Of a stretch of 64,000 nucleotides of DNA, positions 1-64,000 are shown piece after piece. Numbering within the stretch: the stretch's first letter is position 1; every line of letters begins with the position of its first letter. The stretch lies in assembly GCA_049999805.1 (NCBI GenBank), contig JBNGIO010006342.1, positions 165,778-229,777 on the forward strand. The letters run 5' to 3'. Below the pieces are notes generated by a model. The model searched no databases and was not told where the DNA came from. It worked only from the letters and a program-made list of their open reading frames with translations. The translations under genes were made by a program, and so were the position numbers. This DNA is from Folioceros fuciformis. Its lineage: Eukaryota.

Positions 1-1486
1 GCAGCATGGGAAGACCGGGGGGAGGGACGAAATAGACGCCTTGCCGGCCGAACCAGAAAAGACCACTTGAGTCACGCCCCCCGACGCGTCAGGGCGAGAG
101 GGACGGTAGCTGCACCCGACTCTCGGGGCCCGGTGGAGAGGTAGGATTAAACCACTCCAACAGTTTTAGACACCTCCCCCCTTCCTTCCTAAGCTGCACC
201 CTTTTATTCCTTTCGATTTCGATTCTGAGACTACATAATACGATCATCTTCACACAAAATTTCTCCACACAAACAATGATCCGAGACGCCAACAAACACC
301 CCTCTCGAGTTGTCTCATGCATCTTACTTATTATTAAGACAACGACCTCTGAGTCCATCACACATGCACTCTTCATTTCCCTAGCAAGCCAGCTTTTGCA
401 AGATCCACAACATTGAAGGGATTAGTTATAACAATTTAAGCAAATGAATAGACTTAAGAAAGAATCAATGTCCAAAAGAGTCCCTAACATAAGATGAAAC
501 ACAATAGTTGAACAATGCTAAACACTAAACAATATCACAATGGAGCACTCGTACATGAACCATCAGAATCTAGATAACACTTTCTGACCAATGAATAACC
601 AAGGCTAATGAACCTATTGCCCAACTCTCTTGCACAACAAGGTTTCTGCTTTGTAGAAGAAGCTCTTTGAATAGGACGACGTGCTGATTGGTCAGAGACT
701 CACACATATACCCATGATGCAATTGAGCTGCAATGTTGCGTAGCAATTCAAGTCATGCCATGCATGAGGGGAAAGCATTCACCCTTTCCAAAAATTGATA
801 AGGTCTTGCTTTAAGGAGGAAATCCACTTATGATGAGCTTTACACACTAGGAACCTCACTGCCAAAAATCTCTTCCCACGCCAATCATTCATATTATACC
901 CTCATCCCTCATAGAGAGACGGAAAGAAATAAAGAAACCGAGTTGCGTATAGCACATCACCATTTGGACTATGGCTTAGTAGTTTAGATCGATAAGCTTG
1001 GAATACAATGTTGCGTAGCCTTTGCAGCTCCAACCACGCCTTCCATATGTTAGTGTAATGTGTTAGCCCATTCAACCAAGCATTGATAGATTCTTCAGTG
1101 GAAAACTCATGAATAGGAGGGAAATTAGATTGCACCCATGAGTTGTTGAGGACAACTTCCATAGTCTACCTGCCAAGGCAGATAGGTCTATCTTTGTCCA
1201 ACTTGTCTTCTTTCATTTGCTTAGCATGTAACTATTACAATAATAGTATCCCTAGAATTAGTTAGGGCACGATTCACTTGATACGAAACGACATGATACT
1301 AAGCGGTTGCATTCGAACGCACCGCTTTACTAGAACACATAACCTGTATAGACCACGAACGTAATTGATTCTCTTGCTTGCACGCTGGTCGGTGGGATGC
1401 ATTGAACATTTCATGGTTTTAGAGCAGGTCGCAATCGCGCACTTGCCATCTTTGCCACTCAATCATGACAAATAAACCTAGCTATC

Positions 1487-1993
1487 ATGCCTAGCTCTAA
1501 AAAGAAAGAGCGCAAGCTTACAAGGGCGGAATTTCAAAGATTCCACAGAGAACAGGCTTTTCTAAAGCAAGCCCATGAGGACCTGCTAGTCTACGCATGG
1601 TCCAGAGTCTATGGTGTTCTTCTCCTCTTAGGGGAAGAGCTACTATTAAGGGGATTTCTAGACCCTACAGAATACGATCTCTCCTACATTCAGGTTTCCT
1701 ATTCATCAACAATGATCAATGAATACACCACATCCTTCGATGTGGTCATCCCCTGCAGCGCCAACTACATCAAACAAAGGATCCACATCCATCTAGACAC
1801 CCTATCTAGAAAGAACAATTTCTTCAGGAATCCTCCACAACCTAAAATCGAAGGATTAGAGATGTCAGTAATCCACAAAATTAACCAACTGCAAAATCCT
1901 AGAAACACCAACAAACCCAAAACAGTGAGAGTTCTACTCACCATGCACCTGGACACTACTTGCCTCCTAAGGAACTCTGTCTTCGAGACATAA
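1487..1993 (+). CDS. Uncharacterised 168-aa ORF immediately upstream of the copia gag, same strand
   Basis: Intact ATG-TAA ORF with a basic N-terminus (SSKKKERK). It ends 70 bp before the gag start and has the same A/C-rich composition as gag. No family recognised. Confidence 0.35.
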   Translation: MPSSKKKERKLTRAEFQRFHREQAFLKQAHEDLLVYAWSRVYGVLLLLGEELLLRGFLDPTEYDLSYIQVSYSSTMINEYTTSFDVVIPCSANYIKQRIHIHLDTLSRKNNFFRNPPQPKIEGLEMSVIHKINQLQNPRNTNKPKTVRVLLTMHLDTTCLLRNSVFET

Positions 1994-2063
1994 GCTAACA
2001 GCAAATAGCCACGCATGTTAGCATTTGCCTACACACACACACAACAGAAATAAGCAACACAAA

Positions 2064-5000
2064 ATGGCAGCCTCCAATATCTCACTATCCAAGGAGCATA
2101 GATTTGATGGGCAGCAACATAGCTTCCGCATGTGGAAGTTCAGAATCACAAATATCCTCAAAGAGAGGAAGCTCTAGGAGTTCGTAGGAGGAGTCAGGTC
2201 ACCATCTATAATCACAACACGCCCCTCAGGTCCCAACGCCATAGATGCTCAAAAGGAAGTGTGGGATGACAAAAACTAGCAAGCGAAAAGTGTCATCATG
2301 CAAGGCATGAATTTAGAAAATGTACAGCAGTTGGAAGGGACAAAAACAGCCGCGCAAGCATGGCAACAGCTCCATGACGTATACGTTGCAACAGACATCA
2401 TGCACATAGTTCACATTATCAAAAAAAAATTCTCTCTAAGAATGTCAAAAACTGACCAAGTGGACGCACATACCATACTATTTAGGAGCTGGAATGCTAA
2501 GTTCCAATCATGCGGCTTCACCATCTCTGAAGATTTAATAGCAGAAATACTGCTATCCACTCTACCTGAATCATGGACCTCCGTATTCCAATCCCTACAA
2601 GGTGCAGCCCCACTCACGGTTAACAAAGTGATCAGTGCAATGTTGAGAGAAGAAGCAAGGAGAAAAGTATTCGCTACCTCCTTCGGCGGAGAATTGTCAA
2701 GTGTAGTCTGCTTCACAGGTAGAGGTAGAGCTCGAGGTCATGGCCGACCCAGCTATAGAGGTCAACAGCAACACAAGGGCAGAGGTTCTTATTTTAGAGG
2801 ACGTGGCAGCTTCAACCCAAGTTGGAGAAAAATATGCAGCTACTGCAAGATTCCGGGCCACACCTATGAGGAGTGCCGGAAACGCATGGCAGACAACAAT
2901 CAAAGAAGAGACAGAGGAGAAGCATCAGGCCAGTTAGCTTTAACCATGAAAAGACATTTAAAGGCATTCCTATGCCTACAAAACACCAAGTCAAACTCAT
3001 CACCATCAGCCCTGGTTGCCTCATGCCTAACTGCTCCAGGCCAGCACTCCTGGTACATAGACTCAGGGGCGTCACAGCATATGACCCCACATCGAGAATA
3101 CTTCAAAGACTTCACACCCTCTAAGCCTTCTCATTTCGTTAGCCTGGTGATGACACAAGGCACACCATAGAAGGACACGGATCAATGGACTTAAACCTAA
3201 AGCCAAGAAGCACACTCCAAATTTCAGACGTCCTACTCGTTCCAGAACTAATCAAAAACCTATTTTCAGTCCGTAAAATTGATGATTCTAGCTGCTATGT
3301 GTGTTTTGGACAAGGCCACTACATTGTGGAGACACCTCAAGGACAGCTAGTCGCCACTGGAGACCTCAAGAACGATGACCTGTATCATCTCAACATGGAC
3401 AGAAGTCATAACCCCGTTCTTTCATTATCTGCCGCAGCCAAGCACAACAAATCATATTTATGGCATGCAAGACTTGGCCATATGGAGGTACAAAGGATGA
3501 AACAAATGCTTACAGCAGGCGTAGCAAAAGGCATTACACTCACCAATGTGGAGGAGTTCGGCATCTGTGAGGCATGCTCACGTGGGAAGAGCCACCGTAC
3601 TCCTTTCCCTAAATCCACCAGCAGATCCGCAAGACGACAGGAGTTAGCACACTCAAACATTTTGTGGACCCTTCAAGAGATCCATTCCGGATACTTATAT
3701 TTCATGTTGGTCATAGACGACATGAGCAGGTCCACCGTCCTGTATCTGCTAAAGCACAAATCTCAAGCCCCCACCTGCTTCCAAGAATACGCAGTTTGGG
3801 CTGAAACACAAACAGGAGAGAAACTCCTAACACTCCGTTCAGATGGAGGAGGAGAATATGGATCCAATGCCTTCCACACATGGCATTAATAGACAGGTGA
3901 CCACACCTCACACCTCTCAGTAGAACGGGGTGTCAGAACATATGAACAGAATTGTCCAAGATTATGGATTTACCATGCTGATCCTTGCCAACCTGCCCAA
4001 GACATACTGGCCAGAAGCAATGGCCCATGCAGTTTACCTCATCAACAGATTTGTAACGGCTACTTTGCCACAACAAACTCCTTACGAAGCATGGACGGGA
4101 CACAAGCCTGATCTATCCAACCTCAGAGTGTTCGGCTCTCCCGTGTATGCACATGTACCTAAAGCCACACGAACCAAGTTAGAGGATCGTGCACGTAAAC
4201 ACATCTTTATCGGCTTCACCAACGGCATTAAAGGGCTTCAAAATCATGCACCCATAGACTCACAAAGTGACCCATTCACGAGATGTCACTTTTTTAAAAG
4301 ATATGCAGGGCTCAATTGCAGAGGGGGCATCCAACCTCCCTACAAATCATGCAGACAGCGACGACGATATTTCCATGGGAACAGCTCCTCTTGCACAACC
4401 CTCACCACAGCCAAATCAAGCAAAACCTGTCCAACCTACGCACAACAGCCTGCCCAACCAGTTCCCAATCTCCATCACCAACCCGTACCTGTAGACTCTT
4501 TCACCTTCGACGATTTCGACAAGGAGGAGCTAGCCTCCTCAATTGCATCGCAGCCTGCAGCCTCTAGCCTTGGCCATCGCCCACAATCTGCAGGAGGAGA
4601 CAGCAGTGCGGAGGACGACCCCTTCGGCATTGGCAGTCCGGAGGACCAGACCTCCATCCTCAGCACCAGAGCATGAAGATGGATGCATCTTCCCGCTCTC
4701 AACGCAGAGGTGTTTCAGGCTCAGGACACAGCGCTCATCTCAGGCCACACAACTCACAAGACGAGGATAACACACACGTGGATGGATATGAGGCTCGGCA
4801 CACGATCACAATGTACGAGTGCAGGTACCATATGGAGGTATTCTCCATCCAATTGGAGGGACCCTAAAATGAATTTAGCTCATTGCTTATCTATGGCTAT
4901 TGATCAATTTGTACTTGCAACTTATCATGAGGCTATTACATGTCCTGAAAGCGAAAATTGGAAAATTGCTATTAAATCAAAAGTGGACTCACTTAGGGCT

Positions 5001-6700
5001 AACAAAACTTAGACTCTCACCACTTTACCTCCAGACACAAAATTAGTGGGCTCGAAATGGACATTTAAGATCAAGCTTAACGTTGACAGCAGCATAGAGA
5101 GGTATAAGGCAAGGTTAGTAGCTAAGGGCTATTCTCAACAACACGGGTTTGACTATGATAAAACGTTCAGCTTGGTACTCAAGATTACATCACTTAAGAC
5201 CCTTATAGCATTAGCCTCTCACCATGATTATGAGCTCATGCAACTGGATATAAAACTTGCCTTCCTATACGGTGACCTACAACACACTATATATATGGAG
5301 ATACTTGAGGGGATTAAGGTCAACAGACGACTATACAATGCATTCAAATTATTGAAAGCACTTTATGGACTCAAACAAAGTGCTATGGAGTGGTACTCTA
5401 AGTTAGATGAAGCCTTAGAGGCCTTAGGGTTTACCAAACTAGACTCCGATAGCAACATGTATACTAGAAAATCAGATAATTGTTTTATTCTACTTGCTGT
5501 ATATGTAGACGATATTGTTCTAATGTCTAACTCCAAACCCATGCTAGAAGAGACTAGATCAATGCTTTCGAAGCGTTTTGCTATGAGCACTTGCAGGGAT
5601 TTATCTTATTGTTTAGGCATTCAAATAGTTAGACACAGGCCTAGAAGTATATTTATACATCAATCTAAATATATTCAAGAAGTTTTAACTAAGTACAAGA
5701 TGCAAGACTCTAAGCCTATATCCACACCAATGGAAGTTAACCTTAAGCTGATTAAGGTAGATCGAGACACAACTCTAGATCCTAACATGAATAGGGTACC
5801 CTACTCTTCAGCAGTTGGAAGTGTAGGGTTATTAAAGCCCAATGTGCCTAGACTAATGTGTTTAGTCTAAGATTAGTGTCTAGTTAAGTATCATTAGTTT
5901 AGATTAGCTTAAGCTAATCTCAAGGAAGCTTCTTGTTCAGCTTCCTGTGGGCTTCTTGTGAAGCTTCCTAGGGAGCTCTTCTAGAGGGTATAAATACCCA
6001 CTTGAGCTCTCTTGTATGTGTGATTCTATTGTGAGAGTGTGACCTCTCTTTTCCTCTCCTCCTTGCCTCCTCCTCTCCTCTCCTTCACCATGTAGCTCCT
6101 AGAGCGTTCGTTCAGGAAGCCTTATGTATTTAATGGTCTGCTCTAGACCAGACCTTGCTTTTCTAGTGGGAGCACTCTCTCAGTTTTTATCATCTCCCAC
6201 ACAAGAACATTGGAAGGCTATTAAGCGCATATTTAGATATCTTAGATCTACTTCAGATATGGGACTCCTATACCAATCCTCTGCTAAGAAAGATGAGCAC
6301 CTTCAGCTTCAAGGATATAGTGACACTGATTGGGCAGGGGACAAGGACGTTAGAAAGAGCATAAGCAGCTATGTATATTTGCTCAGAGGCACAGCCACGA
6401 GTTGGAGCAGCAACCGGCAACAGGTGATTGCTCTAAGCTCCACGGAAGCAAAATATTGCTCCTTGACACATGCTTGCAAAGAAGGACTATAGCAACTCCT
6501 ACAACGATCGGAATTAGGAGAAGCTCAGCATCTTCCAAGACCCCTCTACTATGACAACCAGGGAGCTATCTCGCTTACCTATAGCACTAAGTACCATGCG
6601 CGTACCAAACACATAGAGGTACAATTTCATTTTATCCGGAAAGTAGTAAAGGACGGAAAATTTGAAGTCCTATATTGGCCGACCGAACAAATGACAGCTG
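2064..6700 (+). mobile_element. Degenerate Ty1/copia gag-pol (copia-1), 3' truncated in RNase H, no LTRs found
   Basis: Gag N-terminus FDG..FRMWKFRITNILKERKL from 2064; CCHC knuckle CSYCKIPGHTYEEC; protease WYIDSGASQHM; LWHARLGH pre-integrase; integrase [31 protein letters not shown]; RNase H GYSDTDWAG..SSTEAKY..KHIEVQFHFIR. Several stops and frameshifts. Confidence 0.95.
5822..6114 (+). mobile_element. Solo LTR (293 bp, TG...CA) inserted in the copia-1 RT, TSD GGAAG
   Basis: GGAAG at 5817-5821 and 6115-6119. Removing the insert restores PYSSAVGS-LMYLMVCSRPD. It is the reverse complement homologue of the copia-2 LTRs and contains a TATAAATA box. Confidence 0.93.
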
Positions 6701-7249
6701 AGAGTTCCAAGAAGGATACCAAGTTGGCTGATGTGTTGTGGAATAAAATGGGGTAACATTCCGGTGATGTGGAAGATACTATTAGAAAACAGTTAGTCAA
6801 AGCAACTTCAGGTGAGGAACATTTGGTTGTACTTCTTGTAATGGCTGGCAAACCCAACGAGATATATGTTGGGAGGGGTATAGCTCATATTCCTTGCTTT
6901 GTCCCTTGTGTGGTAGAAAGTTTGTTTTATGCTTATAATATAATATTTTATTTAAGATATTTTAAAAATATAAAATAGTCAGAAAGTAGCATGCCACCAA
7001 ACACAAAAATATCCAAACGGAGCAAATATGGTGGTGCCCATGCCATCGATATTGGAGCTTTTATTATTATTTTTCCAGTTTTTCAGGTTCCTCGATGTGC
7101 GAGCTCGTGTCTCGTTCGTGCCCATTTGCATCGAAACCTCCAGCCTTTCCCAATTTCTCCGTCAGCCTGTCGTTTCGAGAAAACGATATAAACTACCCAG
7201 GACCCGGTTTATAGATCGATCATTGCAAATGACAGAGTTTTTGAGACGA

Positions 7250-8160
7250 GTTTCGATTCTCCTGAGTGTTCATGATTCAGAACTAAGGACACTGCGCAAG
7301 GCTTGCCTGACAGTTTGAAGCCTTCTGTCTGTCTTGATCTGTGTGTTGGCTCATTGGCAGACTTGGGTGTTGTTAGAGCCCTGGCTTGTGTATCGACTTG
7401 AGGTTGCCCACCGTTGGTCTTTCAGTGTCGACTCCAAGGGCAGGAATCAAGCGTTCCAGTCCTGCCTGTTGCGCTTGAATCGGGTTAGAATAGACGGTGT
7501 GTGAAAGGTTGGGATGTTGCAATCGTGATGTCCATACTCATGGGGGCTCTTGCAGAGTGCAGAGAGCTGAGTGCTGTGCTGAGACTGTGTGCAACTGTAC
7601 AAAAAACATGTTGCCTTCAAGCTGTTTGTTTCTTCTAGCTTTGTCGAATGGTGATGGTAGGTGGAGACCACCTGATCACAGCAAAGGCCATTGCAGCTGA
7701 ATGTGGGATCCTTACAGAGTGGGAAAGCTACTGAGGGCAAACTGTTCAGAGCCATGGAGGTTCATTACCAACAGGCAAGTCCGCAATCGATCCAGGTAGG
7801 TTGCTGTAAGCGGAGTTCTTTTGGTCTTAAGGTGGGGGAGAGAGTGGCTCTGACTGCTCATGGCACAAATCATGCGCCTGCACGTCCACGCGGTCCTGTC
7901 CTGGCCGACTGAATCTGTCCAGCCCGAACGTGTGAGTCACAATGGGCAAACCGGTTGCACTTCGAGGTTCCTCCGTGCTTAGGACAGCAGGCTCCTGTTG
8001 GCAAGGATCCATTGGATTAGCAACGGGTGTGGATATGGCCAGAACGCAGGTTGCCAAAGCAAGCTCGACATGTGTCACCGTCTTAAATGTGAATTTGGCT
8101 TCCATTGTGAACGGCGGGGAAAGGTTAGGAAGGAAGTTTGAATACGTGAATGTGGGACCT
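7250..8160 (+). pseudogene. Highly decayed fragment of a P2B Ca2+-ATPase (ACA-like) cytoplasmic region
   Basis: Collinear motifs in shifting frames: ELRTL; RMVMVGGDHLITAKAIAAECGILT; EGKLFR; GERVALTAHGTNHAPA; IGLATGVDMARTQVAKASS..VLNVNLASIV. Compare ACA consensus RMVTGDNxxTAKAIAxECGIL, VAVTGDGTNDAPAL, IGLAMGIAGTEVAKES. Confidence 0.65.
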
Positions 8161-8584
8161 TCAGTCCGACCACACACACGGCGCCATGGGCTCTGGAGGG
8201 TTCAAATCTGGGTATCCACATCCACGGCCTTGAGAACAGTCGGGTATTCCACAACGCCGAGGAGTCCCTGAATCCGGATAACACAAGGAATGGTCTGAAA
8301 ATTCCCCGACAGTACAGCGATCCGGCCACGGAGGCGCAAGCACGGAGTGGCAAGAAGCTGCTGGTGTGGAAGGGGATGACGCGGGAGAAGTAAAGGGGGG
8401 CAGGCTGTGACCGAGATGGCCACTCTGTTTTCAAGTCCGTTACGAACCAGACAGGACAGTCTTGCCTTGCCATCATCCGCTTTCCTTTTGCTTTCTTGCC
8501 GTTTCACCCGCCCTCCAGGCACAACCATCTCTCCCACGAGGCGTCACAAGCAGCATGTGCGCGACCAAGGCGGGCAGAACGCAG

Positions 8585-10734
8585 GTATATACTGTGTAAG
8601 GGCGAGCCACGATTCCCTATTCCGATCCCCCACACTATTCCCAATGGATCCCAACCGTCCTGAAAGAAAAGCCCAACCCCTGTGGCCGCCATCCACAGCA
8701 CAAAGACGTGCTAGATCCATACATATCCGCAGCAGCACGGCCAACAGCACACATTGACCAGGACATGCACCCGCCGTGGATGGCACCGCTTCCCTCCCTG
8801 GACTATTATGCACACACGTCCCATCCGCACAGAAGGCAGGGCTAGTTCAAGTTCAACCCCACACCAACGACAGTACGTACACACTCACTTTACCACTGAA
8901 CCCTGTCCCCACAACTCCAGCTGGACCAATGACAGCACAGCCACATCCCAGGCTCGCTCGTGTCATCCACAGCCGACGGCATGCGAGCCTGTCCACCTGC
9001 CCTGTCTGCTTGCCTGCCTCTGCCTCTGACTGTGCCTGCCTGTCCGTCCGTCCGCCCGCAGAATATACACATCCAATCCCGCAGCCCTGCCCCAGCCTGT
9101 CCAATGAACTGAAACCCCTAGCTAGCCCGCTCTATCTCTATCTTGCGCCAGCAAGAGGGGTGTCCGGTCTAGTGTCAAACCGGCTGTTCCTCTCGCAACC
9201 TGCAGCTTGTGCGCCTTCCCAACAACCCGCCATGACTGCTCCTCACCAAACCCCAGCGAAACCCGCTGCGGCTCCCGCTCCCGCTTCCGCTCCCGCACCT
9301 GGCCAGCATATGCCCCTGGCAGGATCCCAGGCGCGTGCCAGTTGGGACCCGGTCGTGATAAAGTCGTGAATCGTGACACCCTCTTACAGCACGCTCGCAG
9401 AGTCGCGTCCCATCACATGCATTCATCGCTTCTCCCACGCAGCGCCTTCTATCGCCACTCCGCCACGCTCGACGTCGTCCGAGAGAGAGGCGGGCCCGGA
9501 TCCTGTCCTGTCCTCTGTTCTCGTCTCCGCGCCTCTGCGCCTTCGCCTCTCCACAGAAGAAGCTGTCAGGCCGATTGCCCGATCGGGCCGATCCCACTCC
9601 AGCCAGCCTCTCCATCGTTACCGCCCCGTGTCGGTCGCCCGGATATGCCGCATACGGGGCGTGGATATCCCCTGTCCCACTTACGCACTACAGACTGCAC
9701 ATACGGTACATACTGGTACGAATCCCCGACTCGCGGTGTCGGTTCTCCCCGCTCGCTACATACTTACGCACTTCACAGTTGTGCTTCACCCTCCCTGGAT
9801 GGAGCTCAGGGGGCAGGGTTAGGTTCCCCGACGATGCTTAGCGGCGATGGCGACAAAATCACCCCGACTGGCAGCATCTTGAGGCGGAGCTGCTAATCAG
9901 GCCGCAGGTTTCGAGGAAGCAGCCGCGGCGCCGCCTTGGGATGCTGTTCCTCATCAACCAAACCCTGTGCACCAGCCGCTCTTCTGCTGCTGGATATAAC
10001 CGAGGATATGCGGCTGCGAACGCCGCTTCCCACCATCATCGGACACACAAACGAACACAGTCCAGTCTAGTCTGGTCTGGTCTGGTCTGGTCTTGCCTGG
10101 CCCTGGCCCCCGTCCGGTCTGCATTCCATTACATTCCATGCCACTCCCTTCACGCTTCTGTTGTACTTACCTAAAATCCAAGTGTGGAGTCCAGGAAGTC
10201 CTGAGACACCATGTAACAACTGTTGTTTAGTCTGCTCCACTTGGCGCGACACAAATATCTCTGTCCACCACCATTGGACAGGCTTCTTCAGGGCCAGGCG
10301 CGAGGCGGAGCTCGTCTCCACTGGTGCGCAAGTCACAGTGCAGCAGCAAAGCATATGCGGCGGCTCGTACGGGACGAGCTTGGGGGGACTTCATGGGAGG
10401 CAAAAAAAGGCATTTAGAAAAGTCTCCATCGACCCCGTCGCAAGGACAATGCGCATACAGTAAGTATGTACTCCATGTGTAGGGAGTTGGGCTACGGAGG
10501 GTAGAGTAAAGGTGGGTAGGCGGATATGATGAGCGAGCGATGCCGCGGAGGCGCGGATCGGATATCCGCAGCATCAGGGAACCGGGTGACCGGGCAGAGT
10601 GATTGGGAGACCGGAATATGCCGCCTGTTTGCCGTATATTATTACCGTACAGGGAGCAAGCTGGGCGAGCCCCACAGAATATTCTGGCGCAAGGCAGGAA
10701 GCTGGAAAATTAACCGACTAAGGATAGGATATTC
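8585..10734. promoter_or_regulatory. Cluster of 11 P1BS (GNATATNC, PHR1-binding) motifs upstream of SPX
   Basis: Matches starting at 8585, 9061, 9306, 9641, 9663, 10004, 10351, 10560, 10614, 10677 and 10727, upstream of a gene family known to be PHR-induced. Confidence 0.75.
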
Positions 10735-10977
10735 GGGTTATGCTGCTGCAGATGCTGGAGTCGCGGTGCTCTGCTCTTTATGCAGCGCCTGGAAGACTAA
10801 TGTATGTACTCTGCACCGAACTCGCCAATCGCGCCCGCCTGGCCTTGCGAATCGGGTGCTTCAGCTTCTCCTGGCGAGAGTGTGGGGGTGAGGAGGCTGG
10901 GCTGCGCTGCGCTGCCCTGCGCTGCGCTGCACTGCTCGCTCGTTCTTGCCCGGGTCTGTGGGCCAGGGACTCCGAGG

Positions 10978-12410
10978 ATGAAGTTCGGGAAGCAGCTCAA
11001 GATTCATTTGGAGGAGACGCTGCCGGAGTGGCGGGATAAGTTCGTGGCGTACAAGAAGCTCAAGAAGCGGCTGAAGCTGCTCAAATCCGCGCCTGATTGC
11101 TTTGCGGAGGTGGCTTTCATCCCCGCGGACGAGGCGCTGGACTCGGACGTGGCTAAGGTGGACAGCAGGCTGCGGAACGGGAGCGAGATTGGACACTATG
11201 AGAACGGGCTGCGCTTGCCCGGGGTGCTGGAGTCCAGGGGGAAGAGGCGGCGGATAGACCTGGGGTCCCGGGCCGGGTCGGGCTCCGTCTCCGGCTCCGG
11301 GTCCTTGTCCGGGTCTGCGTGCNNNNNNNNNNNNNNNNNNNNNNNNNNNNNNNNNNNNNNNNNNNNNNNNNNNNNNNNNNNNNNNNNNNNNNNNNNNNNN
11401 NNNNNNNNNNNNNNNNNNNNNNGTGGCGGGGTTGGAGCGGAGTGCGGGTGCGTCCGAGGACCAGATGGAGTTTGTGAGCTTGTTGAACGCGGAGTTGGAC
11501 AAGTTCAACGCCTTCTTTGTTGAGAAGGAGGAGGATTATGTCATCAAGTTGAAGGTAAATCGAGTGCGGTTGCTAGAGTTAGGGTGGTTGTCAATGTGGC
11601 TGGGGCTTCTTGTTTGTGTCGAAGGTGGTTGGCCGTTGGTGTCAGCATGTTTTCTTTGCTGATTTCGTGATGTGGATGGTTCAGGAACTGAAGGAGAGGA
11701 CCAAACGGTTCAGGAAGCAGACGGCGAACCGGACGGAGTTGTCAGAGGAGGAGGTGAAGGAGATGACCACTATCTACACCGATATGATTGCGTTCCATGG
11801 AGAGATGGTGCTGTTGGAGACCTACAGTTCTCTTAACTACACGGGTTTGGTGAAGATTCTCAAAAAACACGATAAGTGGACCGGCGGGGTGTTGCGGATG
11901 CCTTTCATACAGATGGTCTTGCATCAGCCGTTTTTCACTACCGAGCTCTTGTCTCAGCTTGTTAAGGACTGTGAGAGCAATCTGTCATCCTTCTTTCCAC
12001 CGCAGCCTCAGGGGGAGCCTCAGGTTCAGGTCCCTGCACAGGCTGGTGCGGATCAGGGTGTGGAAAGCCCTATGGCGGTTAATACTCCCGACAGTGACTA
12101 TGGGCTGCACGGCGCCAACTCCCCGGCGGTAGAGGATACGGCATCCAAAGGGCCTGTTGATGGACGTGGCGATGGGTGGCTCCCGTTGGGTGATAACCTG
12201 GATGGGGTTTACAGAAGCGCGGTGGCTGCTCTCAAGACTATAAAAGATATACGCAGGGGAAGCTCGACCTACAGCTACTTGTCCATGCCGCCACTTGATC
12301 CCGTGGATGGCGATGACACCTTTGGGGTAGTGATCAACGAGCAGGTACATAGGGAGTCTCCGACACCGTGCAGAACTGTGGCTTCTTCAGTCCCTGTGTC
12401 GCAAGACTAG
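10978..12410 (+). CDS. SPX: SPX-domain-only protein (SPX1-4 class phosphate sensor). Exons 10978-11554 (N gap 11323-11422) and 11685-12410.
   Basis: MKFGKQL..TLPEWRDKFVAYKKLKKRLK; LNAELDKFNAFFVEKEEDYVI; FHGEMVLLETYSSLNYTGLVKILKKHDK..VLHQPFFTTE; IRRGSSTYS. GT-AG intron 11555-11684. Confidence 0.95.
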
Positions 12411-15400
12411 CAACCTGGCACATCACCTTTGCCACCGTTTTCAATCAGCAGTATGAGCTATAAGGAGGTCGACAGCAGGCGCACCCTGGGCACCCACACC
12501 CACTCCAGGAGAACGGTCAAGATGGGCTTCAGGTGTGCCAGCCTGAGTGGTGCATTTCTGGTCAGGGATTATTTGCAGCCTTGCATGCGCCAGGGGAAGC
12601 ACACGACAGAGTACTTGTCATTGGCTCTCGTTTGAACAAGATCTAACGACGTGGCGCACCAACGACCGAAGGTGGAGCCCAAAGAGCTTGCTGGCACGGC
12701 CTTTATCAGGGGGCCTTCACCTTCGAAAAGGATTCTTGTTTTCCTGCAGGCTCTGGCTTCAGAAGTAACTGCTGTAATTCTGGCTGTGCAGGTGTTGTAA
12801 ATCTCGTAGATTCTCAGGCTGAAGAGAAGGATAGAGAAACGTAGATCATGAATAGTCTATAGATATTTCTACATGGCTTCTAATTGGGAAGCTCGGGCTG
12901 TAGTAAACTCAGCTAGGAGGGCAAATGAATCAAGGGAAAGGGAAAGCCATTTATGCTAACCCTCTGTCAGTAGAAGCTTTAACTCCACTTCGCTTCATTC
13001 CTGCAAAACATCCCAATTCCCGTTAGCCACGCAACAAGCTTCAGTTCCCTCCAAGTTAGAGCAACCGATGCGATCGATTATGCTCAGCAGACGTGAGCCG
13101 GGCCAGTCAGGATGTGTACACTAAGATGCCTTTACCAAAACCAAAGGGTTCTCTTCTGGACTTCCCTCCATGTCCTCTACCCTGGTATTTACGTTCACGC
13201 GCAATAAGCACGAAGGCTGGAGTAAGTGAAAATTTTAAGCTAAAAAAGACTAAATCTGCCAAAGATAATCAATGGGAGGCGCAATATAGCCGGGCAGACT
13301 ACGTTGGGGACAGCTTCTTCTTCCTCTTGAACGCATTCTTCCCCTTGTAAGGCTTGTCGTTCTCCTTATCCCTCATGAACCCTAGAAAAAGCAGTAACCC
13401 CCAGAAGAAGAATCCTCCGGCACCCCAACCCCCACCGCCACCCCCCCCCCCCCCGCCACCACCATCTCGAGGGGGGAGACCACTCCCGCCATCGTCAATC
13501 TTTGGAGCCGACGCCTTAGCTGCAAAATGGAAAACATATCGGGATCCATAAGAAGAGATTCAAAAAATCGAAAACAACATACATTGCAAACAGGCCGAGA
13601 TGTAAGAAGTGGTGTTGTTACATTCAGCAGGAGCTCTGTTCGCCACAGCATTTTGGTGCTGGATAGTTTGCTGCTCAGCTTGGGAGACAACCACCTGCAC
13701 GCAAAAACATGAGTCCGAAAACAGAACTCACCCGTTAGAAAATTCCGGCCCTGTGTTGGAAGCAGCCATGCCTCAAGGAATCCAAAAACAAGCTACAAGG
13801 CATACCGGTCTTTTCATGCAGACAATTCGAGTCTGTGTCTGCCGAACAGATGTGCTGGATATGCGAATTTGCGATGGACAAGCCCCGCAAACGCGAAGCA
13901 GCCCTGCTTCACTCATGGTTACCTCCGAAAGATTCAGCTCAACCTTGGTCCTATCATTTCACCACAAAAATCACTGGGCAATCCCACTCGAACGTTTTAC
14001 TCCACGGAGGGCGGCATCTGTCTGATGTACGATACTACCTTCAGGAATTCACCACCGAATTCCAAGCCACTAGGCTGCAAAACAGCTGCTGCCAGTCGCA
14101 AAAAACCATCGGCCAGAACTCCTCTCCGATCTTCCCTCCGCCACCGCAATCCAAGAAATTAGCAGCAAACTGGTATGGGAATTCGAGGATCAGTCCGGCC
14201 CACCTTTGACACCAGGAAAGGTATCAAACCATAACCTCACCAACAAATAGAAAATCCAGCTAGACTTGAACGCGAACATGAGCCTGCATATATACATTAG
14301 GGCAGAGAAGGCGTGGTCTACTCTTGAAGTATCAAGACCGAAACCGGGATCTCCCGGAAGACGATCCCGAGATGTCACGGGCCATGGCAGATGGAGAGCC
14401 AGACCCACCAATGTCCCTGGATGGCTCGTTCTTCTTTCCCGAAAGGTCTGTATTGCCTGTTTTCCCGTCACAAAAGATTGCAAATGGTGGTGTTAATTTT
14501 TCGGCTGTTTAACAACATGCTACTTGACGGTCCTGGGTGTGATGCAGCTATGTCACTGGAGTTTACACCTTTGGACCTCATAAACTGGAGGTTTTGTGCC
14601 TGCAATCCTCGTCAAGTACCTGTGCTTGTGCACTTGATTTTTTTTTTGTGCTCTTTGATACTCCTTGGCTCCTGACGTGCTCCCACGTTCAATTTCTTGA
14701 GCAGCCGATTACAACCTTTCTGGTCAACTTATATGGCCTGGAGCAGAGTTCTTGAATGACTTTGTGCGAGCACTCGAAGAGCATGGCACAATTGAATGCA
14801 ATTGAGCTAGGTACAGGCGTTGGTCTGTGGCTTCTATCCTTGACTGTGCTGCTTGCTTGATGCTAGTTGCCAAGTGGACTGAACTTATTGCCTGCAATTG
14901 CGAAGCTCAATTTATGGATTGTCGGATAGGGTTGAGAATTACAGTGGTGACTCATGCTGGTGATATGGAAGAACTTACGGGTCTTCTGTGTGCCCATTTC
15001 TGCCGAAAAGTGGTCATGACTGATCATAATGACGTTGTTCTTCGTCTAGGGCTGTTTACTACTGGTTGAAGCATCAGGAGGAGTCTCTGGGCAACTCATG
15101 TGTGTTTCACACTGCAGCTTGGCTGATACATGGAAGTCCTGTATTGTTACTTTACACTAAGTTCTGTGTAAGCAGGTCTTGGAGAGGAATATTGAACTAC
15201 AATCTGCGGATTCGTCTTCTGGCCCAATTGAAAGTGAGATATTGTTAATCTCTTGGTTGTTTTGAACTGCAGGGAACGTGAATTGTATGCTTGGGAGGTT
15301 GTTTCTCACGCATACTCCTTGACAGGTGTGGAGTGTCGAAGTTGGGATGGGGCAGTGAAGCACATCTGAAGTTGATTGCAGAAAGTCACCCCGAAGGTTT

Positions 15401-16113
15401 TGCTCATCTCATAGGCATACTATCCTTCTCAGTAGGAGCTTGGTTCCTTCACAAAGACAGGGATCACGCTATCATTAAGACAGCATCCCTCTGCTCTTCA
15501 GGACAGTTCAGCAGCTGATGAGCTTACGCTGCACCTTCATTCTTGCCTACATTTCAAGATCTCCGAGGTGTGGAACCTCCGGCAGTGGTGAATCCGTTAT
15601 AAGAGGAAGTCACGCATGTCTAGAAACCTAATTTGCTTGGTTTACAAACTGTACAGCATGGACGCAGCCCTCCTGGCCGTGGGATCCAGCTTCAACATGA
15701 AGCCGGAGAACGCTTCTGGACCAGAAGACGCGGCATTGGTGGAGCGTATGAAGGAGTGGCGTATGAAATCACTGTGTGAGGCACATCGTAATCACTCTCT
15801 CAGCTGTCAGTTAATGGGTTTCAAGACAATTTAATACACGAGAGATGATTGCAAGAGCCGTGGCAATCTGCTTTTAGCAACAACCATGTCGGTCAGATTT
15901 CAGCATTCCAGCCATGATGACCTTCTAGTTGACTGGCATCTTACAACCAGACTTCAACACTCCTGCCATGCGGGAAATTCTAAGCGAATGGCATCTTACA
16001 TCCAAACTTCAACATTCCTGCCATTAGGAATTTCTAACTGACTGGTATGGTACAGCAATGGACGTAGGCAAATGCTTCGTCGGTAGAAGCAGCAGCGTGG
16101 GACTTCGTAGGAT

Positions 16114-16734
16114 TCACCGTGTCGCTGCCAACTTATCCCTGCGTACGGCGTTAGCAAGGTTTTGCTCCCATAGCTCACACCGTATGGGCATCTCCACTTC
16201 ATAGAAAGGATTTTTCAAGACGTAGTCGCTGTACAGCTCATACACATTCCGCAGCAACACGTCCATGCCAGGAGTGCCCGGTTCACAAGCTACAAAGAAC
16301 TTTGTCCCTGCACAAAATGGTGGTTCTCAGTATTGGGGAAGCAGAAACCTAGTCTGGCAAACGAAATTCCTGGGAGGGGGGAGGTGAAACAGAAACCCTA
16401 CATTCACGAGCAACCTACCAGTGAGTGACTGGAAACAGTGTAGATCAAATGTATCAGCCTCCAGCATTTCGATGCCTGTGCAGCCAAGTGTCGGGGAGAG
16501 CTGCTGAGAGATGGCATGCATGGAATGCCACAGACTGGCTAGTCTCAGGCTGTCGTTTGTATCGAGCCGTCCCGTAGATCCATAGTCCTGCGTCCACAGC
16601 ACCACTTTCGATCATTTTCTGTCTTGAATCGACAATCTCCCCTGCTACCTCGTTTGATGGATAAAGATTACCTTGTAGAAAATCAGGCCGCCCGATTTGT
16701 TGATGACGAAAAGGTTGAAGATGCTTGCCGCCAT
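16114..16734 (-). CDS. TRS23: TRAPP complex subunit 4 (TRS23/sybindin-like). Exons 16734-16672, 16587-16419, 16307-16114.
   Basis: [92 protein letters not shown]. Canonical splice sites keep the frame. Confidence 0.93.
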
Positions 16735-16999
16735 TCTGTCACCAGTTCTGATGCATGGTGGAATGGCGTTAGACTAAGTTAGGGCACTCACTATCCGAGC
16801 CCCAGAATGCTTACTCGAGTCGTAGACTTGGGGCACAGTTCCCAGCTCAATTCACCAGCTGAGATGCATCTCACATGCTGGCATGCGGAGACGGGTGCAT
16901 CGGTGAACGTGACGAAACGATTGCATATATATTTTCGGTACATAGACAGCTTAACAGTAGTGCATTATTTATGTTTCCGAAACCGAAGCTAGATCTGGA

Positions 17000-18594
17000 C
17001 TATTCCTCTGCTTCCTCCTCTTCTTCATCCTCCACAGGACCAGGTTTGATCAAGGGGCTGGTCCTGCTAGTGTACAAGCCAAACGCCATGCCTGATGGAG
17101 AGTAGGCAATCAAAAATCGGTTGAAGACTTCGTTCGGGGTGTTGTATCGCACATCAGGGTACAGTTCGGTGACTTCAACTGCGTGTGGGGGAAACGTCTT
17201 GCCCTGATACAGGTAGCCTTCTCCTTTCACGAAGATGGTGTATAGCATAGCCTGCGCGATATTTTGAGGGTACGGAACATCTGTGCAAACAAATGGAAGG
17301 CTTTCTCCTTGTGAGTTCAGAGTTGCAGAAACAGGGGTTGGGATTTTTGTGGTGGTCGAGGGATTCAGGGCAGGACCTTGAATGAGCTGTTTGAACTTGG
17401 CATCAGGTAGTTCCTCCTTCTCCAGCTTTTTCTGGTTCTTCACCTCCCACATCTTGATGGCTGCTTTCTGGGTCATGATGTTGTCCTTGGGAAGAAAGTA
17501 GAGCAATTTGTTCTCGGCTCTTAGATCGTCCACGGACTTGATGGTGTAAGTGGCAACATCCTCTTCATCCATGAAGACCGCTGTACGGATAGGTGCCATG
17601 TCTCAGTCCCATCAACGTTTTGCGACTGAAGATGCAAGGGTTTGTACAAGTGACCTGACATCACCTTTCACTTCCCCTGTTCCATAAACCACCACTTTCT
17701 CTTTGGGAGGTTCGAGAAAGTTCCTTTGCCCAAGATTGGCTAAGAACCTGCCCGCAAAGGCTCCAGTGATGAGATACGTGTAGGGTATCCCTGCTTGCTG
17801 TAGCGCCTTTCGAATCATCATCTTGGTTTGGAAGTGGTTTTGCAGGCAGTCGAAGGGCGGCCACGTTGCGCGCTCCACATCAATGGCAGAGAACTCTGCA
17901 GGGTAGAATCTCTGAAAGGAAACCACTCAAATCAACCCGCGTGCACAAGACAAACCCAAGCCCGCAAACAAGCATCAAGTCCTCCCTCTTATCCCCAACA
18001 ATTGGAAACTCTGATGAAGGCACATACCTCGGCTCTTTAAGGTTGCACAATGCTTGACGTCATGTAATTCAAGGCATCTGTTCACACGAGCAGATACATT
18101 TGGCACACGAGTCTCATGATGCACCATACGTACCTTCCTACATGCAGACACACTGCTGCACATTTACCTTAATCTTCTTCTTATCTTTGTTCACCTCCTT
18201 GATGGCCTCAATGAGCTTCAGCTGATCCGCTGTCTGTGGTGAGCCCACTGCGGAAATAACAACATTCACCAGCTTCAGCGCAGCCAAGAGGCTGGCATGG
18301 TCGTTCAAGTCCCCCTGCCCACCACCCAACCCAACATCTCGTCACACACCTCCCCGTATTCCAACTGCCACAAACACTCTCCCTGCCAACCACACTCCTC
18401 ACCTGCAAAATCTTGATCTTCAGCTCCTTGAAAACCCCCAGCACCTCAACCTTGGCCGGATCGGTGCTGGTCATGGTACCGGGCCTCACAAGCACCCATG
18501 TGGGATGCCCTGCCAGCGCACTGGCCCTGGCAATATGCTTCCCAATGTAGCCCGTGCTTCCTACAACGAGAATCTTGCCCTTCTTCTTCGCCAT
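17000..18594 (-). CDS. NmrA-like isoflavone reductase / PCBER / PLR family NAD(P)H reductase. Five exons: 18594-18403, 18314-18168, 17911-17665, 17580-17377, 17280-17000.
   Basis: KILVVGSTGYIGK..GHPTWVLVR; GDLNDHASL..VNVVISAVG..DQLKLIEAIKE; RFYPAEF; K..IRKALQQAGIPYTY; AVFMDEEDVATYTIKSVDD; VEVTELYPDVRY. Confidence 0.92.
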
Positions 18595-19914
18595 CCTTCA
18601 GCAACAAGCATCTATCTCACCCACATCGTCCCTCTCGCAGCTAAGCCATCCAGGAGAAGTGTCCCACTCCCATGAAGGGTCAAACGAACCGACGTTTCCT
18701 TCGCCCACTCATGCCAGTTAGGTCGAGCCCAAGGTTCCCTGTCCCAACTACAGCTAACTAACTTGCAGACGTCGCAGTTTCAGTTAAACACAAAGTTACG
18801 TACAATGGCCAAGTTATTTAGCTAGAACCAAGTTAACAAGTTAATACTTAGGTTCCTGGTTTGATTCGCGCGACAGCGAAGTGGTGACGATAACGAGAGC
18901 GTACCACGTTATGAATCAGCAGGAGCAGAATCACATACTGCTGTCAGTGTCCAGGCCTGGAATCGGCTCACGAGGTTGTTGTGTGACGGAGGCCCGACGC
19001 AGTTGTGTTCACGTCCCTCTTACCGGCGGCTGCCTAATCGTTGTCCTTAACCTAACTGTTTATGACACCTTCCCATTGGACCAACGGGCCCAGGCTACCG
19101 GTTAGCTGTCTCCCGACACAGCAATGGGGACGTGACGTCCTCTCCGCCTTCGGCTTCACGCTCTCGCGCCTGTCCGCCGCTCCGCATTGTGCTATTGCAT
19201 CGGAAAGCTTCTCGATCTTTTGGCACTTCCATAGCGCATCTCTGCTCGGCTGCTCGGCTTCTGCATATCAAGGTAGCAGCGATCGCGCGGAGCTTGATCC
19301 CACGGCGAGCGATCGGCTTGGCTTATTTTTGCTTGGAGTTGTGTTGGACGATTAGAGGTCTGCATGTGGCGTGGCGGTGACAGTTGTTGTGGAGCTGGTG
19401 AGCTTGGAAATCTTGTTGATTCCGGGTGCTGAATCTCAGGATTCCGTCGTGGTCGATTTGATCAAGACGCGGTGATTGTCGGTGAGGAGAAGCTGGTCTG
19501 AGGTTAATTGAGATCGCATCCAGCCGAAGTTCATTACCGTCGTCGACTGTCACAGTGGCCTCCATTTTGATCGGAGTCCTGGGACTGCGTTTCGGGTGCG
19601 AGACCATGGCCTTCCGCATTCCAGCTTCACGATCTGACTGACAGCTCACTACCAGTTTTTGACGTGCTTCGCGCTGCATTGCTTTGTCGCTGTTCCTGTT
19701 GCGTGTGACCTGTTGGTGTCTGCGGTCCTGAGCATAGTTAGCGTAAGGAACTTTGAATTGTAGAGCACATTGTCGAGAGTTTTTCTTCGTTTGCAGACAG
19801 TGTGGTTTTAGTGAGTGTGAACTGTGTGGTATGGGTATGCTCCCGAGCTTCGTCCGGTCGTACTCTGTGTTCTGCAGCCGCATTGTGATCGTGTTGTTTG
19901 AAATCGTGCAGGCC

Positions 19915-21289
19915 ATGTCGTCAGGAATTTCAATGAGCAGTCACTGCCTTCGGGTCGTACTGCTGTTCCTCGTTTTGTCTTTGGTCATCAAATCAACTGA
20001 TGCCTACGTGTTCGAAGTGGGTGGCCTTCAGGGCTGGACGAATTGGGATCAGGATACAGAAGGTGTGCCAGATTACAACGCATGGGCTTCTGGCCAAGGT
20101 ATCGAGGTTGGCGATTCGATAGGTACGTTCAGATATAGTGAACTCAATTGGAGGTGCAGACATTTGCCACAAAAGTTCATCGGGCTTAACCGATGTGCAA
20201 TCGTCTTCCAGTGTTCTCATATGCCCCGGGATTCCATACCGTTATGAGGTTCAATTCGGAGCGAGCTTATAACACATGTGACTTCACCCAGGCAACGCAG
20301 CTTGATGATGGCTCCAGTGGCACTTACGTGGTAAGTTCTATCGATGTGTGCATATTTGTGTCAGAATTTTTGAGAGATACGGACAAGAATGTGATTGAGC
20401 AATTGGTTAATGGTTGATACGGCAGTCAGCAGCTACCAGGATTCTGACCCTCTTTGGAACATTCGAATTGCAGTGGCACCCAACATCTGGCGGGGTATTC
20501 TTCTTCGCATGTGACCAATCTGTCGAGAGCACGGGTACTCACTGTACCCAAGGACAGAAGGTGGCTATCACGGTGCTTGCCAATTCCGCAGTTAGCCCTT
20601 ATTTAAGTCCCGCTCCCGGCATCCCCGCCCCGGAATCCCCGGCCCCACCCCAGGGTAGCCCATCCAAGCCACCGAGTATCTCAGCGCCTCTACGGGAACC
20701 AACAAGCAGTCCGGCAACTTCTCCTTCTGCGTTCGTTCCTGCATCTCCACCAACGCACATTCCAGCAGTCCCTCCAGTTGGTCCACCCTCCGTGGGAGTT
20801 CCCGTAGCTCCCCCTACAGATAGTCCGCTCTCTGTTCCCGCCAGTCCACCTTCTATTCCAATTGCTCCACCAACAGGAACTCCGGCATCTGCTCCTTCAG
20901 ATACTCCGAATGGCTCACCAGCAGCATCCCCGGCTTCCACCCCACCAAGTCCACCGGAGGTGGCAGTTCCCGTAGCTCCTCCGACGCTAGCTCCGGTATC
21001 TGCTCCTGCAGGTTCACCAAGGTCGGCAGCTCCAGCGAATCCACTGCCATCAACGAGTCCCGGTGCAGCAGAATCTCCACCGCCACCGCAAAATATCATC
21101 CTGTCTCCAGCACTATCACCGGTGAGAATGGATTTCCTTGGTCAGCATCTGTGCCTCGAAAATGCTAGATGGAATGATGACCTGATAAGTGCTAATTGGT
21201 TGGACTTTTGTAATGGCAGTATTTCAATGGAGCTGGACCAGCTGCAAGAATTTCATGCAGGTGGATGTTCGCTGTTGCAGCACTGCTGA
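19915..21289 (+). CDS. Secreted phytocyanin (stellacyanin-type ligands) with a long Pro/Ser/Ala-rich AGP-like region. Exons 19915-20122, 20212-20330, 20474 onward; 3' end uncertain.
   Basis: Signal peptide; FEVGGLQGW..YNAWASGQ..VGDSI|VFSY..FHTV..YNTCD; FFFACDQSVESTGTHCTQGQKVAITV; SP/AP/TP dipeptide-rich tail. A possible donor site near 21121 leaves the C-terminus unresolved. Confidence 0.85.
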
Positions 21290-21679
21290 TAGCCCACATC
21301 GCTTAGTGACGTTTGTTAGAGCGTTGATACCGGGCAGCGGGCTGTTTGTTGCTGTAATGCATTCACCCTTCGCACCTGCGCCTCGAGCACTTCAACACGT
21401 GGAGAAGTATGGAGCAAGGCTAGTGCCTGGTCTTTGTGGTGTGTATTCGCCACAGCCGCTGAACTAAATTTCCTGCAGCCAGGCCTCTCAACGAGACACC
21501 GAGCTGTTTCCGCTAGCTTTGACAGAAATAGGAGTTAGAATTCTTATTTTTGTAGTGGATGGGTCGGAAGGTCGCCTGAGGAGTCTGAATTCGTGAGTCT
21601 GACTGAACTCTACTTGCGTCGAACCTACATTTCACAATTGAATAATGGGGATATGCAATGGGGCTGCATTTACTTGACA

Positions 21680-23950
21680 CTGTAGGGTTACTTAACACTA
21701 ACCATTGAGTTGTTATCTAATTAGATATAAAGTCTTGGCTCCTAACACAATCACTCCTTTAGTATCTTGTCTTCCTCAAGTTTCACATTGTGCTGCTGAC
21801 AAATATGCTAAGAACCAAAAAAAAAATATTCTCTTAATAATCTATAACAAGGTTAACAAGGTTACGAAGGTGGTAGATCAATACACTTCTTACATGAAGG
21901 ACATGTATTGTTGTAATACAACCAACTCACAACACATTCTAAATGAAATGGATGTCCACAACAAGGACAAAGATACATAATACGTGCCACAGGAGGGCAT
22001 TCCAAACATATTAAACAAATGTCATGTGCTGAGAGAATAATAATCATCTTAATCCTCTCAGAAAGAATACTTAGGATATTAATATTATTTCTCTGAACTC
22101 TCAATAAGTTATGACTACATATCCCACTATCAAAAAAGTACAAACCTAGGAGATGGCCTAAGCAAACTCCCAAGCAACAATGTAAGAAGCAAAAAAACTC
22201 TAGTACTTAGATACTATTGGTAGAGTTACACTATTTATCAAAGTTGGAAAAATGGCATGCCACCATAGAGCAGGTTGAAATATGTGCCCAAATGGAAGAC
22301 AGAAAGAGGAGAGAAACTAAGAAAGATGCCCACTTTGCCCTACGCAAAAGGGTCTTAGAGATAATGAACATTCTAGCCAAGTCCGAGGAGGTAGTTCAAT
22401 CAACAACATTCTANNNNNNNNNNAACATTCTAGCCAAGTCCGAGGAGGTAGTTCAATCAACAACATTCTAGCCAAGTCCGAGGAGGTAGTTCAAGCAACC
22501 GAAAGAGGTACTCACAGCACAAAAGCAAAGTTGGAGGTGGACTAAACCATTGGGGGTGAGCAGTGAAGGAACCAAGGCACTCAGAAGATCATGAACACTT
22601 CTACCACGAACAGAATAAACTAAGCCTTAGTTTATTTTAGGGTCCCTATAAGTCCCTTAGGGACATATTGAGGTCTTCTCATAAGAAGTTGGTAAGACTA
22701 CTACTAGGTAGCTAGAAGATGTCAAGGAGAGCTAAAAGGCAAAATTGGCCTAACATGCAGACACAACTTGCCTCAAGAAAAACCTAATGACGGGATCGTG
22801 GCAACTACCCAAAGAAGGATGGTGCCCTAGCCATAACAATATAGGAAAGGGTAGTAGAGTTAGAGTCGGCTATTATCAATAATACTTTCCCAAACCTCAA
22901 AGGCAAAGGAAGATTCAAGCCTCTAACTCTGTTTCCAAAGGTTGGAGTTAGAGCATAAAGAGTTGAAGGAGTGGCTTAGAGCCTTCTGGGACCACCATCA
23001 CTATCATTAAAGTAGTTGTTGTGATCAAATTGGAGGATCTCTAGAGGGAGGTCAAGGCTACTCTTGCCTCCCATACCAAGTTGGAAGAGGATTGATAGAG
23101 AAGGGAGTATTAAAACCTTTAAACTCTTCAAACTGAGGAGATCATCTAGTAGGTGGGCATAGACTTTTCAAATTATCACTCGAGACTGTGAAGGCAATTC
23201 AAGGTCAAGAGAAGCCACAAGCAAACAAGTTTGTCTTGTGTGATGAGAAGAAGAATGCCTTCATTGAGCTAGAAGTGGGCGACTATTGTTTGAGCCTCAA
23301 GAGGAGTTGTCTAACCAAGCAGTTGTAGCCCATCCTTAGATGATTAACGTCCTCAATGCCGCTCTCATTTTTACAATTGATAGGGGAGGTGGGATCAAAA
23401 GTGGGGTTGGTGGTGGATCTAACATATTGCATCCATTGGCTAAACCTCCTAAGAAACTTGTGTAGCTTTCATTGTAAAGCTTCATTCTTGATCTCGATGT
23501 GGATAGTATGTATGTGCATCCCTTGAGTTCCCTTCCTACCTGTTCTTGTGTCTTCAAGTAAATGAGTAACACTAAGCAAAGGTAGCAAGAGTCTTAGAGA
23601 GCTGGGCAAACTCCATTGCCCAAATGTTTGATGGGTAGGTAAGCAATGTGGTTGGTGCAAGGTGGAGACCCTTGTGAGTACTTATCCAATCCTTGACCAT
23701 ATGCTCAGTGTTGTGCACCCTCGATGGTGCATGTGTACGAAATTAAATATGTTATAACGCCCATGAACAAATCCTGGCGTTGTCTACTCCTTGCTACCAT
23801 TGCCCTTAGCGAATGCAAAGGTCAGCTTCTATCCAATGAAAATTCTTGTTCTTTGAACTTTGTACATATGTTTTTTCTGTTGTCCATTGATTTCCATGCC
23901 CTTGTTATTGCCCTTGTTTAAGTAGTGGCAATGATAAGAGCATGACTCTA
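21680..23950. mobile_element. Probable heavily decayed transposon/retroelement remnant
   Basis: AT-richer, stop-riddled sequence with no recognisable host gene and no diagnostic motif. Assigned from composition and context only. Confidence 0.3.
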
Positions 23951-24343
23951 GTTCTTATACTAGTGGCTAGAACAAAATGATCTATATGTTACTAAGTCAT
24001 CACCCAATAAGCAAATTGCCGGACGACATGCAGCCACTAATGTCCGTTCCTCACAATGGAGGTCATGTAAAAAAGGACCCGAATTATAGTTTCATCCTTA
24101 ATAGAAAGCCAGTAATTTAAATGGGCAATACTCACTTGATGATCATGCGAATGCTCCCCATACTAAATAGGGTTAATGTGAGGGCAATTTAACCAACCGT
24201 AAACCCTAACTAAACCATCCTTAAACAGTATTTAAACTATAAACACTTAGCTATATAACACACTACACAGAGCAAGAGCACTTGCACCACCTACCAAATC
24301 CTAAGTACTTGTATGAGTATAAAATTACTATGAAAGAAGTTCT

Positions 24344-26133
24344 TCACAAAATTGTACAAAACCAACTCCTCCTTGTGTCTTTACCACCAATCGTCTTCGA
24401 AATAATTGAGTCTTTTTCAATGCTAATATTCTCTACAACCAAGTGAGCTGCCTCTTGTTTGTTTTTCAAATCATAACATAGATTACCTATAAAGTTTGTA
24501 AAAAATATATTAGTATCCTACCATAAAAATTTAAAAATAAAAAAAATTATATTAGATATTTTGCATACCTAATTTGATGTATGCGGATGTAGATGCATGG
24601 GTTAAACACATTTCTCCCAAGTATTCAAAAACTGCAACATCACGATTTCCATTGATGGTAGTTGTTATCCGTGGTTTAATAACTAACCTAATCTCTTTCT
24701 TTTTCCTCATTTTTTAATTAAAATCTCATTAACTCTACATAAAATACTAGAAAAATGCCTTCATGTTCATCTAAGAACTTGATACCACTTACCATNNNNN
24801 NNNNNNNNNNNNNNNNNNNNNNNNNNNNNNNNNNNNNNNNNNNNNNNNNNNNNNNNNNNNNNNNNNNNNNNNNNNNNNNNNNNNNNNNNNNNNNNNNNNN
24901 NNNNNNNNNNNNNNNNNNNNNNNNNNNNNNNNNNNNNNNNNNNNNNNNNNNNNNNNNNNNNNNNNNNNNNNNNNNNNNNNNNNNNNNNNNNNNNNNNNNN
25001 NNNNNNNNNNNNNNNNNNNNNNNNNNNNNNNNNNNNNNNNNNNNNNNNNNNNNNNNNNNNNNNNNNNNNNNNNNNNNNNNNNNNNNNNNNNNNNNNNNNN
25101 NNNNNNNNNNNNNNNNNNNNNNNNNNNNNNNNNNNNNNNNNNNNNNNNNNNNNNNNNNNNNNNNNNNNNNNNNNNNNNNNNNNNNNNNNNNNNNNTAATT
25201 TTCTTTCATTCAATCATCTTTTAGGGTACTATTAGCATACCTCAAAATGACCGCATCATGTAGTAGGTCAATTTTGTTCTGAACCAACACCATAGGAATT
25301 TTCCCGCATTCTTCTTCAATCTAAACAAGCTTAGCATAAAAGATCACTTAAGCGTTTTTTGAGACGTGTTTTGAAAACAAGGACATTCAGCTCTATACCT
25401 TTTGTTTCCATGTTTTGATTGAATTGAAAGATTCTCTATCCGTTGTAGAGAAACAAAGTACAGCAGCCTTTGCACCTTTAAAAAAAAAAATGTTACTTGT
25501 CAATGTTATCGTATTTTTAATTTCTTTAATATACAACATAATTGGAAAAACATAATACCTCGATAATACGATTTTGTTATAGATTGAAATTGCTCTTGCC
25601 CAGCTGTATCCCATAACATAAGTGTAACAAATTCTTGCAAGGTTTTCACAAACCTAGTAAGGTAAACATATTTATTTATCAACAAAATATATAAAATTTA
25701 TATCAAAATTTAACTTGAAATGTGTGTTAAAAGAAAGTAACACCTTTTATTCTTACAGTCTTTTCTCAAGAAAATCTACTCCAATGGTTTTTTTGTATTT
25801 TTCAGAACATTGTCCTTTGCAAAATTGTCGAATCATGCTTGTTTTTCCCACATTTCCATTTCCTACTATAATAATTTTTATCTCTCCTACAAATGCATGA
25901 TAAATGAATGTTAATAGTTTGTGATTATGGAAAGCTTTTTCTTGTAAAAATATTGTTATAAACCTTCTTTCTATGCATAAGAGAATATAAACCAAAGCTT
26001 GTAAAAGCAGCATTGATTTGGTCATTGATTTGAATAGCATCTGATTTTTAAAAAGAAAATAAAATTTTATATATATGACATGTAGCTTAGAAAGGTGCAG
26101 AAGCTTCAGCTTACTTTCAAAATCTTCTTGCAT
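24344..26133 (-). CDS. RAB23: Rab23 small GTPase. Exons 26133-26115, 25886-25757, 25653-25559, 25475-25399, 25320-25241, [exon lost in gap 24796-25195], 24631-24569, ~24486-24344.
   Basis: MQEDFEREIKIIIVGNGNVGKTSMIRQFCKG..YKKTIGVDFLEK; LMLWDTAGQEQF..ITKSYYRGAKAAVLCFSTTDRESF; IPMVLVQNKIDLL; VFEYL; C-terminal CaaX CTIL. VGNG, YKKTIGVDFLE, FSTTDRESF and VQNKIDL are Rab23 signatures. Confidence 0.9.
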
Positions 26134-26352
26134 TTCGAAGCTCCCGTAACTAGATTTGGAATGAGTTATTTTTTATAAATATAGTATAATTTGGAGTATG
26201 GGAAGCCCTGAATATTACTGGACTGTGGTGTGTGGCATGTTGTCTATATTCAAAAGTGAAGAGGACCGGCGAGTTCCCAGTAGAATACGTAGCCTGTTGC
26301 CCAACAGAGGCTGTGGAATGTGACTGGATAATGTGAAGGAGTGTGGATCGAT

Positions 26353-28224
26353 ATGGCTGGGACGGTGACGTCCCTGCAACTGCTCTGGTGCTGCTCTCCG
26401 CTTCCCCTGCGGCTCTGCAAATCCAGAGATGCAGCGCCGTTTTCTCGCCGGAGAGTGGTGTTGCCGCCGGCGGTGAAAGCAGCCTCTGCTACACCAGCAT
26501 TGCCTCTGAGGGGTTGGAGTCCTGCCCGGGCGCTGCAGACGCGGTCGGAGAGCAAGGGAGAGGCCGAGGATGCGGAGGAAACCCGGAGATGCTTGCAGGA
26601 GCTTGCGGTTAGCCACCTCTTCTGGTCTTGTCGGTTTTGTGCTGTAGATTCTTCCCTCTGTGGTGAGCCGAAATGTGGCTGCCAGGGATTTGACTTGCGT
26701 TGGATTGGCGTGCTTGGGACGGGGTCTTGAGAGCCGCTTTCCTGGATTTGCGCAGGATGCGTTGTCCCTTCCTCCGAGGTTCTTGGCTGAGCTTCCCAGT
26801 GACATTCGAGTTGATGTAAGCTGCCGTGGTTTTGTTCGACGGAAATGCGGGCGTTTGGTGTTTGTTCGGGTTTCTGACTGTACGCTGCTTTCTCGTGTTT
26901 CTCAGCTGAAGGACGCAGCCTTTGCTTTGTCAAGTGGCGCCGTGAGCAGAGAGGTCGGTTGTGGCTGTTCTTGGAAATTGTGCTGGCTCCAATTGGATTC
27001 TTGTCGGAGTAGGATGCTGATGTCTGACGTGCCTGCTGGCCAGTGTGGAGAGCGGGTAGGGGAAGTGCTGCTGCAAGTAGCACAGGCTTGGGAATCTGGG
27101 GACACACAGTCTCTGGAGACTGTTGCTAAATCCATCCCTTCGTTGCAACAGGATCTGCCCGAGAGCTCCAAAGCCGGTCAGTTACTTTCTCGTATGCTCG
27201 GTTGTGGGCAAGGCAAAGCCTGTTGTGTGGCCTTGGCTCACACATGGTTTGCCTGTAGACCTTGGCAAAAGATTGATTGATGCAGGAAGGCGATTCAAGT
27301 CAACAGGGCAGTTTGGAGGGGGTGAATTATTGAAGGTGCGAGAACTTGGAATCTCAACCTTCAGGGGTTCTAAGCAGTTAGCTTCTTGTTGGAGGCAGGG
27401 CAGGCTGTTTGGTTTTTGTGGTAAACAGAATGTTGGTTGGAAGCTGAGACAAATAGCATGTGCACGAAGACTGGATTGTGCGTGCACTGATACCTGGTTC
27501 TGTTTCTGGAACAGTTTGGCTTTCAAAATTGTGTGTGGAGGAAGTTGGTGCTCAACTTGTAAAGTTGGCTACTTTGACTGGTGTTGCTACAGATCGGCAA
27601 CGCGTTGATCGCAGCGGGGGAGGCAGTTGCTGCAGGCAGCAAGCCCGTTGAGACCACCACTGCCGTGAGCTCTGCCAAGGTCTTTAAGGTAACCTTCTCC
27701 ACTTAAGTTTTCAGGTCATCATCGCTGACGTCGACGAATCAACTGGCATGCTGAGGTTTTCGGTTCCTGGTTGCAGTTTGGCAGCCTGCAAGTGGAGTTT
27801 TCGTCTGGCCGAGCTTTCACAGGCGCTGCTATTGCGCTAGCCTTTGGGTATCTGCTGCCCTCCTCTATGGACTTCGTGATCGGATTGCGTGAGTCTTGAT
27901 GTGTGCCAACTGTTCACGATGCTCGTTTGTATGTTGTCTGTCAGGTTGCTTTCTTGGCAGCTTACACAAGCACTTCAAATCATAGACAACACAGCAAATT
28001 ATGCTAACGACAACGCCATCATGGTTGCCACTGTAAGAAACCACTCTTCTCTCAAAGAACGTGAACCCTCCCTAGCATGTTCGCTAACTGCTCTCCTGGG
28101 GGCATACACGCAGTCTCTGAGAGGAGCACTTCTGGCTCTTGGTTACGCAAGCAGCCTTCTATCAGCCTTCTCCATGGTGGGCTTAATCGCCCTCGGCGTC
28201 CAGCTTCGATCAGACGGAAAGTAG
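26353..28224 (+). CDS. Multi-exon conserved plant membrane protein of unknown function, probably plastid-targeted
   Basis: Transit-peptide-like N-terminus. Exon peptides SSGAVSRE, GRRFKSTGQFGGGELLK, FGSLQVEF..GAAIALAFG, LSWQLTQALQ..YANDNA, SLRGALLALGYASSLLSAF..GLIALGVQL* bounded by GT-AG sites. From memory it resembles the AT5G37360 family; unverified. Confidence 0.65.
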
Positions 28225-28515
28225 CATGATGCACATTAGTCTGCCAAGTGGCTTATGGTTGTGGAACTGGGGTTAGAGATACCTCATTATGGAATGTTGG
28301 ACGCGTGGATGTTCCTGCATGGAAAGCCACCGCACTCGCGAACTTATCCTTCGCACCGTGTGTAATTTTTTACTGACGCCAAACACATACTAGCAACCCA
28401 GGAGGGCGAGTATCCTGACGTCAGGCAATTTCGCAGCAGTGGCTGTGAAATTGGTGCTCGGTCTGAGACTCGTCGAATCTCTCGGACGGGGAAAACATTG
28501 CCAGTTGGCGTCAAG

Positions 28516-30071
28516 ATGGTGTCGATGGGCCTGAGTCAGATGGTCACGAACCTGATTGGATATAGCTTGGCTTGCGTCTTGTTGATGATCTTCCCTTTAG
28601 TGTTGCCAACAGTGCTTGTTTTGAGAAAGTTGAGGAGTCTGCTTGTGAGACCATCCAAAATCGAGAACAACGTGGTGTTGGTTACAGGAGCATCATCAGG
28701 AATTGGCAGGGTAAGGTGTATGTTTGTGCATGTTGTAGCTCAGCAGCATTGCATGAAGCACCTGTGTTGACGCGCCTGGCGCGTCTGGTGTCATATTGCT
28801 CAAATGCTCTTTCAATTAGAGTAGTGCTTGGCGCTGGAGTATGCGAGGCGAGGAGCAAAATTGGTGTTGGCTGCTAGGCGGGAGAACAGGCTACGAGAGG
28901 TTGCTCATGAGTGCATGCAAAATGGAGCAAGGAGCGCAGAGGTGTGCAGAGCTGACATATCCAAGCCCGAGGACTGCAAGCGTGTTGTTGATTTTGCTGT
29001 TGAGACTTTTGGTCGCTGTAAGTTCACCGTTGCTTTAGTGTGCTTTGTAGGCTTACATTCTGGAATGACAATTGCGTTGATGAATTCATCATATGATGGA
29101 CACTAATCCGCGACCTGTGCAGTGGATGTGTTGGTGAACAACGCTGGCTCAGCCAAGAGTGGTCTATTCGAAGAGTACACCGACACAAGCGAGTTCAAAG
29201 AGACTATGGTGAGCTCAAATGTATGCAATGCTGGCTGAAAAGGAAAACTAAAGTCCTGAAGGGAAGACAGAGATCAAATGTTGAGGGCTTGGCCTGTCAG
29301 GATGTGGATTTCTGGGGGAATGTGCTTCCGACTTTCTACGCGCTGGAGCACCTCCGAAGAACCAATGGCCAGGTTGTGGTGACCGACTCAGTGGGAGCCT
29401 ACGTTCCGTACCCCCGACAGGCCATGTACAATGTAACCTCCATCTTCTAACCTTGCTTTGCCTAGCGTTGTCCGCTTGACAGGCTTTCTCTGAAAGTTTG
29501 GTTTTCTGCGACTTGTCCCCACCATCTCACATGGCAGGCGGCAAAGGCATCTATCTTGGAGTTCTATGACACAGTGCGGACCGAGCCCATCGGAGAGAGA
29601 GTAACAATAACACTTGCCATGCCAGGCTTTGTCCAGTCCGAGATGACCTTGGGAGGACCCCCGGTAAACCACCCATTGGATGCCATGTCCCTGCTTTCCT
29701 TCGTGGAATTCTCCACCCGTGCTTTTCCACCACCTCTCTTGTGAATGTGCATGACGTGGATGTGCATGCTTCTGCAGGGACACATCCCCCAGTATTGGCC
29801 TATGCTGCCTACAGAGGCTGCTGCGAAGCGGATCGTGGATGCAGCACAGTATCGAGCACGATACCACATCGTCCCGTTTTGGTACTGGACTTGGCTCCCA
29901 TACCGGCTACTTGCCCCCATGTTCCTGGAGTGGCCCCCGAGAATGTTACTGTTAGGTCAACCTCCAAATACTGTTGTGGCCAAGGTTGCCAAACTGCTGC
30001 TGGGAGAGGATGGGTCACAAAAACTATTCCACTTCTTGACTGGCGTCAGTGGAGGGCCACTAGAAACCTAG
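28516..30071 (+). CDS. 11-beta-hydroxysteroid dehydrogenase-like (HSD/steroleosin-type) short-chain dehydrogenase, multi-exon
   Basis: N-terminal hydrophobic anchor; VVLVTGASSGIG; ALEYARRGAKLVLAARRE; DVLVNNAG; DVDFWGNV.PT; YNAAK catalytic YxxxK split across an intron; FYDTVRTE..ITLAMPGFVQSEMT. Confidence 0.88.
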
Positions 30072-30834
30072 CTCCCACGAACCAACTTGCAGATGTGGAT
30101 CGGGTGTGGTTCCATCTCCGACCCCTCATCTGCTTCCATTTCCTTCTCTTTCAAGATTGGACTCCTAGTTGCCCATGTGGCCCGCACAATCGTAGGCAGC
30201 AAAAAGCAACATCCTGATGCGTATAGTACGAAGCGTATTTAGGACGCAGGGAGCCAAGTTCTGACAGCGAATCGCAACTTGCGGTTGAAGCGATCGTGCA
30301 CTGGAACGGAAACAGCATACGGGGTCCCTGAATGGAAGGATGTCCTTTGGAGCAAGGTCTACTATACCAAGTCCCAAGACCAGAGAATATTTATGTGAAG
30401 ATATTCAAAGTCATCCCGTCCTTTTTGTTTTTTTAATAACGGTTGCAAGGGGAAGGATGGAAGGAAGGAATGCAGGCAGGCGGCAGGAAAGAGGGCAAGA
30501 CGAAGCCGGCCGGCAGAAGCCTTGAGTAGGTCAGTCTACTCGTCTTCTCCCTTGACACGGTCTTGACGCAGCTCTGCTCTGGGGTATCAAAGATGGGGCT
30601 CTCCGTCTTATAACACTGCTGGCCAGAGCATTCTGCAGCAGCTGTTCCTATCCTGTCCGCACTTCGACTTTGTGTGTGGAGGTTCGGATCCGAGGACCTG
30701 AGCATTCGGTCCCTTCTCTTTGTACCCTTGATCGTGTCCAGGGTCCTGGTCTGTGGTGAGGGTGTGGGTGGAGGAGGTGTATTGTGCGTGACGGCGGTGG
30801 ATTTTGGGTTCCGGTGAGCCTGCAGGAGAAGACA

Positions 30835-32364
30835 ATGAGTATCTCGGAGAGCACCAGGATGGCGGTGGCCCGGCAACGAGCTGCGGCGAGGGGGCATCGG
30901 GTTTCGTCGAATCCCTTCTCGGATGATGAGGACTCTACCACCTCCGGCTCCTCGCTCACTTCCCGCTCTTCTAATCCGTTTGATGACGAGGTGGCGTCGC
31001 ACAGCCGCGTTTCCGATGCCAGGAGACGGGAGAGGGCCTTGCGCCCGACGCAGGATAAGGTTTTGTCAGGGTCTGTGCTTGGTGCGTCTAACAATCCTTT
31101 CGATGAACCCGAGGTTTCTAAGGGGTCCAGAGGGAGCAGGTCGCAGGAATCTTCCAGGCGGGCTAGGGCGCCCTCTGGAAATCCGTTTGATGATGATGAT
31201 GCTGGGGAGACTAGAGGATCGGGATCTGGAAGTGAGAGGCACGCGAGGTCGAAGCCGGAGTCGCGGCGGGGGTCTGCGGGGAATCCTTTCGACGATGATG
31301 CGCTTGTGGCCAAGGTGAGGAGCAAGCACAACAGTTTGAGTGCTATTGAGACGGGGTCTGGGAATCCGTTTGATGATGAATATCCGGTGCCGATCAAGGC
31401 TAAACATAACAGTTTGAGCGCGTTGGAGAGGGACTCCCTGTTTGCCAGTGAGGAGAAGCCTAGTAAGTCGCAAAGTTCCAGCAGGCGGAACAGTGGGGGG
31501 AGTGAACTGAGTGAGGACTCGGCAACGACGGAGAGGAGGTCCCGAAGGGGAGCGCAGATCAAAGAGAAGGTGGTTTCCATTTACTCTGAAAGTGTGGAGA
31601 AGGTAGCGGCTGTTGGGGAAAGTGTGTCTAATAAGCTGCAGAAGCCGAAGAAGAGTTCCAGTGGTCAGGAGGACCGGCGGCTGGACCGAAATGCGCTTCT
31701 GGATGGTAGTGCTCAGGCTCGCCCCCGTCCTGTTCCTACTCCGGTGCGTTATGGGGAGCAGGGGTTTGAAGGCCAGAGTGTGGAGCAGCTGCGTAGTTAT
31801 GCTCACGAGAAGTCCAGAGAGACAACATCAGCAATCGAAAATTGTTTGAGGGTTGCAGAGAACACGAAAGAAGTTGCCGCCAGCACTATGGCCCAGCTTC
31901 ATGATCAAGGAGAACAGATCCGCCGAACCCATGAGATGGCAGTCAAAGTGGACGAAGAACTCAGCACTGGAGAGAAGCTGCTGGGAAGCTTAGGAGGCAT
32001 GTTTTCCAGGACCTGGAAGCCTAAGAAGAATCATGCTATCCATGGCCCGACGGACGGTCCTACAAGTGACTACAGGCGCAAAAACTATCCGGAGCAGCGT
32101 GCTTCTCTTGTGCAGGGGGATAATGCCGGAAAACTTGCAAGCTCGCAAGCCCTGGAGCCGTGGGAGCAGGAAAAGTTGAGGCAGGATAAGGACCTGGATA
32201 AACTGAGCAACTTGCTTACTGGGTTGAAGGATATGTCAGAACAAATGGGTGCTGAGATCGGCAAGCAGAACAATAGCTTGGAGGGTCTTCAAACTGATGT
32301 TATTGAGTTGCACAACAGGGTGGAGCAATCCAACCGGCGTGGCCTGAAACTTTTGGGAAGATGA
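30835..32364 (+). CDS. SNAP25-type Qbc SNARE (SNAP33/SNAP29-like), intronless, with six NPF motifs in an extended N-terminus
   Basis: FEGQSVEQL..YAHEKSRETT..NCLRVAE..TMAQLHDQGEQIRRTH..GEKLLGSLGGMFSRTWKPKK; second SNARE helix QDKDLDKLSNLLTGLKDM..MGAEIGKQN..SNRRGLKLLGR. Confidence 0.92.
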   Translation: MSISESTRMAVARQRAAARGHRVSSNPFSDDEDSTTSGSSLTSRSSNPFDDEVASHSRVSDARRRERALRPTQDKVLSGSVLGASNNPFDEPEVSKGSRGSRSQESSRRARAPSGNPFDDDDAGETRGSGSGSERHARSKPESRRGSAGNPFDDDALVAKVRSKHNSLSAIETGSGNPFDDEYPVPIKAKHNSLSALERDSLFASEEKPSKSQSSSRRNSGGSELSEDSATTERRSRRGAQIKEKVVSIYSESVEKVAAVGESVSNKLQKPKKSSSGQEDRRLDRNALLDGSAQARPRPVPTPVRYGEQGFEGQSVEQLRSYAHEKSRETTSAIENCLRVAENTKEVAASTMAQLHDQGEQIRRTHEMAVKVDEELSTGEKLLGSLGGMFSRTWKPKKNHAIHGPTDGPTSDYRRKNYPEQRASLVQGDNAGKLASSQALEPWEQEKLRQDKDLDKLSNLLTGLKDMSEQMGAEIGKQNNSLEGLQTDVIELHNRVEQSNRRGLKLLGR

Positions 32365-32999
32365 CACATTATTTTCACTCCAGATGCCCTGGCTTGTGGC
32401 GACCTTGTGCGCAGCTCACGCGTACTTTCTTTTGGGACATGCAAGTGTAAAGACTGGCGTGATGTGATATATATATTACTCAGACTCAGCTTAGCGGTTA
32501 AGTTTTTCACCTCGCCACAGCCTGGTTGTCTTCACCATGGTGCTGTATGCCTGCCACCTTTCATTATCCTGCAGACGGAAGACTCGCCATTCAAATCCTT
32601 GGAAGGTCATGGTGTTGACGGAACTACAAGGAATTCTCCTGAAGCAGAAAATCCTCCGGCACGGACGGGATAGGATGAGGTTAAGGCCTCCATACTTGAT
32701 GGGTCAACTTTAGAGATGCAACGTGACGCTTTCATCGCTTGCCACCACTTGTGCTGAAGTGAATTTATCAACAGTGAAATGTAACTATCCTCTTGTCAAT
32801 AGCCTCCGTTATTGGTTCTAATAAGATCATAACTGCCTCGATCGTTCGAAACTCGCTCTCCTTCGGCCCCGGAAGAAAAGCATTTTCCTGTCAAACCGAT
32901 TCCGTGTCACTTTTGGAGATGGTCCTTGCTGTACTTTTCGTCTCCGTTGAACCTCTCGACGTGTTCACTCGGACTGAGCATTATGGATTCAATGGAGTT

Positions 33000-34330
33000 A
33001 AGGTGCGGGATGCGTAATGGCGATTTGCTTATAGAATGTCATATCCATACATGCCTCGCACATCGATTAGGGCACCTCTTCAACTCCACCATGCTATGGC
33101 GGGCACCTCTTCAACTCCATCATGCAGCGGCTATGGCGGGCACCTCTTCAACTCCATCATGCAGCGGCTATGGCGGGCACCTCTTCAACTCCACCATGCA
33201 GTTGCTATGGCGGGCACCTCTTCAACTCCACCATGCAGTTGCTATGGCGGGCACCTCTTCAACTCCACCATGCAGTTGCTATGGCGCTCCATCGGCTTGC
33301 TAGGGGGTTGCTATGGCGCTCCATCGGCTTGCTAGGGGGTTGCTATGGCGCTCCATCGGCTTGCTAGGGGGTTGCTATGGTGCTCCATCGGCTTGCTAGG
33401 GGGTTGCCACCTCATATTGTTGCAAATATGTATGGCGTAGGACGATGGAGCTTGCTAGGGGGTTGCCACCTCATATTGTTGCAAATATGTATGGCGTAGG
33501 AGCTATGGCGTAGGAGCTTTGACTGTGGCTCAATACACCATTATGATTTCAGATTATGATTTTAAAGATATGTAGTTATGAGGAAAAGTTATGGCTCAAT
33601 ACACCATTATGATTTCAGAGATATGGAGTTATGAGGAAAAGTTATTTTCCAAATTGGTTCATTGGCCTACAGGGATGGAACTAGAGCTAACAACTTCAAA
33701 GTTCAAGCAACTCACAGGTCTACCCAATATGGTTGGAGCTCAAGCAACTCACATCTCTACCCAATATGGTTGGAGCTTAAGCAACTCACACGTCTACCCA
33801 ATATGGTTGGAGCTATAGATGGTTCTCACATCAAGCTGACTACACAACCTAATCAGATAGATAACCCAGTTGCATATTAGTGTCGTCATGGTATTCACTT
33901 TGTTGTACTACAAGGCGTATGTGATGCTAACAAAAAATTCATCGATGTATGTTGCACTTATCTTGGTGGAGTTCATGATGCTACAATTCTTAGGGAGAGT
34001 AGCATATGGGAGAAGATGAAGACAGGTGTTATTTTAAGAGACCATATTCTACATATCGAGGATATTGAAATGACTCCATATATCTTAGGTGATAGTGCCT
34101 GCCCATTAATGCCTTTCCTCATGAAGATCGGACTAAAAAATATTTCAATCAGTCCTTAGAAGGGGTAGAGTGAAAGTGGAGAATGCTTTTGCCTTGTTGA
34201 AAAATAAGTGTCGTATTCTAAAGAATCTTAATGTGTGTTTGAAGTATGCTCCATAGGTCGTCATCGCTTGTTCCGCACTTCATAATTTTTGTATACAGGT
34301 TGGAGAGTTAGAAGCACGACAATATGATGA
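33000..34330 (+). mobile_element. Degenerate PIF/Harbinger transposase (DDE_Tnp_4) with internal tandem duplications
   Basis: VAMALHRLARG..VANMYGVG; LPNMVGAIDGSHI; VVLQGVCDANKKFIDV; GGVHDATILRES; YILGDSA; VKVENAFALLKNKCRIL. Confidence 0.85.
33070..33410 (+). repeat. Two abutting tandem arrays: ~6 x 37 bp, then 4 x 32 bp
   Basis: Unit gggcacctcttcaactccaccatgcagttgctatggc (33070-33285). Unit gctccatcggcttgctagggggttgctatggc (33286-33410). Confidence 0.95.
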
Positions 34331-34868
34331 AGACCCATTTCCACTACATGAAACTGAGTGTAATCATACTTGGGAAGCTCTTGCAAAGCGTCGGATGCAC
34401 AACATAGTAGTGATAGAACAAAATAAATTGTTTGAGTATTGGAAAAACAAAGGAACTGGTGATGTTTGAGGTTTAGTAGTAGCAAAGTTGTTTGTGGCAT
34501 ACAAACATGTTTGGAAACTTCGATATATGACTGCTTCAATTTCTATGGAAATTTATTTATTTGAAATTGCTATGAAAATTGTTCCATGAAGCTGAAACAA
34601 CCAAATATGAGAGCACACATAAAATAGATGTACCTACAAGCTACTGCCAGATGCACACATCCTTGACATGGAACGTACCACCAAATTCCACTACCTACCA
34701 ACTAACTTTCCACACCACAAGCACACGTGGAGAACATGCTATATGTTTGAGTGGGAAGAACTATATGTGCTTATGTCTCCTTGTCAAAGCACACTTTCAT
34801 CAGGCCATTGAAACCAAACATGCTACTTTCCTGAAGGGAATCTTCTTGCCAAGATAGTAGCAGCCTTC

Positions 34869-35830
34869 CTACCCTACATGGAGCCTCTTGCCTTCTTGGT
34901 AGGTAAGCAACTTGCCTGCCTTCTTTGATGGGCAAGCAACCTTGCATGGAGCCAACCTGCCTTGTCTGGAGTCTTGTTCACCTGTTGCCCTTCTCCCTTC
35001 CAAGTCTGTCACAAGTCCTAGGAGTTCATTTGTCATCGACATCCTACCTTTCTTGCCACTTCTACTATGTTCACCAAGGCCTCCTTCAGGTAACCCTGCA
35101 AGCATCGCTGTAATTTTCAGTTGGTCTTGCATTTGCAATTCATTTTGGCTGAGCTCATGCTGCAACATCAGTTGTTGCATGTGAAGTTGGTTTGCCATTT
35201 TGGCTGCTTCAATCTTTGCCAGACAATTAGCGAAAGATGATAAGCATTGCAATTTCCTTTCCCACTCCTGAAATAGAAGACCTTCTACACTTGACCTTTT
35301 ACATTGTACATGATCACTCATATTGTCTTGTTCTATAGTTCTTAGCTTACTTGGGGATTATGCATAGTGCTCCTCTATTGTCTCTTCAGCTTCGGAAGTG
35401 ACGTGATAGGGTGCATGTGGTGATTGTTCCAAATCAAATGAGTAAGTTCTACTCTTTGCAGCATCGGAAGGTGAGTTGGCAGTACCTTGTGACATCTTTG
35501 ACTTGCCAGGATCTAAGGCACCTGGAATCCCTTGGAATTTGGGGCTTTTGTCACAAAGGTCTGCCATCACATGGAAGTGAGGCCACGAGGAATTGATGCT
35601 TCCTATTGCTGTTTTTTGCTCCTTCTCCTTTCGGTACCGCTTCTTGAGATTTTCCATTTTCATCTTACACTTTTTTGCAGTCACACCAAGAAGGCCACAG
35701 TTGTTGCTAACTTCAGCAGCCACCTCACTCCAGTGTCTTGTAGTGAGATTACCTTGCTTGAGGTGCACCTAGTGCATCTCATGATAGGCCTCTATCAGAA
35801 CAGTTGTCGTGAAATTGTCAGCGTGCGTCC
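34869..35830 (-). pseudogene. Myb/SANT-like (trihelix, Myb_DNA-bind_4) partner gene of the Harbinger element
   Basis: VLIEAYHE..QGNLTTRHWSEVAAEV..TAKKCKMKMENLKKRYRKEK..SSWPHFHVM, followed by a Gln/Leu coiled coil. Convergent with the transposase, the usual two-gene Harbinger layout. Confidence 0.8.
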
Positions 35831-36086
35831 TGTTCCTATAACTGGTGCACTGATCAGCAGCTCACACACCTTCTATCTGCCTACACACCAAGACTGAGCA
35901 TTCAGCTCACCTTCCTAGCATCCTCAGATGTTGCCCACTGGCTGGCAGTGTCCTCATAGCGTCCTCACAAAAGCAGTGATAATGAAGAAAAATGGATTTA
36001 TCCTAATTCCCCCCCCCAGCTGGGTGCTAGGGAGACCACAACTGCATGAGTTGCGTTCAATGAGCTTACGTGAAGCAACTTACCCT

Positions 36087-36441
36087 TCAGGTAGAAGAGT
36101 GTCCCCACTCTACTTGTCCATTGCATCGAGGGCAGAACCACACATTGTCAGGCACTTCAGTCAGCGGCGGCTGTAAGCAGAATAGATGAAACCCACCATT
36201 ACAGTGATCACACAGCAACATTAGTTCTGGATCATCGATCCTTTGACAAATCTAACAAGGGTAGTCTATTGGGGAAACCCAGTTTGCTGTTATGATCGTT
36301 GGATCCAAGGTGGGCAAGTGATAGGGGGTGCAATTCTTCATGTGATCTATAATTGTGTGCCCGTCTGCCCCCTCCAAGACCAACACGCCGTTGCTTTGGA
36401 CTTCCTTCACTCGTAAAACGTGCCTACCGGTGCTTGGCTCC
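36087..36441 (-). pseudogene. Integrase C-terminus plus PHD finger of the gypsy element
   Basis: EPSTGRHVLRVKEV..LEGADG..DYPC*ICQRIDDPELMLLCDHCNGGFHLFCLQPPLTEVPDNVWFCPRC (C4-H-C3, 36123-36257). In frame with the integrase once copia-2 is removed. Confidence 0.9.
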
Positions 36442-36718
36442 TGTAGGATCACTAGAGAAGCATGGTGGAGGAGAGGAGAAGAGGAGGCAGAGAGGAGAGG
36501 AGAAAAAGAGGTCACATTGAGAGTGTTTGGCAAGGGAGCTCAAGGGGGTATTTATACCCTCTAGAAGAGCTCCCTAAGAAGCTTCACAAGAAGCTCACTG
36601 GAAGCTGCGCAAGAAGCTTCCTACAGATTAGCTTAAGCTAATCTAAACTAATGATACTTAACTAGACACTAATCTTAGACTAAACACATTAGCCTAAGCA
36701 CATTGGGCTTTAATAACC

Positions 36719-39700
36719 CTACAACCTCCCACTTAAAGGCCAATTTACCTGCATAAGAGAGTGGTCTAGCTCATGCCCATGAGTGTCCGAGCTTGTGCGA
36801 ATTGCTCCGTAGAGAGCCCCTTGGTAAGAACATCTGCAGGGTTCTGAGGTGTGAACTTTGACAAGCTGTACCCTCTTGTCTTCCAACACCTCTCGAATGA
36901 AGTGATACTTCACTTCCACATGTTTGGTCTTTGCATGAAACACTGGATTCTTCGCCAACTGGATAGCACTCTGGCTATCACAATGCAACACTGGCAGCTC
37001 ACCCTTGATCCCCAAATCTCCCACTAAACGAGCAAGCCACATGGCTTCCTTGCAAGCCTCAGTCGCTGCAACATACTCGGCCTCTGTGGTAGATAGCGTT
37101 ATGCACGATTGCAAACGAGATCGCCATGAGACTGCCCCTCCAGTGCACATGAAGACATAACCTGATGTGGACCTCCTTTTGTCCATATCCCCTGCATAAT
37201 CAGCATCCGTATATCCTACTACAGATTCATCTCCACTACCAAAACATAAGCACAAAGCTTTTGTACCATTCAAATACCTCATAACTCCTTTCACTGCCTC
37301 CCAATGCTTCCTGCCAGGGTTTGACATGAACCTACTAACCACTCCCACTGCAAAAGCAATGTCAGGACGTGTAGCAATCATTGCATACATCAAACTCCCT
37401 ACAGCTGATGAGTATGGAACCTTCTCCATTTCAGCTTTATCCTCCGCAGAACTTGGGCAATCTTTGCTCGAAAGTTTCACATATGGAGGCAACGGAGTAC
37501 TTAAGACCTTCCCCTTCTCCATATTGAAACCTTGAAGCACCTTGTTAATGTATTCTGTCTGAGACAAGTACATCAAACGCTTCTGTCTGTCTCGACGAAT
37601 ACGCATGCCAAGAATATGGCTTGCCTCCCCCAAGTCTGTCATGTCAAAGCGACCATTCAACTTTGACTGCAACGCTGAAATCTCATCACTGTTAGTCCTA
37701 GCAATTAGCATATCATCCACATAGAGGAGTAGAATGAGCAAGCTTCCATCCTTAGCTTGCTTCGTATAGAGGCAATGATCCATATCGCTACGCTTGTAGC
37801 CTTGAGAAAGCATAAATGAGTGGAACTTGAAATACCACTCCCTGGGTGCCTGCTTCAAACCATAAAGGCTCTTCTTTAACTTGCACACCAGACTCTCTTT
37901 GCCCTTCTCAATGAAACCCTCTGGTTGCTACATGTATACCTCTTCCTGGAGATCACCATGCAGAAATGCCAACTTCACATCCATCTGGACAAGTTCCATG
38001 TCGTTCCTCGCAACCAGACCAAGAACACATCTCAAGGTAGTCATTTTGACAACTGGTGAAAAAATCTCATCAAAGTCAATACCTTGCTGTTGCTTAAAAC
38101 CTTTAGCAACCAATCGTGCCTTGTACTTAGGTTTGCCATAATGGGGTATGTCCTTCATCTTATACACCCATTTGCATGGCAACGCCTTCTTGCCCTTAGG
38201 CAACCGAACCAACTCCCAAGTTTGGTTCTTATGGAGCGAATCCATCTGCGACTGCATCGCCTTCTCCCACTTGTTTTTGTCAATCACTGACTTGGCCTCT
38301 TGGTAACAAGAGGGCTCCCCACAATCCGTCAGCATGACATAATCAAGAGATGCAACATTCCTGTCAGGAGGACGTGAGATCCTTCCTGACCTACGAAGCA
38401 CTGGCGCCTCGACCGGAGCTGGTTGCACTCTCTCCTCGTCTACAAGTGGAGGAACTTGTTCCTGCACATCACGATGTTCAGCCTGCGCGGGACGGTCAAG
38501 TCCATCTTCTTGGAAGACCACCCGTCGCACCTCCATAGTTGGAGTAGGCTTCTTGTGCATCTTGGTCTCATTGAAGAACACATCATTGCTGCGAACCATC
38601 CTCTTGGCTTCTGGATCCCATAGACGGTATCCCATCTCACCAGATTCACCATAGCCAAGAAAAATACATTTTCTTGACTTAGGAGCCAACTTGTCGCGAA
38701 ACTCCTTCGGAACATGGTAGTATGCCTCGCAGCCAAACACTCGTAGATGTTTGTATGACGGCTTCTTTCCATACCACATCTCCTCTGGAACCTGTTCATC
38801 CACAGCCCTATTAGGAGATCTGTTAATAAGATGCACTGACGTAACCACCGCTTCTGCCCAAAATCCGTTAGGCAATCCAGAGTTTGACAACAAACTACGC
38901 ATCCTCTCCTGGATGGTCCTGTTCATCCGCTCAGCCACACCATTCTGGGGAGGAGTATACGGTGCAGTCAATTCTCTCTTGATTCCCTTGGAATCACAGA
39001 ATGACTGGAAAGCCTTCGAAACATACTCTCCCCCATTGTCTGTCCTTAGACACTTCAGCCGGAGGCCAAACTGATTCTCCACAAGGGTGACGAATTTCTG
39101 AAACACTGTCAGAACATCATCCTTTTTCCTCAAAGGATAAACCCACACCTTGCGTGAGAAGTCATCAATGAAAGTGACAAAATAAGATGCACCGCCTAAC
39201 GACACAGTGGGCATAGGTCCACAAATGTCACTGTGAACCAATTCAAGAGGTTTACTTTTGTGTTTACCTCTTGCTCCATGTGGTGACTTCGTCTATTTTC
39301 CATACAAACAGTGCTCACACACGGAGAAATCGGAGAAGTCAAGAGCAGGGACGTAACCAAAACGAGATAAGATCTTCATTCCTTTCTGAGACATATGTCC
39401 TAACTGACTATGCCACAAGGAAACACTTGGCACTTCCGCTACATGATCCTTGACAGTGGTTACCTGAAGTGAGTACAAAGTGCCACACTTCGATCCACGA
39501 GCTATCACAAGAGAACCTTTGGAGATCTTCCAAGAACGATCTCCAAACCAACAGTGGTAGCCAGCGTCATCCAACTGCCCTGCGCTAATCATGCTTTTGG
39601 TCAACTTCGGAACATGCCTGACATCCTTTAGTGTGAATGAAGATCCGTTGTCGAACTTCAGCTGCACATCACCAACGCCTGCTATCTCGCACGCGTAGTT

Positions 39701-40702
39701 ATTTCCAAGCCGAACACATCCTTTCCTAGTAGCATCATAAGTGCTAAACCACTCCCTATGCGGAGTAACATGGAAAGATGCTCCAGAGTCAATTATCCAA
39801 TTAGAGAATAAGTGACTCTCCATGGCTGTCAGTTGTGCAGAACCAAAAGAAGAAGAGATAAGAACATCTTCATCGTCAACAGAGTTCACCTCATCACACT
39901 CGATACTGGAATCTGCCTTGTTGTCGCTCTGCTTCTTCTCCTTGCCTTTTTCCTTCATGAACTTCTCGCAGTCCCTTCTGATATGACCCTTCTTGTGACA
40001 ATGGTAACACTCAACATTGTTACGACTACGAGATTTGCTACAGGAAGAACTTCGCTCCTTGTACTTCCCCTTTGAAGTGGACCCTCCTCTCACCATGAGG
40101 GCATTAGAACCTTTCGAAGGTTCCATATTCTTCCTGTTCACCTCCTCTGTTAACAGGCTACCTTCTACATTTACAACAGTAAGACCACTGGCAGGAACGG
40201 AATTACTCAGAGCCGTACGGAAGGTGTCCCAACTCTCTGGTAATGTGACCAACAAAAACATAGCTCTCACGGAATCTGGGAACGAGATACCTTGAGATGA
40301 GAGCTGGCTGAAATTGGTATTGAACTCATTCAGATGATCGGACATCCTCGTCCCTTCCTTCATCTTTAAGTCCACCAGCTGTTTCAACCAATACACCTGA
40401 GAAGCCGCACTTTGCTTCTCATACAAGTCACACAGCTTCTGCCATAGCTCGAAACTTGTGGTCTTGTCTTTCACGTTGAAGTAGACCGACTTCGACACTG
40501 TTAGCATGATGGTAGACCTAGCAAGCTCATCTAGATCTTGCCACTCATCCTGAGTCATGCTAACAGGTTTCACTCCTAGCAGCTTGATGGGCTTGATCTG
40601 CTTCTTCTGTACTAGAACATTATACACTTGTTCTTTCCAGAACGGGAAGTTAGTACCATCTAACTTCTCGATATTGAACATGACGTTTTCTGAGGACGTC
40701 AT
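36719..40702 (-). pseudogene. copia-2 gag-pol, nearly intact (two in-frame stops and a terminal frameshift)
   Basis: [95 protein letters not shown]. Confidence 0.95.
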
Positions 40703-40989
40703 GCTTCAAATTCGATCCAAATCAACCAAAAGGCTAGTTTGAAATTGGTCGAAATGAAATGTAGATTCTACAGGTTACCCTCACAACTTCTTCCGAATCG
40801 TATGTCCACGACTTGGGCCTCTGTCGCTCATAACAGGAATGTCCTTCTACGTTTGATCGAGATCCTGACTTCCTCAGCCGGGGTCAATACGGCACCCACA
40901 CTCTCGCTCCCGGCGTCTGCGATTTGTTCACTTTCCGGCGCTCGTCAATCGGGTCCTCGCTTCACTGGCACGCTCGTTTCGAGCGTCAC

Positions 40990-41340
40990 GGGCGCCCACG
41001 TGGTGCCCGGTGGCGCCTAGGTGGCGTCCACGTGGCGCCCAAGTGGTGCCCAAGTGCGCCTGCGTGGCGTCCTGATGGCACCCAGTGGCGCCCACGTGGT
41101 GCCCAAGTCGCGCCTAGGTGGCGCCCGTGTGGTGCCCAAGTCGCGCCTGGGTGGCACCAAGGTGGCGTCCAAGTGGCGCCTAGGTGGCGCCGATGTGGCG
41201 CCCGCGTGGTGCCCAAGCGGCGCTGATGTAGCGCCCGCTGGCGTCCACATGGCGTTGATGTGGCGCCCGGTGGCGCCCAAGTGGCTCTCACATAGCGCCT
41301 AGGTGGCGCCTGCATGGCGCCCCTGCCCCTCCTAGATGGC
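40990..41340. repeat. GC-rich degenerate array of ~11-bp GGTGGCGCC-type units in the copia-2 5' leader
   Basis: Repeated (g)gtggcgcc/gtggtgcc/gtggcgtc units between the PBS and the gag ATG. Confidence 0.8.
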
Positions 41341-41663
41341 CATCTTCATGGTCTTGCTCCACAACGTGCTCTGATACCACTTGTAGGATCACTAGAGGAG
41401 CATGGTGGAGGAGAGGAGAAGAGGAGGCAGAGAGGAGAGGAGAAAAAGAGGTCACATTGAGAGTGTTTGGCAAGGGAGCTCAAGGGGATATTTATACCCT
41501 CTAGAAGAGCTCCCTAGGAAGCTTCACAAGAAGCTCACAGGAAGCTGCGTAAGAAGCTTCCTACAGATTAGCTTAAGCTAATCTAAACTAATGATACTTA
41601 ACTAGACACTAATCTTAGACTAAACACATTAGCCTAAGCACATTGGGCTTTAATAACCCTACA

Positions 41664-42440
41664 GCTCCAGTGTATCCTGCGTTTGGCGCTGCAAATACAC
41701 ATAGTTGCCAAACTAGAATTTACGCACCTTAGGTCGGAAGCTGCCACTTCGTGTGTAAGCATATCTAAGATCTCACGGTGTTGCGTGATCTACAAGTTGG
41801 CCATGGCCATAGGCTCCTAGGACCCTTTTGAATAGTGTTGCCCGTTCTCCTATGGCCCTTGCCCACGTTGCTAGATTGTCCAGGTCCGGGACTTCCTGCA
41901 TCTGCTTCTTAATGGCTGCGGGAGGTACTGGTCCTATCCAAATAGCAAAAAGTAAGGCGAAAAGTTTGCCAAAGCTGCATGACGGCTCATCCGATATCCC
42001 ATGGCGATGTAGGGCAGCTGCATGTCCCACTCCGTCTTGGGCTTAGCGAGGCATAGTTTTTGCAGAGCTTGCTTGATGGTCTGGACCATTCTCTCCGTGA
42101 GTCCATCCGCTTGTGGGTGGTCCCGGCTGGTGCGCCTGTGATCTATCAAGGCAGCATCCAGCAAATCCTGGAATTCTCCTCTAAATTCCGCTCCTTGGTT
42201 CGTCAAACATTCGGCATTGCTTCCAAACCTGCTGAGTATGTTGTGTAGAAACGCCTGTGACGTACTACGGAATGTCTTGTCTGGGAGAGCTGCCAGTTCC
42301 AGCCACTTGGAGAAATGCTCCACCATCACCATGATGTACACATTTCCCCTGGGTGTTCAAGGAAACTCTCCTGCCAAGTCATACGACCACCGGAAGAACA
42401 AACCCATAATGGGCAGTGGATGCAACTATGAGTGTGGGTT
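41664..42440 (-). pseudogene. Gypsy integrase catalytic core
   Basis: LHPLPIMGLFFRWSYDLAGEFP*TPRGNVYIMVMVEHFSKWLEL..CLTNQGAEFRGEF..HPQADGLTERMVQTIK..FSPYFLLFG. Confidence 0.92.
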
Positions 42441-42444
42441 GCTG

Positions 42445-43440
42445 GATGTAGGTTTGATAGTAGTTGCATAGCCCCAAAAACGCCCTGAGCGCTGACACAC
42501 CAGCAGGGACAGGGATCTGCTATATGGCCTGAACCTTCGCAGCATCTGGCATGATGCCATTTAGTAAGATCCTGTGTCCCAAGTAAGCCACTGTATCCAT
42601 GGCAAACTCACACTTGGCGGGATGACAAGTTAACGAAGCCTTTCGCAACCTCCTAAACAAGTCCTCCAGGTGTAGCAGGTGAGTCTCAAAATCAGTGCTG
42701 TGAACCAACACATCATCTATGTAACAAAGAAAATGTGGTGCCCCAGCCAGTACCTTGTCCATCACCCTCTGGAACATAACTGGCGCATTTTTAAACCCGA
42801 ATGGCATAACCAACCACTCCTATAATTGATGCGCTCNNNNNNNNNNNNNNNNNNNNNNNNNNNNNNNNNNNNNNNNNNNNNNNNNNNNNNNNNNNNNNNN
42901 NNNNNNNNNNNNNNNNNNNNNNNNNNNNNNNNNNNNAGGCAGTCTTATGTATGTCTTCTTCCGCCACTGGTACCTGATTGAATCCCTGCTGTAGATCCAG
43001 TGTGGAAAAGAAGATTGACTAACCTATCCGATTAAACATCTCTTCACAAGTAGGCATGGGATACCTGTCAGTGGTGGTCACAGCGGTCAAGGGCCGGTAG
43101 TCTCTGCACATACGCTTCGCCATCTAGAGCCCTTGACTGTCCTTCTTGGGTGGGAGCAACGTGGCAGCTGCAAAATCCAAGTTTGAAGGGCGGATAAGCC
43201 CTGCCTTGTATAGTTCCTGACAACGCGTCTCCACAATGTCCCACTCAGACTAGCTCAGCCGATATCTCCTTCTGAAAACCGGCTCTGGGGTATTCAGCTT
43301 GATCTTGAAGGTCATTAAATTACACCTCTTCAACTCTTGCATGCTGAATGCGAAGCAGTCAGCATACTGCAGGATCAACGCCTTCAATCGACGTCGTTGT
43401 CCTTCATCCAACTGAGGACCCATCGTCCAAATGAAATTCC
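42445..43440 (-). pseudogene. Gypsy reverse transcriptase (100-N gap at 42837-42936)
   Basis: PVFRRRYRLS..GLIRPS..KKD..RMCRDYRPL..DRYPMP..STLDLQQGFNQV..KTA|EWLVMPFGFKNAP..YIDDVLVHS..KCEF..YLGH..RAFLGLCNYY. Confidence 0.93.
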
Positions 43441-43649
43441 CTGCATTAAAGGTGGCTTAGGTGGGCCTCCAGCATCCGGGCCAGGATCCCGCTTGGAAGC
43501 AGCAAGTGCAGACCTGACAAGTGCGTGCTCCCCCCCCCCCCTGCTTCCAGCAGATAGGAGTAGTAGTTGAAACCTGGGAACGGAAGGTGCACAATATCTG
43601 GGTGACACATATGAGCCACCAAACCTCCCTTGTGACGGGCAAAGGCTTG

Positions 43650-44610
43650 GAAAGCCAAACACAAATTGACCAACTACGTAAGGGCATAAACATCCATGGC
43701 CCGTCCGAGTGCAGCGAATTGCTGCATGCGGGACGCCTTGGGTGCGGCCGTGGATTGCTGTGGAAAACCCATGATGCGCTCACACTCCTTGACTGTAGGT
43801 TCTTCCCACTGGTTGGTGTCGGAGTTCAGTAGCAACCCTGTCCCTTAAGCGCTGTAAGCATAGCTACCCGGGTAAGTCACCAAGGTAGGGAGGGTGCGTC
43901 GTGGCTCACCAGGCTTGTTGGTGGGAAACCATGGTGCACGCTCTGTAGCTTTAATACGCCGCGGTAAGTGATTGGTGTTGAGCACTGTTGCGAGGTCCAA
44001 AGTAGCATCACGCTGCTGCTGACTCAATGCCATGTGAAGCATAGACACAGGGCATAGATTGGTCTAGTAATTCCGTAGTCAGTGAGCAAAGCTGCCCACT
44101 TGTACTGCGTCCATAGTAAAGGCTGGACCAACAACATGTTGTATCAAAGCCATATCCTATTGAAGCTGGGTTCTGGGATCCAGATGAGCGGGAGTGTTCT
44201 CTAACATGTATGCCATTGATGGATTGACCTCCTGTGACCATGCCAGGATTTGTGCTAAGGCTCGGAAGAGTCCTGATCTAGGATCTGAGAGTCCTGCTCC
44301 ACGACCTGCCCGTGAGAGACCCTAACACTCCTTGCCAGCAACGATAAGATCTATAGGTCCCAAGTGCTGCACATGGCTATGTTGAACATAGGTGAGGTTC
44401 TGTGGCAGAGCCTGAAACATGCTTTGACAAGCATGTAAACTAAGTTGCTCTGGGTACATGTCATGTAACATACGTACCCGATGCTCCGCCATATGCCTGA
44501 CTGTCGGGCAGATGTCACAGTAAATGTATCACTGCACCTATAGCCCACATCGCAGTGCCACTTCAAGTCCTGTGCAAAGTCCTCCAAAGAGCTCCATGAG
44601 TGTAATACCC
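43650..44610 (-). pseudogene. DNMT3-like C5 cytosine DNA methyltransferase domain inside the gypsy pol
   Basis: One reading frame with 8 stops. I: ITLMELFGGLCTGL. II: YIYCDIC. IV: GPIDLIVAGKEC*GLS (Cys codon 44325-44327). V: GLSDPRSGLF. VI: YMLENT (44193-44201). VIII: DAVQVGSFAH*LRNY*TNL. IX: ECERIMGFP. X: ALGRAMDV. Confidence 0.88.
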
Positions 44611-47600
44611 GCTGTGGGTGGGGTATTACAAGATACAATCGCAGTGTTGATAGTTGACATACACGGTGGTGGTATCCTGGTCAATAGGGCCTTGCCCATA
44701 AATGACTCCTGCAAGGTTTTCATGACATGAGCCATCTACTCCTGTGCCTGTTGCACAGCTCTTTGTCTCGATACCCCTGTCTGAGTGACATCAACCGTAA
44801 GAATGGAACTGTGAACGGAGTTATCGTGATAAACTTCAACCTCCTACAAATGTTGCTGTAGTAGGAACTCTTCCAGACTGTCACATTCCTGCAACCATTC
44901 ATCTCCTTTGTCGTCAAGGGCTAGTTCTAGCTCCTGCGTAGGTTTCTAATCCACCAGAGCAGCCATACATGCCTGTGTTTCCACAATGGACACCTCTGTA
45001 GCCTGCATAACTCCATGCAGATCAAGAGGGATGTGGGCAATGCGTTGGCCACTCTAACGCCAGTCTGGGCGATAAGTAGCTTGCTCTACCCAATTGTCAA
45101 TCGGGACACCAGGTGGGAACAGAAACTCTTGCCCCAGCAAGATGTCGTAGTTAGTTGCCGTGGTCACTACACAACGCAATGGCAACATCATCTCATCATC
45201 AATGCCTGCCTTCAAGGTAATTCGCACATGTTGCACTGTTTCCCCGCACACAGGCTCCACAGCACCGAAGGCCATCTATATGTTCCACGGAGATGGCTTC
45301 AGGGCTTCTCCTGTCTGTCTCAACTTAGCTGCCAAGATCTTGCCCACGATCACTGGTTGACCTCCAGCATCAAGCAAGACAGCCCTGGAAGCCAAGTTGT
45401 TGACAAGTACGTGTTTGTTCCTGTTGTCCACCAAGACATTGCTGACTCTAGCGCGTGCACGGTTCGTGGGTTGCACAACAAGCAATCCCTGCACCTCTTG
45501 TGCCAACTGAGCAGCCTGTACCACCTCTCCTCGTGCCAGGACATCTACCCACGTATCGCAAGAACGCTCCAGCCCCCCCAGATTGCTGGTCATGGCTTCT
45601 GCGCACCCACTGGGTAGGCTAGGTTCCACAATCACTTGAGGGTCTTCAGACAACAACATGGCTTGGAGTTGAGCTTCGCTGTACCCAAGTTCAGCTAGAC
45701 TAAAGAGTGGTGTTGACGTCATCCGAGCCATAAGGTCCTTGCTCGTGAACTCGGGGACACCTGGGTGCAAATGACGCAACCTTGATGCGCCTCTCATTCC
45801 TGCAATTGGACACTTTTGCCTAGTTCCATCTTCCAACACATCCTCATCTGGCAAATGATCAGCGCCCCTCACCAGCATTGCTACTTCCGGTGGTAGCTGC
45901 TGGAAGGACTGAGGTATGACCGCTCTAGCTCCACGCAGATGTGTTGACACAATTGCGGGACTTGGTACCTGGCCTACCCATGATTGTGGTAAACTCATAG
46001 TCTTCGTCCCTCCTTGGTGCTGCCCTTCAACACCCATTTTTCCAGATGCACCACCTGATCTATCAGCAATGCATGCCTCCCAGGCCCAACCATAGTCCTC
46101 TCCGTTAGGATCCAAGGTTCCACCTGGTTCCAACTCCGCGGTATTGACAGGCTTTGTGACAGCTAAACTGGCAACAATGGCACTTACTTGGGTAGTGAGA
46201 GTGGCCATCACCGTCTCCAAAGCACTCATCTTATCTGCCTGAGCCGTTGACTTCAGCTTGACCTTGTCACATTGAGCTTTACTCTTGGTGATCGATGAAG
46301 TTCCCAACTCAGCAAATGTATCTGAGCTCCCTTCTCCTGAAGTAGTGGGCGTGCTGGTTGCAGTCCTTTACTGACGCTGCTCTGGATGCTTTTGAAAGCA
46401 CACTGCTACCACATGACCGGTCTTGTGACAATGTGAACATTGTAGAGACTCCACTGGACACCTACATGCCGATGCTAGGTGCTCTGCACTGGTGCACCTA
46501 TTGCACAACGGGCCCATTGTAGCTGCTGCAGTTGTGGTTGGCTTGGTCTTGCTGCTGTCCTCAGAGTTTCTCCCTGTGCCATGGCTTCCCCCAGTTCCAC
46601 TTGAGCTTGAACCTCCCTTGTTTGAGAACATACTCTGATAATGGTTGAAAGCCTTGGTATGTTGGGATGCATACGCCGAGAATGCCAACTCCTTCTTCTC
46701 TGCCTCTTGATAGACTTGATGCAAGGTATAGTTGTCTTTGTACTTGTTCACAAGGGTGGTGAATAACTGGTAATGGAACATCAGGTCTCTCTCCATCATT
46801 GCTAAGAACTTCTGAGCCGCCTCTTGGTCCGTTAGCATTCCTGTTCCGTCCCACAATTTCTGCAACCTTCTAAATGCCATCTGAACAGTTTCACCCTTCT
46901 TGCGCGCAAAGGCTGCAAGCTCAGCTATTTTCTTTAGCGTCTTGGTAGGGAAAGCCTTTTCCAGTATACTGAAGAAATCCATCTCTATTGGTGTCATGTT
47001 CACCACTGTAGGTGGTGGCACACTGGTGGCAATAGTGCCTGCAGCAATGCCTGTCTGGTGTGCCGATACTACTGCAAACAGCAGAGCATTGTAGGCCACT
47101 TGCAAAGCTGCTGTATACGCCGGGTTAGGTTTCTCCCTCATCGCTAGTATCTCTGGAGCATGAATTTCAAACAAGTCCAAGCCTCATCTGTTAAATACCC
47201 AGGCATCAATTCGAACATATACCGATGTGTATAAGCCGTGCCATGCTTGAACTTAGCTCGGCTGATGAGGTATCCATAGAACAGCCTAAAGTCACGCAAT
47301 GTCTGAGTTCCTAGCCTTCCCGAGAACTTCTTGGACTTGTGTACTGAGGAACTTGAACCCTCCATGATGATAGACTCCTCAGCTTCCTCTTTTGAGCTGG
47401 AAACTCCCCCTACAGCTTGAATTATGGTAGTCAAAGGTGACCAACCTACTCCTGCTCCGCTTGGAAATGTGACAGGATAACTACCCACTCCTTGGACTCA
47501 AGCTCCAGAGTTCTGATTCTCTGTCGGTTCAAGTTGACCTTCAACTGGTTCCTCCCTTGAAGCAGGACGTTCGCCTACCCGAGGTTGACGTACTCTTCTC

Positions 47601-49454
47601 CTAAAAGCCCAAGGTCTCCTGGGTACTATCCTGTTCCTTAAGCGGTAAACTCGCTCCTCATCATCCTCATCAGAGCGCATAACCCATGCAACAACAAGAA
47701 CAAGTGTCAGCAGCAAGTTGGCCAAAGACTGCCTCAAGATCACCTCACACTTACAGCGATGCTTCAACCCATTGGATCCTACGCCTGAACAGCTTGTCCA
47801 AGAGTGTACCCTAGACACACGTATTGTTTCAAGCACAAGTCTTCACATCATGATCAACGACACCTATCAGCTGTTTGTATCAACTGATGTTCCTATCCTG
47901 AGACCCTAGCAATCAGCCAAGGTGCAAACTCAGTTGTGAGAAGTAAATTCAATGAAAGTTGGAAGGGTCCCGCAGATGGCACACAACACACATGTCATGC
48001 GAGTCACCCTGAGTCACACTCAGCGATTGGGTAGTGCAAAAATATCAGCTGAAGTAAGTTATCCCCCTTTTGATCATCCCGACAAGCAGCCCCTCCAGCG
48101 GTCTCAAACACATTCGTGCATTGATTCTCAGAGTGAGACCCCGACACAGAACTTCCAGAAACTCGGTTCGCGCTGACATTAATTGTTCAGCTCCTAAGAG
48201 CACAACGGGTCGTGACACCGAATACTTGCATACAAGTTCCCATCATCCCCGTCAGGAGAACCCCTACGGCGCTAGCTTGCCAATCTACTCAACAGGAAAA
48301 GACTTCTCACAACTGAGGTTTCTCCTCGACTGCTCTGCACTTATCTGCTTCGTCGCCTAGGATAGGTTGATCTTGCTCTTTGTCAAAAAATTGCAACATT
48401 GTGTATATTTCCACCCCCTACATTATCAGAAAGGGAACTATCCTCATGGTCAGGAGTTTGAGCTACATGAGGAAATGGTTCAGATGATGAGTGTAGAGGT
48501 GTTTCATAGAGCTCATTCAACTCCTTGATGACAATGGGAGTTGCTCCCATTGCTTTGAGAGGATCTAATACTCCAGGAAAAAAAAAATCTCTATTGAAGA
48601 TGATTTTCTTGGTAGCAAGGTGATATAACCTATACCCCTTTACCTCATTGGAGTACCAAAGCATGATGCATTGGATGCCTTTAGGATCCCACTTGGTTTG
48701 GTTTTGCTTTGGAACATGAGCATTAACCATACAACCAAAAATCCTAAAATGACTTACATTAGGTTTGATACCAGACCACGCCTCCTCCGGAGTTATTCCA
48801 AGCATGTACCTAGTTGGAACTCTATTCAAAATGTAAGTTGTTGTAATAATGGCCTTTCCCCAAAAAGGTACTTTCAACTCACTTTGATAGAGCATGCATT
48901 TTGCCGCATTCACTAGGCTTCTTAGCTTGCGCTCTGCTACTCTATTTTGCTCTGACATGTGAGGAATTGTGAGTTTTCTTTGAATGCCACACTCCTTGCA
49001 AAGCTTTTGAATTGAGAAGAGATGTACTCCCCTCCATCGTCACTTCTCAAAGTTTTCAAGCATTCTCCACTCTCGTTTTCCACCAAGACTTCCTGTATCT
49101 TGAATGTGTTAAACACCTTGGATTTCTCCTTCAAGAGATACATCTAACTCTTCCTTGTGAAGTCATCCACCAAGACTAGAATGTAGCACGATCCACCATG
49201 GGTAGGATTCTTCATTAGTCCACATACATTAGCATGTACTAGCTCCAGCTTCATCGTTGCTTAACAAGCTCCGATCTTGGGGAACTTTGTTCGATGAAGC
49301 TTTCCCATTATGCACCCTTGGCATAATTGCACCTCTCCTTCCTCCTCCAATTCCAAGCCTTTCACCATTTGATAACTCTTCATCAACTTGATGTTGTGCA
49401 CTTTGGTGTGTCCCAAGTGTTGATGCCATAAATCAATTGACCTTGTGCTTTAAG

Positions 49455-49710
49455 GTGAGCTTGACACAATTGTGTAAGCTTCTTCAGCGAGCTTGATAGA
49501 ATTGTGTAAGCTTCTTTAGCGAGCTTGATAGAATTGTGTAAGCTTCTTCAGCGAGCTTGATAGCATTGTGTAAGCTTCTTCAGCGAGCTTGATAGCATTG
49601 TGTAAGCTTCTTCCGCGAGCTTGATAGAATTGTGTAAGGTTTCTCGACGAGCTTGATAGAATTGTGTAAGCTTCTTTGGCGAGCTTGATAAAATTATATA
49701 AGCTTCTTCA
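49455..49710. repeat. ~8 x 32-bp tandem array inside copia-3 pol
   Basis: Unit gcgagcttgatagaattgtgtaagcttcttca with minor variants. Confidence 0.9.
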
Positions 49711-50954
49711 TCCCATATAGAAGCACACAACTTGTAGAGATTGCCTTCCCGAACACCTCGAGTTATCACCTTGACAGAAGGTGCTTCAAGATGCTTGGGT
49801 GGGATGTGACATGCTTTTAAATTGAAGACAATCTCATTTCCTCGGTTAGTGATTCTTGTTACTGAAAGAAGATTTTTCACAAGACTAGGTACATGGTGTA
49901 CATCCTTAATAGTACCTTTGGATACTCCTCCAAGTAGCTTAACTTTATCACACCTTTCTCTTTGATCTTGTGTGACTTATTGTCACCAAGTGGCATTTTT
50001 TTGTAGTTTGAGATCCAGGGTTGGTTGTAGGTGAAGTGTTGAGATGCTCCAGGGTCTAGGTATAGACTCTCATCCTTCCCTGATGAGCGATCTCACACTT
50101 TCTTTATCATTGAAGCAGTAAAACGATATTCTTCTTGCTCATTCACTTGATTGGCTTGTGACTATTTTCCTTTCTTCAAGTCAGCCAATCTTGTCCTCCA
50201 GTCTTTTGCATAGTGGTTAGATTTCGTATAATAATGGCAAGTACCCATGTCTTTTTCTTTGTAACTTTCTCCTTTGATCCTTCACCGGAGTTGTCTCGTG
50301 GGGTCTTCCCTTGTGACTTTCCCTTCCTTGAAAAGAGTACCTAGTCACCATTGTGTTCATTCTTGATTGAAATCTCGAGCTCCTCTTGTAGAAACAACCG
50401 AACCTCCTCTTCCATCATTGCTTGTTTATCGCTTGGACGCATCGATGCAGGTGTCCTAAAAGCCAACACAAACTACTTGTACATAGATGGTAAGCTACTC
50501 AACAACACCTCAATAGTCCTTCCTTCGAAAGGTTTAATGTCTGCATTCTTAATTTGATCAACCAAGTTCTTCAACTTGTTCAAATGTTGTTGAATCGTGT
50601 CCCCTTCAACCATCTTGAAGTTGGGAAGTTGTTGCTCCAACAACATCTCACTCACCATACTTCTTTTTTCGTACATGTTGCAAGGGTGGGTCCATGCCTT
50701 CTTCGATGTTGGACACTCACTCAATTGAGAGAGTATGTCATTAGACATGTTGAGAAGGATTGTAGCTAATGCTTGTCCATCCTTATCAAGGTCTCCTTAG
50801 ATGGGTGTGTCTTTAAGGCCCTTGTCAACGAATTTCCATACTCCTCTTTCGATGAGAAGCATCTTCATGTTCAACTTTCTTTCACAATGTGAAGTTCTTG
50901 CCTCCAAATTTCTCCACCAAGCATGTCTTAAGAAGATGTGTCTCCATGCTTGTT

Positions 50955-51056
50955 AACACCATCTATTGTATCCTCTCGTTAACGCCATCTATTGTATCCT
51001 CTCGTTAACGCCATCTATTGTATCCTCTCGTTAACGTCATCTATTGTATCCTCTCA
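50955..51056. repeat. ~4 x 24-27-bp tandem repeat in the copia-3 leader
   Basis: Unit gttaacgccatctattgtatcctctc. Confidence 0.85.
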
Positions 51057-51556
51057 CTTCATTATCAAACACTTAAAGGATTGCTACCAATGCCTTTAGT
51101 AACTATGCAATAAGACTTAACACAAGCACCCAACTATGAGAAGTCTACAAGGCACTATGAGAAGTCTACAAGGCACTAGAACATGGCTCTGATACCATGT
51201 GAGAAATATATGGATCTTACTTTTATTGAGAGGAATTACTTAACAATACACTAGAGGGTGAAAGTCATGTGAGAGCTATAACAGCTCAAACACTGACTCA
51301 TATCTCATCACCGCTCATGACCCCTTATATACTCATTACCATGTTACTATTCTAGAAACTATCTATTCTATAGTAACAATCTTGATTAGACTATAAGCAA
51401 AGTTCTTCTACCACTCTCTTATATGGCATATATATATTTAGCTGTTAATTTAAAATAACTACTCTTTTGATGTGTTGTCCTAAACCGCTCACTTACATAG
51501 GACCGTGATGAGAAGCCTTCGGATGTTCAAGCTGCACGCTCCGAGTTTAAAAAAAA

Positions 51557-53500
51557 ATGGCAGTGTGGACTACGTACAAGGGTAGGCCTGCCCGGAAGTC
51601 TTCCACAAGGGTGTCGATGGAGTGTCCGACATCGATCGGGACCTCGTTGCCTGCAACAATCCCACCATCCTCTTAGATCTGTATTTATGGACGGTAAGCT
51701 CAAGGCATGTGAATTTGATTGGATGACGCAGGAAACAATTTAGCCGAAAGATTGGCCCTACGAGGGGATCGGCTCCAATCTCGTCACTTATTTCACAGAC
51801 GTTTTAGGACAAACCTAGCACTGCTTCTCAGAACGTGAAAAACGAGGCGGGATGTGTCTTCTTCTCTTCGTTTCTGGAAGCCTTCCTTTCCGATGGATAT
51901 CTGGGCCTATGCAAGGCACCCATTGTGTTATCCACAATGCACCTCACTATAAGCGTGCTTACACTTGCAGAGCGCCAACTTCAGATCACGATACTTGTTT
52001 CTTTCCTGCTCAGTTTAGAACATTGCTTTAACTTTGTCAGCTCATCAGGCCTCGTCACCTTTTCTTCCATGGATGTCGGGCAACGACCCCAGGGCCTTGA
52101 TATGTTGCTCTCCTCTGCAACAATGGATGCTCTGAAGCCCACTGCCTTGCTATGGACGTCGACGCCACCTCCGCAAACTGCACCACAAAGACCACGGGAT
52201 GGAGGTTGACGAATTTCTTCCTCTCCATCGACGTTCTAGGCATCAGGGAAGGAGCCTTGAAGACGTTGCCGGACAGACTTCGGCGCAGAACGGTTTGCGA
52301 GGAGGACGACAAGAAGCAACACACAGGCATTCCTACTTCAATCTGTACTTCGCTATGGTTGCGGTGGGAACGTTGATCGCGGTGACCGTAGTGGTTTACA
52401 TGGAAACCAACGTAGGCTGGGCATGGGGATTCGCCATCCCCACAGCTTCATTTGCTCTTGCGTTCTGTGTCTTCCTGATAGGAAACCCTTGTACAGGCAG
52501 CAGCCCCTGGCCGGTGATTCCTGCACCGAGGTTGCTCAAGTCCTCGTTGCTTCTGTGAGAAAATGGCGGGTCAGGGTACCGGCGGACAAGAACCTGCTCT
52601 CCGAGGTGCCTGGTAGGAAGTTTTTCACTCCACAGAGACGGCACCTGCTGCACACGGATTCCTTCACGTATGTGCCATGTCTCTACTGTGGAACGCAGAT
52701 CGATGCAACTGCCAGCAATGTTTGCTTCAAATAAGGGCATGCTCATGTGCAACTGGAATGACCCTGAATGCAGATTCCTGGACACGGCAGCAGCCATCCG
52801 CAGGGAGGAGGATAAAAGCAGCCCCTGGAAGCTGTGCACCGTGACACAAGTTCAGGAAGTGAAGATGCTGATGAATACACTCCCTGTTTGGCTGCTCAGT
52901 CTCGTGCTCGTGACATCCTATTCTCAAATCCACACGCCCTTCATCAGGCAGGGCAACACAATGGCCAACAAGCTGGGCCCGCACTTCCGCATTCCTCCAT
53001 CATCCTCCAGATCTTCGCCCACGGAACTGTGGTGGTTGGGCTCATTATCTGCGACAAATGCTTCGTGCCTCTGGGCAGGAGATACACTGGTAATCCCAGG
53101 GGAATCTCGGTCCTCCAGCGCCTTCGAGTGTGCTTCTTCCTGTCTTCTGTGGCCATGATAGTTGCAGCACACACAGAGAGGCATAGGCTGGAGTACGTGA
53201 GAGACCATGAGATGGCGAACGTGCCCAACGCCAAGCTGCCTCTCAGCAGCGTCCGGCTTGTTCCTCAGTACGTACTGGCGGGTCTTTCAGATGTCTTCAG
53301 AACTTTCTCAGGAGCGCTTTCATCAGCATTACATCCGCAATTGCTGGTCGACATCGGCCTTGGGTTGGACAGAACGTGAACACCTCCCGACTGCACAAGT
53401 TCTTTGGGCTGTTGGCTGTTCTTGGGATTATAGACCTCATCGTCTTCATGTCCGTTGCACCGAGATTTCTGTATAGAAAGACAGAGGACAGGACACCCCC
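51557..53500 (+). pseudogene. NPF (NRT1/PTR) transporter pseudogene with multiple frameshifts
   Basis: YKGRPARKS; AERLA..SNLVTYFTDVL; AFLSDGYLG; SYFNLYFAMVAVGTLIAVTVVVYMETNVGWAWGFAIP; RFLDTAA..WKLCTVTQVQEVK; RQGNTM..GPHFRIPP; GISVLQR; LVPQY. Confidence 0.85.
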
Positions 53501-54901
53501 GGCTGAAATATTAGAATAGCTGGAAGCCGGAGGTGTTAGAATCACCGTAGCTTGGATACTTAGCGCAGTGCATCCAGATTTTGATGCGGTGGTCAACATC
53601 ACATCTCCTGGTGAGATGTTCTCGTACAAATCCGGTCACAGGAAAAAAAGGTTTTGCAGGTCGTTGGATGAACTTCCAAGAAAAAGGTTTATGGCTTTCC
53701 TCCGTCGTGGACTTTTTATGTCTTCGTTGAGCCATTGTTTTGGAAGAAGTTATTTGGATACCAATGTATCATACTAAGTAGAAGATTAAAATTCACATAG
53801 AAAGTAAATATCATAGTAAATATTTGAGAAGACCACACTCAGAGGTACCTATCGCTCTCAACATGTCCGTGATCGGAGTTGCCAAGGGGCTAACTTTTCG
53901 AAGGTGCCGATAAAGCCACCAATCCTATGTTGGTTATTGCCATCTTGTAAATTTGTTTGGCTGGCACTCTTTGCATAGCAATGGAGATGCATTCTCAAGA
54001 GAGAAAGCATGGGCAAGGCTGTTAAGAGATGAAGACATGATAGTGCTACATGAGAGCTTTAAACCATGCCCTTGTACAAGTGATTTATATATAATTCCAG
54101 AGCCCTTTTAATCCATCGATGTGAATAGACCTTCAAGGGGTGCAATGCCGTTTGAGTTATTAGTCCATTCGTTTTGGCACGAGAGATTCGCTCATCTCAT
54201 ACGGTTTGCTCGCAATTGTTTTTCTGATTTCTCTCATTCCCTGTCGCCTGGATGTTGGTCTCCACCATGTACCCTCATTTTGCCGCTTGGAGTCCTCCCT
54301 AGCTTGTTTGATGCGAGGGCACGATAGGCATGTCGAAATATTAACACGTGACTGGATACTGTGCCGTTGCAACATCTCTTTAGGCTGGTAGATTCGATAT
54401 AGACGCGTATGGGACTCTACATGTCAGTGCTCTGCCATTTTCACCTCTTGTTTTGAGTTCTGTGCGACTTGCTGCGATGTTTTAACATTCCCTGTTGTCC
54501 CTGCCAACCAAGCCTGCCAACATGTAATGTTGTTTCTTCGCCAGACTGGCTCAAGTGTTCCAACTTCCAAATTCAGAGACCTGCTTTCCAGGTAAGTGCG
54601 TTACCGGTCCTCACTACCAACCAGGCCAGCCAACGTGTAATGTTTTTTTCTTTCTCCAGACTGCCAAAAATTTATTCCGAGTTCCAGATTTCAGTCTTGT
54701 TTTCGTTGAGCATGTGTAGATTTGAGAGTCTTCAAGCCTGCCCTTGTCTGGCAGAGCGAAGATACAGGGCAGCCTAGCCTCTTAACCGATTTCATGGACT
54801 TCGCCGCTATCTATTTGTCCCTTTTGCTTTTAAAGAATGACGCACCATTCTCAACATGCTCTGAAGATGTGCAGCCGCCCGGGCATCTCGGCCCACAAGC
54901 T

Positions 54902-55950
54902 TTAGCCTAACTGCTTCTCTGCTCCATTTCTTTCCCGCCTCACGTTCATCTCCTGCGCTCCTCCAACATATAATGTAGAATCCTTGCTGCCGAGCTTGGT
55001 TGGCTCATCAGAATACCGTTCCTCCCATGTTCCACTGAACTTTTGACAGGCTCCCAAGAAAGTGCACCAGACTGCAGCATCAGGGTGTGCATGTACTGTC
55101 CTGTCCAACCCTAGAGCCTCATCCACATGACCAGCACGACCCAGCAGGTCCACCATGGATGTGTAGTGCTCCCCAGTGGGAGTTAGGCCATAGTTCTTGC
55201 TCTTATCCTTGAAGCACTTTCGCCCCTTGTTCACTGGAAACGTATGGCTGCATGCCATAACGGTTAGCAAACTCGGCCGGGGTGTCAACACTTGCCCATG
55301 TCTGCAGGAGGCACACACATGTCGCACCCTTCCTGCAGCATACGGCTGTAGAGACAAAGAGCTTCCAGACCCATGCCCTGCTGAGAATATCCCGCCATCA
55401 CGAAGTTCCATGTCACCACATTCTTTGTTCAAGGGCATCAAACACTCTCTTCGCGTCCTCCAAGATGCTACGCTTGGCATACACGTCCACCAGGCTGCTA
55501 CAAACCAAGGAACCAAGCTCAACTCCACTGACCAACACATGAGTATGCTCCTGCTGTCCGGTCTCCAAGTCTGCTTCCCATGCACAGGCCTGCAGCGCTG
55601 CGACGAACACATGCGCACTTGACTTTACCCCAGACTTGCACATCTTCCTTTACTGCTCAGTGGCCCGCCGGTTGATCATGCCCACCTGCTACAGCCATCA
55701 TCAACCGGCGAGCGCAAGTAACCGATCCCCATGTCCACGTCCAGAGCAACCTGCTGCTCATCCACCCTGGCTGGCTCGTACAAACTGTTCAACCAAAGGA
55801 CCTCGTGGGACTCCTTGCGCCGGGCGGTAGGCGAGCGGGAGCAATTCTTGAGCTCCATGGTGTCCCACCACAGAGTGCTCCATGGAAAACTGCTGCCACC
55901 ATCGGGTTTGGGTTGAGTGGGCATGGAAAATTTTGTTACCGATACCACTC
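54902..55950 (-). pseudogene. PLS-class PPR pseudogene fragment
   Basis: FVAALQACA..SSLVDVYAKRSILEDAKRVFD; ACSH..NKGRKCF..YGLTPTGEHYTSMVDLLGRAGHVDEA..PDAAVWCTFLGAC, spread over shifted frames. Confidence 0.8.
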
Positions 55951-58900
55951 GGAAGCAATCTCAAGGGGAGAAGGTGACGCAGAGAATGACGTTCCTACAC
56001 AGCAGCAGGGGCAGGAGGGAAAGCAAGCGGCCGAGTGGAGGAAGTGAGTTGAGTAAAAGGCTCTAGCAATGGTCCTGTATCATTTTACAGTGACCGAACC
56101 TATCAGGACAAGGCTGGTCTCAGATCCTTGTGTAACGTTGTCATCACGATACTACTGAGGGGAGTGGAAATTGACCAGCCAGGACCAGCCCCTGCCGTTG
56201 GCCTTTGACAGCGGAAAGCTAAAAGTGGTCACTCCTGTTGACCACGCCACGATCGAGCAACCGAAGGGCTGTATGTCAGCGTTTGGCTTCCTGGCTTACA
56301 AATGGGTCACAAACATGCCAAAGTCGGGTGATGTCAATGTACAAAAGTTACAATACCGTGCCTGCTGGGAGGCGGGATATCGGGGGCCAGCATTGCCTTC
56401 CTGCCTCTTTCAACTTGATTCATATATGTGATGGTTTGGTTGGTGGAAGTGGGCTATGGTGAGGTGGCACTCACAACTGCAGAGTCTGATATATGAAAAT
56501 GCTCACTCTGGCTGAGAACAGAGTCTGCCACATAATATGCTTGCTCTGTCTGACTGCATAGTCTGGATACATGAATGTTTCCCCTGTTTGAATGCAGGGT
56601 ATGACAGGTGACAATGCGCATCCTCTGTATGATTGCAGAGTCTGATACGTGCAAACGTTAACTGTGTTTGACATCAAAATGTGGTACATGAAAAAGCTTG
56701 CTCTGTTTGACTTCGCATCCGACTGCTTGCCATGGTAGTCTATCGAGCAGGTGCTCTTCGTGATTAGGAACGGAGCACTGCCAAACTTTCAGCTTGAGCT
56801 GTCTGCTCTTTCCGTACTGAATCCATCCACCTGTACATCCTCTTTCGGTTGCGAAAGCTTTTGCAATGATAGAAAACAACCTGGAAAACAGGCATGTAAC
56901 ATCGACTCTGCATTCGCCGTCGGAGGGCGTAGCTTTTCTCTACACAGTCTCTGGATGACAATACTTCACACTCTCTGAATGAGATTTTTCTACATGATTC
57001 TGGACGAGAATCCAGATAGAAAGGTGCCTGGCTACCTAGCGCTGTTGTGACCAGTTTAAAGATGCCTAAACCGGATCTAACCTCTATAGAGTTACAACGG
57101 TGAGCACTGGCCGACTCCGGTGAGGCGTCCGACTATCACCTCAAAACGGCCAGCTCCAGTGCCACCACCGGACAGTCAAAAACACAACCTCCACATGCGC
57201 AGATGTCTACAATCCTGCTCTAAAAAAGTTTCAACCAGAATGGCGGCTCTCACGTCGGACCACGTCTTGGTGCAAACTCAGAAAACAAGAGCAGCAAAAA
57301 ATGTTCACACTCCAACTCGCGGGGAGCAAGGCCGCAACGGCAGCCTCCTCCTCCCCAAATCTTCAACCTTCCTGACCTGCTACCCCGCCTTGTCCTCTGA
57401 GAGCTCACCAGACCGATTTGATCTTCAGCGAGCGCAGGCAACCGGGCAGTAAAATCTTCGACATGAGTAGCGACGCATTTCGGACGAGACTTCAGTCAAT
57501 CACCGCAAATCGGCCATCGGTCAGCCTCAACCCTCCGAGCCCGTTCCAAAGAGCCTTCCATCCCTCAACTTGAAAATTAGCGACTCCGAAGAGCTGATTC
57601 AGAGCCGCATCCCGGCGTAATAGATCAAGTTCTCAGCACCAGGATCCGGAGGAGACGAAATTTCCTCCAAAAACCTGCAGGTGACGGAGCTGAATTTGCA
57701 AGCGGAGTCCATGATGGAAGCCATCACCTCCAAGAGGGCCCGGAACACAGCAACGGTGAGCGCCGGGTTGAACATGATGCTGTGGTCGGAAGAAGTGCGC
57801 GCGCCTACTCGGAAATGGCGGATGGACTCGAGAGCCAGACGCAAGTTCCCGCCGCCTGCATTCTGCGTACTCCGACCACGCAGGAACCGGGCGGCAGGCC
57901 AGCTACATAGGTGAGTGACACTCTACCGACAACAAGCGCATGTTCTAGTAGAGTCGGTGGAGGTCGGAGCCTGCCCTGCTGGATTTTACACGTTGGACCG
58001 TCACCGTGCCATTCCCGCCGACTGGCACGGCCCGATCACACATAATATCAAGACAATTTTAATGAAAATGTGATTAAAAAATGAGCTGAAAAAATCATCA
58101 CCGAGTATGAATCTGGATACTAGACCGCCCCATGTGGGATATTATGCAGCCCCGGCCAATAACAGGCTCCCGCGTAACCAGACTGGTGAGATATCTAGAT
58201 ACTCGTGGCCGATATGTGGACGGCGTGGTGCCCGCCCTTTAAGGGCTGGACGGAGGCCAGTACATAATAAAACATTATGCAGAGAAATCGGCCACGTCGC
58301 GCGCCAAATCTTTTTCTGCAACGCCAACTTGGCGTGAGCTCGGAAGACGCGCCGGCTCTTGCGCTTGTGCTTGCACTGGTGTTAAGGGTTCCTGCTTCCG
58401 TACGAACGACACAGCTGGAAGGGCCCAGGAGTTAGGACCCGGTGGGCTAATACGGCCGCCGACCTCCAGCACAAGCCAGCACTGCCGCTCCAATGCTTGG
58501 CCAGGTTTCGATTGGGCAGGCCATTTCCCACTGTGCGGCGTCTGTGATTGGTGATGGAATCGAGCGCCCTCCCACATGCGCCGATGATGCGGATGCAGAC
58601 GCCCACAGGAAAGACCGCGCGCACATGGGGAAAGTTCCTAAAAAGCGGCCGCATTTTGGAATCTGTGTAACCTCATGCAAGTTACAGATCTCGTCTCGTT
58701 CAGGACAAGACGGAGAGGAGTCGAGGTAGGCCTGTTTTGCCCCCACAAGAGCGGCACTTCTTTGCACAGTTTCTCGTCACGTGGGGAGCCGGGTTCTATC
58801 TAGGAATCTCAAAACGCCACAGGCGATGGTGTACGGCTCACAGACAGCGAGATTGCCGAGCAGAAACACGGATATGTACAGTAGTTACCGGCCTTTCATC

Positions 58901-59379
58901 TGTCGCGACCCGCCAGCTAATTGAATTCCACTGAACTTTTGTTATGTATCTCATAGGTTGCATCCACGTAACTAAAATTAGTTTAGTGTCCTGGTCGAAA
59001 AGCATGTGAAGTTTACGACTCTAAACTACTTACTCCTTCTAAATGCAGAATAATAAAAGACATACCTACCACCGGTTGCCGAAGAAGCTGCTTGACGTAC
59101 ACATGTTGTTTTAAAGATTGTGTTGGCCAATCCCCTTTGCAAAATAATGGATACATGTTGTCGCAAGAAGGCCACCTCTTTGCAAAATAATGGATACATG
59201 TTGTCGCAAGAAGGCCACCACTGAGAAAGAGAATCTCATTTCTGTAACTACAATACACCTTTGCACACTCCTTGATGAACCTTTAAAAGTCCTTGCCCAT
59301 GGCCTCATGGGTCTCAAGAGCGAGAGGATGAAAATATGCTCTTCCTACAAGGGAGAATACTTATGCACTTTGGCACTAC

Positions 59380-60250
59380 ACAACCTTTCACTGCCCATCA
59401 AGGTGGTTGATGACAACATGCTCATAAACCGTAGTCCTAAAAGGAAGTAGCGCCTTACGAGCCTCCCAAGGTAAAAAGTTCTTTGCTTGTCTAAGAGATA
59501 TTTGTAAGGGAAAAAATGCCCTTCTCAACACATGAGGTATTATCTTCAAGAAGGGGGAAATCTTGGAGCAAAACACGAGAGACCAAAATTGGAACGAAGA
59601 GGTAAGCTAATCGCCGGGCAAAGTAGGAAGAAAGAATACTAAACACAATCTAATGATCATTGATCCATCATATGAGCCAAGTCTTCATCCAAAACCGCAT
59701 CAACAAACGTGTAAAAAAATTTGGGAAGTCCTACTAGAATGCCTAAGATGCGAAGTCCTTGTGAGATGGCGATATCTTTCACCCCTCCCCCCTCAAATAT
59801 TGCGGGGGGGAGTGATGATTGAGGACCAAACCCATGCTAAGCCTATGGTTAAGCATTTAGATAGTAACCCTCAACCCACCTTAGTGAGCTCCGAGAAGAA
59901 GAGCTCAAAGGTTGCTTTGACTATTACTCCTTGCTTGAGAACATAAGTGTTACCAAGCACGAATGAGAAAAGGCATTCCCGAAATGCGAAAGAAATAGAA
60001 AACAACGCTTGAAAATGCACATGGCAAAAAGAGCACCCTTTGGTTTCATATGTATCCTTGTAGACTATGTAAGTTGTCCCAATCAAGTTTTTCTTTCTAC
60101 CAAAGAAAAAAGCACCCCCTAGCAAATCGCCTTGCCTTGTGCCCATTGTTAAATTAAAAACTAAGACCCCCTCAATGGCCGAGCTGTATTGGAAGGGCTT
60201 ACAACCATCATCCGCAGCAAGCAATATTCAACAACTTGCCCTTGGGAGCC
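59380..60250 (-). mobile_element. Decayed non-LTR retrotransposon RT fragment
   Basis: PFQYSS..MGTRQGDLLGGAFF resembles the non-LTR RT G(V/T)RQGDPL motif. The rest is too decayed to read. Confidence 0.45.
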
Positions 60251-60779
60251 GGAAGGAGGTTTGGAGTTTTTGAGACATGTACCAATGGCTGAAATTGGGG
60301 CAGCTCCGCTACTAGCGTTGCGTGCGCGAGATAAAAAGGGGTTGGACAGTAGCTTGTTGCCCCAGGTTTTAGCACATCTGAAGGCAGGGCTTGTGGGGTT
60401 GAGGCCTTACATAACAACTGGAGACAATGAGTGGTGGGAGAGCTTCTGGAAGGACCAGGAAGAGATTGCAGTCATTGTTGAGAACAAGATCGGTATTATG
60501 CTTCAAGCGCCATGGAGATGGGTGGCGATCAAAGCATCAGCAGAGCCCATTGTTATGCCGGACGTAAGTTTGCTGGATGATGCTTTATTACGTGACCTTC
60601 CTCGTCACTATATGTATCTTGGAGGATATCAAAGCTGCCAAAGACAACGAGAAGAAATGGATAGGTTGAATGGAGACGCTTTAGAAATACAAAAGGACAT
60701 GTATATTGTGACACCTTGCTTCACTGACATGCATAACAGACTATTTTGGATTGCAAGGGTTGTTGAAGTGAGGCTGTAG
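60189..60779 (+). other. Unassigned 196-codon open frame, probably transposon-derived
   Basis: Protein-like composition, and the frame seems to continue past stops to ~61090. No recognised family. Confidence 0.25.
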
Positions 60780-62019
60780 GTGGAGAGTCGGATAGAGCAC
60801 ATTGGTGCATTCGAAGGGAAGTATGTCGAGGAATACATCATTGAGAGAAGGTGCCTGACAAGGGAGGGCGTTCTAGGCCGCATGGGCAGAAATTTGTTTA
60901 AACTAAGAACGTACTAGAATGATACTATTATCTTGTACTATGGGTCAATCTAACCGCCCGCAAGCACTTATATGCAGCGGACAAGAAGGCCATTAGAGAC
61001 AAACTTAGTGCATTGTGTGGGTGCATAGAGGCACCAAGCGAGACGGGTTGCGATGATATTGATGATAACAATGATGATGTCGTTAGGTAGACGATGTATG
61101 ATGATTTTTTGGATCAAGTCGTTAATGACAGTTGCGAGCTATTCTTAGGAAATTAGATCATAGGCTGCTAGCAGTAAACACCCATTGTCCTCTTTGTATG
61201 AACTGCTGACAAATAGTTAGGATTTACATGTTTTCATCCACTTTGGTAGAATTCATTGTGACAGATAGCATCCATAGTCGGCAACACTCGCCTTGTGGTA
61301 AAGATAAGGCCATGTATATAACGAAGTAGTCTCCATTCGTGGTATGGCCAACCTTTGTTACTGCCTACCAATACACCATGGGGGTACGTATATATCGACG
61401 CAAGTAGTATGATCGGACGGTAAAGGCAGAGGACCCTGGCCGGCTGGCGCCTACCAGATGTCTCGGGCCAAAACACTCCTAGTGTTTAGAATGTCTGTGA
61501 CCTCGTGGTACGTAACCTTGTGAGCACTTTCAAAAACCTTTCCCTTCAGCATGTGACACATTCCCAACGGTCATGCTGGTCTTCACCATCATTCCCTCTT
61601 AGCGAAGTAGATAGTGTGAAGGCAAGCGTGGGACATTAGAAGCAATCGTAAAACATCTCTAAGCACACACTCTTACTCAAAACCTAAATAGATAGAAAGG
61701 AAGTACCGGCTTGCATGGTCTGCCTCATGGGCTCAAAACAAGGAGACGGATGTGGTTCTCGCAAATCACCGACCATGAGTGTAGACACCGGGTTACAAGA
61801 CTAGTAGGATTGGCCAGCACATTGACCTTGGTTTCCGGTGTTCATTTCCGACAAAGGTTTAAAAAAGCCCTAGTGGACATCATCGTTGATCTCAATATAA
61901 GAATATCGTACCTGTGTCACCCTTCATGCATATTCACCCCCTTGCAAATTTCTCATGTTCGTACATAAGATTGGGGACAACCTTTAGTCCATTGTCCTAG
62001 TTTAGGCTGTACCTACACC

Positions 62020-63020
62020 CTACTCATTTGAAGCTATGTGTCGAGTCCAAAGATGGCTTGCCAAGGTCCTACACAGGTTTTCACTTTCTGCATTCCTATT
62101 ATTGATTGGAATCGTGTTGTATCCCTCATAACATTGTATGCTATCATCTACACGAGTTCCTGCAATGTCTTTTATCTCTATCAAAATGTTGTGCATATAG
62201 CAACAACGCATAAGAAGAGCCACTAAATTGTGCATATCAGGCCTCCATATCGTTCTAGACAAAATTCTCCATGTGTTCTTTAGCCTTCCAAATTCACTTT
62301 CGACCAATATGCGAGTTGATGAGTGTTTGAAGTTAAAGTAGCTCTTTTAGCTACTTATGCCTCTCCCGGGAAATGGTGTGACAAGCTATGGGAAGACCGG
62401 ATACCCTGCATCCCCGACAATGTACATTGTCACATGCGGACCACAATAAGCTAATACACTCACTCCTTGAAGAACCTGGCCAGCCTTAGCTTTCTTATAG
62501 AATCCAGAGTTTGAAAGGATCCTCACATCATTCACTGACCCAAGAAATCTAGCAAAGATGTCAGGAAACTTCATATCCATATCAACAATGGCTTGAATAT
62601 AAACACTATAGTTATGATTTATGTGAAAATAATCTGGAGCCAAAGTTCTAGAGGAAGCTCAATAGAAACATGGGTAACATTAATAGCCCGGCTATAGTTA
62701 AGTAGCTCTTGATGGCCTTTGACCTGTTCCATTGCTGGTGCTTGAGGCCAATAGGTATAGTGTTTTGCTGTTCGGTTGAGAGCTTTCACAAATTGCCATG
62801 TCATTTTAGATGCCATGGATTGAGCCAAGCCAAATAACTCACCTATGGACTTGAAAGTATCTTCCGTTGCTAGCCTCCTCATTGCTAATGCCACTTGAGT
62901 TTCAACCTGTAATTTCCTGTTGGGAATGCTTTGCAACGCTGTAGGTGTTTTCCCTTCCATGTTAGTACAGAGTAAGTCACATATGTGCATGAAAGTATTA
63001 GGAGACATTCAAAGGAATGC
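62020..63020 (-). mobile_element. Second degenerate PIF/Harbinger transposase
   Basis: MSPNTFMHIC..QVALAMRRLAT..IGELFGL; AINVTHV; QAIVDMDMKF..GSVNDVRIL; YIVGDAGYP; VESEFGRLKNTWRIL..CCYMHN. Confidence 0.88.
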
Positions 63021-63120
63021 AGCAAAAAGTCCAGCATCACCAGTCATAGTGGCCAAAAAGTCCAAAAAGTCCAGCATCACCAGTCATAGTGGCCAAAAAG
63101 TCCAGCATCACCAGTCATAG

Positions 63121-63153
63121 TGGCCTCACTGTACAAATTGTACAGTGAGGCCA
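63121..63153. repeat. Perfect 16-bp inverted repeat with a 1-nt spacer
   Basis: tggcctcactgtacaa-a-ttgtacagtgaggcca. Confidence 0.9.
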
Positions 63154-64000
63154 TCTTTGTTTAATGTACCATTGTCGAGTAAGTCTCCTCCTTCGCGTCA
63201 AGCAAGAACCTTGTACAGCGGTCAACAAGAACATCATAAGCATATTGTCTACATTGTCCTCCTCCACTTGATATGCCTGTGACAGCGTTGAAGGCTTCGC
63301 CTTTTTTGCTCATGGTCTCTATTAGCACGTGGAAATTTGATGCAAGTATGACTACTAATGGAGTGGCCATAACTGAGCAAAATGCAGCAATTCGCATGTG
63401 CTTCTCTATGATGATGATTCAAGAAACCAGCAAACCTCAATGTCGGTTCTCTCACACTTGTGCTATCGGTGATGATATCAGGGTTGGCTCTCTCACGCTT
63501 GTCAAGCATGATCGTGTGTTGTCACTTAGATGCATACAAATAGTAATTAACTAATAATTAAGTGATGCTAATAAATAGCATTCGTGGTAATTAATAACTA
63601 TTTAGTTAAGATGATTAAAAAATAAAATATAAAGTCAATTAGATGGATACACAACTAGATGTGTGGATAGGGCGATAGCAAGTTTCAAGTAGCAAGCATA
63701 AAAGCCTAGCTCAGCGGGTGTTCGCACTAGCTATAAGCTAGTATTCGCTTGATTTCTGTTGAATAGGCTTTCTCTTGAGGGAGCATTCTCTTGAGTGCAT
63801 TCTCTTGGAAGTGCATTCTCTTGTTAGAAATCCGATTGAGGTGTGTGTGTGCAGTGTACAAGATCATGTGACTTGATCGAGGATTTGAGAAACAAAGTTC
63901 CAGCTCTGAGAAGTGTGGATGTAGGTCTAGGAGATTTTGTGGTGTTTGAAGGAAGCAAACGCTTCACTCTTTTAGAACTGTAGCACCCTCATGCGATGTT

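Follow-up and report, generated by a model that had tools for sequence, protein, structure and literature searches.

The closest described system is KnitGypsy-Dnmt3 of Klebsormidium nitens, in which Dnmt3 lies within the Pol open reading frame (ORF) of a Gypsy element with a Ka/Ks of <0.2 (de Mendoza et al. 2018, PMC5890265). DIRS-like repeats are described there for the K. nitens copies, and the main text of that paper makes no mention of a PHD finger. Other retroelements with DNA methyltransferases are SymbioDIRS-Dnmt3 (described in the same paper, PMC5890265) and the EpiLTRs, whose writers are paired with a chromodomain reader (bioRxiv 10.64898/2026.05.21.726589); these captures of DNMTs are viewed by the authors as independent acquisitions (bioRxiv 10.64898/2026.05.21.726589). 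Readers are also found in elements of other kinds. Chromoviruses, as generally described, carry a histone mark reader on the integrase C terminus that is thought to steer integration, and Gypsy-7a_cRei of Chlamydomonas reinhardtii encodes a gypsy polyprotein that includes a PHD finger and has 2.6 times the expected number of intergenic insertions, from which its authors suspect targeted insertion (PMC9940879). In the literature searched, Klebsormidium was the single streptophyte case of a DNMT-bearing gypsy element, no description was found of a DNMT-gypsy methyltransferase paired with a PHD finger, and no paper was found on the chlorophyte gypsy elements considered below.

The window (the whole 64-kb stretch of DNA analyzed) carries on its minus strand the domain order Gag (two CCHC knuckles)-protease (PR)-DNMT3-type C5 cytosine methyltransferase (MTase)-reverse transcriptase (RT)-integrase (IN) core-C-terminal PHD finger (Table 1). 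This is the order read in the preliminary description, and Pfam and PDB matches, alignments and the knuckle pattern bear it out. The locus is best read, with a probability of about 0.85, as a decayed, LTR-less Ty3/gypsy copy of the Gypsy-DNMT3 kind, intact relatives of which would combine a writer and a reader of chromatin marks. The named relatives with the same order come from K. nitens and Closterium, and the element therefore belongs to the published kind; the Klebsormidium precedent named in the preliminary description was correct, and among named relatives its kind is the closest. PR, RT and IN follow the gypsy order PR-RT-RH-IN with a gypsy-type RT; RNase H (RH) is deleted in this copy, and collinear relatives, which match PF00078 plus PF17917/PF17919, have RH at that place. 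No LTRs and no direct or inverted terminal repeats were detected for the gypsy element in the 64-kb window, so that its ends and class are drawn from protein domains alone, and its flanks are taken up by other transposons. The window also holds a host gene whose best named matches are in land plants (34 to 38% identity over 74 to 81% of its length); it is about equally similar to proteins of liverworts, ferns, Ginkgo, and Amborella. A host among the land plants is plausible.

Table 1. Features of the gypsy element and of the copia element nested in it, in window coordinates
Feature	Position	Strand	Basis and remarks
Upstream leader or Gag N terminus of the element	47184..47900	-	Repeated in the organism; 5' end undefined
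Gag with two CCHC zinc knuckles	46368..47183	-	ORF, knuckle pattern; ends at an in-frame stop
Retropepsin-like protease	45054..45500	-	tblastn to PR regions of relatives, alignment
DNMT3-type C5 cytosine MTase	43647..44735	-	PF00145, PDB, family profile, motifs; Gag-PR frame
Reverse transcriptase	42427..43456	-	PF00078; frame differs from that of MTase; contains 100-N gap (42837-42936)
Deletion point of RNase H and integrase H2C2 zinc domain	42424..42428	-	About 335 to 390 aa of relatives missing
Integrase catalytic core and start of C-terminal region	41664..42425	-	PF00665; runs to copia insertion site
Ty1/copia insertion, separate from the gypsy element	36442..41663	-	LTR pair, target duplication, domains
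Integrase C-terminal SH3-like stretch	36258..36441	-	Continues directly from 41664 once copia is removed
PHD finger (C4HC3) at integrase end	36123..36257	-	PF00628; in-frame stop at 36254

The element shares with KnitGypsy-Dnmt3 its gypsy type, an unrearranged DNMT3-type domain in the polyprotein and a streptophyte host; the MTases are 35.8% identical, and the K. nitens protein KFL_013780020 has the same CCHC-PR-MTase order. Unlike the K. nitens copies, for which DIRS-like repeats and purifying selection were reported, the window copy is dead and no repeats were found for it, and motif IV reads P-C-Q in K. nitens but E-C and then a stop in the window. Of the other systems, SymbioDIRS-Dnmt3 and the EpiLTRs are set apart by their element class (DIRS) or their DNMT clade (sister to DNMT4) and by the reader, and chromoviruses have no methyltransferase and read H3K9me with a chromodomain rather than a PHD finger. 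Gypsy-7a_cRei is likened here by its description only, in which no methyltransferase is reported and the legend lists PHD before INT.

Read through its nine in-frame stops as X, the 372-aa MTase query (43650-44765; eight of the stops lie within the tabulated domain) matched PF00145 with 30.4 bits (cutoff, 22; E = 3.6e-7), a match that the preliminary description had proposed as a check, whereas four separate ORF fragments gave no Pfam match. Motifs I, IV, VI, VIII, IX, and X run collinear without rearrangement, and motif IV (44339-44313) retains its catalytic Cys. The best solved relatives are DNMT3A, DNMT3C, and DNMT3B, with DNMT3A at the top (5.3e-7). The class assignment to DNMT3 is made from profile scores: a profile of the family scored DNMT3A at 2.3e-24, DRM at 6e-15, and M.HhaI at 7.9e-8, and the DNMT3A match covers the greater part of the catalytic domain. 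Pfam reported neither a PWWP nor an ADD domain.

The MTase-like domain might not be a DNA methyltransferase at all; it could be a nucleic acid- or chromatin-binding module or methylate RNA, the element gaining by binding and not by writing 5mC. This is unlikely, although two observations point that way. The Cys of motif IV is preceded by Glu instead of the canonical Pro in the window and in 84 of 159 relatives (E-C-Q), and de novo methylation was not obtained with the KnitGypsy-Dnmt3 domain in the yeast assay reported by de Mendoza et al. (PMC5890265), the single published bench test of that domain. However, human DNMT3B likewise failed in that assay (PMC5890265), and P-C-Q is retained in 41 of the 159 relatives, among them the K. 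nitens protein and a metagenomic relative (L001). Furthermore, among 24 aligned relatives the column of the catalytic Cys shows ≥90% conservation and the columns read as the ENV glutamate and the RxR arginine show no variation, and the extent of the DNMT3A match also favors a DNA methyltransferase.

The MTase family comprises 190 cluster representatives at E ≤ 1e-30 (clusters at 50% identity), with named hosts including Klebsormidium, Closterium, Scenedesmus, Haematococcus, and Cymbomonas. L001 and the window are collinear throughout, even across the copia site, and L001 encodes the MTase, one in-frame stop and then an intact 1,194-aa ORF (ORF2) for RT-RH-IN-PHD; Closterium proteins are also collinear, and P0162 and P0168 have the order CCHC-PR-MTase-RT-RH-IN and no PHD. 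The intact form consists of two reading frames, one for Gag-PR-MTase and one for RT-RNase H-integrase with a C-terminal PHD finger. A second and commoner layout, RT-RH-MTase-IN-PHD, is found in chlorophytes, e.g., in “pol” of Scenedesmus sp. PABB004 and in Haematococcus lacustris proteins. These elements are homologous to the window element, with identities of 35 to 40% in the MTase, about 50% in integrase, and 42 to 48% in the C-terminal PHD finger, but their MTase lies between RNase H and integrase rather than between PR and RT. They also form a separate RT clade, as the RT tree divided the window and six same-layout rows, with support of 100/99, from 26 rows that have the other layout, and the FastTree MTase tree placed the window on the same-layout side (support, 96). 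A tentative reading is that an ancient green-lineage gypsy clade possessed a DNMT3-type writer and a PHD finger reading the unmodified H3 tail from the start, that the MTase moved within pol between the chlorophyte (RH-MTase-IN) and streptophyte (PR-MTase-RT) branches, and that the latter reached or persisted into land plants.

The 3' part of the element is interrupted by the copia element, which has LTRs of 282 nt that are 98% alike (36442-36723 and 41382-41663), a 5-bp target duplication, GCTCC (36437-36441 and 41664-41668), and Gag, Pol_BBD, rve, SH3, and RVT_2 domains; it is younger than the gypsy element and nested in its integrase tail. Residues 1081 and 1082 of L001 ORF2 map to 41662 and 36434, i.e., to either side of the copia element, and P0003 and P0009 likewise align to the SH3-like stretch beyond it. 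The reading is thus contiguous across the insertion into a PHD finger that matched PF00628 with 49.4 bits (cutoff, 24; E = 4.8e-13), and the PHD finger is part of the same element, as previously proposed. All of its Cys and His positions are readable, with one stop between the first two Cys, and it is 45% identical to the PHD region of L001. Its best solved matches are Lid/KDM5 PHD1, WSTF, BAZ2B, and CHD4. PHD fingers of the KDM5 PHD1, BAZ2A/B, CHD4, AIRE, and BHC80 type bind H3K4me0 peptides and have no aromatic cage. The nearest solved relatives of the window PHD finger are presumably readers of the unmodified H3 tail, and the same type of reader is predicted here.

Recombination with the chlorophyte-type lineage could also have supplied the IN-PHD part, which would then not be ancestral to the streptophyte-type lineage. 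P0162 and P0168, which are full length and have the MTase in the position seen in the window, have no PHD, which is present in 55 of the 59 chlorophyte-type proteins whose tails are of sufficient length, and the window MTase is slightly closer to the chlorophyte type (38.6% to P0003) than to same-layout proteins (30 to 36%). Such an origin is nevertheless improbable, as L001, the outermost same-layout row of the RT tree, also has a PHD finger, so that a single ancestral PHD finger that was later lost in places is the simpler account; the integrase core of the window is also nearest to same-layout rows by path, without a supported branch.

A single frame runs through Gag, PR, and MTase (47183 to 43647), with 14 stops and no frameshift over 3.5 kb, which places the DNMT domain inside the gag-pol frame of a gypsy-type element. 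The Gag knuckles (CX2CX4HX4C at 46505-46464 and 46439-46398) agree with the two proposed earlier by pattern, though without a Pfam zf-CCHC match, and Gag has weak tblastn matches to Gag of P0174 and P0163. A Pfam scan of the protease region found nothing, but tblastn paired it with PR of P0093/P0162, P0171, P0172, P0176, and P0163; it has D-A-G (45377-45360) where nine aligned relatives have D-T/S-G and retains their YD(I/L)LLG motif. RT matched PF00078 with 76.2 bits below the N gap and with 20.9 bits, under the cutoff, above it; its YIDD motif (42723-42712) is intact, and it is 42 to 46% identical to RT of same-order relatives. The collinearity of RT across the gap, as first described, is upheld by bridging contigs (two runs of one sample) in which six or eight letters replace 100 or 102, so that by arithmetic both halves lie in one frame. 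The integrase core (42425-41919) scored 32.3 bits against PF00665, just below the cutoff of 32.6, and is 48 to 51% identical to P0093, P0003, and L001. Upstream of it, residues 1623 to 1957 of P0093 and 437 to 827 of L001 ORF2 have no counterpart in the window, and their flanks map to adjacent bases.

Other copies in the organism carry the MTase as well. In run X1, 184 contigs lay on 41664-47900 at ≥80% likeness (49 at ≥99%, 24 at 95 to 99%, 45 at 90 to 95%, and 66 below 90%); this evidence consists of short contigs from one sample, possibly the sample behind the window assembly. Diverged contigs span the PR-MTase (44678-45117) and MTase-RT (43187-43943) junctions, cover the entire MTase and occur in every bin of the upstream leader up to 47900; one copy lacks 43917-44937. 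The shared frame, the junction-spanning diverged copies and the collinear relatives support the earlier proposal that the MTase belongs to the polyprotein and is not a neighboring host gene, and they make it a component of the element family; the possibility raised with that proposal, that related copies all lack the MTase, is not the case. A one-off chimera or assembly artifact, with a host DNMT3 gene or pseudogene beside or spliced into an ordinary gypsy element, perhaps by a misjoin at the N gap, could be imagined from the degenerate state of the copy, the gap in RT, the absence of delimiting LTRs and the different MTase and RT frames, but it is largely refuted by the unbroken Gag-PR-MTase frame, by diverged copies from the same organism across both MTase junctions, by the contigs that bridge the gap and put RT in frame, and by the same order in L001, P0162, P0168, the Closterium proteins and the K. 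nitens protein.

The window copy itself is an inert fossil: in-frame stops number 21 in all, RNase H and the integrase zinc domain are missing, one integrase catalytic residue is changed, and the copia element splits the copy. CpG is depleted (observed/expected ratio, 0.47), and TpG has a ratio of 1.49. The preliminary description did not include the RNase H and integrase zinc deletion, the absence of LTRs or the 21 stops; its placement of the MTase and PHD finger in the element stands, while its interpretation was overstated, as the copy is a fossil and DNMT-bearing gypsy elements have been known since 2018. What appears to go beyond print, as far as the literature was searched, is the PHD finger and the breadth of the clade (the 190 clusters at E ≤ 1e-30).

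In intact relatives, the DNMT3-type domain would be made within the polyprotein and would methylate the cDNA or new insertion of the element, and the PHD finger may tether integrase to nucleosomes with an unmodified H3 tail (H3K4me0), away from active promoters, in a possible parallel to the role of the chromodomain in chromoviruses. Together, writer and reader would work on the same principle as host DNMT3 and its ADD domain. The ADD domain of DNMT3A reads the unmodified H3 tail, and the best solved MTase relatives are of the DNMT3A/3B/3C group; the element would likewise combine a DNMT3 catalytic domain with a zinc finger reader of that tail. However, the reader in the window is a canonical PHD finger located after integrase, elsewhere in the polyprotein, and the parallel is a likeness in the possible mode of action, not membership.

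Transposons with their own chromatin tools reveal how parasites deal with host silencing. The value of the window copy is as a pointer to its family and, if the host proves an embryophyte, as a first land plant record. Together with its relatives, the locus adds that this kind of element is widespread, usually has an integrase PHD finger and occurs in two layouts. If the pairing of writer and reader works as proposed, the family would provide a natural test of whether self-methylation benefits a retroelement and of whether H3K4me0 reading steers integration.

The remains of one Ty3/gypsy retroelement of the Gypsy-DNMT3 kind, split by a second element, lie on the minus strand of the window. A single frame, translated through stops, holds Gag, a protease (PR)-like stretch and a C5 methyltransferase (MTase). 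Pattern reading finds two CX2CX4HX4C knuckles in Gag. The frame, which the preliminary description had already given as shared by the knuckles, protease and MTase, runs for 3.5 kb with no frameshift. None of four separate MTase ORF fragments matched Pfam, whereas the 372-aa MTase translation, with its nine stops as X, reached PF00145 at 30.4 bits versus a cut-off of 22. Pfam thus finds the MTase only in the stop-through reading. The closest solved structures are the catalytic domains of DNMT3A, 3C and 3B (E from 5.3e-7), and motifs I, IV, VI, VIII, IX and X are arranged as in DNMT3 rather than in the permuted DRM manner. With a profile built on 24 relatives, the matches were DNMT3A at 2.3e-24, plant DRM at 6e-15 to 2.7e-11 and M.HhaI at 7.9e-8, with no DNMT1 at E<=1e-3.

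The protease stretch has no Pfam match. It can be aligned with the PR of nine relatives and keeps the YD(I/L)LLG motif, but reads D-A-G where these have D-T/S-G. The reverse transcriptase (RT) lies downstream of the MTase in a different frame and has an intact YIDD; PF00078 scores 76.2 bits on the part below a gap of Ns and 20.9 bits, short of the cut-off, on the part above. The integrase (IN) core follows (PF00665, 32.3 bits versus a cut-off of 32.6). Past the nested element come the C-terminal stretch of the integrase and then a PHD finger (PF00628, 49.4 bits, E 4.8e-13), the last domain in the order, as in the preliminary description. Rfam gave no match in the window, and a protein cluster atlas returned generic SNARE and gypsy clusters only (phylum Streptophyta). 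The original observation is confirmed, and the structural part of its interpretation was right.

Features of the window, in order of position
Feature	Position	Strand	Basis or remark
Copia remnant	1469-6092	+	5813-6092 is 87% like the LTR of the nested copia
Likely host gene, SPX domain end	11583-12410		275-aa ORF
Likely host gene, SNAP33-like SNARE	30760-32364		Uninterrupted 534-aa ORF, repeated NPF motifs
Tandem arrays, 37-nt and 32-nt units	33055-33434		Just past the Harbinger-like genes
DDE_Tnp_4, Harbinger type	33881-34469	+	Domain match
Myb/SANT-like ORF	35358-35768	-	Domain match
Gypsy element	~47900 to 36100	-	Split by the nested copia
Young Ty1/copia, nested in gypsy integrase tail	36442-41663		LTR pair, target duplication, full copia domain set
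Gypsy frame with Gag, PR-like stretch and MTase	47183-43647	-	Translated through stops
Copia fragment	48383-50092	-	32-nt tandem array at 49393-49774

The nested copia has 282-nt LTRs that are 98% identical, ends in TG...CA and is flanked on both sides by a 5-bp target duplication, GCTCC. Insertion with target duplication implies that the two halves of the gypsy integrase were formerly contiguous. Residues 1081 and 1082 of the second ORF of L001, a metagenome contig with an intact relative, map to 41662 and 36434, across the copia site. The copia polyprotein is itself split into three ORFs (470, 454 and 402 aa), and a GC-rich stretch with 11-nt periodicity occupies 40988-41342.

Contigs from sequencing runs X1 and X2, which come from one sample, span the 100-N gap in the RT, with six letters replacing 100 or eight replacing 102. 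The shorter side is 32 letters in one contig and 30 in the other, and only the former counts as a bridge under the rule applied. Bridging leaves, by arithmetic, 24 bases or eight codons between the last codon above and the first below; the RT halves then share a frame, and the spacing from K-x-A to x-PFG equals that in L001. X1 and X2 may be the source of the assembly, so the contigs are not independent support for this join.

On sequence evidence, the MTase is part of the element and not a neighboring host gene, and three lines agree on this: the frame shared with Gag and PR, other copies in the organism, and relatives. X1 supplies 184 contigs for 41664-47900 at a likeness of >=80% (49 at >=99%, 24 at 95-99%, 45 at 90-95% and 66 under 90%), and all 30 depth bins over this interval are covered. 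Diverged contigs cross both the PR-MTase junction (44678-45117, with 83 differences in 440) and the MTase-RT junction (43187-43943). In one diverged copy, 43917-44937 (1,021 nt, most of the MTase) is missing; its contig, present in X1 and X2, joins 43916 to 44938 at a depth of ~10-11. A run guessed to be RNA yielded five contigs, all <90% alike and covering short RT and Gag stretches, which say nothing on expression. Over the same interval, C>T or G>A accounts for 451 of 622 differing places in a third run, X3, versus 388 of 937 in X1. X3 has the look of a library from the same sample after bisulfite or enzymatic conversion, and the methylation state of the element might be read from it.

An exhaustive HMMER search for the MTase in 1.84 billion cluster representatives gave 1408 matches at E<=1e-3; of these, 559 reach <=1e-10 and 190 reach <=1e-30. 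Many of the matches are proteins of 1000-3400 aa with the MTase internal. Six domains were located with purpose-built profiles in the 150 relatives listed. The commonest order among these is RT-RNase H (RH)-MTase-IN-PHD, the first layout (34 complete rows and many partial ones); the MTase lies ahead of the RT, the second layout, in five. In a set of 159 rows, restricted to MTases of >=250 aa, with PR and knuckle detection and 25 more proteins added (cluster members and word-search matches, some identical), 94 rows are first layout, 26 second and 39 undecided. The first-layout named hosts are Scenedesmus sp. and Haematococcus lacustris. Examples such as P0003, P0008, P0016, P0020 and P0034 are chlorophyte gypsy proteins with the MTase between RNase H and integrase and a C-terminal PHD. 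The chlorophyte layout is another arrangement of the same domain set.

The second-layout named hosts are Klebsormidium nitens and Closterium, and the Closterium proteins and the window are collinear. Two full-length relatives, P0162 and P0168, read CCHC-PR-MTase-RT-RH-IN, and K. nitens KFL_013780020 reads CCHC-PR-MTase, the protein stopping six residues past the MTase match. In L001, the end of the MTase ORF is followed by one in-frame TAG (848-850) and then an intact 1194-aa ORF with RT, RNase H, IN-H2C2, rve and PHD. L001 and the window are collinear all along, at identities of 32% (MTase), 36-39% (RT), 48% (IN) and 45% (PHD region). The single Cymbomonas tetramitiformis protein (PR-MTase-INz-INc) is labeled second layout, yet falls inside the first-layout group of the MTase tree. 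Word-index protein searches found nine longer and 37 similar-length proteins with K. nitens as the only named organism, which is weak evidence on distribution, and a related-locus pattern search with relative P0007 gave 26 pattern matches, none of them confirmed.

Trees of the RT and MTase group the window with second-layout relatives. The RT tree (IQ-TREE, 33 rows, every second first-layout row and duplicates left out) separates the window and six second-layout rows from 26 first-layout rows at 100/99, and nests the window within five of the six at 99/92 with L001 outermost, the bootstrap being not fully settled. In a FastTree of 160 MTase rows, the window lies, on a long branch, on the second-layout side of a split supported at 96. 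The integrase tree places the window without support, its nearest rows being second layout.

Among proteins with >=240 aa after the integrase core, a PHD finger is present in 55 of 59 with the first layout and neither of two with the second; ten first-layout and three second-layout proteins are too short to be scored. Two further second-layout cases, L001 and the window, both have a PHD. L001 branches outermost among the second-layout rows, which makes a single ancestral PHD, lost later in some members, the simpler inferred history. The best solved matches of the window finger are Lid/KDM5 PHD1, WSTF, BAZ2B, CHD4, KDM5D, MLL3/KMT2D and ATXR5, followed by KDM5B, UHRF1, KDM5A, ORC1b, BAZ2A, PHF21A and AIRE. 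Those solved fingers bind the unmodified N-terminal tail of H3 (K4me0 or R2), not H3K4me3.

The copy in the window is dead. It carries 21 in-frame stops (14 in Gag-PR-MTase, four in RT, two in integrase and one in the PHD; 16 TAG, three TGA and two TAA), several of them in columns >=90% conserved among relatives. At the stop 43845-43847, contigs of other copies carry another letter, so this stop is private to the window copy. It lacks any counterpart to some 335-390 residues of relatives, which span RNase H and the H2C2 zinc domain of the integrase, and the flanks of the missing part map to adjacent bases at ~42426. One integrase catalytic position differs from L001. The observed/expected ratio of CpG is 0.47 in the gypsy copy (TpG, 1.49), 0.59 in the nested copia and 0.77 in one host ORF; the dinucleotide skew of the gypsy copy suggests transition-dominated decay, as expected of methylated repeats. 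No LTR or other terminal pair for the gypsy was found in the 64-kb window by repeat search, self-blastn or sensitive flank-to-flank blastn, and its flanks are occupied by the copia fragment and Harbinger-like genes (33881-35768).

The Myb/SANT ORF is on the strand and in the frame of the PHD, which is 340 nt upstream. It was rejected as part of the gypsy, the adjoining Harbinger-type DDE_Tnp_4 explaining it better, and the two are read as a separate Harbinger-like transposon. Among the 120 matches listed for the SNAP33-like ORF, the best named ones are the liverworts Calypogeia, Riccia and Marchantia (37-38% over 75-81%), with Ginkgo, ferns and Amborella at 34-37% over 74-80% and no algae in this word-limited search. 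Many angiosperms match in the SNARE part only (44-50% over ~37%), and the top match overall is at 61%. The host falls within the streptophytes, and the odds that it is a land plant are put at about even.

In K. nitens, a gypsy element with DIRS-like repeats carries Dnmt3 within its Pol ORF, with a Ka/Ks of <0.2 (PMC5890265), a precedent that the preliminary description had named correctly. The word "PHD" is absent from the main text of that paper; its Fig. 4c or supplements may show one. A 2026 preprint (10.64898/2026.05.21.726589) still has "streptophytes (Gypsy-DNMT3)" as the known case and presents writer-plus-chromodomain elements as new. For Chlamydomonas Gypsy-7a_cRei, a PHD is reported without a methyltransferase (PMC9940879). 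In the main text of the papers searched, no gypsy with both DNMT and PHD, no description of the RH-MTase-IN layout in chlorophytes and no land-plant case of a DNMT gypsy was found. The gypsy element in the window is a fossil; its kind was already known, and its reader domain had not been remarked on before.

What the sequences show is the architecture, the fact that it is conserved in many clusters, and one intact relative. The catalytic Cys column is >=90% conserved among relatives, and the columns read as the ENV glutamate and RxR arginine are invariant. Motif IV is E-C-Q in 84 of 159 rows and the canonical P-C-Q in 41; the window (44339-44313) has E-C and then a stop, and K. nitens has P-C-Q. 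Live elements would translate the MTase together with Gag and PR. The lone in-frame TAG between the L001 ORFs suggests that the second would be reached by stop readthrough, not frameshifting; in the window the two frames differ. The single published bench assay of the streptophyte domain, in yeast, gave no methylation, a result that its authors did not treat as decisive, since human DNMT3B failed too (PMC5890265). The MTase may methylate the cDNA or new insertion, as the same authors proposed for DNMT-bearing retroelements. The PHD of the integrase may dock the intasome on nucleosomes whose H3 tail is unmodified, and such tethering would keep insertions off active promoters.

Follow-up and report, generated by a model that had tools for sequence, protein, structure and literature searches.

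What a PHD finger does at the C-terminal end of a retrotransposon integrase, at the position where chromoviruses carry a chromodomain, is the question raised by a locus of Folioceros fuciformis. The locus lies in a stretch of 64,000 nucleotides from contig JBNGIO010006342.1 (assembly GCA_049999805.1), which was analyzed as a whole and is referred to below as the window. A preliminary description made from the letters of this stretch had read a C4HC3 finger here, had proposed a comparison with the profile PF00628, and had suggested that the element rebuilt the combination of a DNMT3 enzyme and a reader of histone H3 unmethylated at lysine 4 (H3K4me0). The strand of the finger was left unstated there; it is the minus strand.

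The finger and the disrupted element that carries it

Translation of the minus strand from 36560 to 36000 ended in GRHVLRVKEVQSNGVLVLEGADGHTIIDHMKNCTPYHLPTLDPTIITANWVSPIDYPC, an in-frame stop, ICQRIDDPELMLLCDHCNGGFHLFCLQPPLTEVPDNVWFCPRCNGQVEWGHSST and a final stop, which correspond to the integrase tail, the finger, 11 further residues and a TGA. The finger (36123 to 36257, minus strand) is of the C4HC3 type with all eight zinc ligands present, the codon of the first Cys being located at 36255-36257 and that of the last Cys at 36123-36125. The assignment is based on PF00628, sequence matches in the PDB and the predicted fold. The spacing read from the translation is C-x2-C-x11-C-x2-C-x4-H-x2-C-x14-C-x2-C, and the 53-residue piece after the in-frame stop, which lacks the first Cys, matched PF00628 with 48.2 bits and an E value of 1.1e-12, the curated cut-off of this profile being 24 bits. 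The C4HC3 finger of the preliminary description is therefore real. The best sequence match in the PDB had an E value of 1.3e-14, and as a sequence match the finger is far beyond what chance would provide in a 64-kb window.

In the window copy the reading frame of the finger is interrupted by a TAG at 36252-36254, the second position of the first CxxC of the finger, where the relatives described below are open. A reading of this TAG as a sense codon was rejected, as the host open reading frames (ORFs) are read with the standard code and the relatives have ordinary residues at this position. The finger is followed by an 11-codon tail and the TGA stop at 36087-36089 (together 36087 to 36122, minus strand, from the translation). 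About 70 nt downstream of the TGA is a run of nine G (36009 to 36017, minus strand), the same run that had been named before; it has no flanking terminal repeat in the window and is a candidate polypurine tract.

The finger is in frame with the preceding SH3-like (GPY/F-type) C-terminal module of a Ty3/gypsy integrase. The distal part of this module and the linker to the PHD occupy 36258 to 36441 on the minus strand and are 57% identical to residues 1368-1470 of the relative P0165, and an AF2 model placed strands at residues 10-33, in blocks with pLDDT values of 87-93. Both positional claims of the preliminary description were borne out by these data: the finger is the C-terminal part of the integrase, 11 codons from the TGA, and it follows a GPY/F-type module, as the chromodomain does in chromoviruses. 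No chromodomain (PF00385) was found in the integrase tail of the window.

The frame of integrase and finger is coherent only after removal of a nested Ty1/copia element (36442 to 41663, minus strand), which splits the integrase tail and was recognized by its long terminal repeats (LTRs), its target duplication and Pfam. The LTRs at 36442-36723 and 41382-41663 form a 282-nt direct repeat that is 98% identical and has the ends TG...CA, the target duplication GGAGC is present at 36437-36441 and 41664-41668, and the coding region is complete (Retrotran_gag_2, Pol_BBD, rve, SH3_retrovirus, and RVT_2, covering gag, PR, IN, and RT_2). Across the insertion site, ...YLQRQTQDTL joins EPSTGRHVLRV... in one frame to give the integrase SH3-like module, and the finger is therefore the final domain of an integrase into which the copia element inserted later, splitting it. 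The listed ORF at 36252-36539 is misleading in that it runs into the copia LTR; its part from 36442 to 36539 was rejected as integrase sequence, being copia LTR with a chance read-through.

A map of the complete element was obtained by tblastn of two intact relatives, P0165 and P0196, against the window. The alignments were colinear and assign the element to the Ty3/gypsy retrotransposons, with the layout gag-PR-DNMT3-like-RT-(RH)-IN-PHD; the order PR-RT-RNase H-IN of Ty3/gypsy pol is found by way of this colinearity with P0196 and P0165. A gag-like ORF with Cys/His knuckles (46347 to 47183, minus strand) aligned with residues 196-426 of P0196 at 26% identity (tblastn 46976-46347), and Pfam gave only a weak zinc-finger match for it. 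It is followed by an aspartic protease region (45024 to 45434, minus strand) aligned with residues 654-791 of P0196, a stretch that in P0196 includes Asp_protease_2 at 663-711; Pfam found no match in the protease piece of the window itself. Between protease and reverse transcriptase (RT) lies a DNMT3-like C5 cytosine methyltransferase domain (43536 to 44684, minus strand), identified by alignment to P0165 and P0196. Its part from 44630 to 43536 aligned with the DNMT of P0165 at 42% identity, and the domain contains frameshifts and stops, one of them directly 3′ of the presumed catalytic Cys.

The RT (42424 to 43444, minus strand), also identified by alignment to the relatives, includes an assembly gap of N at 42837-42936. 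Pfam and tblastn located the catalytic core of the integrase (rve), together with the proximal portion of its C-terminal module, at 41665 to 42458 on the minus strand; this region is frameshifted. The integrase tail plus finger was recovered by tblastn at 36440-36111 on the minus strand. The 3′ end of the RT joins the integrase core directly. RNase H and the integrase zinc finger, both present in the relatives, are missing, and since about 317 residues of the relatives (P0165 residues 782-1097) have no counterpart, the window copy carries an internal deletion. No terminal repeats or target duplication of the DNMT-bearing gypsy element were found flanking 36000-47900, where the repeat searches detected nothing beyond tandem arrays and the LTRs of the nested copia element; the terminal repeats may have been destroyed by the neighboring Harbinger and copia insertions. 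The window copy is a dead, ordinary insertion that is broken in many places.

On its 3′ side, the element is adjoined by a Harbinger-type transposon (DDE_Tnp_4 at 33881-34156, Myb/SANT at 35361-35768) and on its 5′ side by a second copia fragment (48386-50796). These neighbors form a transposable element (TE) island, in agreement with the transposon cluster noted earlier. The island is flanked by host genes for a short-chain dehydrogenase, a SNAP33-like SNARE (30835-32361), whose best Atlas clusters are from Streptophyta, and a PTR2 transporter (52136-53376). The host is accordingly a streptophyte. As host genes lie within about 4-5 kb on either side, the neighborhood of the copy is not obviously heterochromatic. 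From one copy in a TE island that itself received further TE insertions later on, little can be learned about targeting.

Intact relatives and the position of the methyltransferase

A word-indexed search with the 117-residue tail identified P0001 (RT-RH-IN-PHD, 59% identical) and P0002. P0165, a protein of 1471 amino acids in the cluster of P0001, has the layout DNMT-RT-RH-IN-PHD, and P0196 (2358 amino acids) has the layout gag-PR-DNMT-RT-RH-IN-PHD and ends 14 residues past the finger. A short-protein search with the tail gave 3 matches, and a search of the ESM Atlas with P0165 returned generic Gypsy clusters alone (best score, 0.89). An exhaustive search with tail and finger against 1.84 billion cluster representatives, each standing for one 50%-identity cluster, yielded 7829 matches at an E value of ≤0.001 and 879 at ≤1e-10. 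In 97 of the best 150 representatives, integrase tail and PHD were adjacent and colinear; the remaining 53 were PHD-only matches, mostly to multi-PHD proteins.

When residues 1040-1420 of P0165, which exclude the finger, were used as an integrase-only query, PF00628 was present in 116 and the chromodomain profile PF00385 in none of the best 120 of 281 relatives; PF00145 was assigned to 17 of the same 120 by precomputed Pfam. The four proteins without PF00628 were two partial models from Klebsormidium nitens, P0206, and P0220, the last of which nevertheless matched the tail-plus-finger query in a separate scan. The named sources among the integrase relatives were Haematococcus lacustris, Pleodorina starrii, K. 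nitens, and one metagenome bin labeled bacterium, and in the chlorophytes H. lacustris and P. starrii the PHD was present. Intact relatives thus keep the finger in both searches, a point on which the preliminary description had made its reading depend.

For residue conservation, 233 relatives with colinear tail and finger were considered, a sample that is biased because finger or integrase served as bait. Each of the eight zinc ligands was kept in 224-232 of these 233 relatives, and the Trp located two positions ahead of the last CxxC in 223. Judged from these sequences, the element is one of a large green-lineage family whose members nearly all share the IN-PHD fusion; the finger occurs family-wide and ranks among the most constant features of the family. 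The idea that the finger is an accidentally captured host exon without a role would fit a non-functional copy such as that in the window, and yet a fusion with intact ligands was kept across more than 200 diverged relatives from chlorophytes and streptophytes, which makes this idea barely credible.

About half of the relatives, forming a second lineage, contain a further conserved tail after the finger. Pfam at E values up to 1 gave nothing but a chance-level DUF match for this tail, and its profile returned PHD matches alone among the best 60 of 124 PDB matches. In that lineage, this tail might be the actual effector.

The N-terminal 363 residues of P0165 matched DNMT3A, DNMT3B, and DNMT3C alone in the PDB (29 matches; best E value, 8.6e-8), and PF00145 was found in P0165, P0196, and P0242. 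The position of the methyltransferase was examined across 114 relatives whose RNase H and integrase zinc finger were both located. The linker between these two domains comprised at least 400 residues in 53 of the 114, and all 53 had a DNMT-like match in the linker as well as the finger. Ten short-linker relatives had at least 450 residues before the RT; in seven of them the DNMT precedes the RT, as in the window, and three have no DNMT, as confirmed by Pfam, and keep the finger in the layout PR-RT-RH-IN-PHD. Altogether, 61 of 64 typed relatives contained a DNMT-like domain, located before the RT in 8 and between RNase H and IN in 53, and the PHD was present in 64 of 64, the typed rows of the tree having been chosen to be PHD positive.

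A FastTree phylogeny of the integrase-to-finger region, calculated for 110 finger-positive rows with local SH-like support and a midpoint root, split the rows at a branch with a support of 96. One group contained all 8 rows with a pre-RT DNMT, 40 untyped rows, 2 with a linker DNMT, and 1 without DNMT; the other contained 51 of the 53 linker-DNMT rows, 6 untyped rows, and 2 without DNMT. As there is local support alone and a midpoint root, we draw no order of events from this tree. The DNMT domains of both positions aligned to the DNMT region of the window with similar scores, and in the second lineage the DNMT immediately precedes IN-PHD. Typing and DNMT alignments together indicate that the finger is constant and that the methyltransferase is found at one of two places or is missing; the finger is at the end of the integrase whichever position the DNMT takes.

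These layouts bear on the proposal that the element rebuilt DNMT3 plus reader logic, of which one part stood: the same element encodes a DNMT3-like enzyme, as seen from the match of P0165. The other part is not supported: the PHD is fused to the integrase and not to the methyltransferase, and with RT, RNase H, and IN between DNMT and PHD the arrangement is not that of an ADD-methyltransferase. The finger could still work with the enzyme by recognizing H3K4me0 nucleosomes and directing or licensing cytosine methylation there, so that an ADD-like logic would arise from separate parts. This would agree with the deep co-occurrence of both domains (in the typed set of PHD-positive rows), with the restriction of the PDB matches of the methyltransferase to DNMT3A/B/C, and with the second lineage, in which the DNMT adjoins IN-PHD and both could stay on one processed protein. 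Its weak points are the three domains separating DNMT and PHD in the lineage of the window, the nature of the finger as a single plain PHD and not an ADD, its persistence in the three DNMT-less relatives, and its fixed place at the integrase end whatever the DNMT position. We regard such a joint action as unlikely to be the main role of the finger.

Type and proposed function of the finger

Among the best 60 of 68 PDB sequence matches, the closest solved fingers were those of WSTF, CHD4, Lid/KDM5 PHD1, BAZ2B, and UHRF1/2, followed by MLL3/KMT2D, JARID1D, ATXR5, ORC1b, PHF12, KDM5A/B PHD1, and PHF21A; BAZ2A, DPF2/3, KAT6A/B, AIRE, and CHD5 were also included. A profile of the second subfamily retrieved the same set of fingers (best 60 of 124 PDB matches). 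The AF2 model of tail plus finger had a mean pLDDT of 79.7, with values of 90-96 in the PHD blocks and of 87-93 in the blocks comprising the three strands of the tail. Foldseek matched this model to Lid PHD1, BAZ2B, UHRF1, DPF2/3, BAZ2A with an unmodified H3K4 peptide, and the ATXR5-H3 complex, and also to BHC80, ORC1b with unmodified H3, UHRF1 with unmodified H3, and KDM5B PHD1. The compact matches had rmsd values of about 0.8-1.3 Å over 45-51 columns, and the model and its matches to BAZ2B, UHRF1, and DPF2 (rmsd 1.1-1.3 Å) support a predicted cross-brace PHD fold. Sequence, profile, and fold comparisons thus agree with the BAZ2, KDM5-PHD1, or UHRF1-like type that had been assigned to the finger before. 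ING, BPTF, or TAF3 chains were absent from the matches listed in the two sequence searches and in Foldseek.

Most fingers of the matched type bind the N-terminus of H3 with K4 unmethylated; UHRF1 reads H3 R2, and the ligands of the MLL3/KMT2D finger differ. The acidic stretch before MLLCD in the window finger has acidic counterparts in the aligned BAZ2B and Lid sequences. By similarity in sequence and modeled fold, the assignment of the finger to the type reading H3K4me0 or the unmodified H3 tail is supported, and such similarity is not proof of that ligand.

A finger that reads methylated H3K4 would instead steer insertion toward active promoters. The residue two before the zinc-binding His, which we take to be the position of the cage Trp in H3K4me3 readers, is a Gly in 213 of the 233 relatives, and there is no Trp at this presumed cage position. 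No H3K4me3-reader finger was among the best 60 sequence matches or the fold matches listed. A precedent for such a finger is described for cnidarians, where PHDs of retrotransposons are PYGO-like and recognize H3K4me (Grau-Bove et al., in the part of the work considered here). For the family of the window, we consider a preference for methylated H3K4 very improbable.

The finger might also bind the DNA ends of the element or a host non-histone protein and serve intasome assembly or nuclear import. Such roles have parallels: PDB titles list complexes of the UHRF1 PHD with peptides from PAF15 and Stella, and in the accessible portion of one article a C-terminal cross-brace finger of the piggyBac transposase is reported as a sequence-specific DNA binder (PMC5861402). 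The finger of the window shares 40-50% identity with canonical histone-tail fingers, and it kept the acidic stretch and the H3-pairing strand, which speaks against a ligand of this kind. These two elements are, we assume, the parts that pair with H3 in published finger complexes. Overall, we find a role in DNA end or non-histone protein binding doubtful.

The reading that we prefer, with a probability of roughly 55%, is that of a module tethering the integrase by docking on H3 tails without K4 methylation, an analogue of the chromodomain suggested by sequence similarity and by the comparison with chromoviruses. In active relatives, the finger would bind the H3 N-terminus if K4 carries no methyl group and would hold the integrase-cDNA complex on nucleosomes away from H3K4me3-marked promoters, a tethering that would shift insertion toward silent or gene-poor chromatin. 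Its action would resemble that of the chromoviral chromodomain, with another H3-tail state being read. The DNMT3-like enzyme of the element would act separately, on the cDNA or on the new copy.

The reader sits in elements with their own DNA methyltransferase, which raises the question of whether the element chooses both the chromatin on which it lands and its own methylation. A green-lineage Gypsy clade could have kept a DNMT3-like enzyme together with an H3K4me0-type PHD and so re-create the ADD coupling in trans, the intasome docking on H3K4-unmethylated nucleosomes and its own enzyme methylating the new copy there. We offer this only tentatively and do not expect it to hold. Selection on the DNMT-PHD pair is hinted at by the fact that the DNMT occupies two places in sister clades and the finger never moves. 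If the coupling in trans were true, the element itself would choose its insertion site and its epigenetic state.

Comparison with known systems

The closest system in print is KnitGypsy-Dnmt3 of K. nitens, whose Gypsy polyprotein includes a DNMT3-like domain (de Mendoza et al. 2018, PMC5890265, considered in part). It shares with the window element the DNMT3-like domain in Gypsy pol and the domain order, the K. nitens protein KFL_009030040 (P0242) being PR-DNMT-RT-RH-IN and colinear with the window element. The two are about 39% identical over 1013 aligned residues, compared to about 52% for P0165, and with about 39% identity the window element represents a different lineage or host than KnitGypsy-Dnmt3. 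The K. nitens proteins as annotated are incomplete, ending inside the integrase tail, ahead of where a finger would lie. The legend of Fig. 4c in PMC5890265 gives a DIRS-like terminal repeat arrangement for KnitGypsy-Dnmt3; no DIRS-like repeats were found in the window, where both ends of the copy have been truncated or overwritten. The text of that article never mentions a PHD, one of its supplements contains none of the terms PHD, KnitGypsy, and PF00628, and its Fig. 4c may draw the finger. The DNMT-bearing Gypsy family described here is much larger and more varied than the Klebsormidium case in print and includes chlorophyte members.

Retrotransposons with PHD fingers have been published before, and the window element represents a dead copy from a known family. 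According to the portions of the sources considered, PHD-bearing TEs of Chlamydomonas include Gypsy-7a_cRei (PMC9940879, PMC8557442), and a role of the PHD in minimizing deleterious insertions was suggested (PMC9940879). CR1-like LINEs and REM1 are cited as PHD bearing in the same literature, Ginger1-9_HM is a further PHD-bearing TE (PMC2836005), and fusions of TEs with PHDs or other readers were surveyed across eukaryotes (bioRxiv 10.1101/2021.11.30.470311). Like the window element, these TEs carry the PHD as an accessory domain with a proposed role in chromatin or insertion choice; in the portions considered, the finger subtype is not described and no tie to DNMT3-bearing Gypsy elements is made. 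The legend for Gypsy-7a_cRei lists PHD before INT, so its PHD may be placed differently from that of the window element. A literature search covering mainly article texts retrieved no paper in which a PHD is linked to DNMT3-bearing Gypsy elements or such a PHD is typed as an H3K4me0 reader, and in a 2026 DAM-LTR preprint PHD occurs as a fellowship name alone.

With the cellular fingers for unmodified H3 (BAZ2A/B, KDM5A/B and Lid PHD1, UHRF1, PHF21A/BHC80, DPF3, AIRE, ATXR5; E values of 1e-14 to 1e-8, 34-51% identity), the window finger shares the pattern LLCD-C...H..CL.PPL..VP...W.CP.C. It differs from them in forming the terminus of a retrotransposon integrase and in lacking a bromodomain, a JmjC domain, or any other host partner domain. 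The ADD domain of DNMT3A, DNMT3B, and DNMT3L reads H3K4me0 and releases the autoinhibition of the methyltransferase. Both systems pair a DNMT3-like catalytic domain with a finger of the H3K4me0-reader type, but the window finger is not an ADD, as it has no GATA-like half, is not adjacent to the methyltransferase, and is fused to the integrase.

The chromodomain of MAGGY targets regions with H3K9me (Gao et al. 2008, as cited by Grau-Bove et al.), and chromoviral chromodomains direct integration to heterochromatin (Gao et al. 2008, as cited by de Mendoza et al. 2019), both statements being taken from the citing works. Chromoviruses and the family of the window have in common a small reader of histone tails, presumably for tethering, at the integrase C-terminus after a GPY/F-type module. 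The reader of chromoviruses is a chromodomain, whereas that of the window family is a zinc-binding PHD, and the predicted ligand is the H3 tail with unmethylated K4 in the latter and with methylated K9 in the former. If the finger indeed reads unmethylated H3K4, it would represent a second natural histone-tail solution for steering retrotransposon integration, beside that of chromodomain and H3K9me.

Taxonomic spread and position of the methyltransferase domain

Passages in published accounts imply that the Gypsy family bearing a DNMT3-like C5 cytosine methyltransferase (DNMT) domain is limited to Klebsormidium or to streptophytes (PMC5890265). Among the matches listed, integrase relatives carrying the PHD finger were found in two chlorophytes, namely, Haematococcus lacustris (P0192, P0248, P0258, P0261, and P0264) and Pleodorina starrii (P0302). 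The H. lacustris protein P0261 additionally aligned to the DNMT region of the window with 179 bits. Because of these chlorophyte relatives and the alignment of P0261, the family extends beyond Klebsormidium and the streptophytes.

Across two sister groups, the DNMT3-like domain of this family occupies one of two alternative sites. It lies between protease and reverse transcriptase (RT) in the window element (43536-44684) and in Klebsormidium nitens, and between RNase H (RH) and integrase (IN) in other relatives; three relatives have no DNMT3-like domain. In the window copy, the presumed catalytic cysteine of the methyltransferase is immediately followed by an in-frame stop (approximately 44325-44330, minus strand). 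The residue preceding this cysteine is glutamate in the window copy and in P0165 and P0196, two intact relatives with the DNMT domain before RT, and the usual proline in the K. nitens protein P0242.

Surroundings of the element in the window

The gypsy element is interrupted by a nested Ty1/copia element (36442-41663), which is much younger than its host element. The LTRs of the nested element are 98% identical, its open frames are long (470, 454, and 402 amino acids, with single stops between them), and it contains a GC-rich tandem array with an 11-nt period (40988-41342). A second, degraded copia element with SH3_retrovirus, Pol_BBD, and Retrotran_gag_2 domains is located at 48386-50796 and includes a 32-nt tandem array (49393-49774). 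The segment 33055-35768 holds remnants of a Harbinger/PIF-type transposon, with DDE_Tnp_4 and a Myb/SANT-like open reading frame on the opposite strand; tandem arrays with units of 37 nt and 32 nt (33055-33434) come before these remnants.

The window also holds an intron-less gene on the plus strand for a SNAP33-like SNARE of 509 amino acids (30835-32361), whose extended N-terminal region is rich in NPF(D/S) repeats. The segment 24001-26000 is strongly AT-rich (GC 0.25) and surrounds an N run (24796-25195); further N runs are present at 11323-11422 and 22414-22423.

Integrase tail and the region beyond the finger

An H-x3-C-x2-C-H pattern is conserved in the SH3-like integrase tail of the window element (36318-36344, minus strand) and its relatives, and possibly represents a further zinc site. 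Its four residues are retained, in order, in 148, 161, 228, and 208 of the 233 relatives; in the window copy, tyrosine replaces the second cysteine. According to precomputed Pfam assignments, a G-patch domain (PF01585) is also present in 4 of the best 120 of 281 integrase matches (P0223, P0250, P0265, and P0284).

About half of the relatives extend past the finger, 89 of the 233 by more than 200 residues (examples of tailed relatives are P0017, P0043, P0052, and P0071). A single homology group takes in 95 of the 96 post-finger tails of at least 150 amino acids, and among the proteins bearing this conserved tail are P0043, P0073, and others with the domain order RH-DNMT-IN-PHD. Searches with the tail gave no Pfam match (E up to 1) beyond a chance-level DUF, and only PHD was matched among the best 60 of 124 matches in a PDB profile search. 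The tail constitutes a further domain beyond IN-PHD, conserved in part of the family. The lineage of the window element stops at most 15 residues after the finger.

Follow-up and report, generated by a model that had tools for sequence, protein, structure and literature searches.

A probable Gypsy-DNMT3 retrotransposon relic and the recurrence of a Glu-Cys catalytic motif among its DNMT3-like relatives

The window, by which we mean the whole 64,000-nucleotide stretch of DNA analysed here, carries on its minus strand a DNMT3-like C5 cytosine methyltransferase domain at 43641..44624, recognised by Pfam PF00145, translation, tblastn, sequence and profile matches to the PDB, and an AlphaFold model searched with Foldseek. 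A preliminary description had reported a DNMT3-type catalytic domain at 43650-44610, with its motifs in linear order and eight stop codons inside it. We translated 400 codons of the minus strand in the frame starting at 44801, and both the stops and the motif order were reproduced. Motif I (ELFGGLCTG) is at 44594-44568, motif IV (GKEC-stop-GLS) at 44336-44313, motif VI (ENT) at 44201-44193, motif VIII (AH-stop-LRNY-stop-TN) at 44087-44058, motif IX (ECERIMGFP) at 43787-43761 and motif X (ALGRAMDV) at 43712-43689, so that the order is linear: I, IV, VI, VIII, IX, X. The eight in-frame stops within 43650-44610 are at 44540-44538, 44531-44529, 44324-44322, 44159-44157, 44081-44079, 44066-44064, 43847-43845 and 43676-43674, and a ninth, at 44738-44736, lies upstream of the domain. 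Six of the nine are TAG, two are TGA and one is TAA. Motif IV contains no Pro-Cys dipeptide. The Cys (44327-44325) is kept, preceded by Glu (44330-44328) and followed by a stop (44324-44322). Motif VI reads Glu-Asn-Thr, a last position at which the relatives described below have Thr (63) or Val (58). The earlier observation that the catalytic Cys and the motif VI Glu are retained, with Glu replacing Pro, is thus borne out by the translation. In motif VIII the first Arg has become a stop and the second is kept; among relatives the first is Arg in 147 of 148 and the second in 145 of 147.

The stop-masked translation of the domain matched PF00145 with 30.1 bits (cut-off 22; E 4.4e-7). Three relatives were aligned to the locus by tblastn, and each gave one segment (44624-43641, 44606-43626 and 44609-43647; E 7e-44 to 1e-48). 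Because each aligns as a single segment, the domain contains neither a frameshift nor an intron, again in agreement with the preliminary description. A phmmer search of 1.84 billion representative proteins returned 1400 matches at E<=1e-3; of these, 558 reach E<=1e-10 and 191 reach E<=1e-30, and the strongest has E 1.7e-65. The Pfam and phmmer matches confirm, at the level of sequence, a real C5 methyltransferase domain, far beyond chance resemblance. Protein Atlas look-alikes of one relative, P0003, were generic C5 methylase clusters labelled viral and were uninformative. Metagenome loci were picked by a Pro/Glu-Cys-Gln pattern, which also fits bacterial and phage enzymes; the loci found by family alignment, at least 60, gave weak matches throughout, covering part of the domain at about 30% identity with E no lower than 6e-10, and were set aside.

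The methyltransferase domain is flanked by the parts of a retrotransposon, all on the minus strand. In the same frame are a gag-like region with two CCHC zinc knuckles (46377..47330) and an aspartic protease-like region (45033..45437). The Closterium polyprotein P0045 matches the gag-like region through its residues 138-336 (46976-46377; tblastn E 1.4e-6); P0045 has a zf-CCHC domain at residues 296-309, and the window translation shows CX2CX4HX4C strings. The protease-like region was located by tblastn with P0097, residues 787-910 of which match 45437-45060 (E 2.4e-7), and with P0045, residues 482-599 of which match 45380-45033 (E 4.6e-12). In these relatives the corresponding stretches are Asp_protease_2 or gag-asp_proteas domains, and no protease had a Pfam hit in the decayed translation of the window. 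From 47330, in the gag-like region, to the end of the methyltransferase translation at 43602, one frame runs through 1243 codons with 18 stops and no frameshift.

On the other side of the domain is a reverse transcriptase (RT) at 42427..43441, identified by Pfam PF00078 (71.7 bits in one frame, 18 bits in another) and by tblastn segments at 43441-42938 and 42819-42427. The RT is itself frameshifted, lies off the methyltransferase frame, which is lost through one or more frameshifts between 43641 and 43441, and is broken by a run of N at 42837-42936. A deletion junction follows at 42424..42428, where residue 1622 of P0097 aligns at 42427 and residue 1958 at 42425 (tblastn). About 335 residues of the relatives, comprising RNase H and the integrase zinc-binding domain, are without counterpart in the window copy; neither RT_RNaseH nor Integrase_H2C2 had a Pfam hit in any of the three minus-strand frames, whereas the relatives have both. 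The position of the junction is only approximate, because with P0162 the integrase match continues, in a different frame, up to 42548.

The integrase core (rve) and the pol sequence that follows it occupy 41664..42425, up to the insertion of a second element. Pfam PF00665 scored 32.2 bits here, just below its cut-off of 32.6, and tblastn matches at 42425-41919 showed 46-51% identity (E 1e-43 to 1e-47), that of P0164 reaching 41662. Past the insertion, the C-terminus of pol resumes at 36114..36419, where residues 1416-1517 of P0181 align (tblastn E 1.4e-18). It contains a PHD finger at about 36257-36123 (Pfam PF00628; 47.2 bits, cut-off 24, E 2.3e-12) with one stop inside. A PHD finger also terminates the relatives P0181 and P0008.

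The window element therefore has the order gag, protease, methyltransferase, RT, integrase and PHD finger. We consider it highly probable that this is a dead Ty3/gypsy-type LTR retrotransposon of the 'Gypsy-DNMT3' kind, with the methyltransferase between protease and RT and the PHD finger after integrase. The methyltransferase domain is a module of pol and not a free gene, an element context that was absent from the preliminary description. A decayed host DNMT3 gene, or a processed pseudogene merely adjoining transposon debris, would likewise offer a DNMT3-type fold and sequence and no introns. However, the domain shares its uninterrupted frame with the upstream gag and protease; RT, integrase and PHD finger all come after it; and intact relatives show the same order in one ORF. 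Several diverged copies occur in the same organism, and no PWWP or ADD domain gave a Pfam hit on the minus strand of 41600-48400, where the flanks of the domain are protease and RT. A host-gene origin is, in our judgement, extremely unlikely.

We found no pair of terminal repeats bracketing the gypsy element in the window by repeat search, self-blastn or a sensitive blastn of 46500-58000 against 26000-36441. The ends of the element may have been lost, be too diverged, or lie outside the nested insertions. Elsewhere in the window, the ORF of an SPX-domain protein (11610-12410) has its nearest matches among land-plant and Mesotaenium proteins (35-43% identity), which makes the host streptophyte-like.

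The insertion in the 3' part of the gypsy-DNMT3 pol is a Ty1/copia element at 36442..41663 on the minus strand, recognised by its LTRs, target duplication and ORFs. Its 282-nt LTRs (36442-36723 and 41382-41663) share 98.2% identity, its ends are TG...CA, and the 5-bp target duplication GCTCC is found at 36437-36441 and 41664-41668. Three long ORFs of 389, 437 and 469 aa lie within it. Since the copia element is nested inside the gypsy pol, the gypsy element is the older of the two.

The observed/expected ratio in the gypsy element is 0.46 for CpG and 1.41 for TpG+CpA, compared with 0.61 and 1.24 for the whole window. At four of the nine stops the commonest residue of the relatives is Gln, Arg or Trp. 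Sister copies were collected at 80% likeness from two DNA runs of one sample, giving 53 and 59 contig pieces. The pieces of the first run fell into identity classes of 17 (at least 99%), 4, 15 and 17 (below 90%), and this spread indicates that the element family is multi-copy and diverged in the organism. In this first run, X1, the sister contigs depart from the window through a transition at 241 places and through a transversion at 68. A run presumed to be RNA contributed no pieces, a result with no bearing on expression either way; run X3 may be a converted library. Higher-depth sister contigs have Trp-Glu-Cys-Gln in place of the Lys-Glu-Cys-stop of the window, and they have a sense codon at the window stop 43847-43845. 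The loss of CpG, the excess of TpG and CpA and the transition bias suggest that the copy probably decayed by deamination of methylated cytosines. As a relic of an element type already known, the window copy is ordinary, and it encodes no protein.

Searched by sequence, the solved structures closest to the domain were DNMT3A (E 7e-7), DNMT3C (2e-6) and DNMT3B (5e-5), with M.HhaI at 3e-3. A family profile built from 50 members and searched against solved structures gave 53 hits, among which DNMT1 did not appear. DNMT3A ranked first (3e-25), DNMT3B and DNMT3C followed (both 1e-22), and behind them came 4onj and 4onq (3e-15), entered as 'DNA methyltransferase' and presumably a tobacco DRM, Arabidopsis DRM2 (8e-12), M.HhaI (8e-10) and DNMT2 (5e-4). 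In the DRM chains, the part of the profile with motifs I to VI aligns to C-terminal residues, about 225-351; the permuted DRM order, with motifs VI-X before I-V, is not that of the window domain. An AlphaFold2 model of the stop-masked domain, made with the family alignment, had a mean pLDDT of 90.5 and a pTM of 0.85. Foldseek matched this model to 194 PDB entries at E<=1e-3, and DNMT3A, DNMT3B and DNMT3C fill all 32 rows among the matches listed (best E 1.9e-14, TM on target 0.80). By sequence, profile and predicted fold, the support is for a domain nearest to DNMT3A/3B/3C. The earlier assignment to DNMT3 and not to DRM agrees with the sequence and profile ranks, with the predicted structure and with the linear motif order. 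Motifs I, IV, VI, VIII, IX and X of the window family align with those of mammalian DNMT3A/3B/3C. Unlike the mammalian enzymes, to which the window model is 18-21% identical, the window domain has no PWWP or ADD domain and is placed in a transposon pol; at motif IV the mammalian enzymes have Ser-Pro-Cys-Asn and the window family has Trp-Glu-Cys-Gln.

A linear motif order is also common to prokaryotic enzymes, and the domain could in principle derive from a C5 methyltransferase of bacterial or phage type, acquired horizontally, and not from a DNMT3. The language-model look-alikes of P0003, being phage methylase clusters, and the metagenome scan by motif IV pattern, with its mostly weak and short matches, point the same way. 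Against such a capture, the family profile ranks DNMT3A above DRM and DRM above M.HhaI, DNMT3 enzymes take every one of the listed Foldseek rows, and motifs VIII and X line up with DNMT3A position by position. A published tree also groups the Klebsormidium element enzymes with Dnmt3 (PMC5890265). We regard a prokaryotic origin as very unlikely.

The Gypsy-DNMT3 class of elements is already in print, and the DNMT3-type domain of the window belongs there. De Mendoza et al. (2018, PMC5890265) described KnitGypsy-Dnmt3 of K. nitens, in which an intronless, non-rearranged Dnmt3 domain with Ka/Ks<0.2 lies in a gypsy pol. In their yeast assays this enzyme gave no detectable methylation, a result that the authors call inconclusive, and two Dnmt3 domains borne by DIRS elements of Symbiodinium methylated CG; the role proposed was methylation of the element's own cDNA or its surroundings during retrotransposition (PMC5890265). 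A 2026 preprint (10.64898/2026.05.21.726589) treats 'streptophytes (Gypsy-DNMT3)' as known. Within the literature searched, the streptophyte type comes up in just two papers. The window domain is 35.8% identical over 330 aa (E 3e-44) to P0065, which is the K. nitens protein GAQ93235.1. KnitGypsy-Dnmt3 and the window element share a Dnmt3-like domain in a gypsy pol, the order CCHC-protease-DNMT and direct homology. In contrast to the window domain with its Glu-Cys, the only K. nitens relative in our set, at about 36% identity, has Pro-Cys; the window copy is a relic with a C-terminal PHD finger, whereas the K. nitens P0065 sequence is partial.

Closterium polyproteins that are unnamed or hypothetical in NCBI (CAI7911866.1, GJP34393.1, CAI7886383.1 and P0182) were also compared. 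They have the order gag-PR-DNMT-RT-RNaseH-IN, are 34-36% identical to the window over the domain, and carry Glu-Cys-Gln-Gly without the loop insertion of the large clade. Unlike the window copy, they come from uninterrupted ORFs, the longest of 1928 aa, and P0182 is without a Pfam PHD finger. No paper describing these polyproteins was found in the literature searched. Chromoviruses are gypsy elements with a chromodomain after integrase and, like the window element, they end pol with a domain that reads chromatin; the reader of the window element, however, is a PHD finger and is combined with a DNA methyltransferase. SymbioDIRS-Dnmt3 of Symbiodinium likewise has a Dnmt3-type domain in a retroelement pol. 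In the published account, DNA methylation (of CG, in yeast) has been demonstrated for no other element-borne DNMT3; the element, however, belongs to the DIRS type, encodes a tyrosine recombinase and represents an independent capture (PMC5890265).

The preliminary description had suggested that the Glu-Cys of motif IV might be a family variant. We aligned 153 relatives, namely the best 150 of the 1400 phmmer hits and three proteins from a word-index search. Immediately ahead of the catalytic Cys, 90 of them carry Glu, 47 Pro, seven Ser, four Asp and one Cys, and four show a gap, in a set ranked entirely by likeness to a Glu-Cys query and with the weaker ~1250 hits outside the count. Glu-Cys is thus the commonest motif IV state among the close relatives in hand, and the suggestion of a family variant is strongly supported. 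The nearest relative, P0003 (45-47% identity), has Glu-Cys, as do all five Closterium proteins checked; the K. nitens (GAQ93235.1) and Scenedesmus (KAF8056149.1) proteins have Pro. Within the Glu-Cys group the Cys and the motif VI Glu are kept in 90 of 90, the two motif VIII Args in 86 of 86 each, the motif VIII Trp in 85 of 86 and the motif X Gly in 75 of 75. The catalytic residues and the motif I glycines are equally conserved in the 90 Glu-Cys and the 47 Pro proteins. More than half of the Glu-Cys proteins (47/90) lie in ORFs of at least 1000 aa, the longest of 3456 aa.

The window copy is heavily mutated, and ahead of its Glu stands a Lys in place of the Trp found in 118 of 149 relatives; Glu-Cys could accordingly be read as one more decay mutation. 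However, Glu is not peculiar to this copy, being the residue of P0003, of the Closterium proteins and of the majority of the 153, and no difference at the Glu codon in contigs of the same organism appears among the 40 of 398 difference rows listed. Because Glu-Cys is the commonest motif IV state in the family, it is not a lesion of the window copy, and we give the decay explanation almost no weight.

A first tree was built from 141 rows, 13 segments shorter than 250 aa having been dropped. Its well-supported branches force at least 10 changes of motif IV state. When the Glu-Cys proteins were forced into one clade, an AU test on 49 rows, with the motif column removed, rejected the arrangement (delta lnL 397, p 5e-89). 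The 49-row subset was chosen after the first tree had been seen, a late choice that is tolerable because one clade in the full set stays one clade in any subset. On these sequence comparisons a single origin is rejected, and Glu-Cys is shown to have arisen or reverted many times. The repeated switching is notable because two base changes or more separate any Pro codon from any Glu codon. The main text of PMC5890265, taken apart from its supplementary figures 3 and 13a on key residues, makes no mention of proline or the motif. No description of the Glu-Cys variant was found in the literature searched.

The conservation of the catalytic residues bears on whether Glu-Cys enzymes work. In C5 methyltransferases the motif IV Cys is the nucleophile and attacks C6 of the flipped-out cytosine, while the motif VI Glu and the Arg-x-Arg of motif VIII hold the flipped cytosine. 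The residue before the Cys provides mainly backbone contacts and loop rigidity. Since its contribution is mainly through the backbone, Glu could stand in for Pro. In an intact Glu-Cys enzyme the motif IV Cys would attack cytosine, and Glu could take the place of Pro with catalysis retained. It is plausible, from the catalytic residues conserved in relatives, that the ancestral enzyme was active, as the preliminary description had proposed, and we infer that the intact relatives are catalytically competent.

A different reading is that the Glu-Cys domains are catalytically dead or weak and act as a structural or regulatory module, much as DNMT3L and DRM3 do alongside active enzymes, or give pol a part that binds DNA or chromatin. 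This would fit the Pro of Pro-Cys, which to our knowledge is nearly universal in C5 methyltransferases. On the other hand, the inactive C5 methyltransferase paralogues known to us have lost the Cys and other catalytic residues, whereas the Glu-Cys group keeps the Cys, the motif VI Glu, the motif VIII Args and the motif I glycines as faithfully as the Pro group does. The yeast result for KnitGypsy-Dnmt3, the one streptophyte element enzyme assayed there and inconclusive to its authors (PMC5890265), would fit inactivity. Pmt1 of S. pombe speaks against it, since it has PSCQ for PPCQ and is an active tRNA m5C methyltransferase (PMC3526270). Pmt1 resembles the window family in having a residue other than Pro before the catalytic Cys, and Ser-Cys itself occurs in seven of our relatives; unlike that family, it is a tRNA enzyme of the Dnmt2 family, with Ser and not Glu, and a single species case (PMC3526270). 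We judge a dead or weak Glu-Cys domain to be unlikely.

A working Glu-Cys enzyme could have a place in the life of the element. As a part of pol, it would methylate the element's new cDNA or its insertion site, after the proposal in PMC5890265, and the C-terminal PHD finger would probably help to choose chromatin at the target. A further proposal, which we offer as doubtful, is that Glu-Cys is a working alternative to Pro-Cys that retrotransposon DNMT3s have repeatedly adopted, that a carboxylate beside the nucleophile might alter function, and that with the PHD finger the element carries a writer-plus-reader kit. If this proposal were true, the Glu might serve to activate the thiol with no need of a host cofactor, or might shift the substrate to single-stranded cDNA or RNA:DNA hybrids in the particle, and the writer-plus-reader kit would set the methylation state of each new insertion.

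Named members of the family are K. nitens GAQ93235.1, several Closterium proteins and a 'pol' of the chlorophyte Scenedesmus; most of the others are metagenomic. The intact relatives P0097 and P0182 have the order CCHC-PR-DNMT-RT-RNaseH-IN, as in the window. Across the 153 relatives, RT comes before the methyltransferase in 50 and after it in five, 29 have integrase only and 69 have neither RT nor integrase; in most relatives other than those with the window order, the methyltransferase sits between RNase H and integrase. Judged by these protein matches, the family is far larger than published, with 1400 representative proteins at E<=1e-3 and two placements of the methyltransferase in pol. What seems to be new is the prevalence and recurrence of Glu-Cys with the other catalytic residues kept, together with the size and spread of the family. 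The recurrent Glu-Cys is a modestly novel, testable point.

The window copy itself is a dead relic of no functional consequence. It adds one more streptophyte-like genome to those with Gypsy-DNMT3 elements, here present as several diverged copies. Retrotransposons that carry a methyltransferase reverse the usual picture in which the host silences the transposon. Most close members of this family have swapped the hallmark Pro for Glu and kept all other catalytic residues, and Glu-Cys offers enzymologists a clean and cheap question about activity and substrate.

Two alternative positions of the DNMT domain within pol were found among relatives P0007-P0155, the proteins homologous to the DNMT3-like domain of gypsy-DNMT3, the decayed minus-strand Ty3/gypsy-type element of the window. 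The domain followed RT/RNase H and preceded the integrase in 50 proteins with an RT in the ORF, and the integrase was visible downstream in 38 of these. Proteins with this arrangement included both Glu-Cys and Pro-Cys forms of motif IV. The arrangement of the window, with the DNMT domain ahead of the RT, was shared by five relatives. The integrase after the DNMT domain was the sole pol landmark seen in a further 29, and neither RT nor integrase was present in 69. For one relative, the ENA metagenome protein P0185 (1337 aa), the precomputed Pfam annotation places an RT, a Dam-type adenine methylase (PF05869) and the C5 methylase in a single ORF, and in this it resembles the dual-methylase elements of bioRxiv 10.64898/2026.05.21.726589.

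The gypsy-DNMT3 pol is interrupted by a nearly intact Ty1/copia element on the minus strand (36442-41663), which has TG...CA termini, LTRs of 98.2% identity and a GCTCC target duplication. Its coding region is divided by single breaks into three ORFs of 389, 437 and 469 aa. Between its 5' LTR and gag lies a GC-rich array of an 11-nt repeat (40988-41335), detected by the repeat search as 16 overlapping 66-nt windows spaced mostly 11 nt apart. A second copia element on the plus strand (2298-5870) is split into four ORFs encoding gag, pre-integrase/rve, SH3-like and RVT_2 domains, and is followed at 5813-6092 by sequence with 86.5% identity to the LTR of the nested element. A third, decayed copia-like element on the minus strand (48400-50900) lies directly upstream of the gypsy gag and contains an array of 32-nt repeats within its coding frame (repeats at 49393-49774). 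Elsewhere in the window, a plus-strand ORF at 11610-12410 matched the C-terminal part of the SPX domain (39.9 bits). Its top matches were SPX proteins of land plants and Mesotaenium at 35-43% identity. The ORF probably represents a host-gene exon and provides the sole indication of the host lineage. A very AT-rich stretch (24001-26000, GC 0.25) flanks a 400-N gap at 24796-25195.

The same organism also has a sister copy of the gypsy-DNMT3 element from which 1021 bases are missing, corresponding to nearly the entire DNMT domain, with the joint at 43916/44938. The joint was observed on one 381-nt contig in each of the DNA sequencing runs X1 and X2, which derive from one sample. Contigs of a further run, X3, were also compared with the window at 43764-44390, and their differences formed strand-consistent runs that were either exclusively C>T or exclusively G>A. 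Such runs were absent from X1 and X2. This pattern is as would be expected if X3 were a bisulfite- or enzyme-converted library. If X3 is indeed a library of this kind, the methylation state of the gypsy-DNMT3 element could be readable from it.
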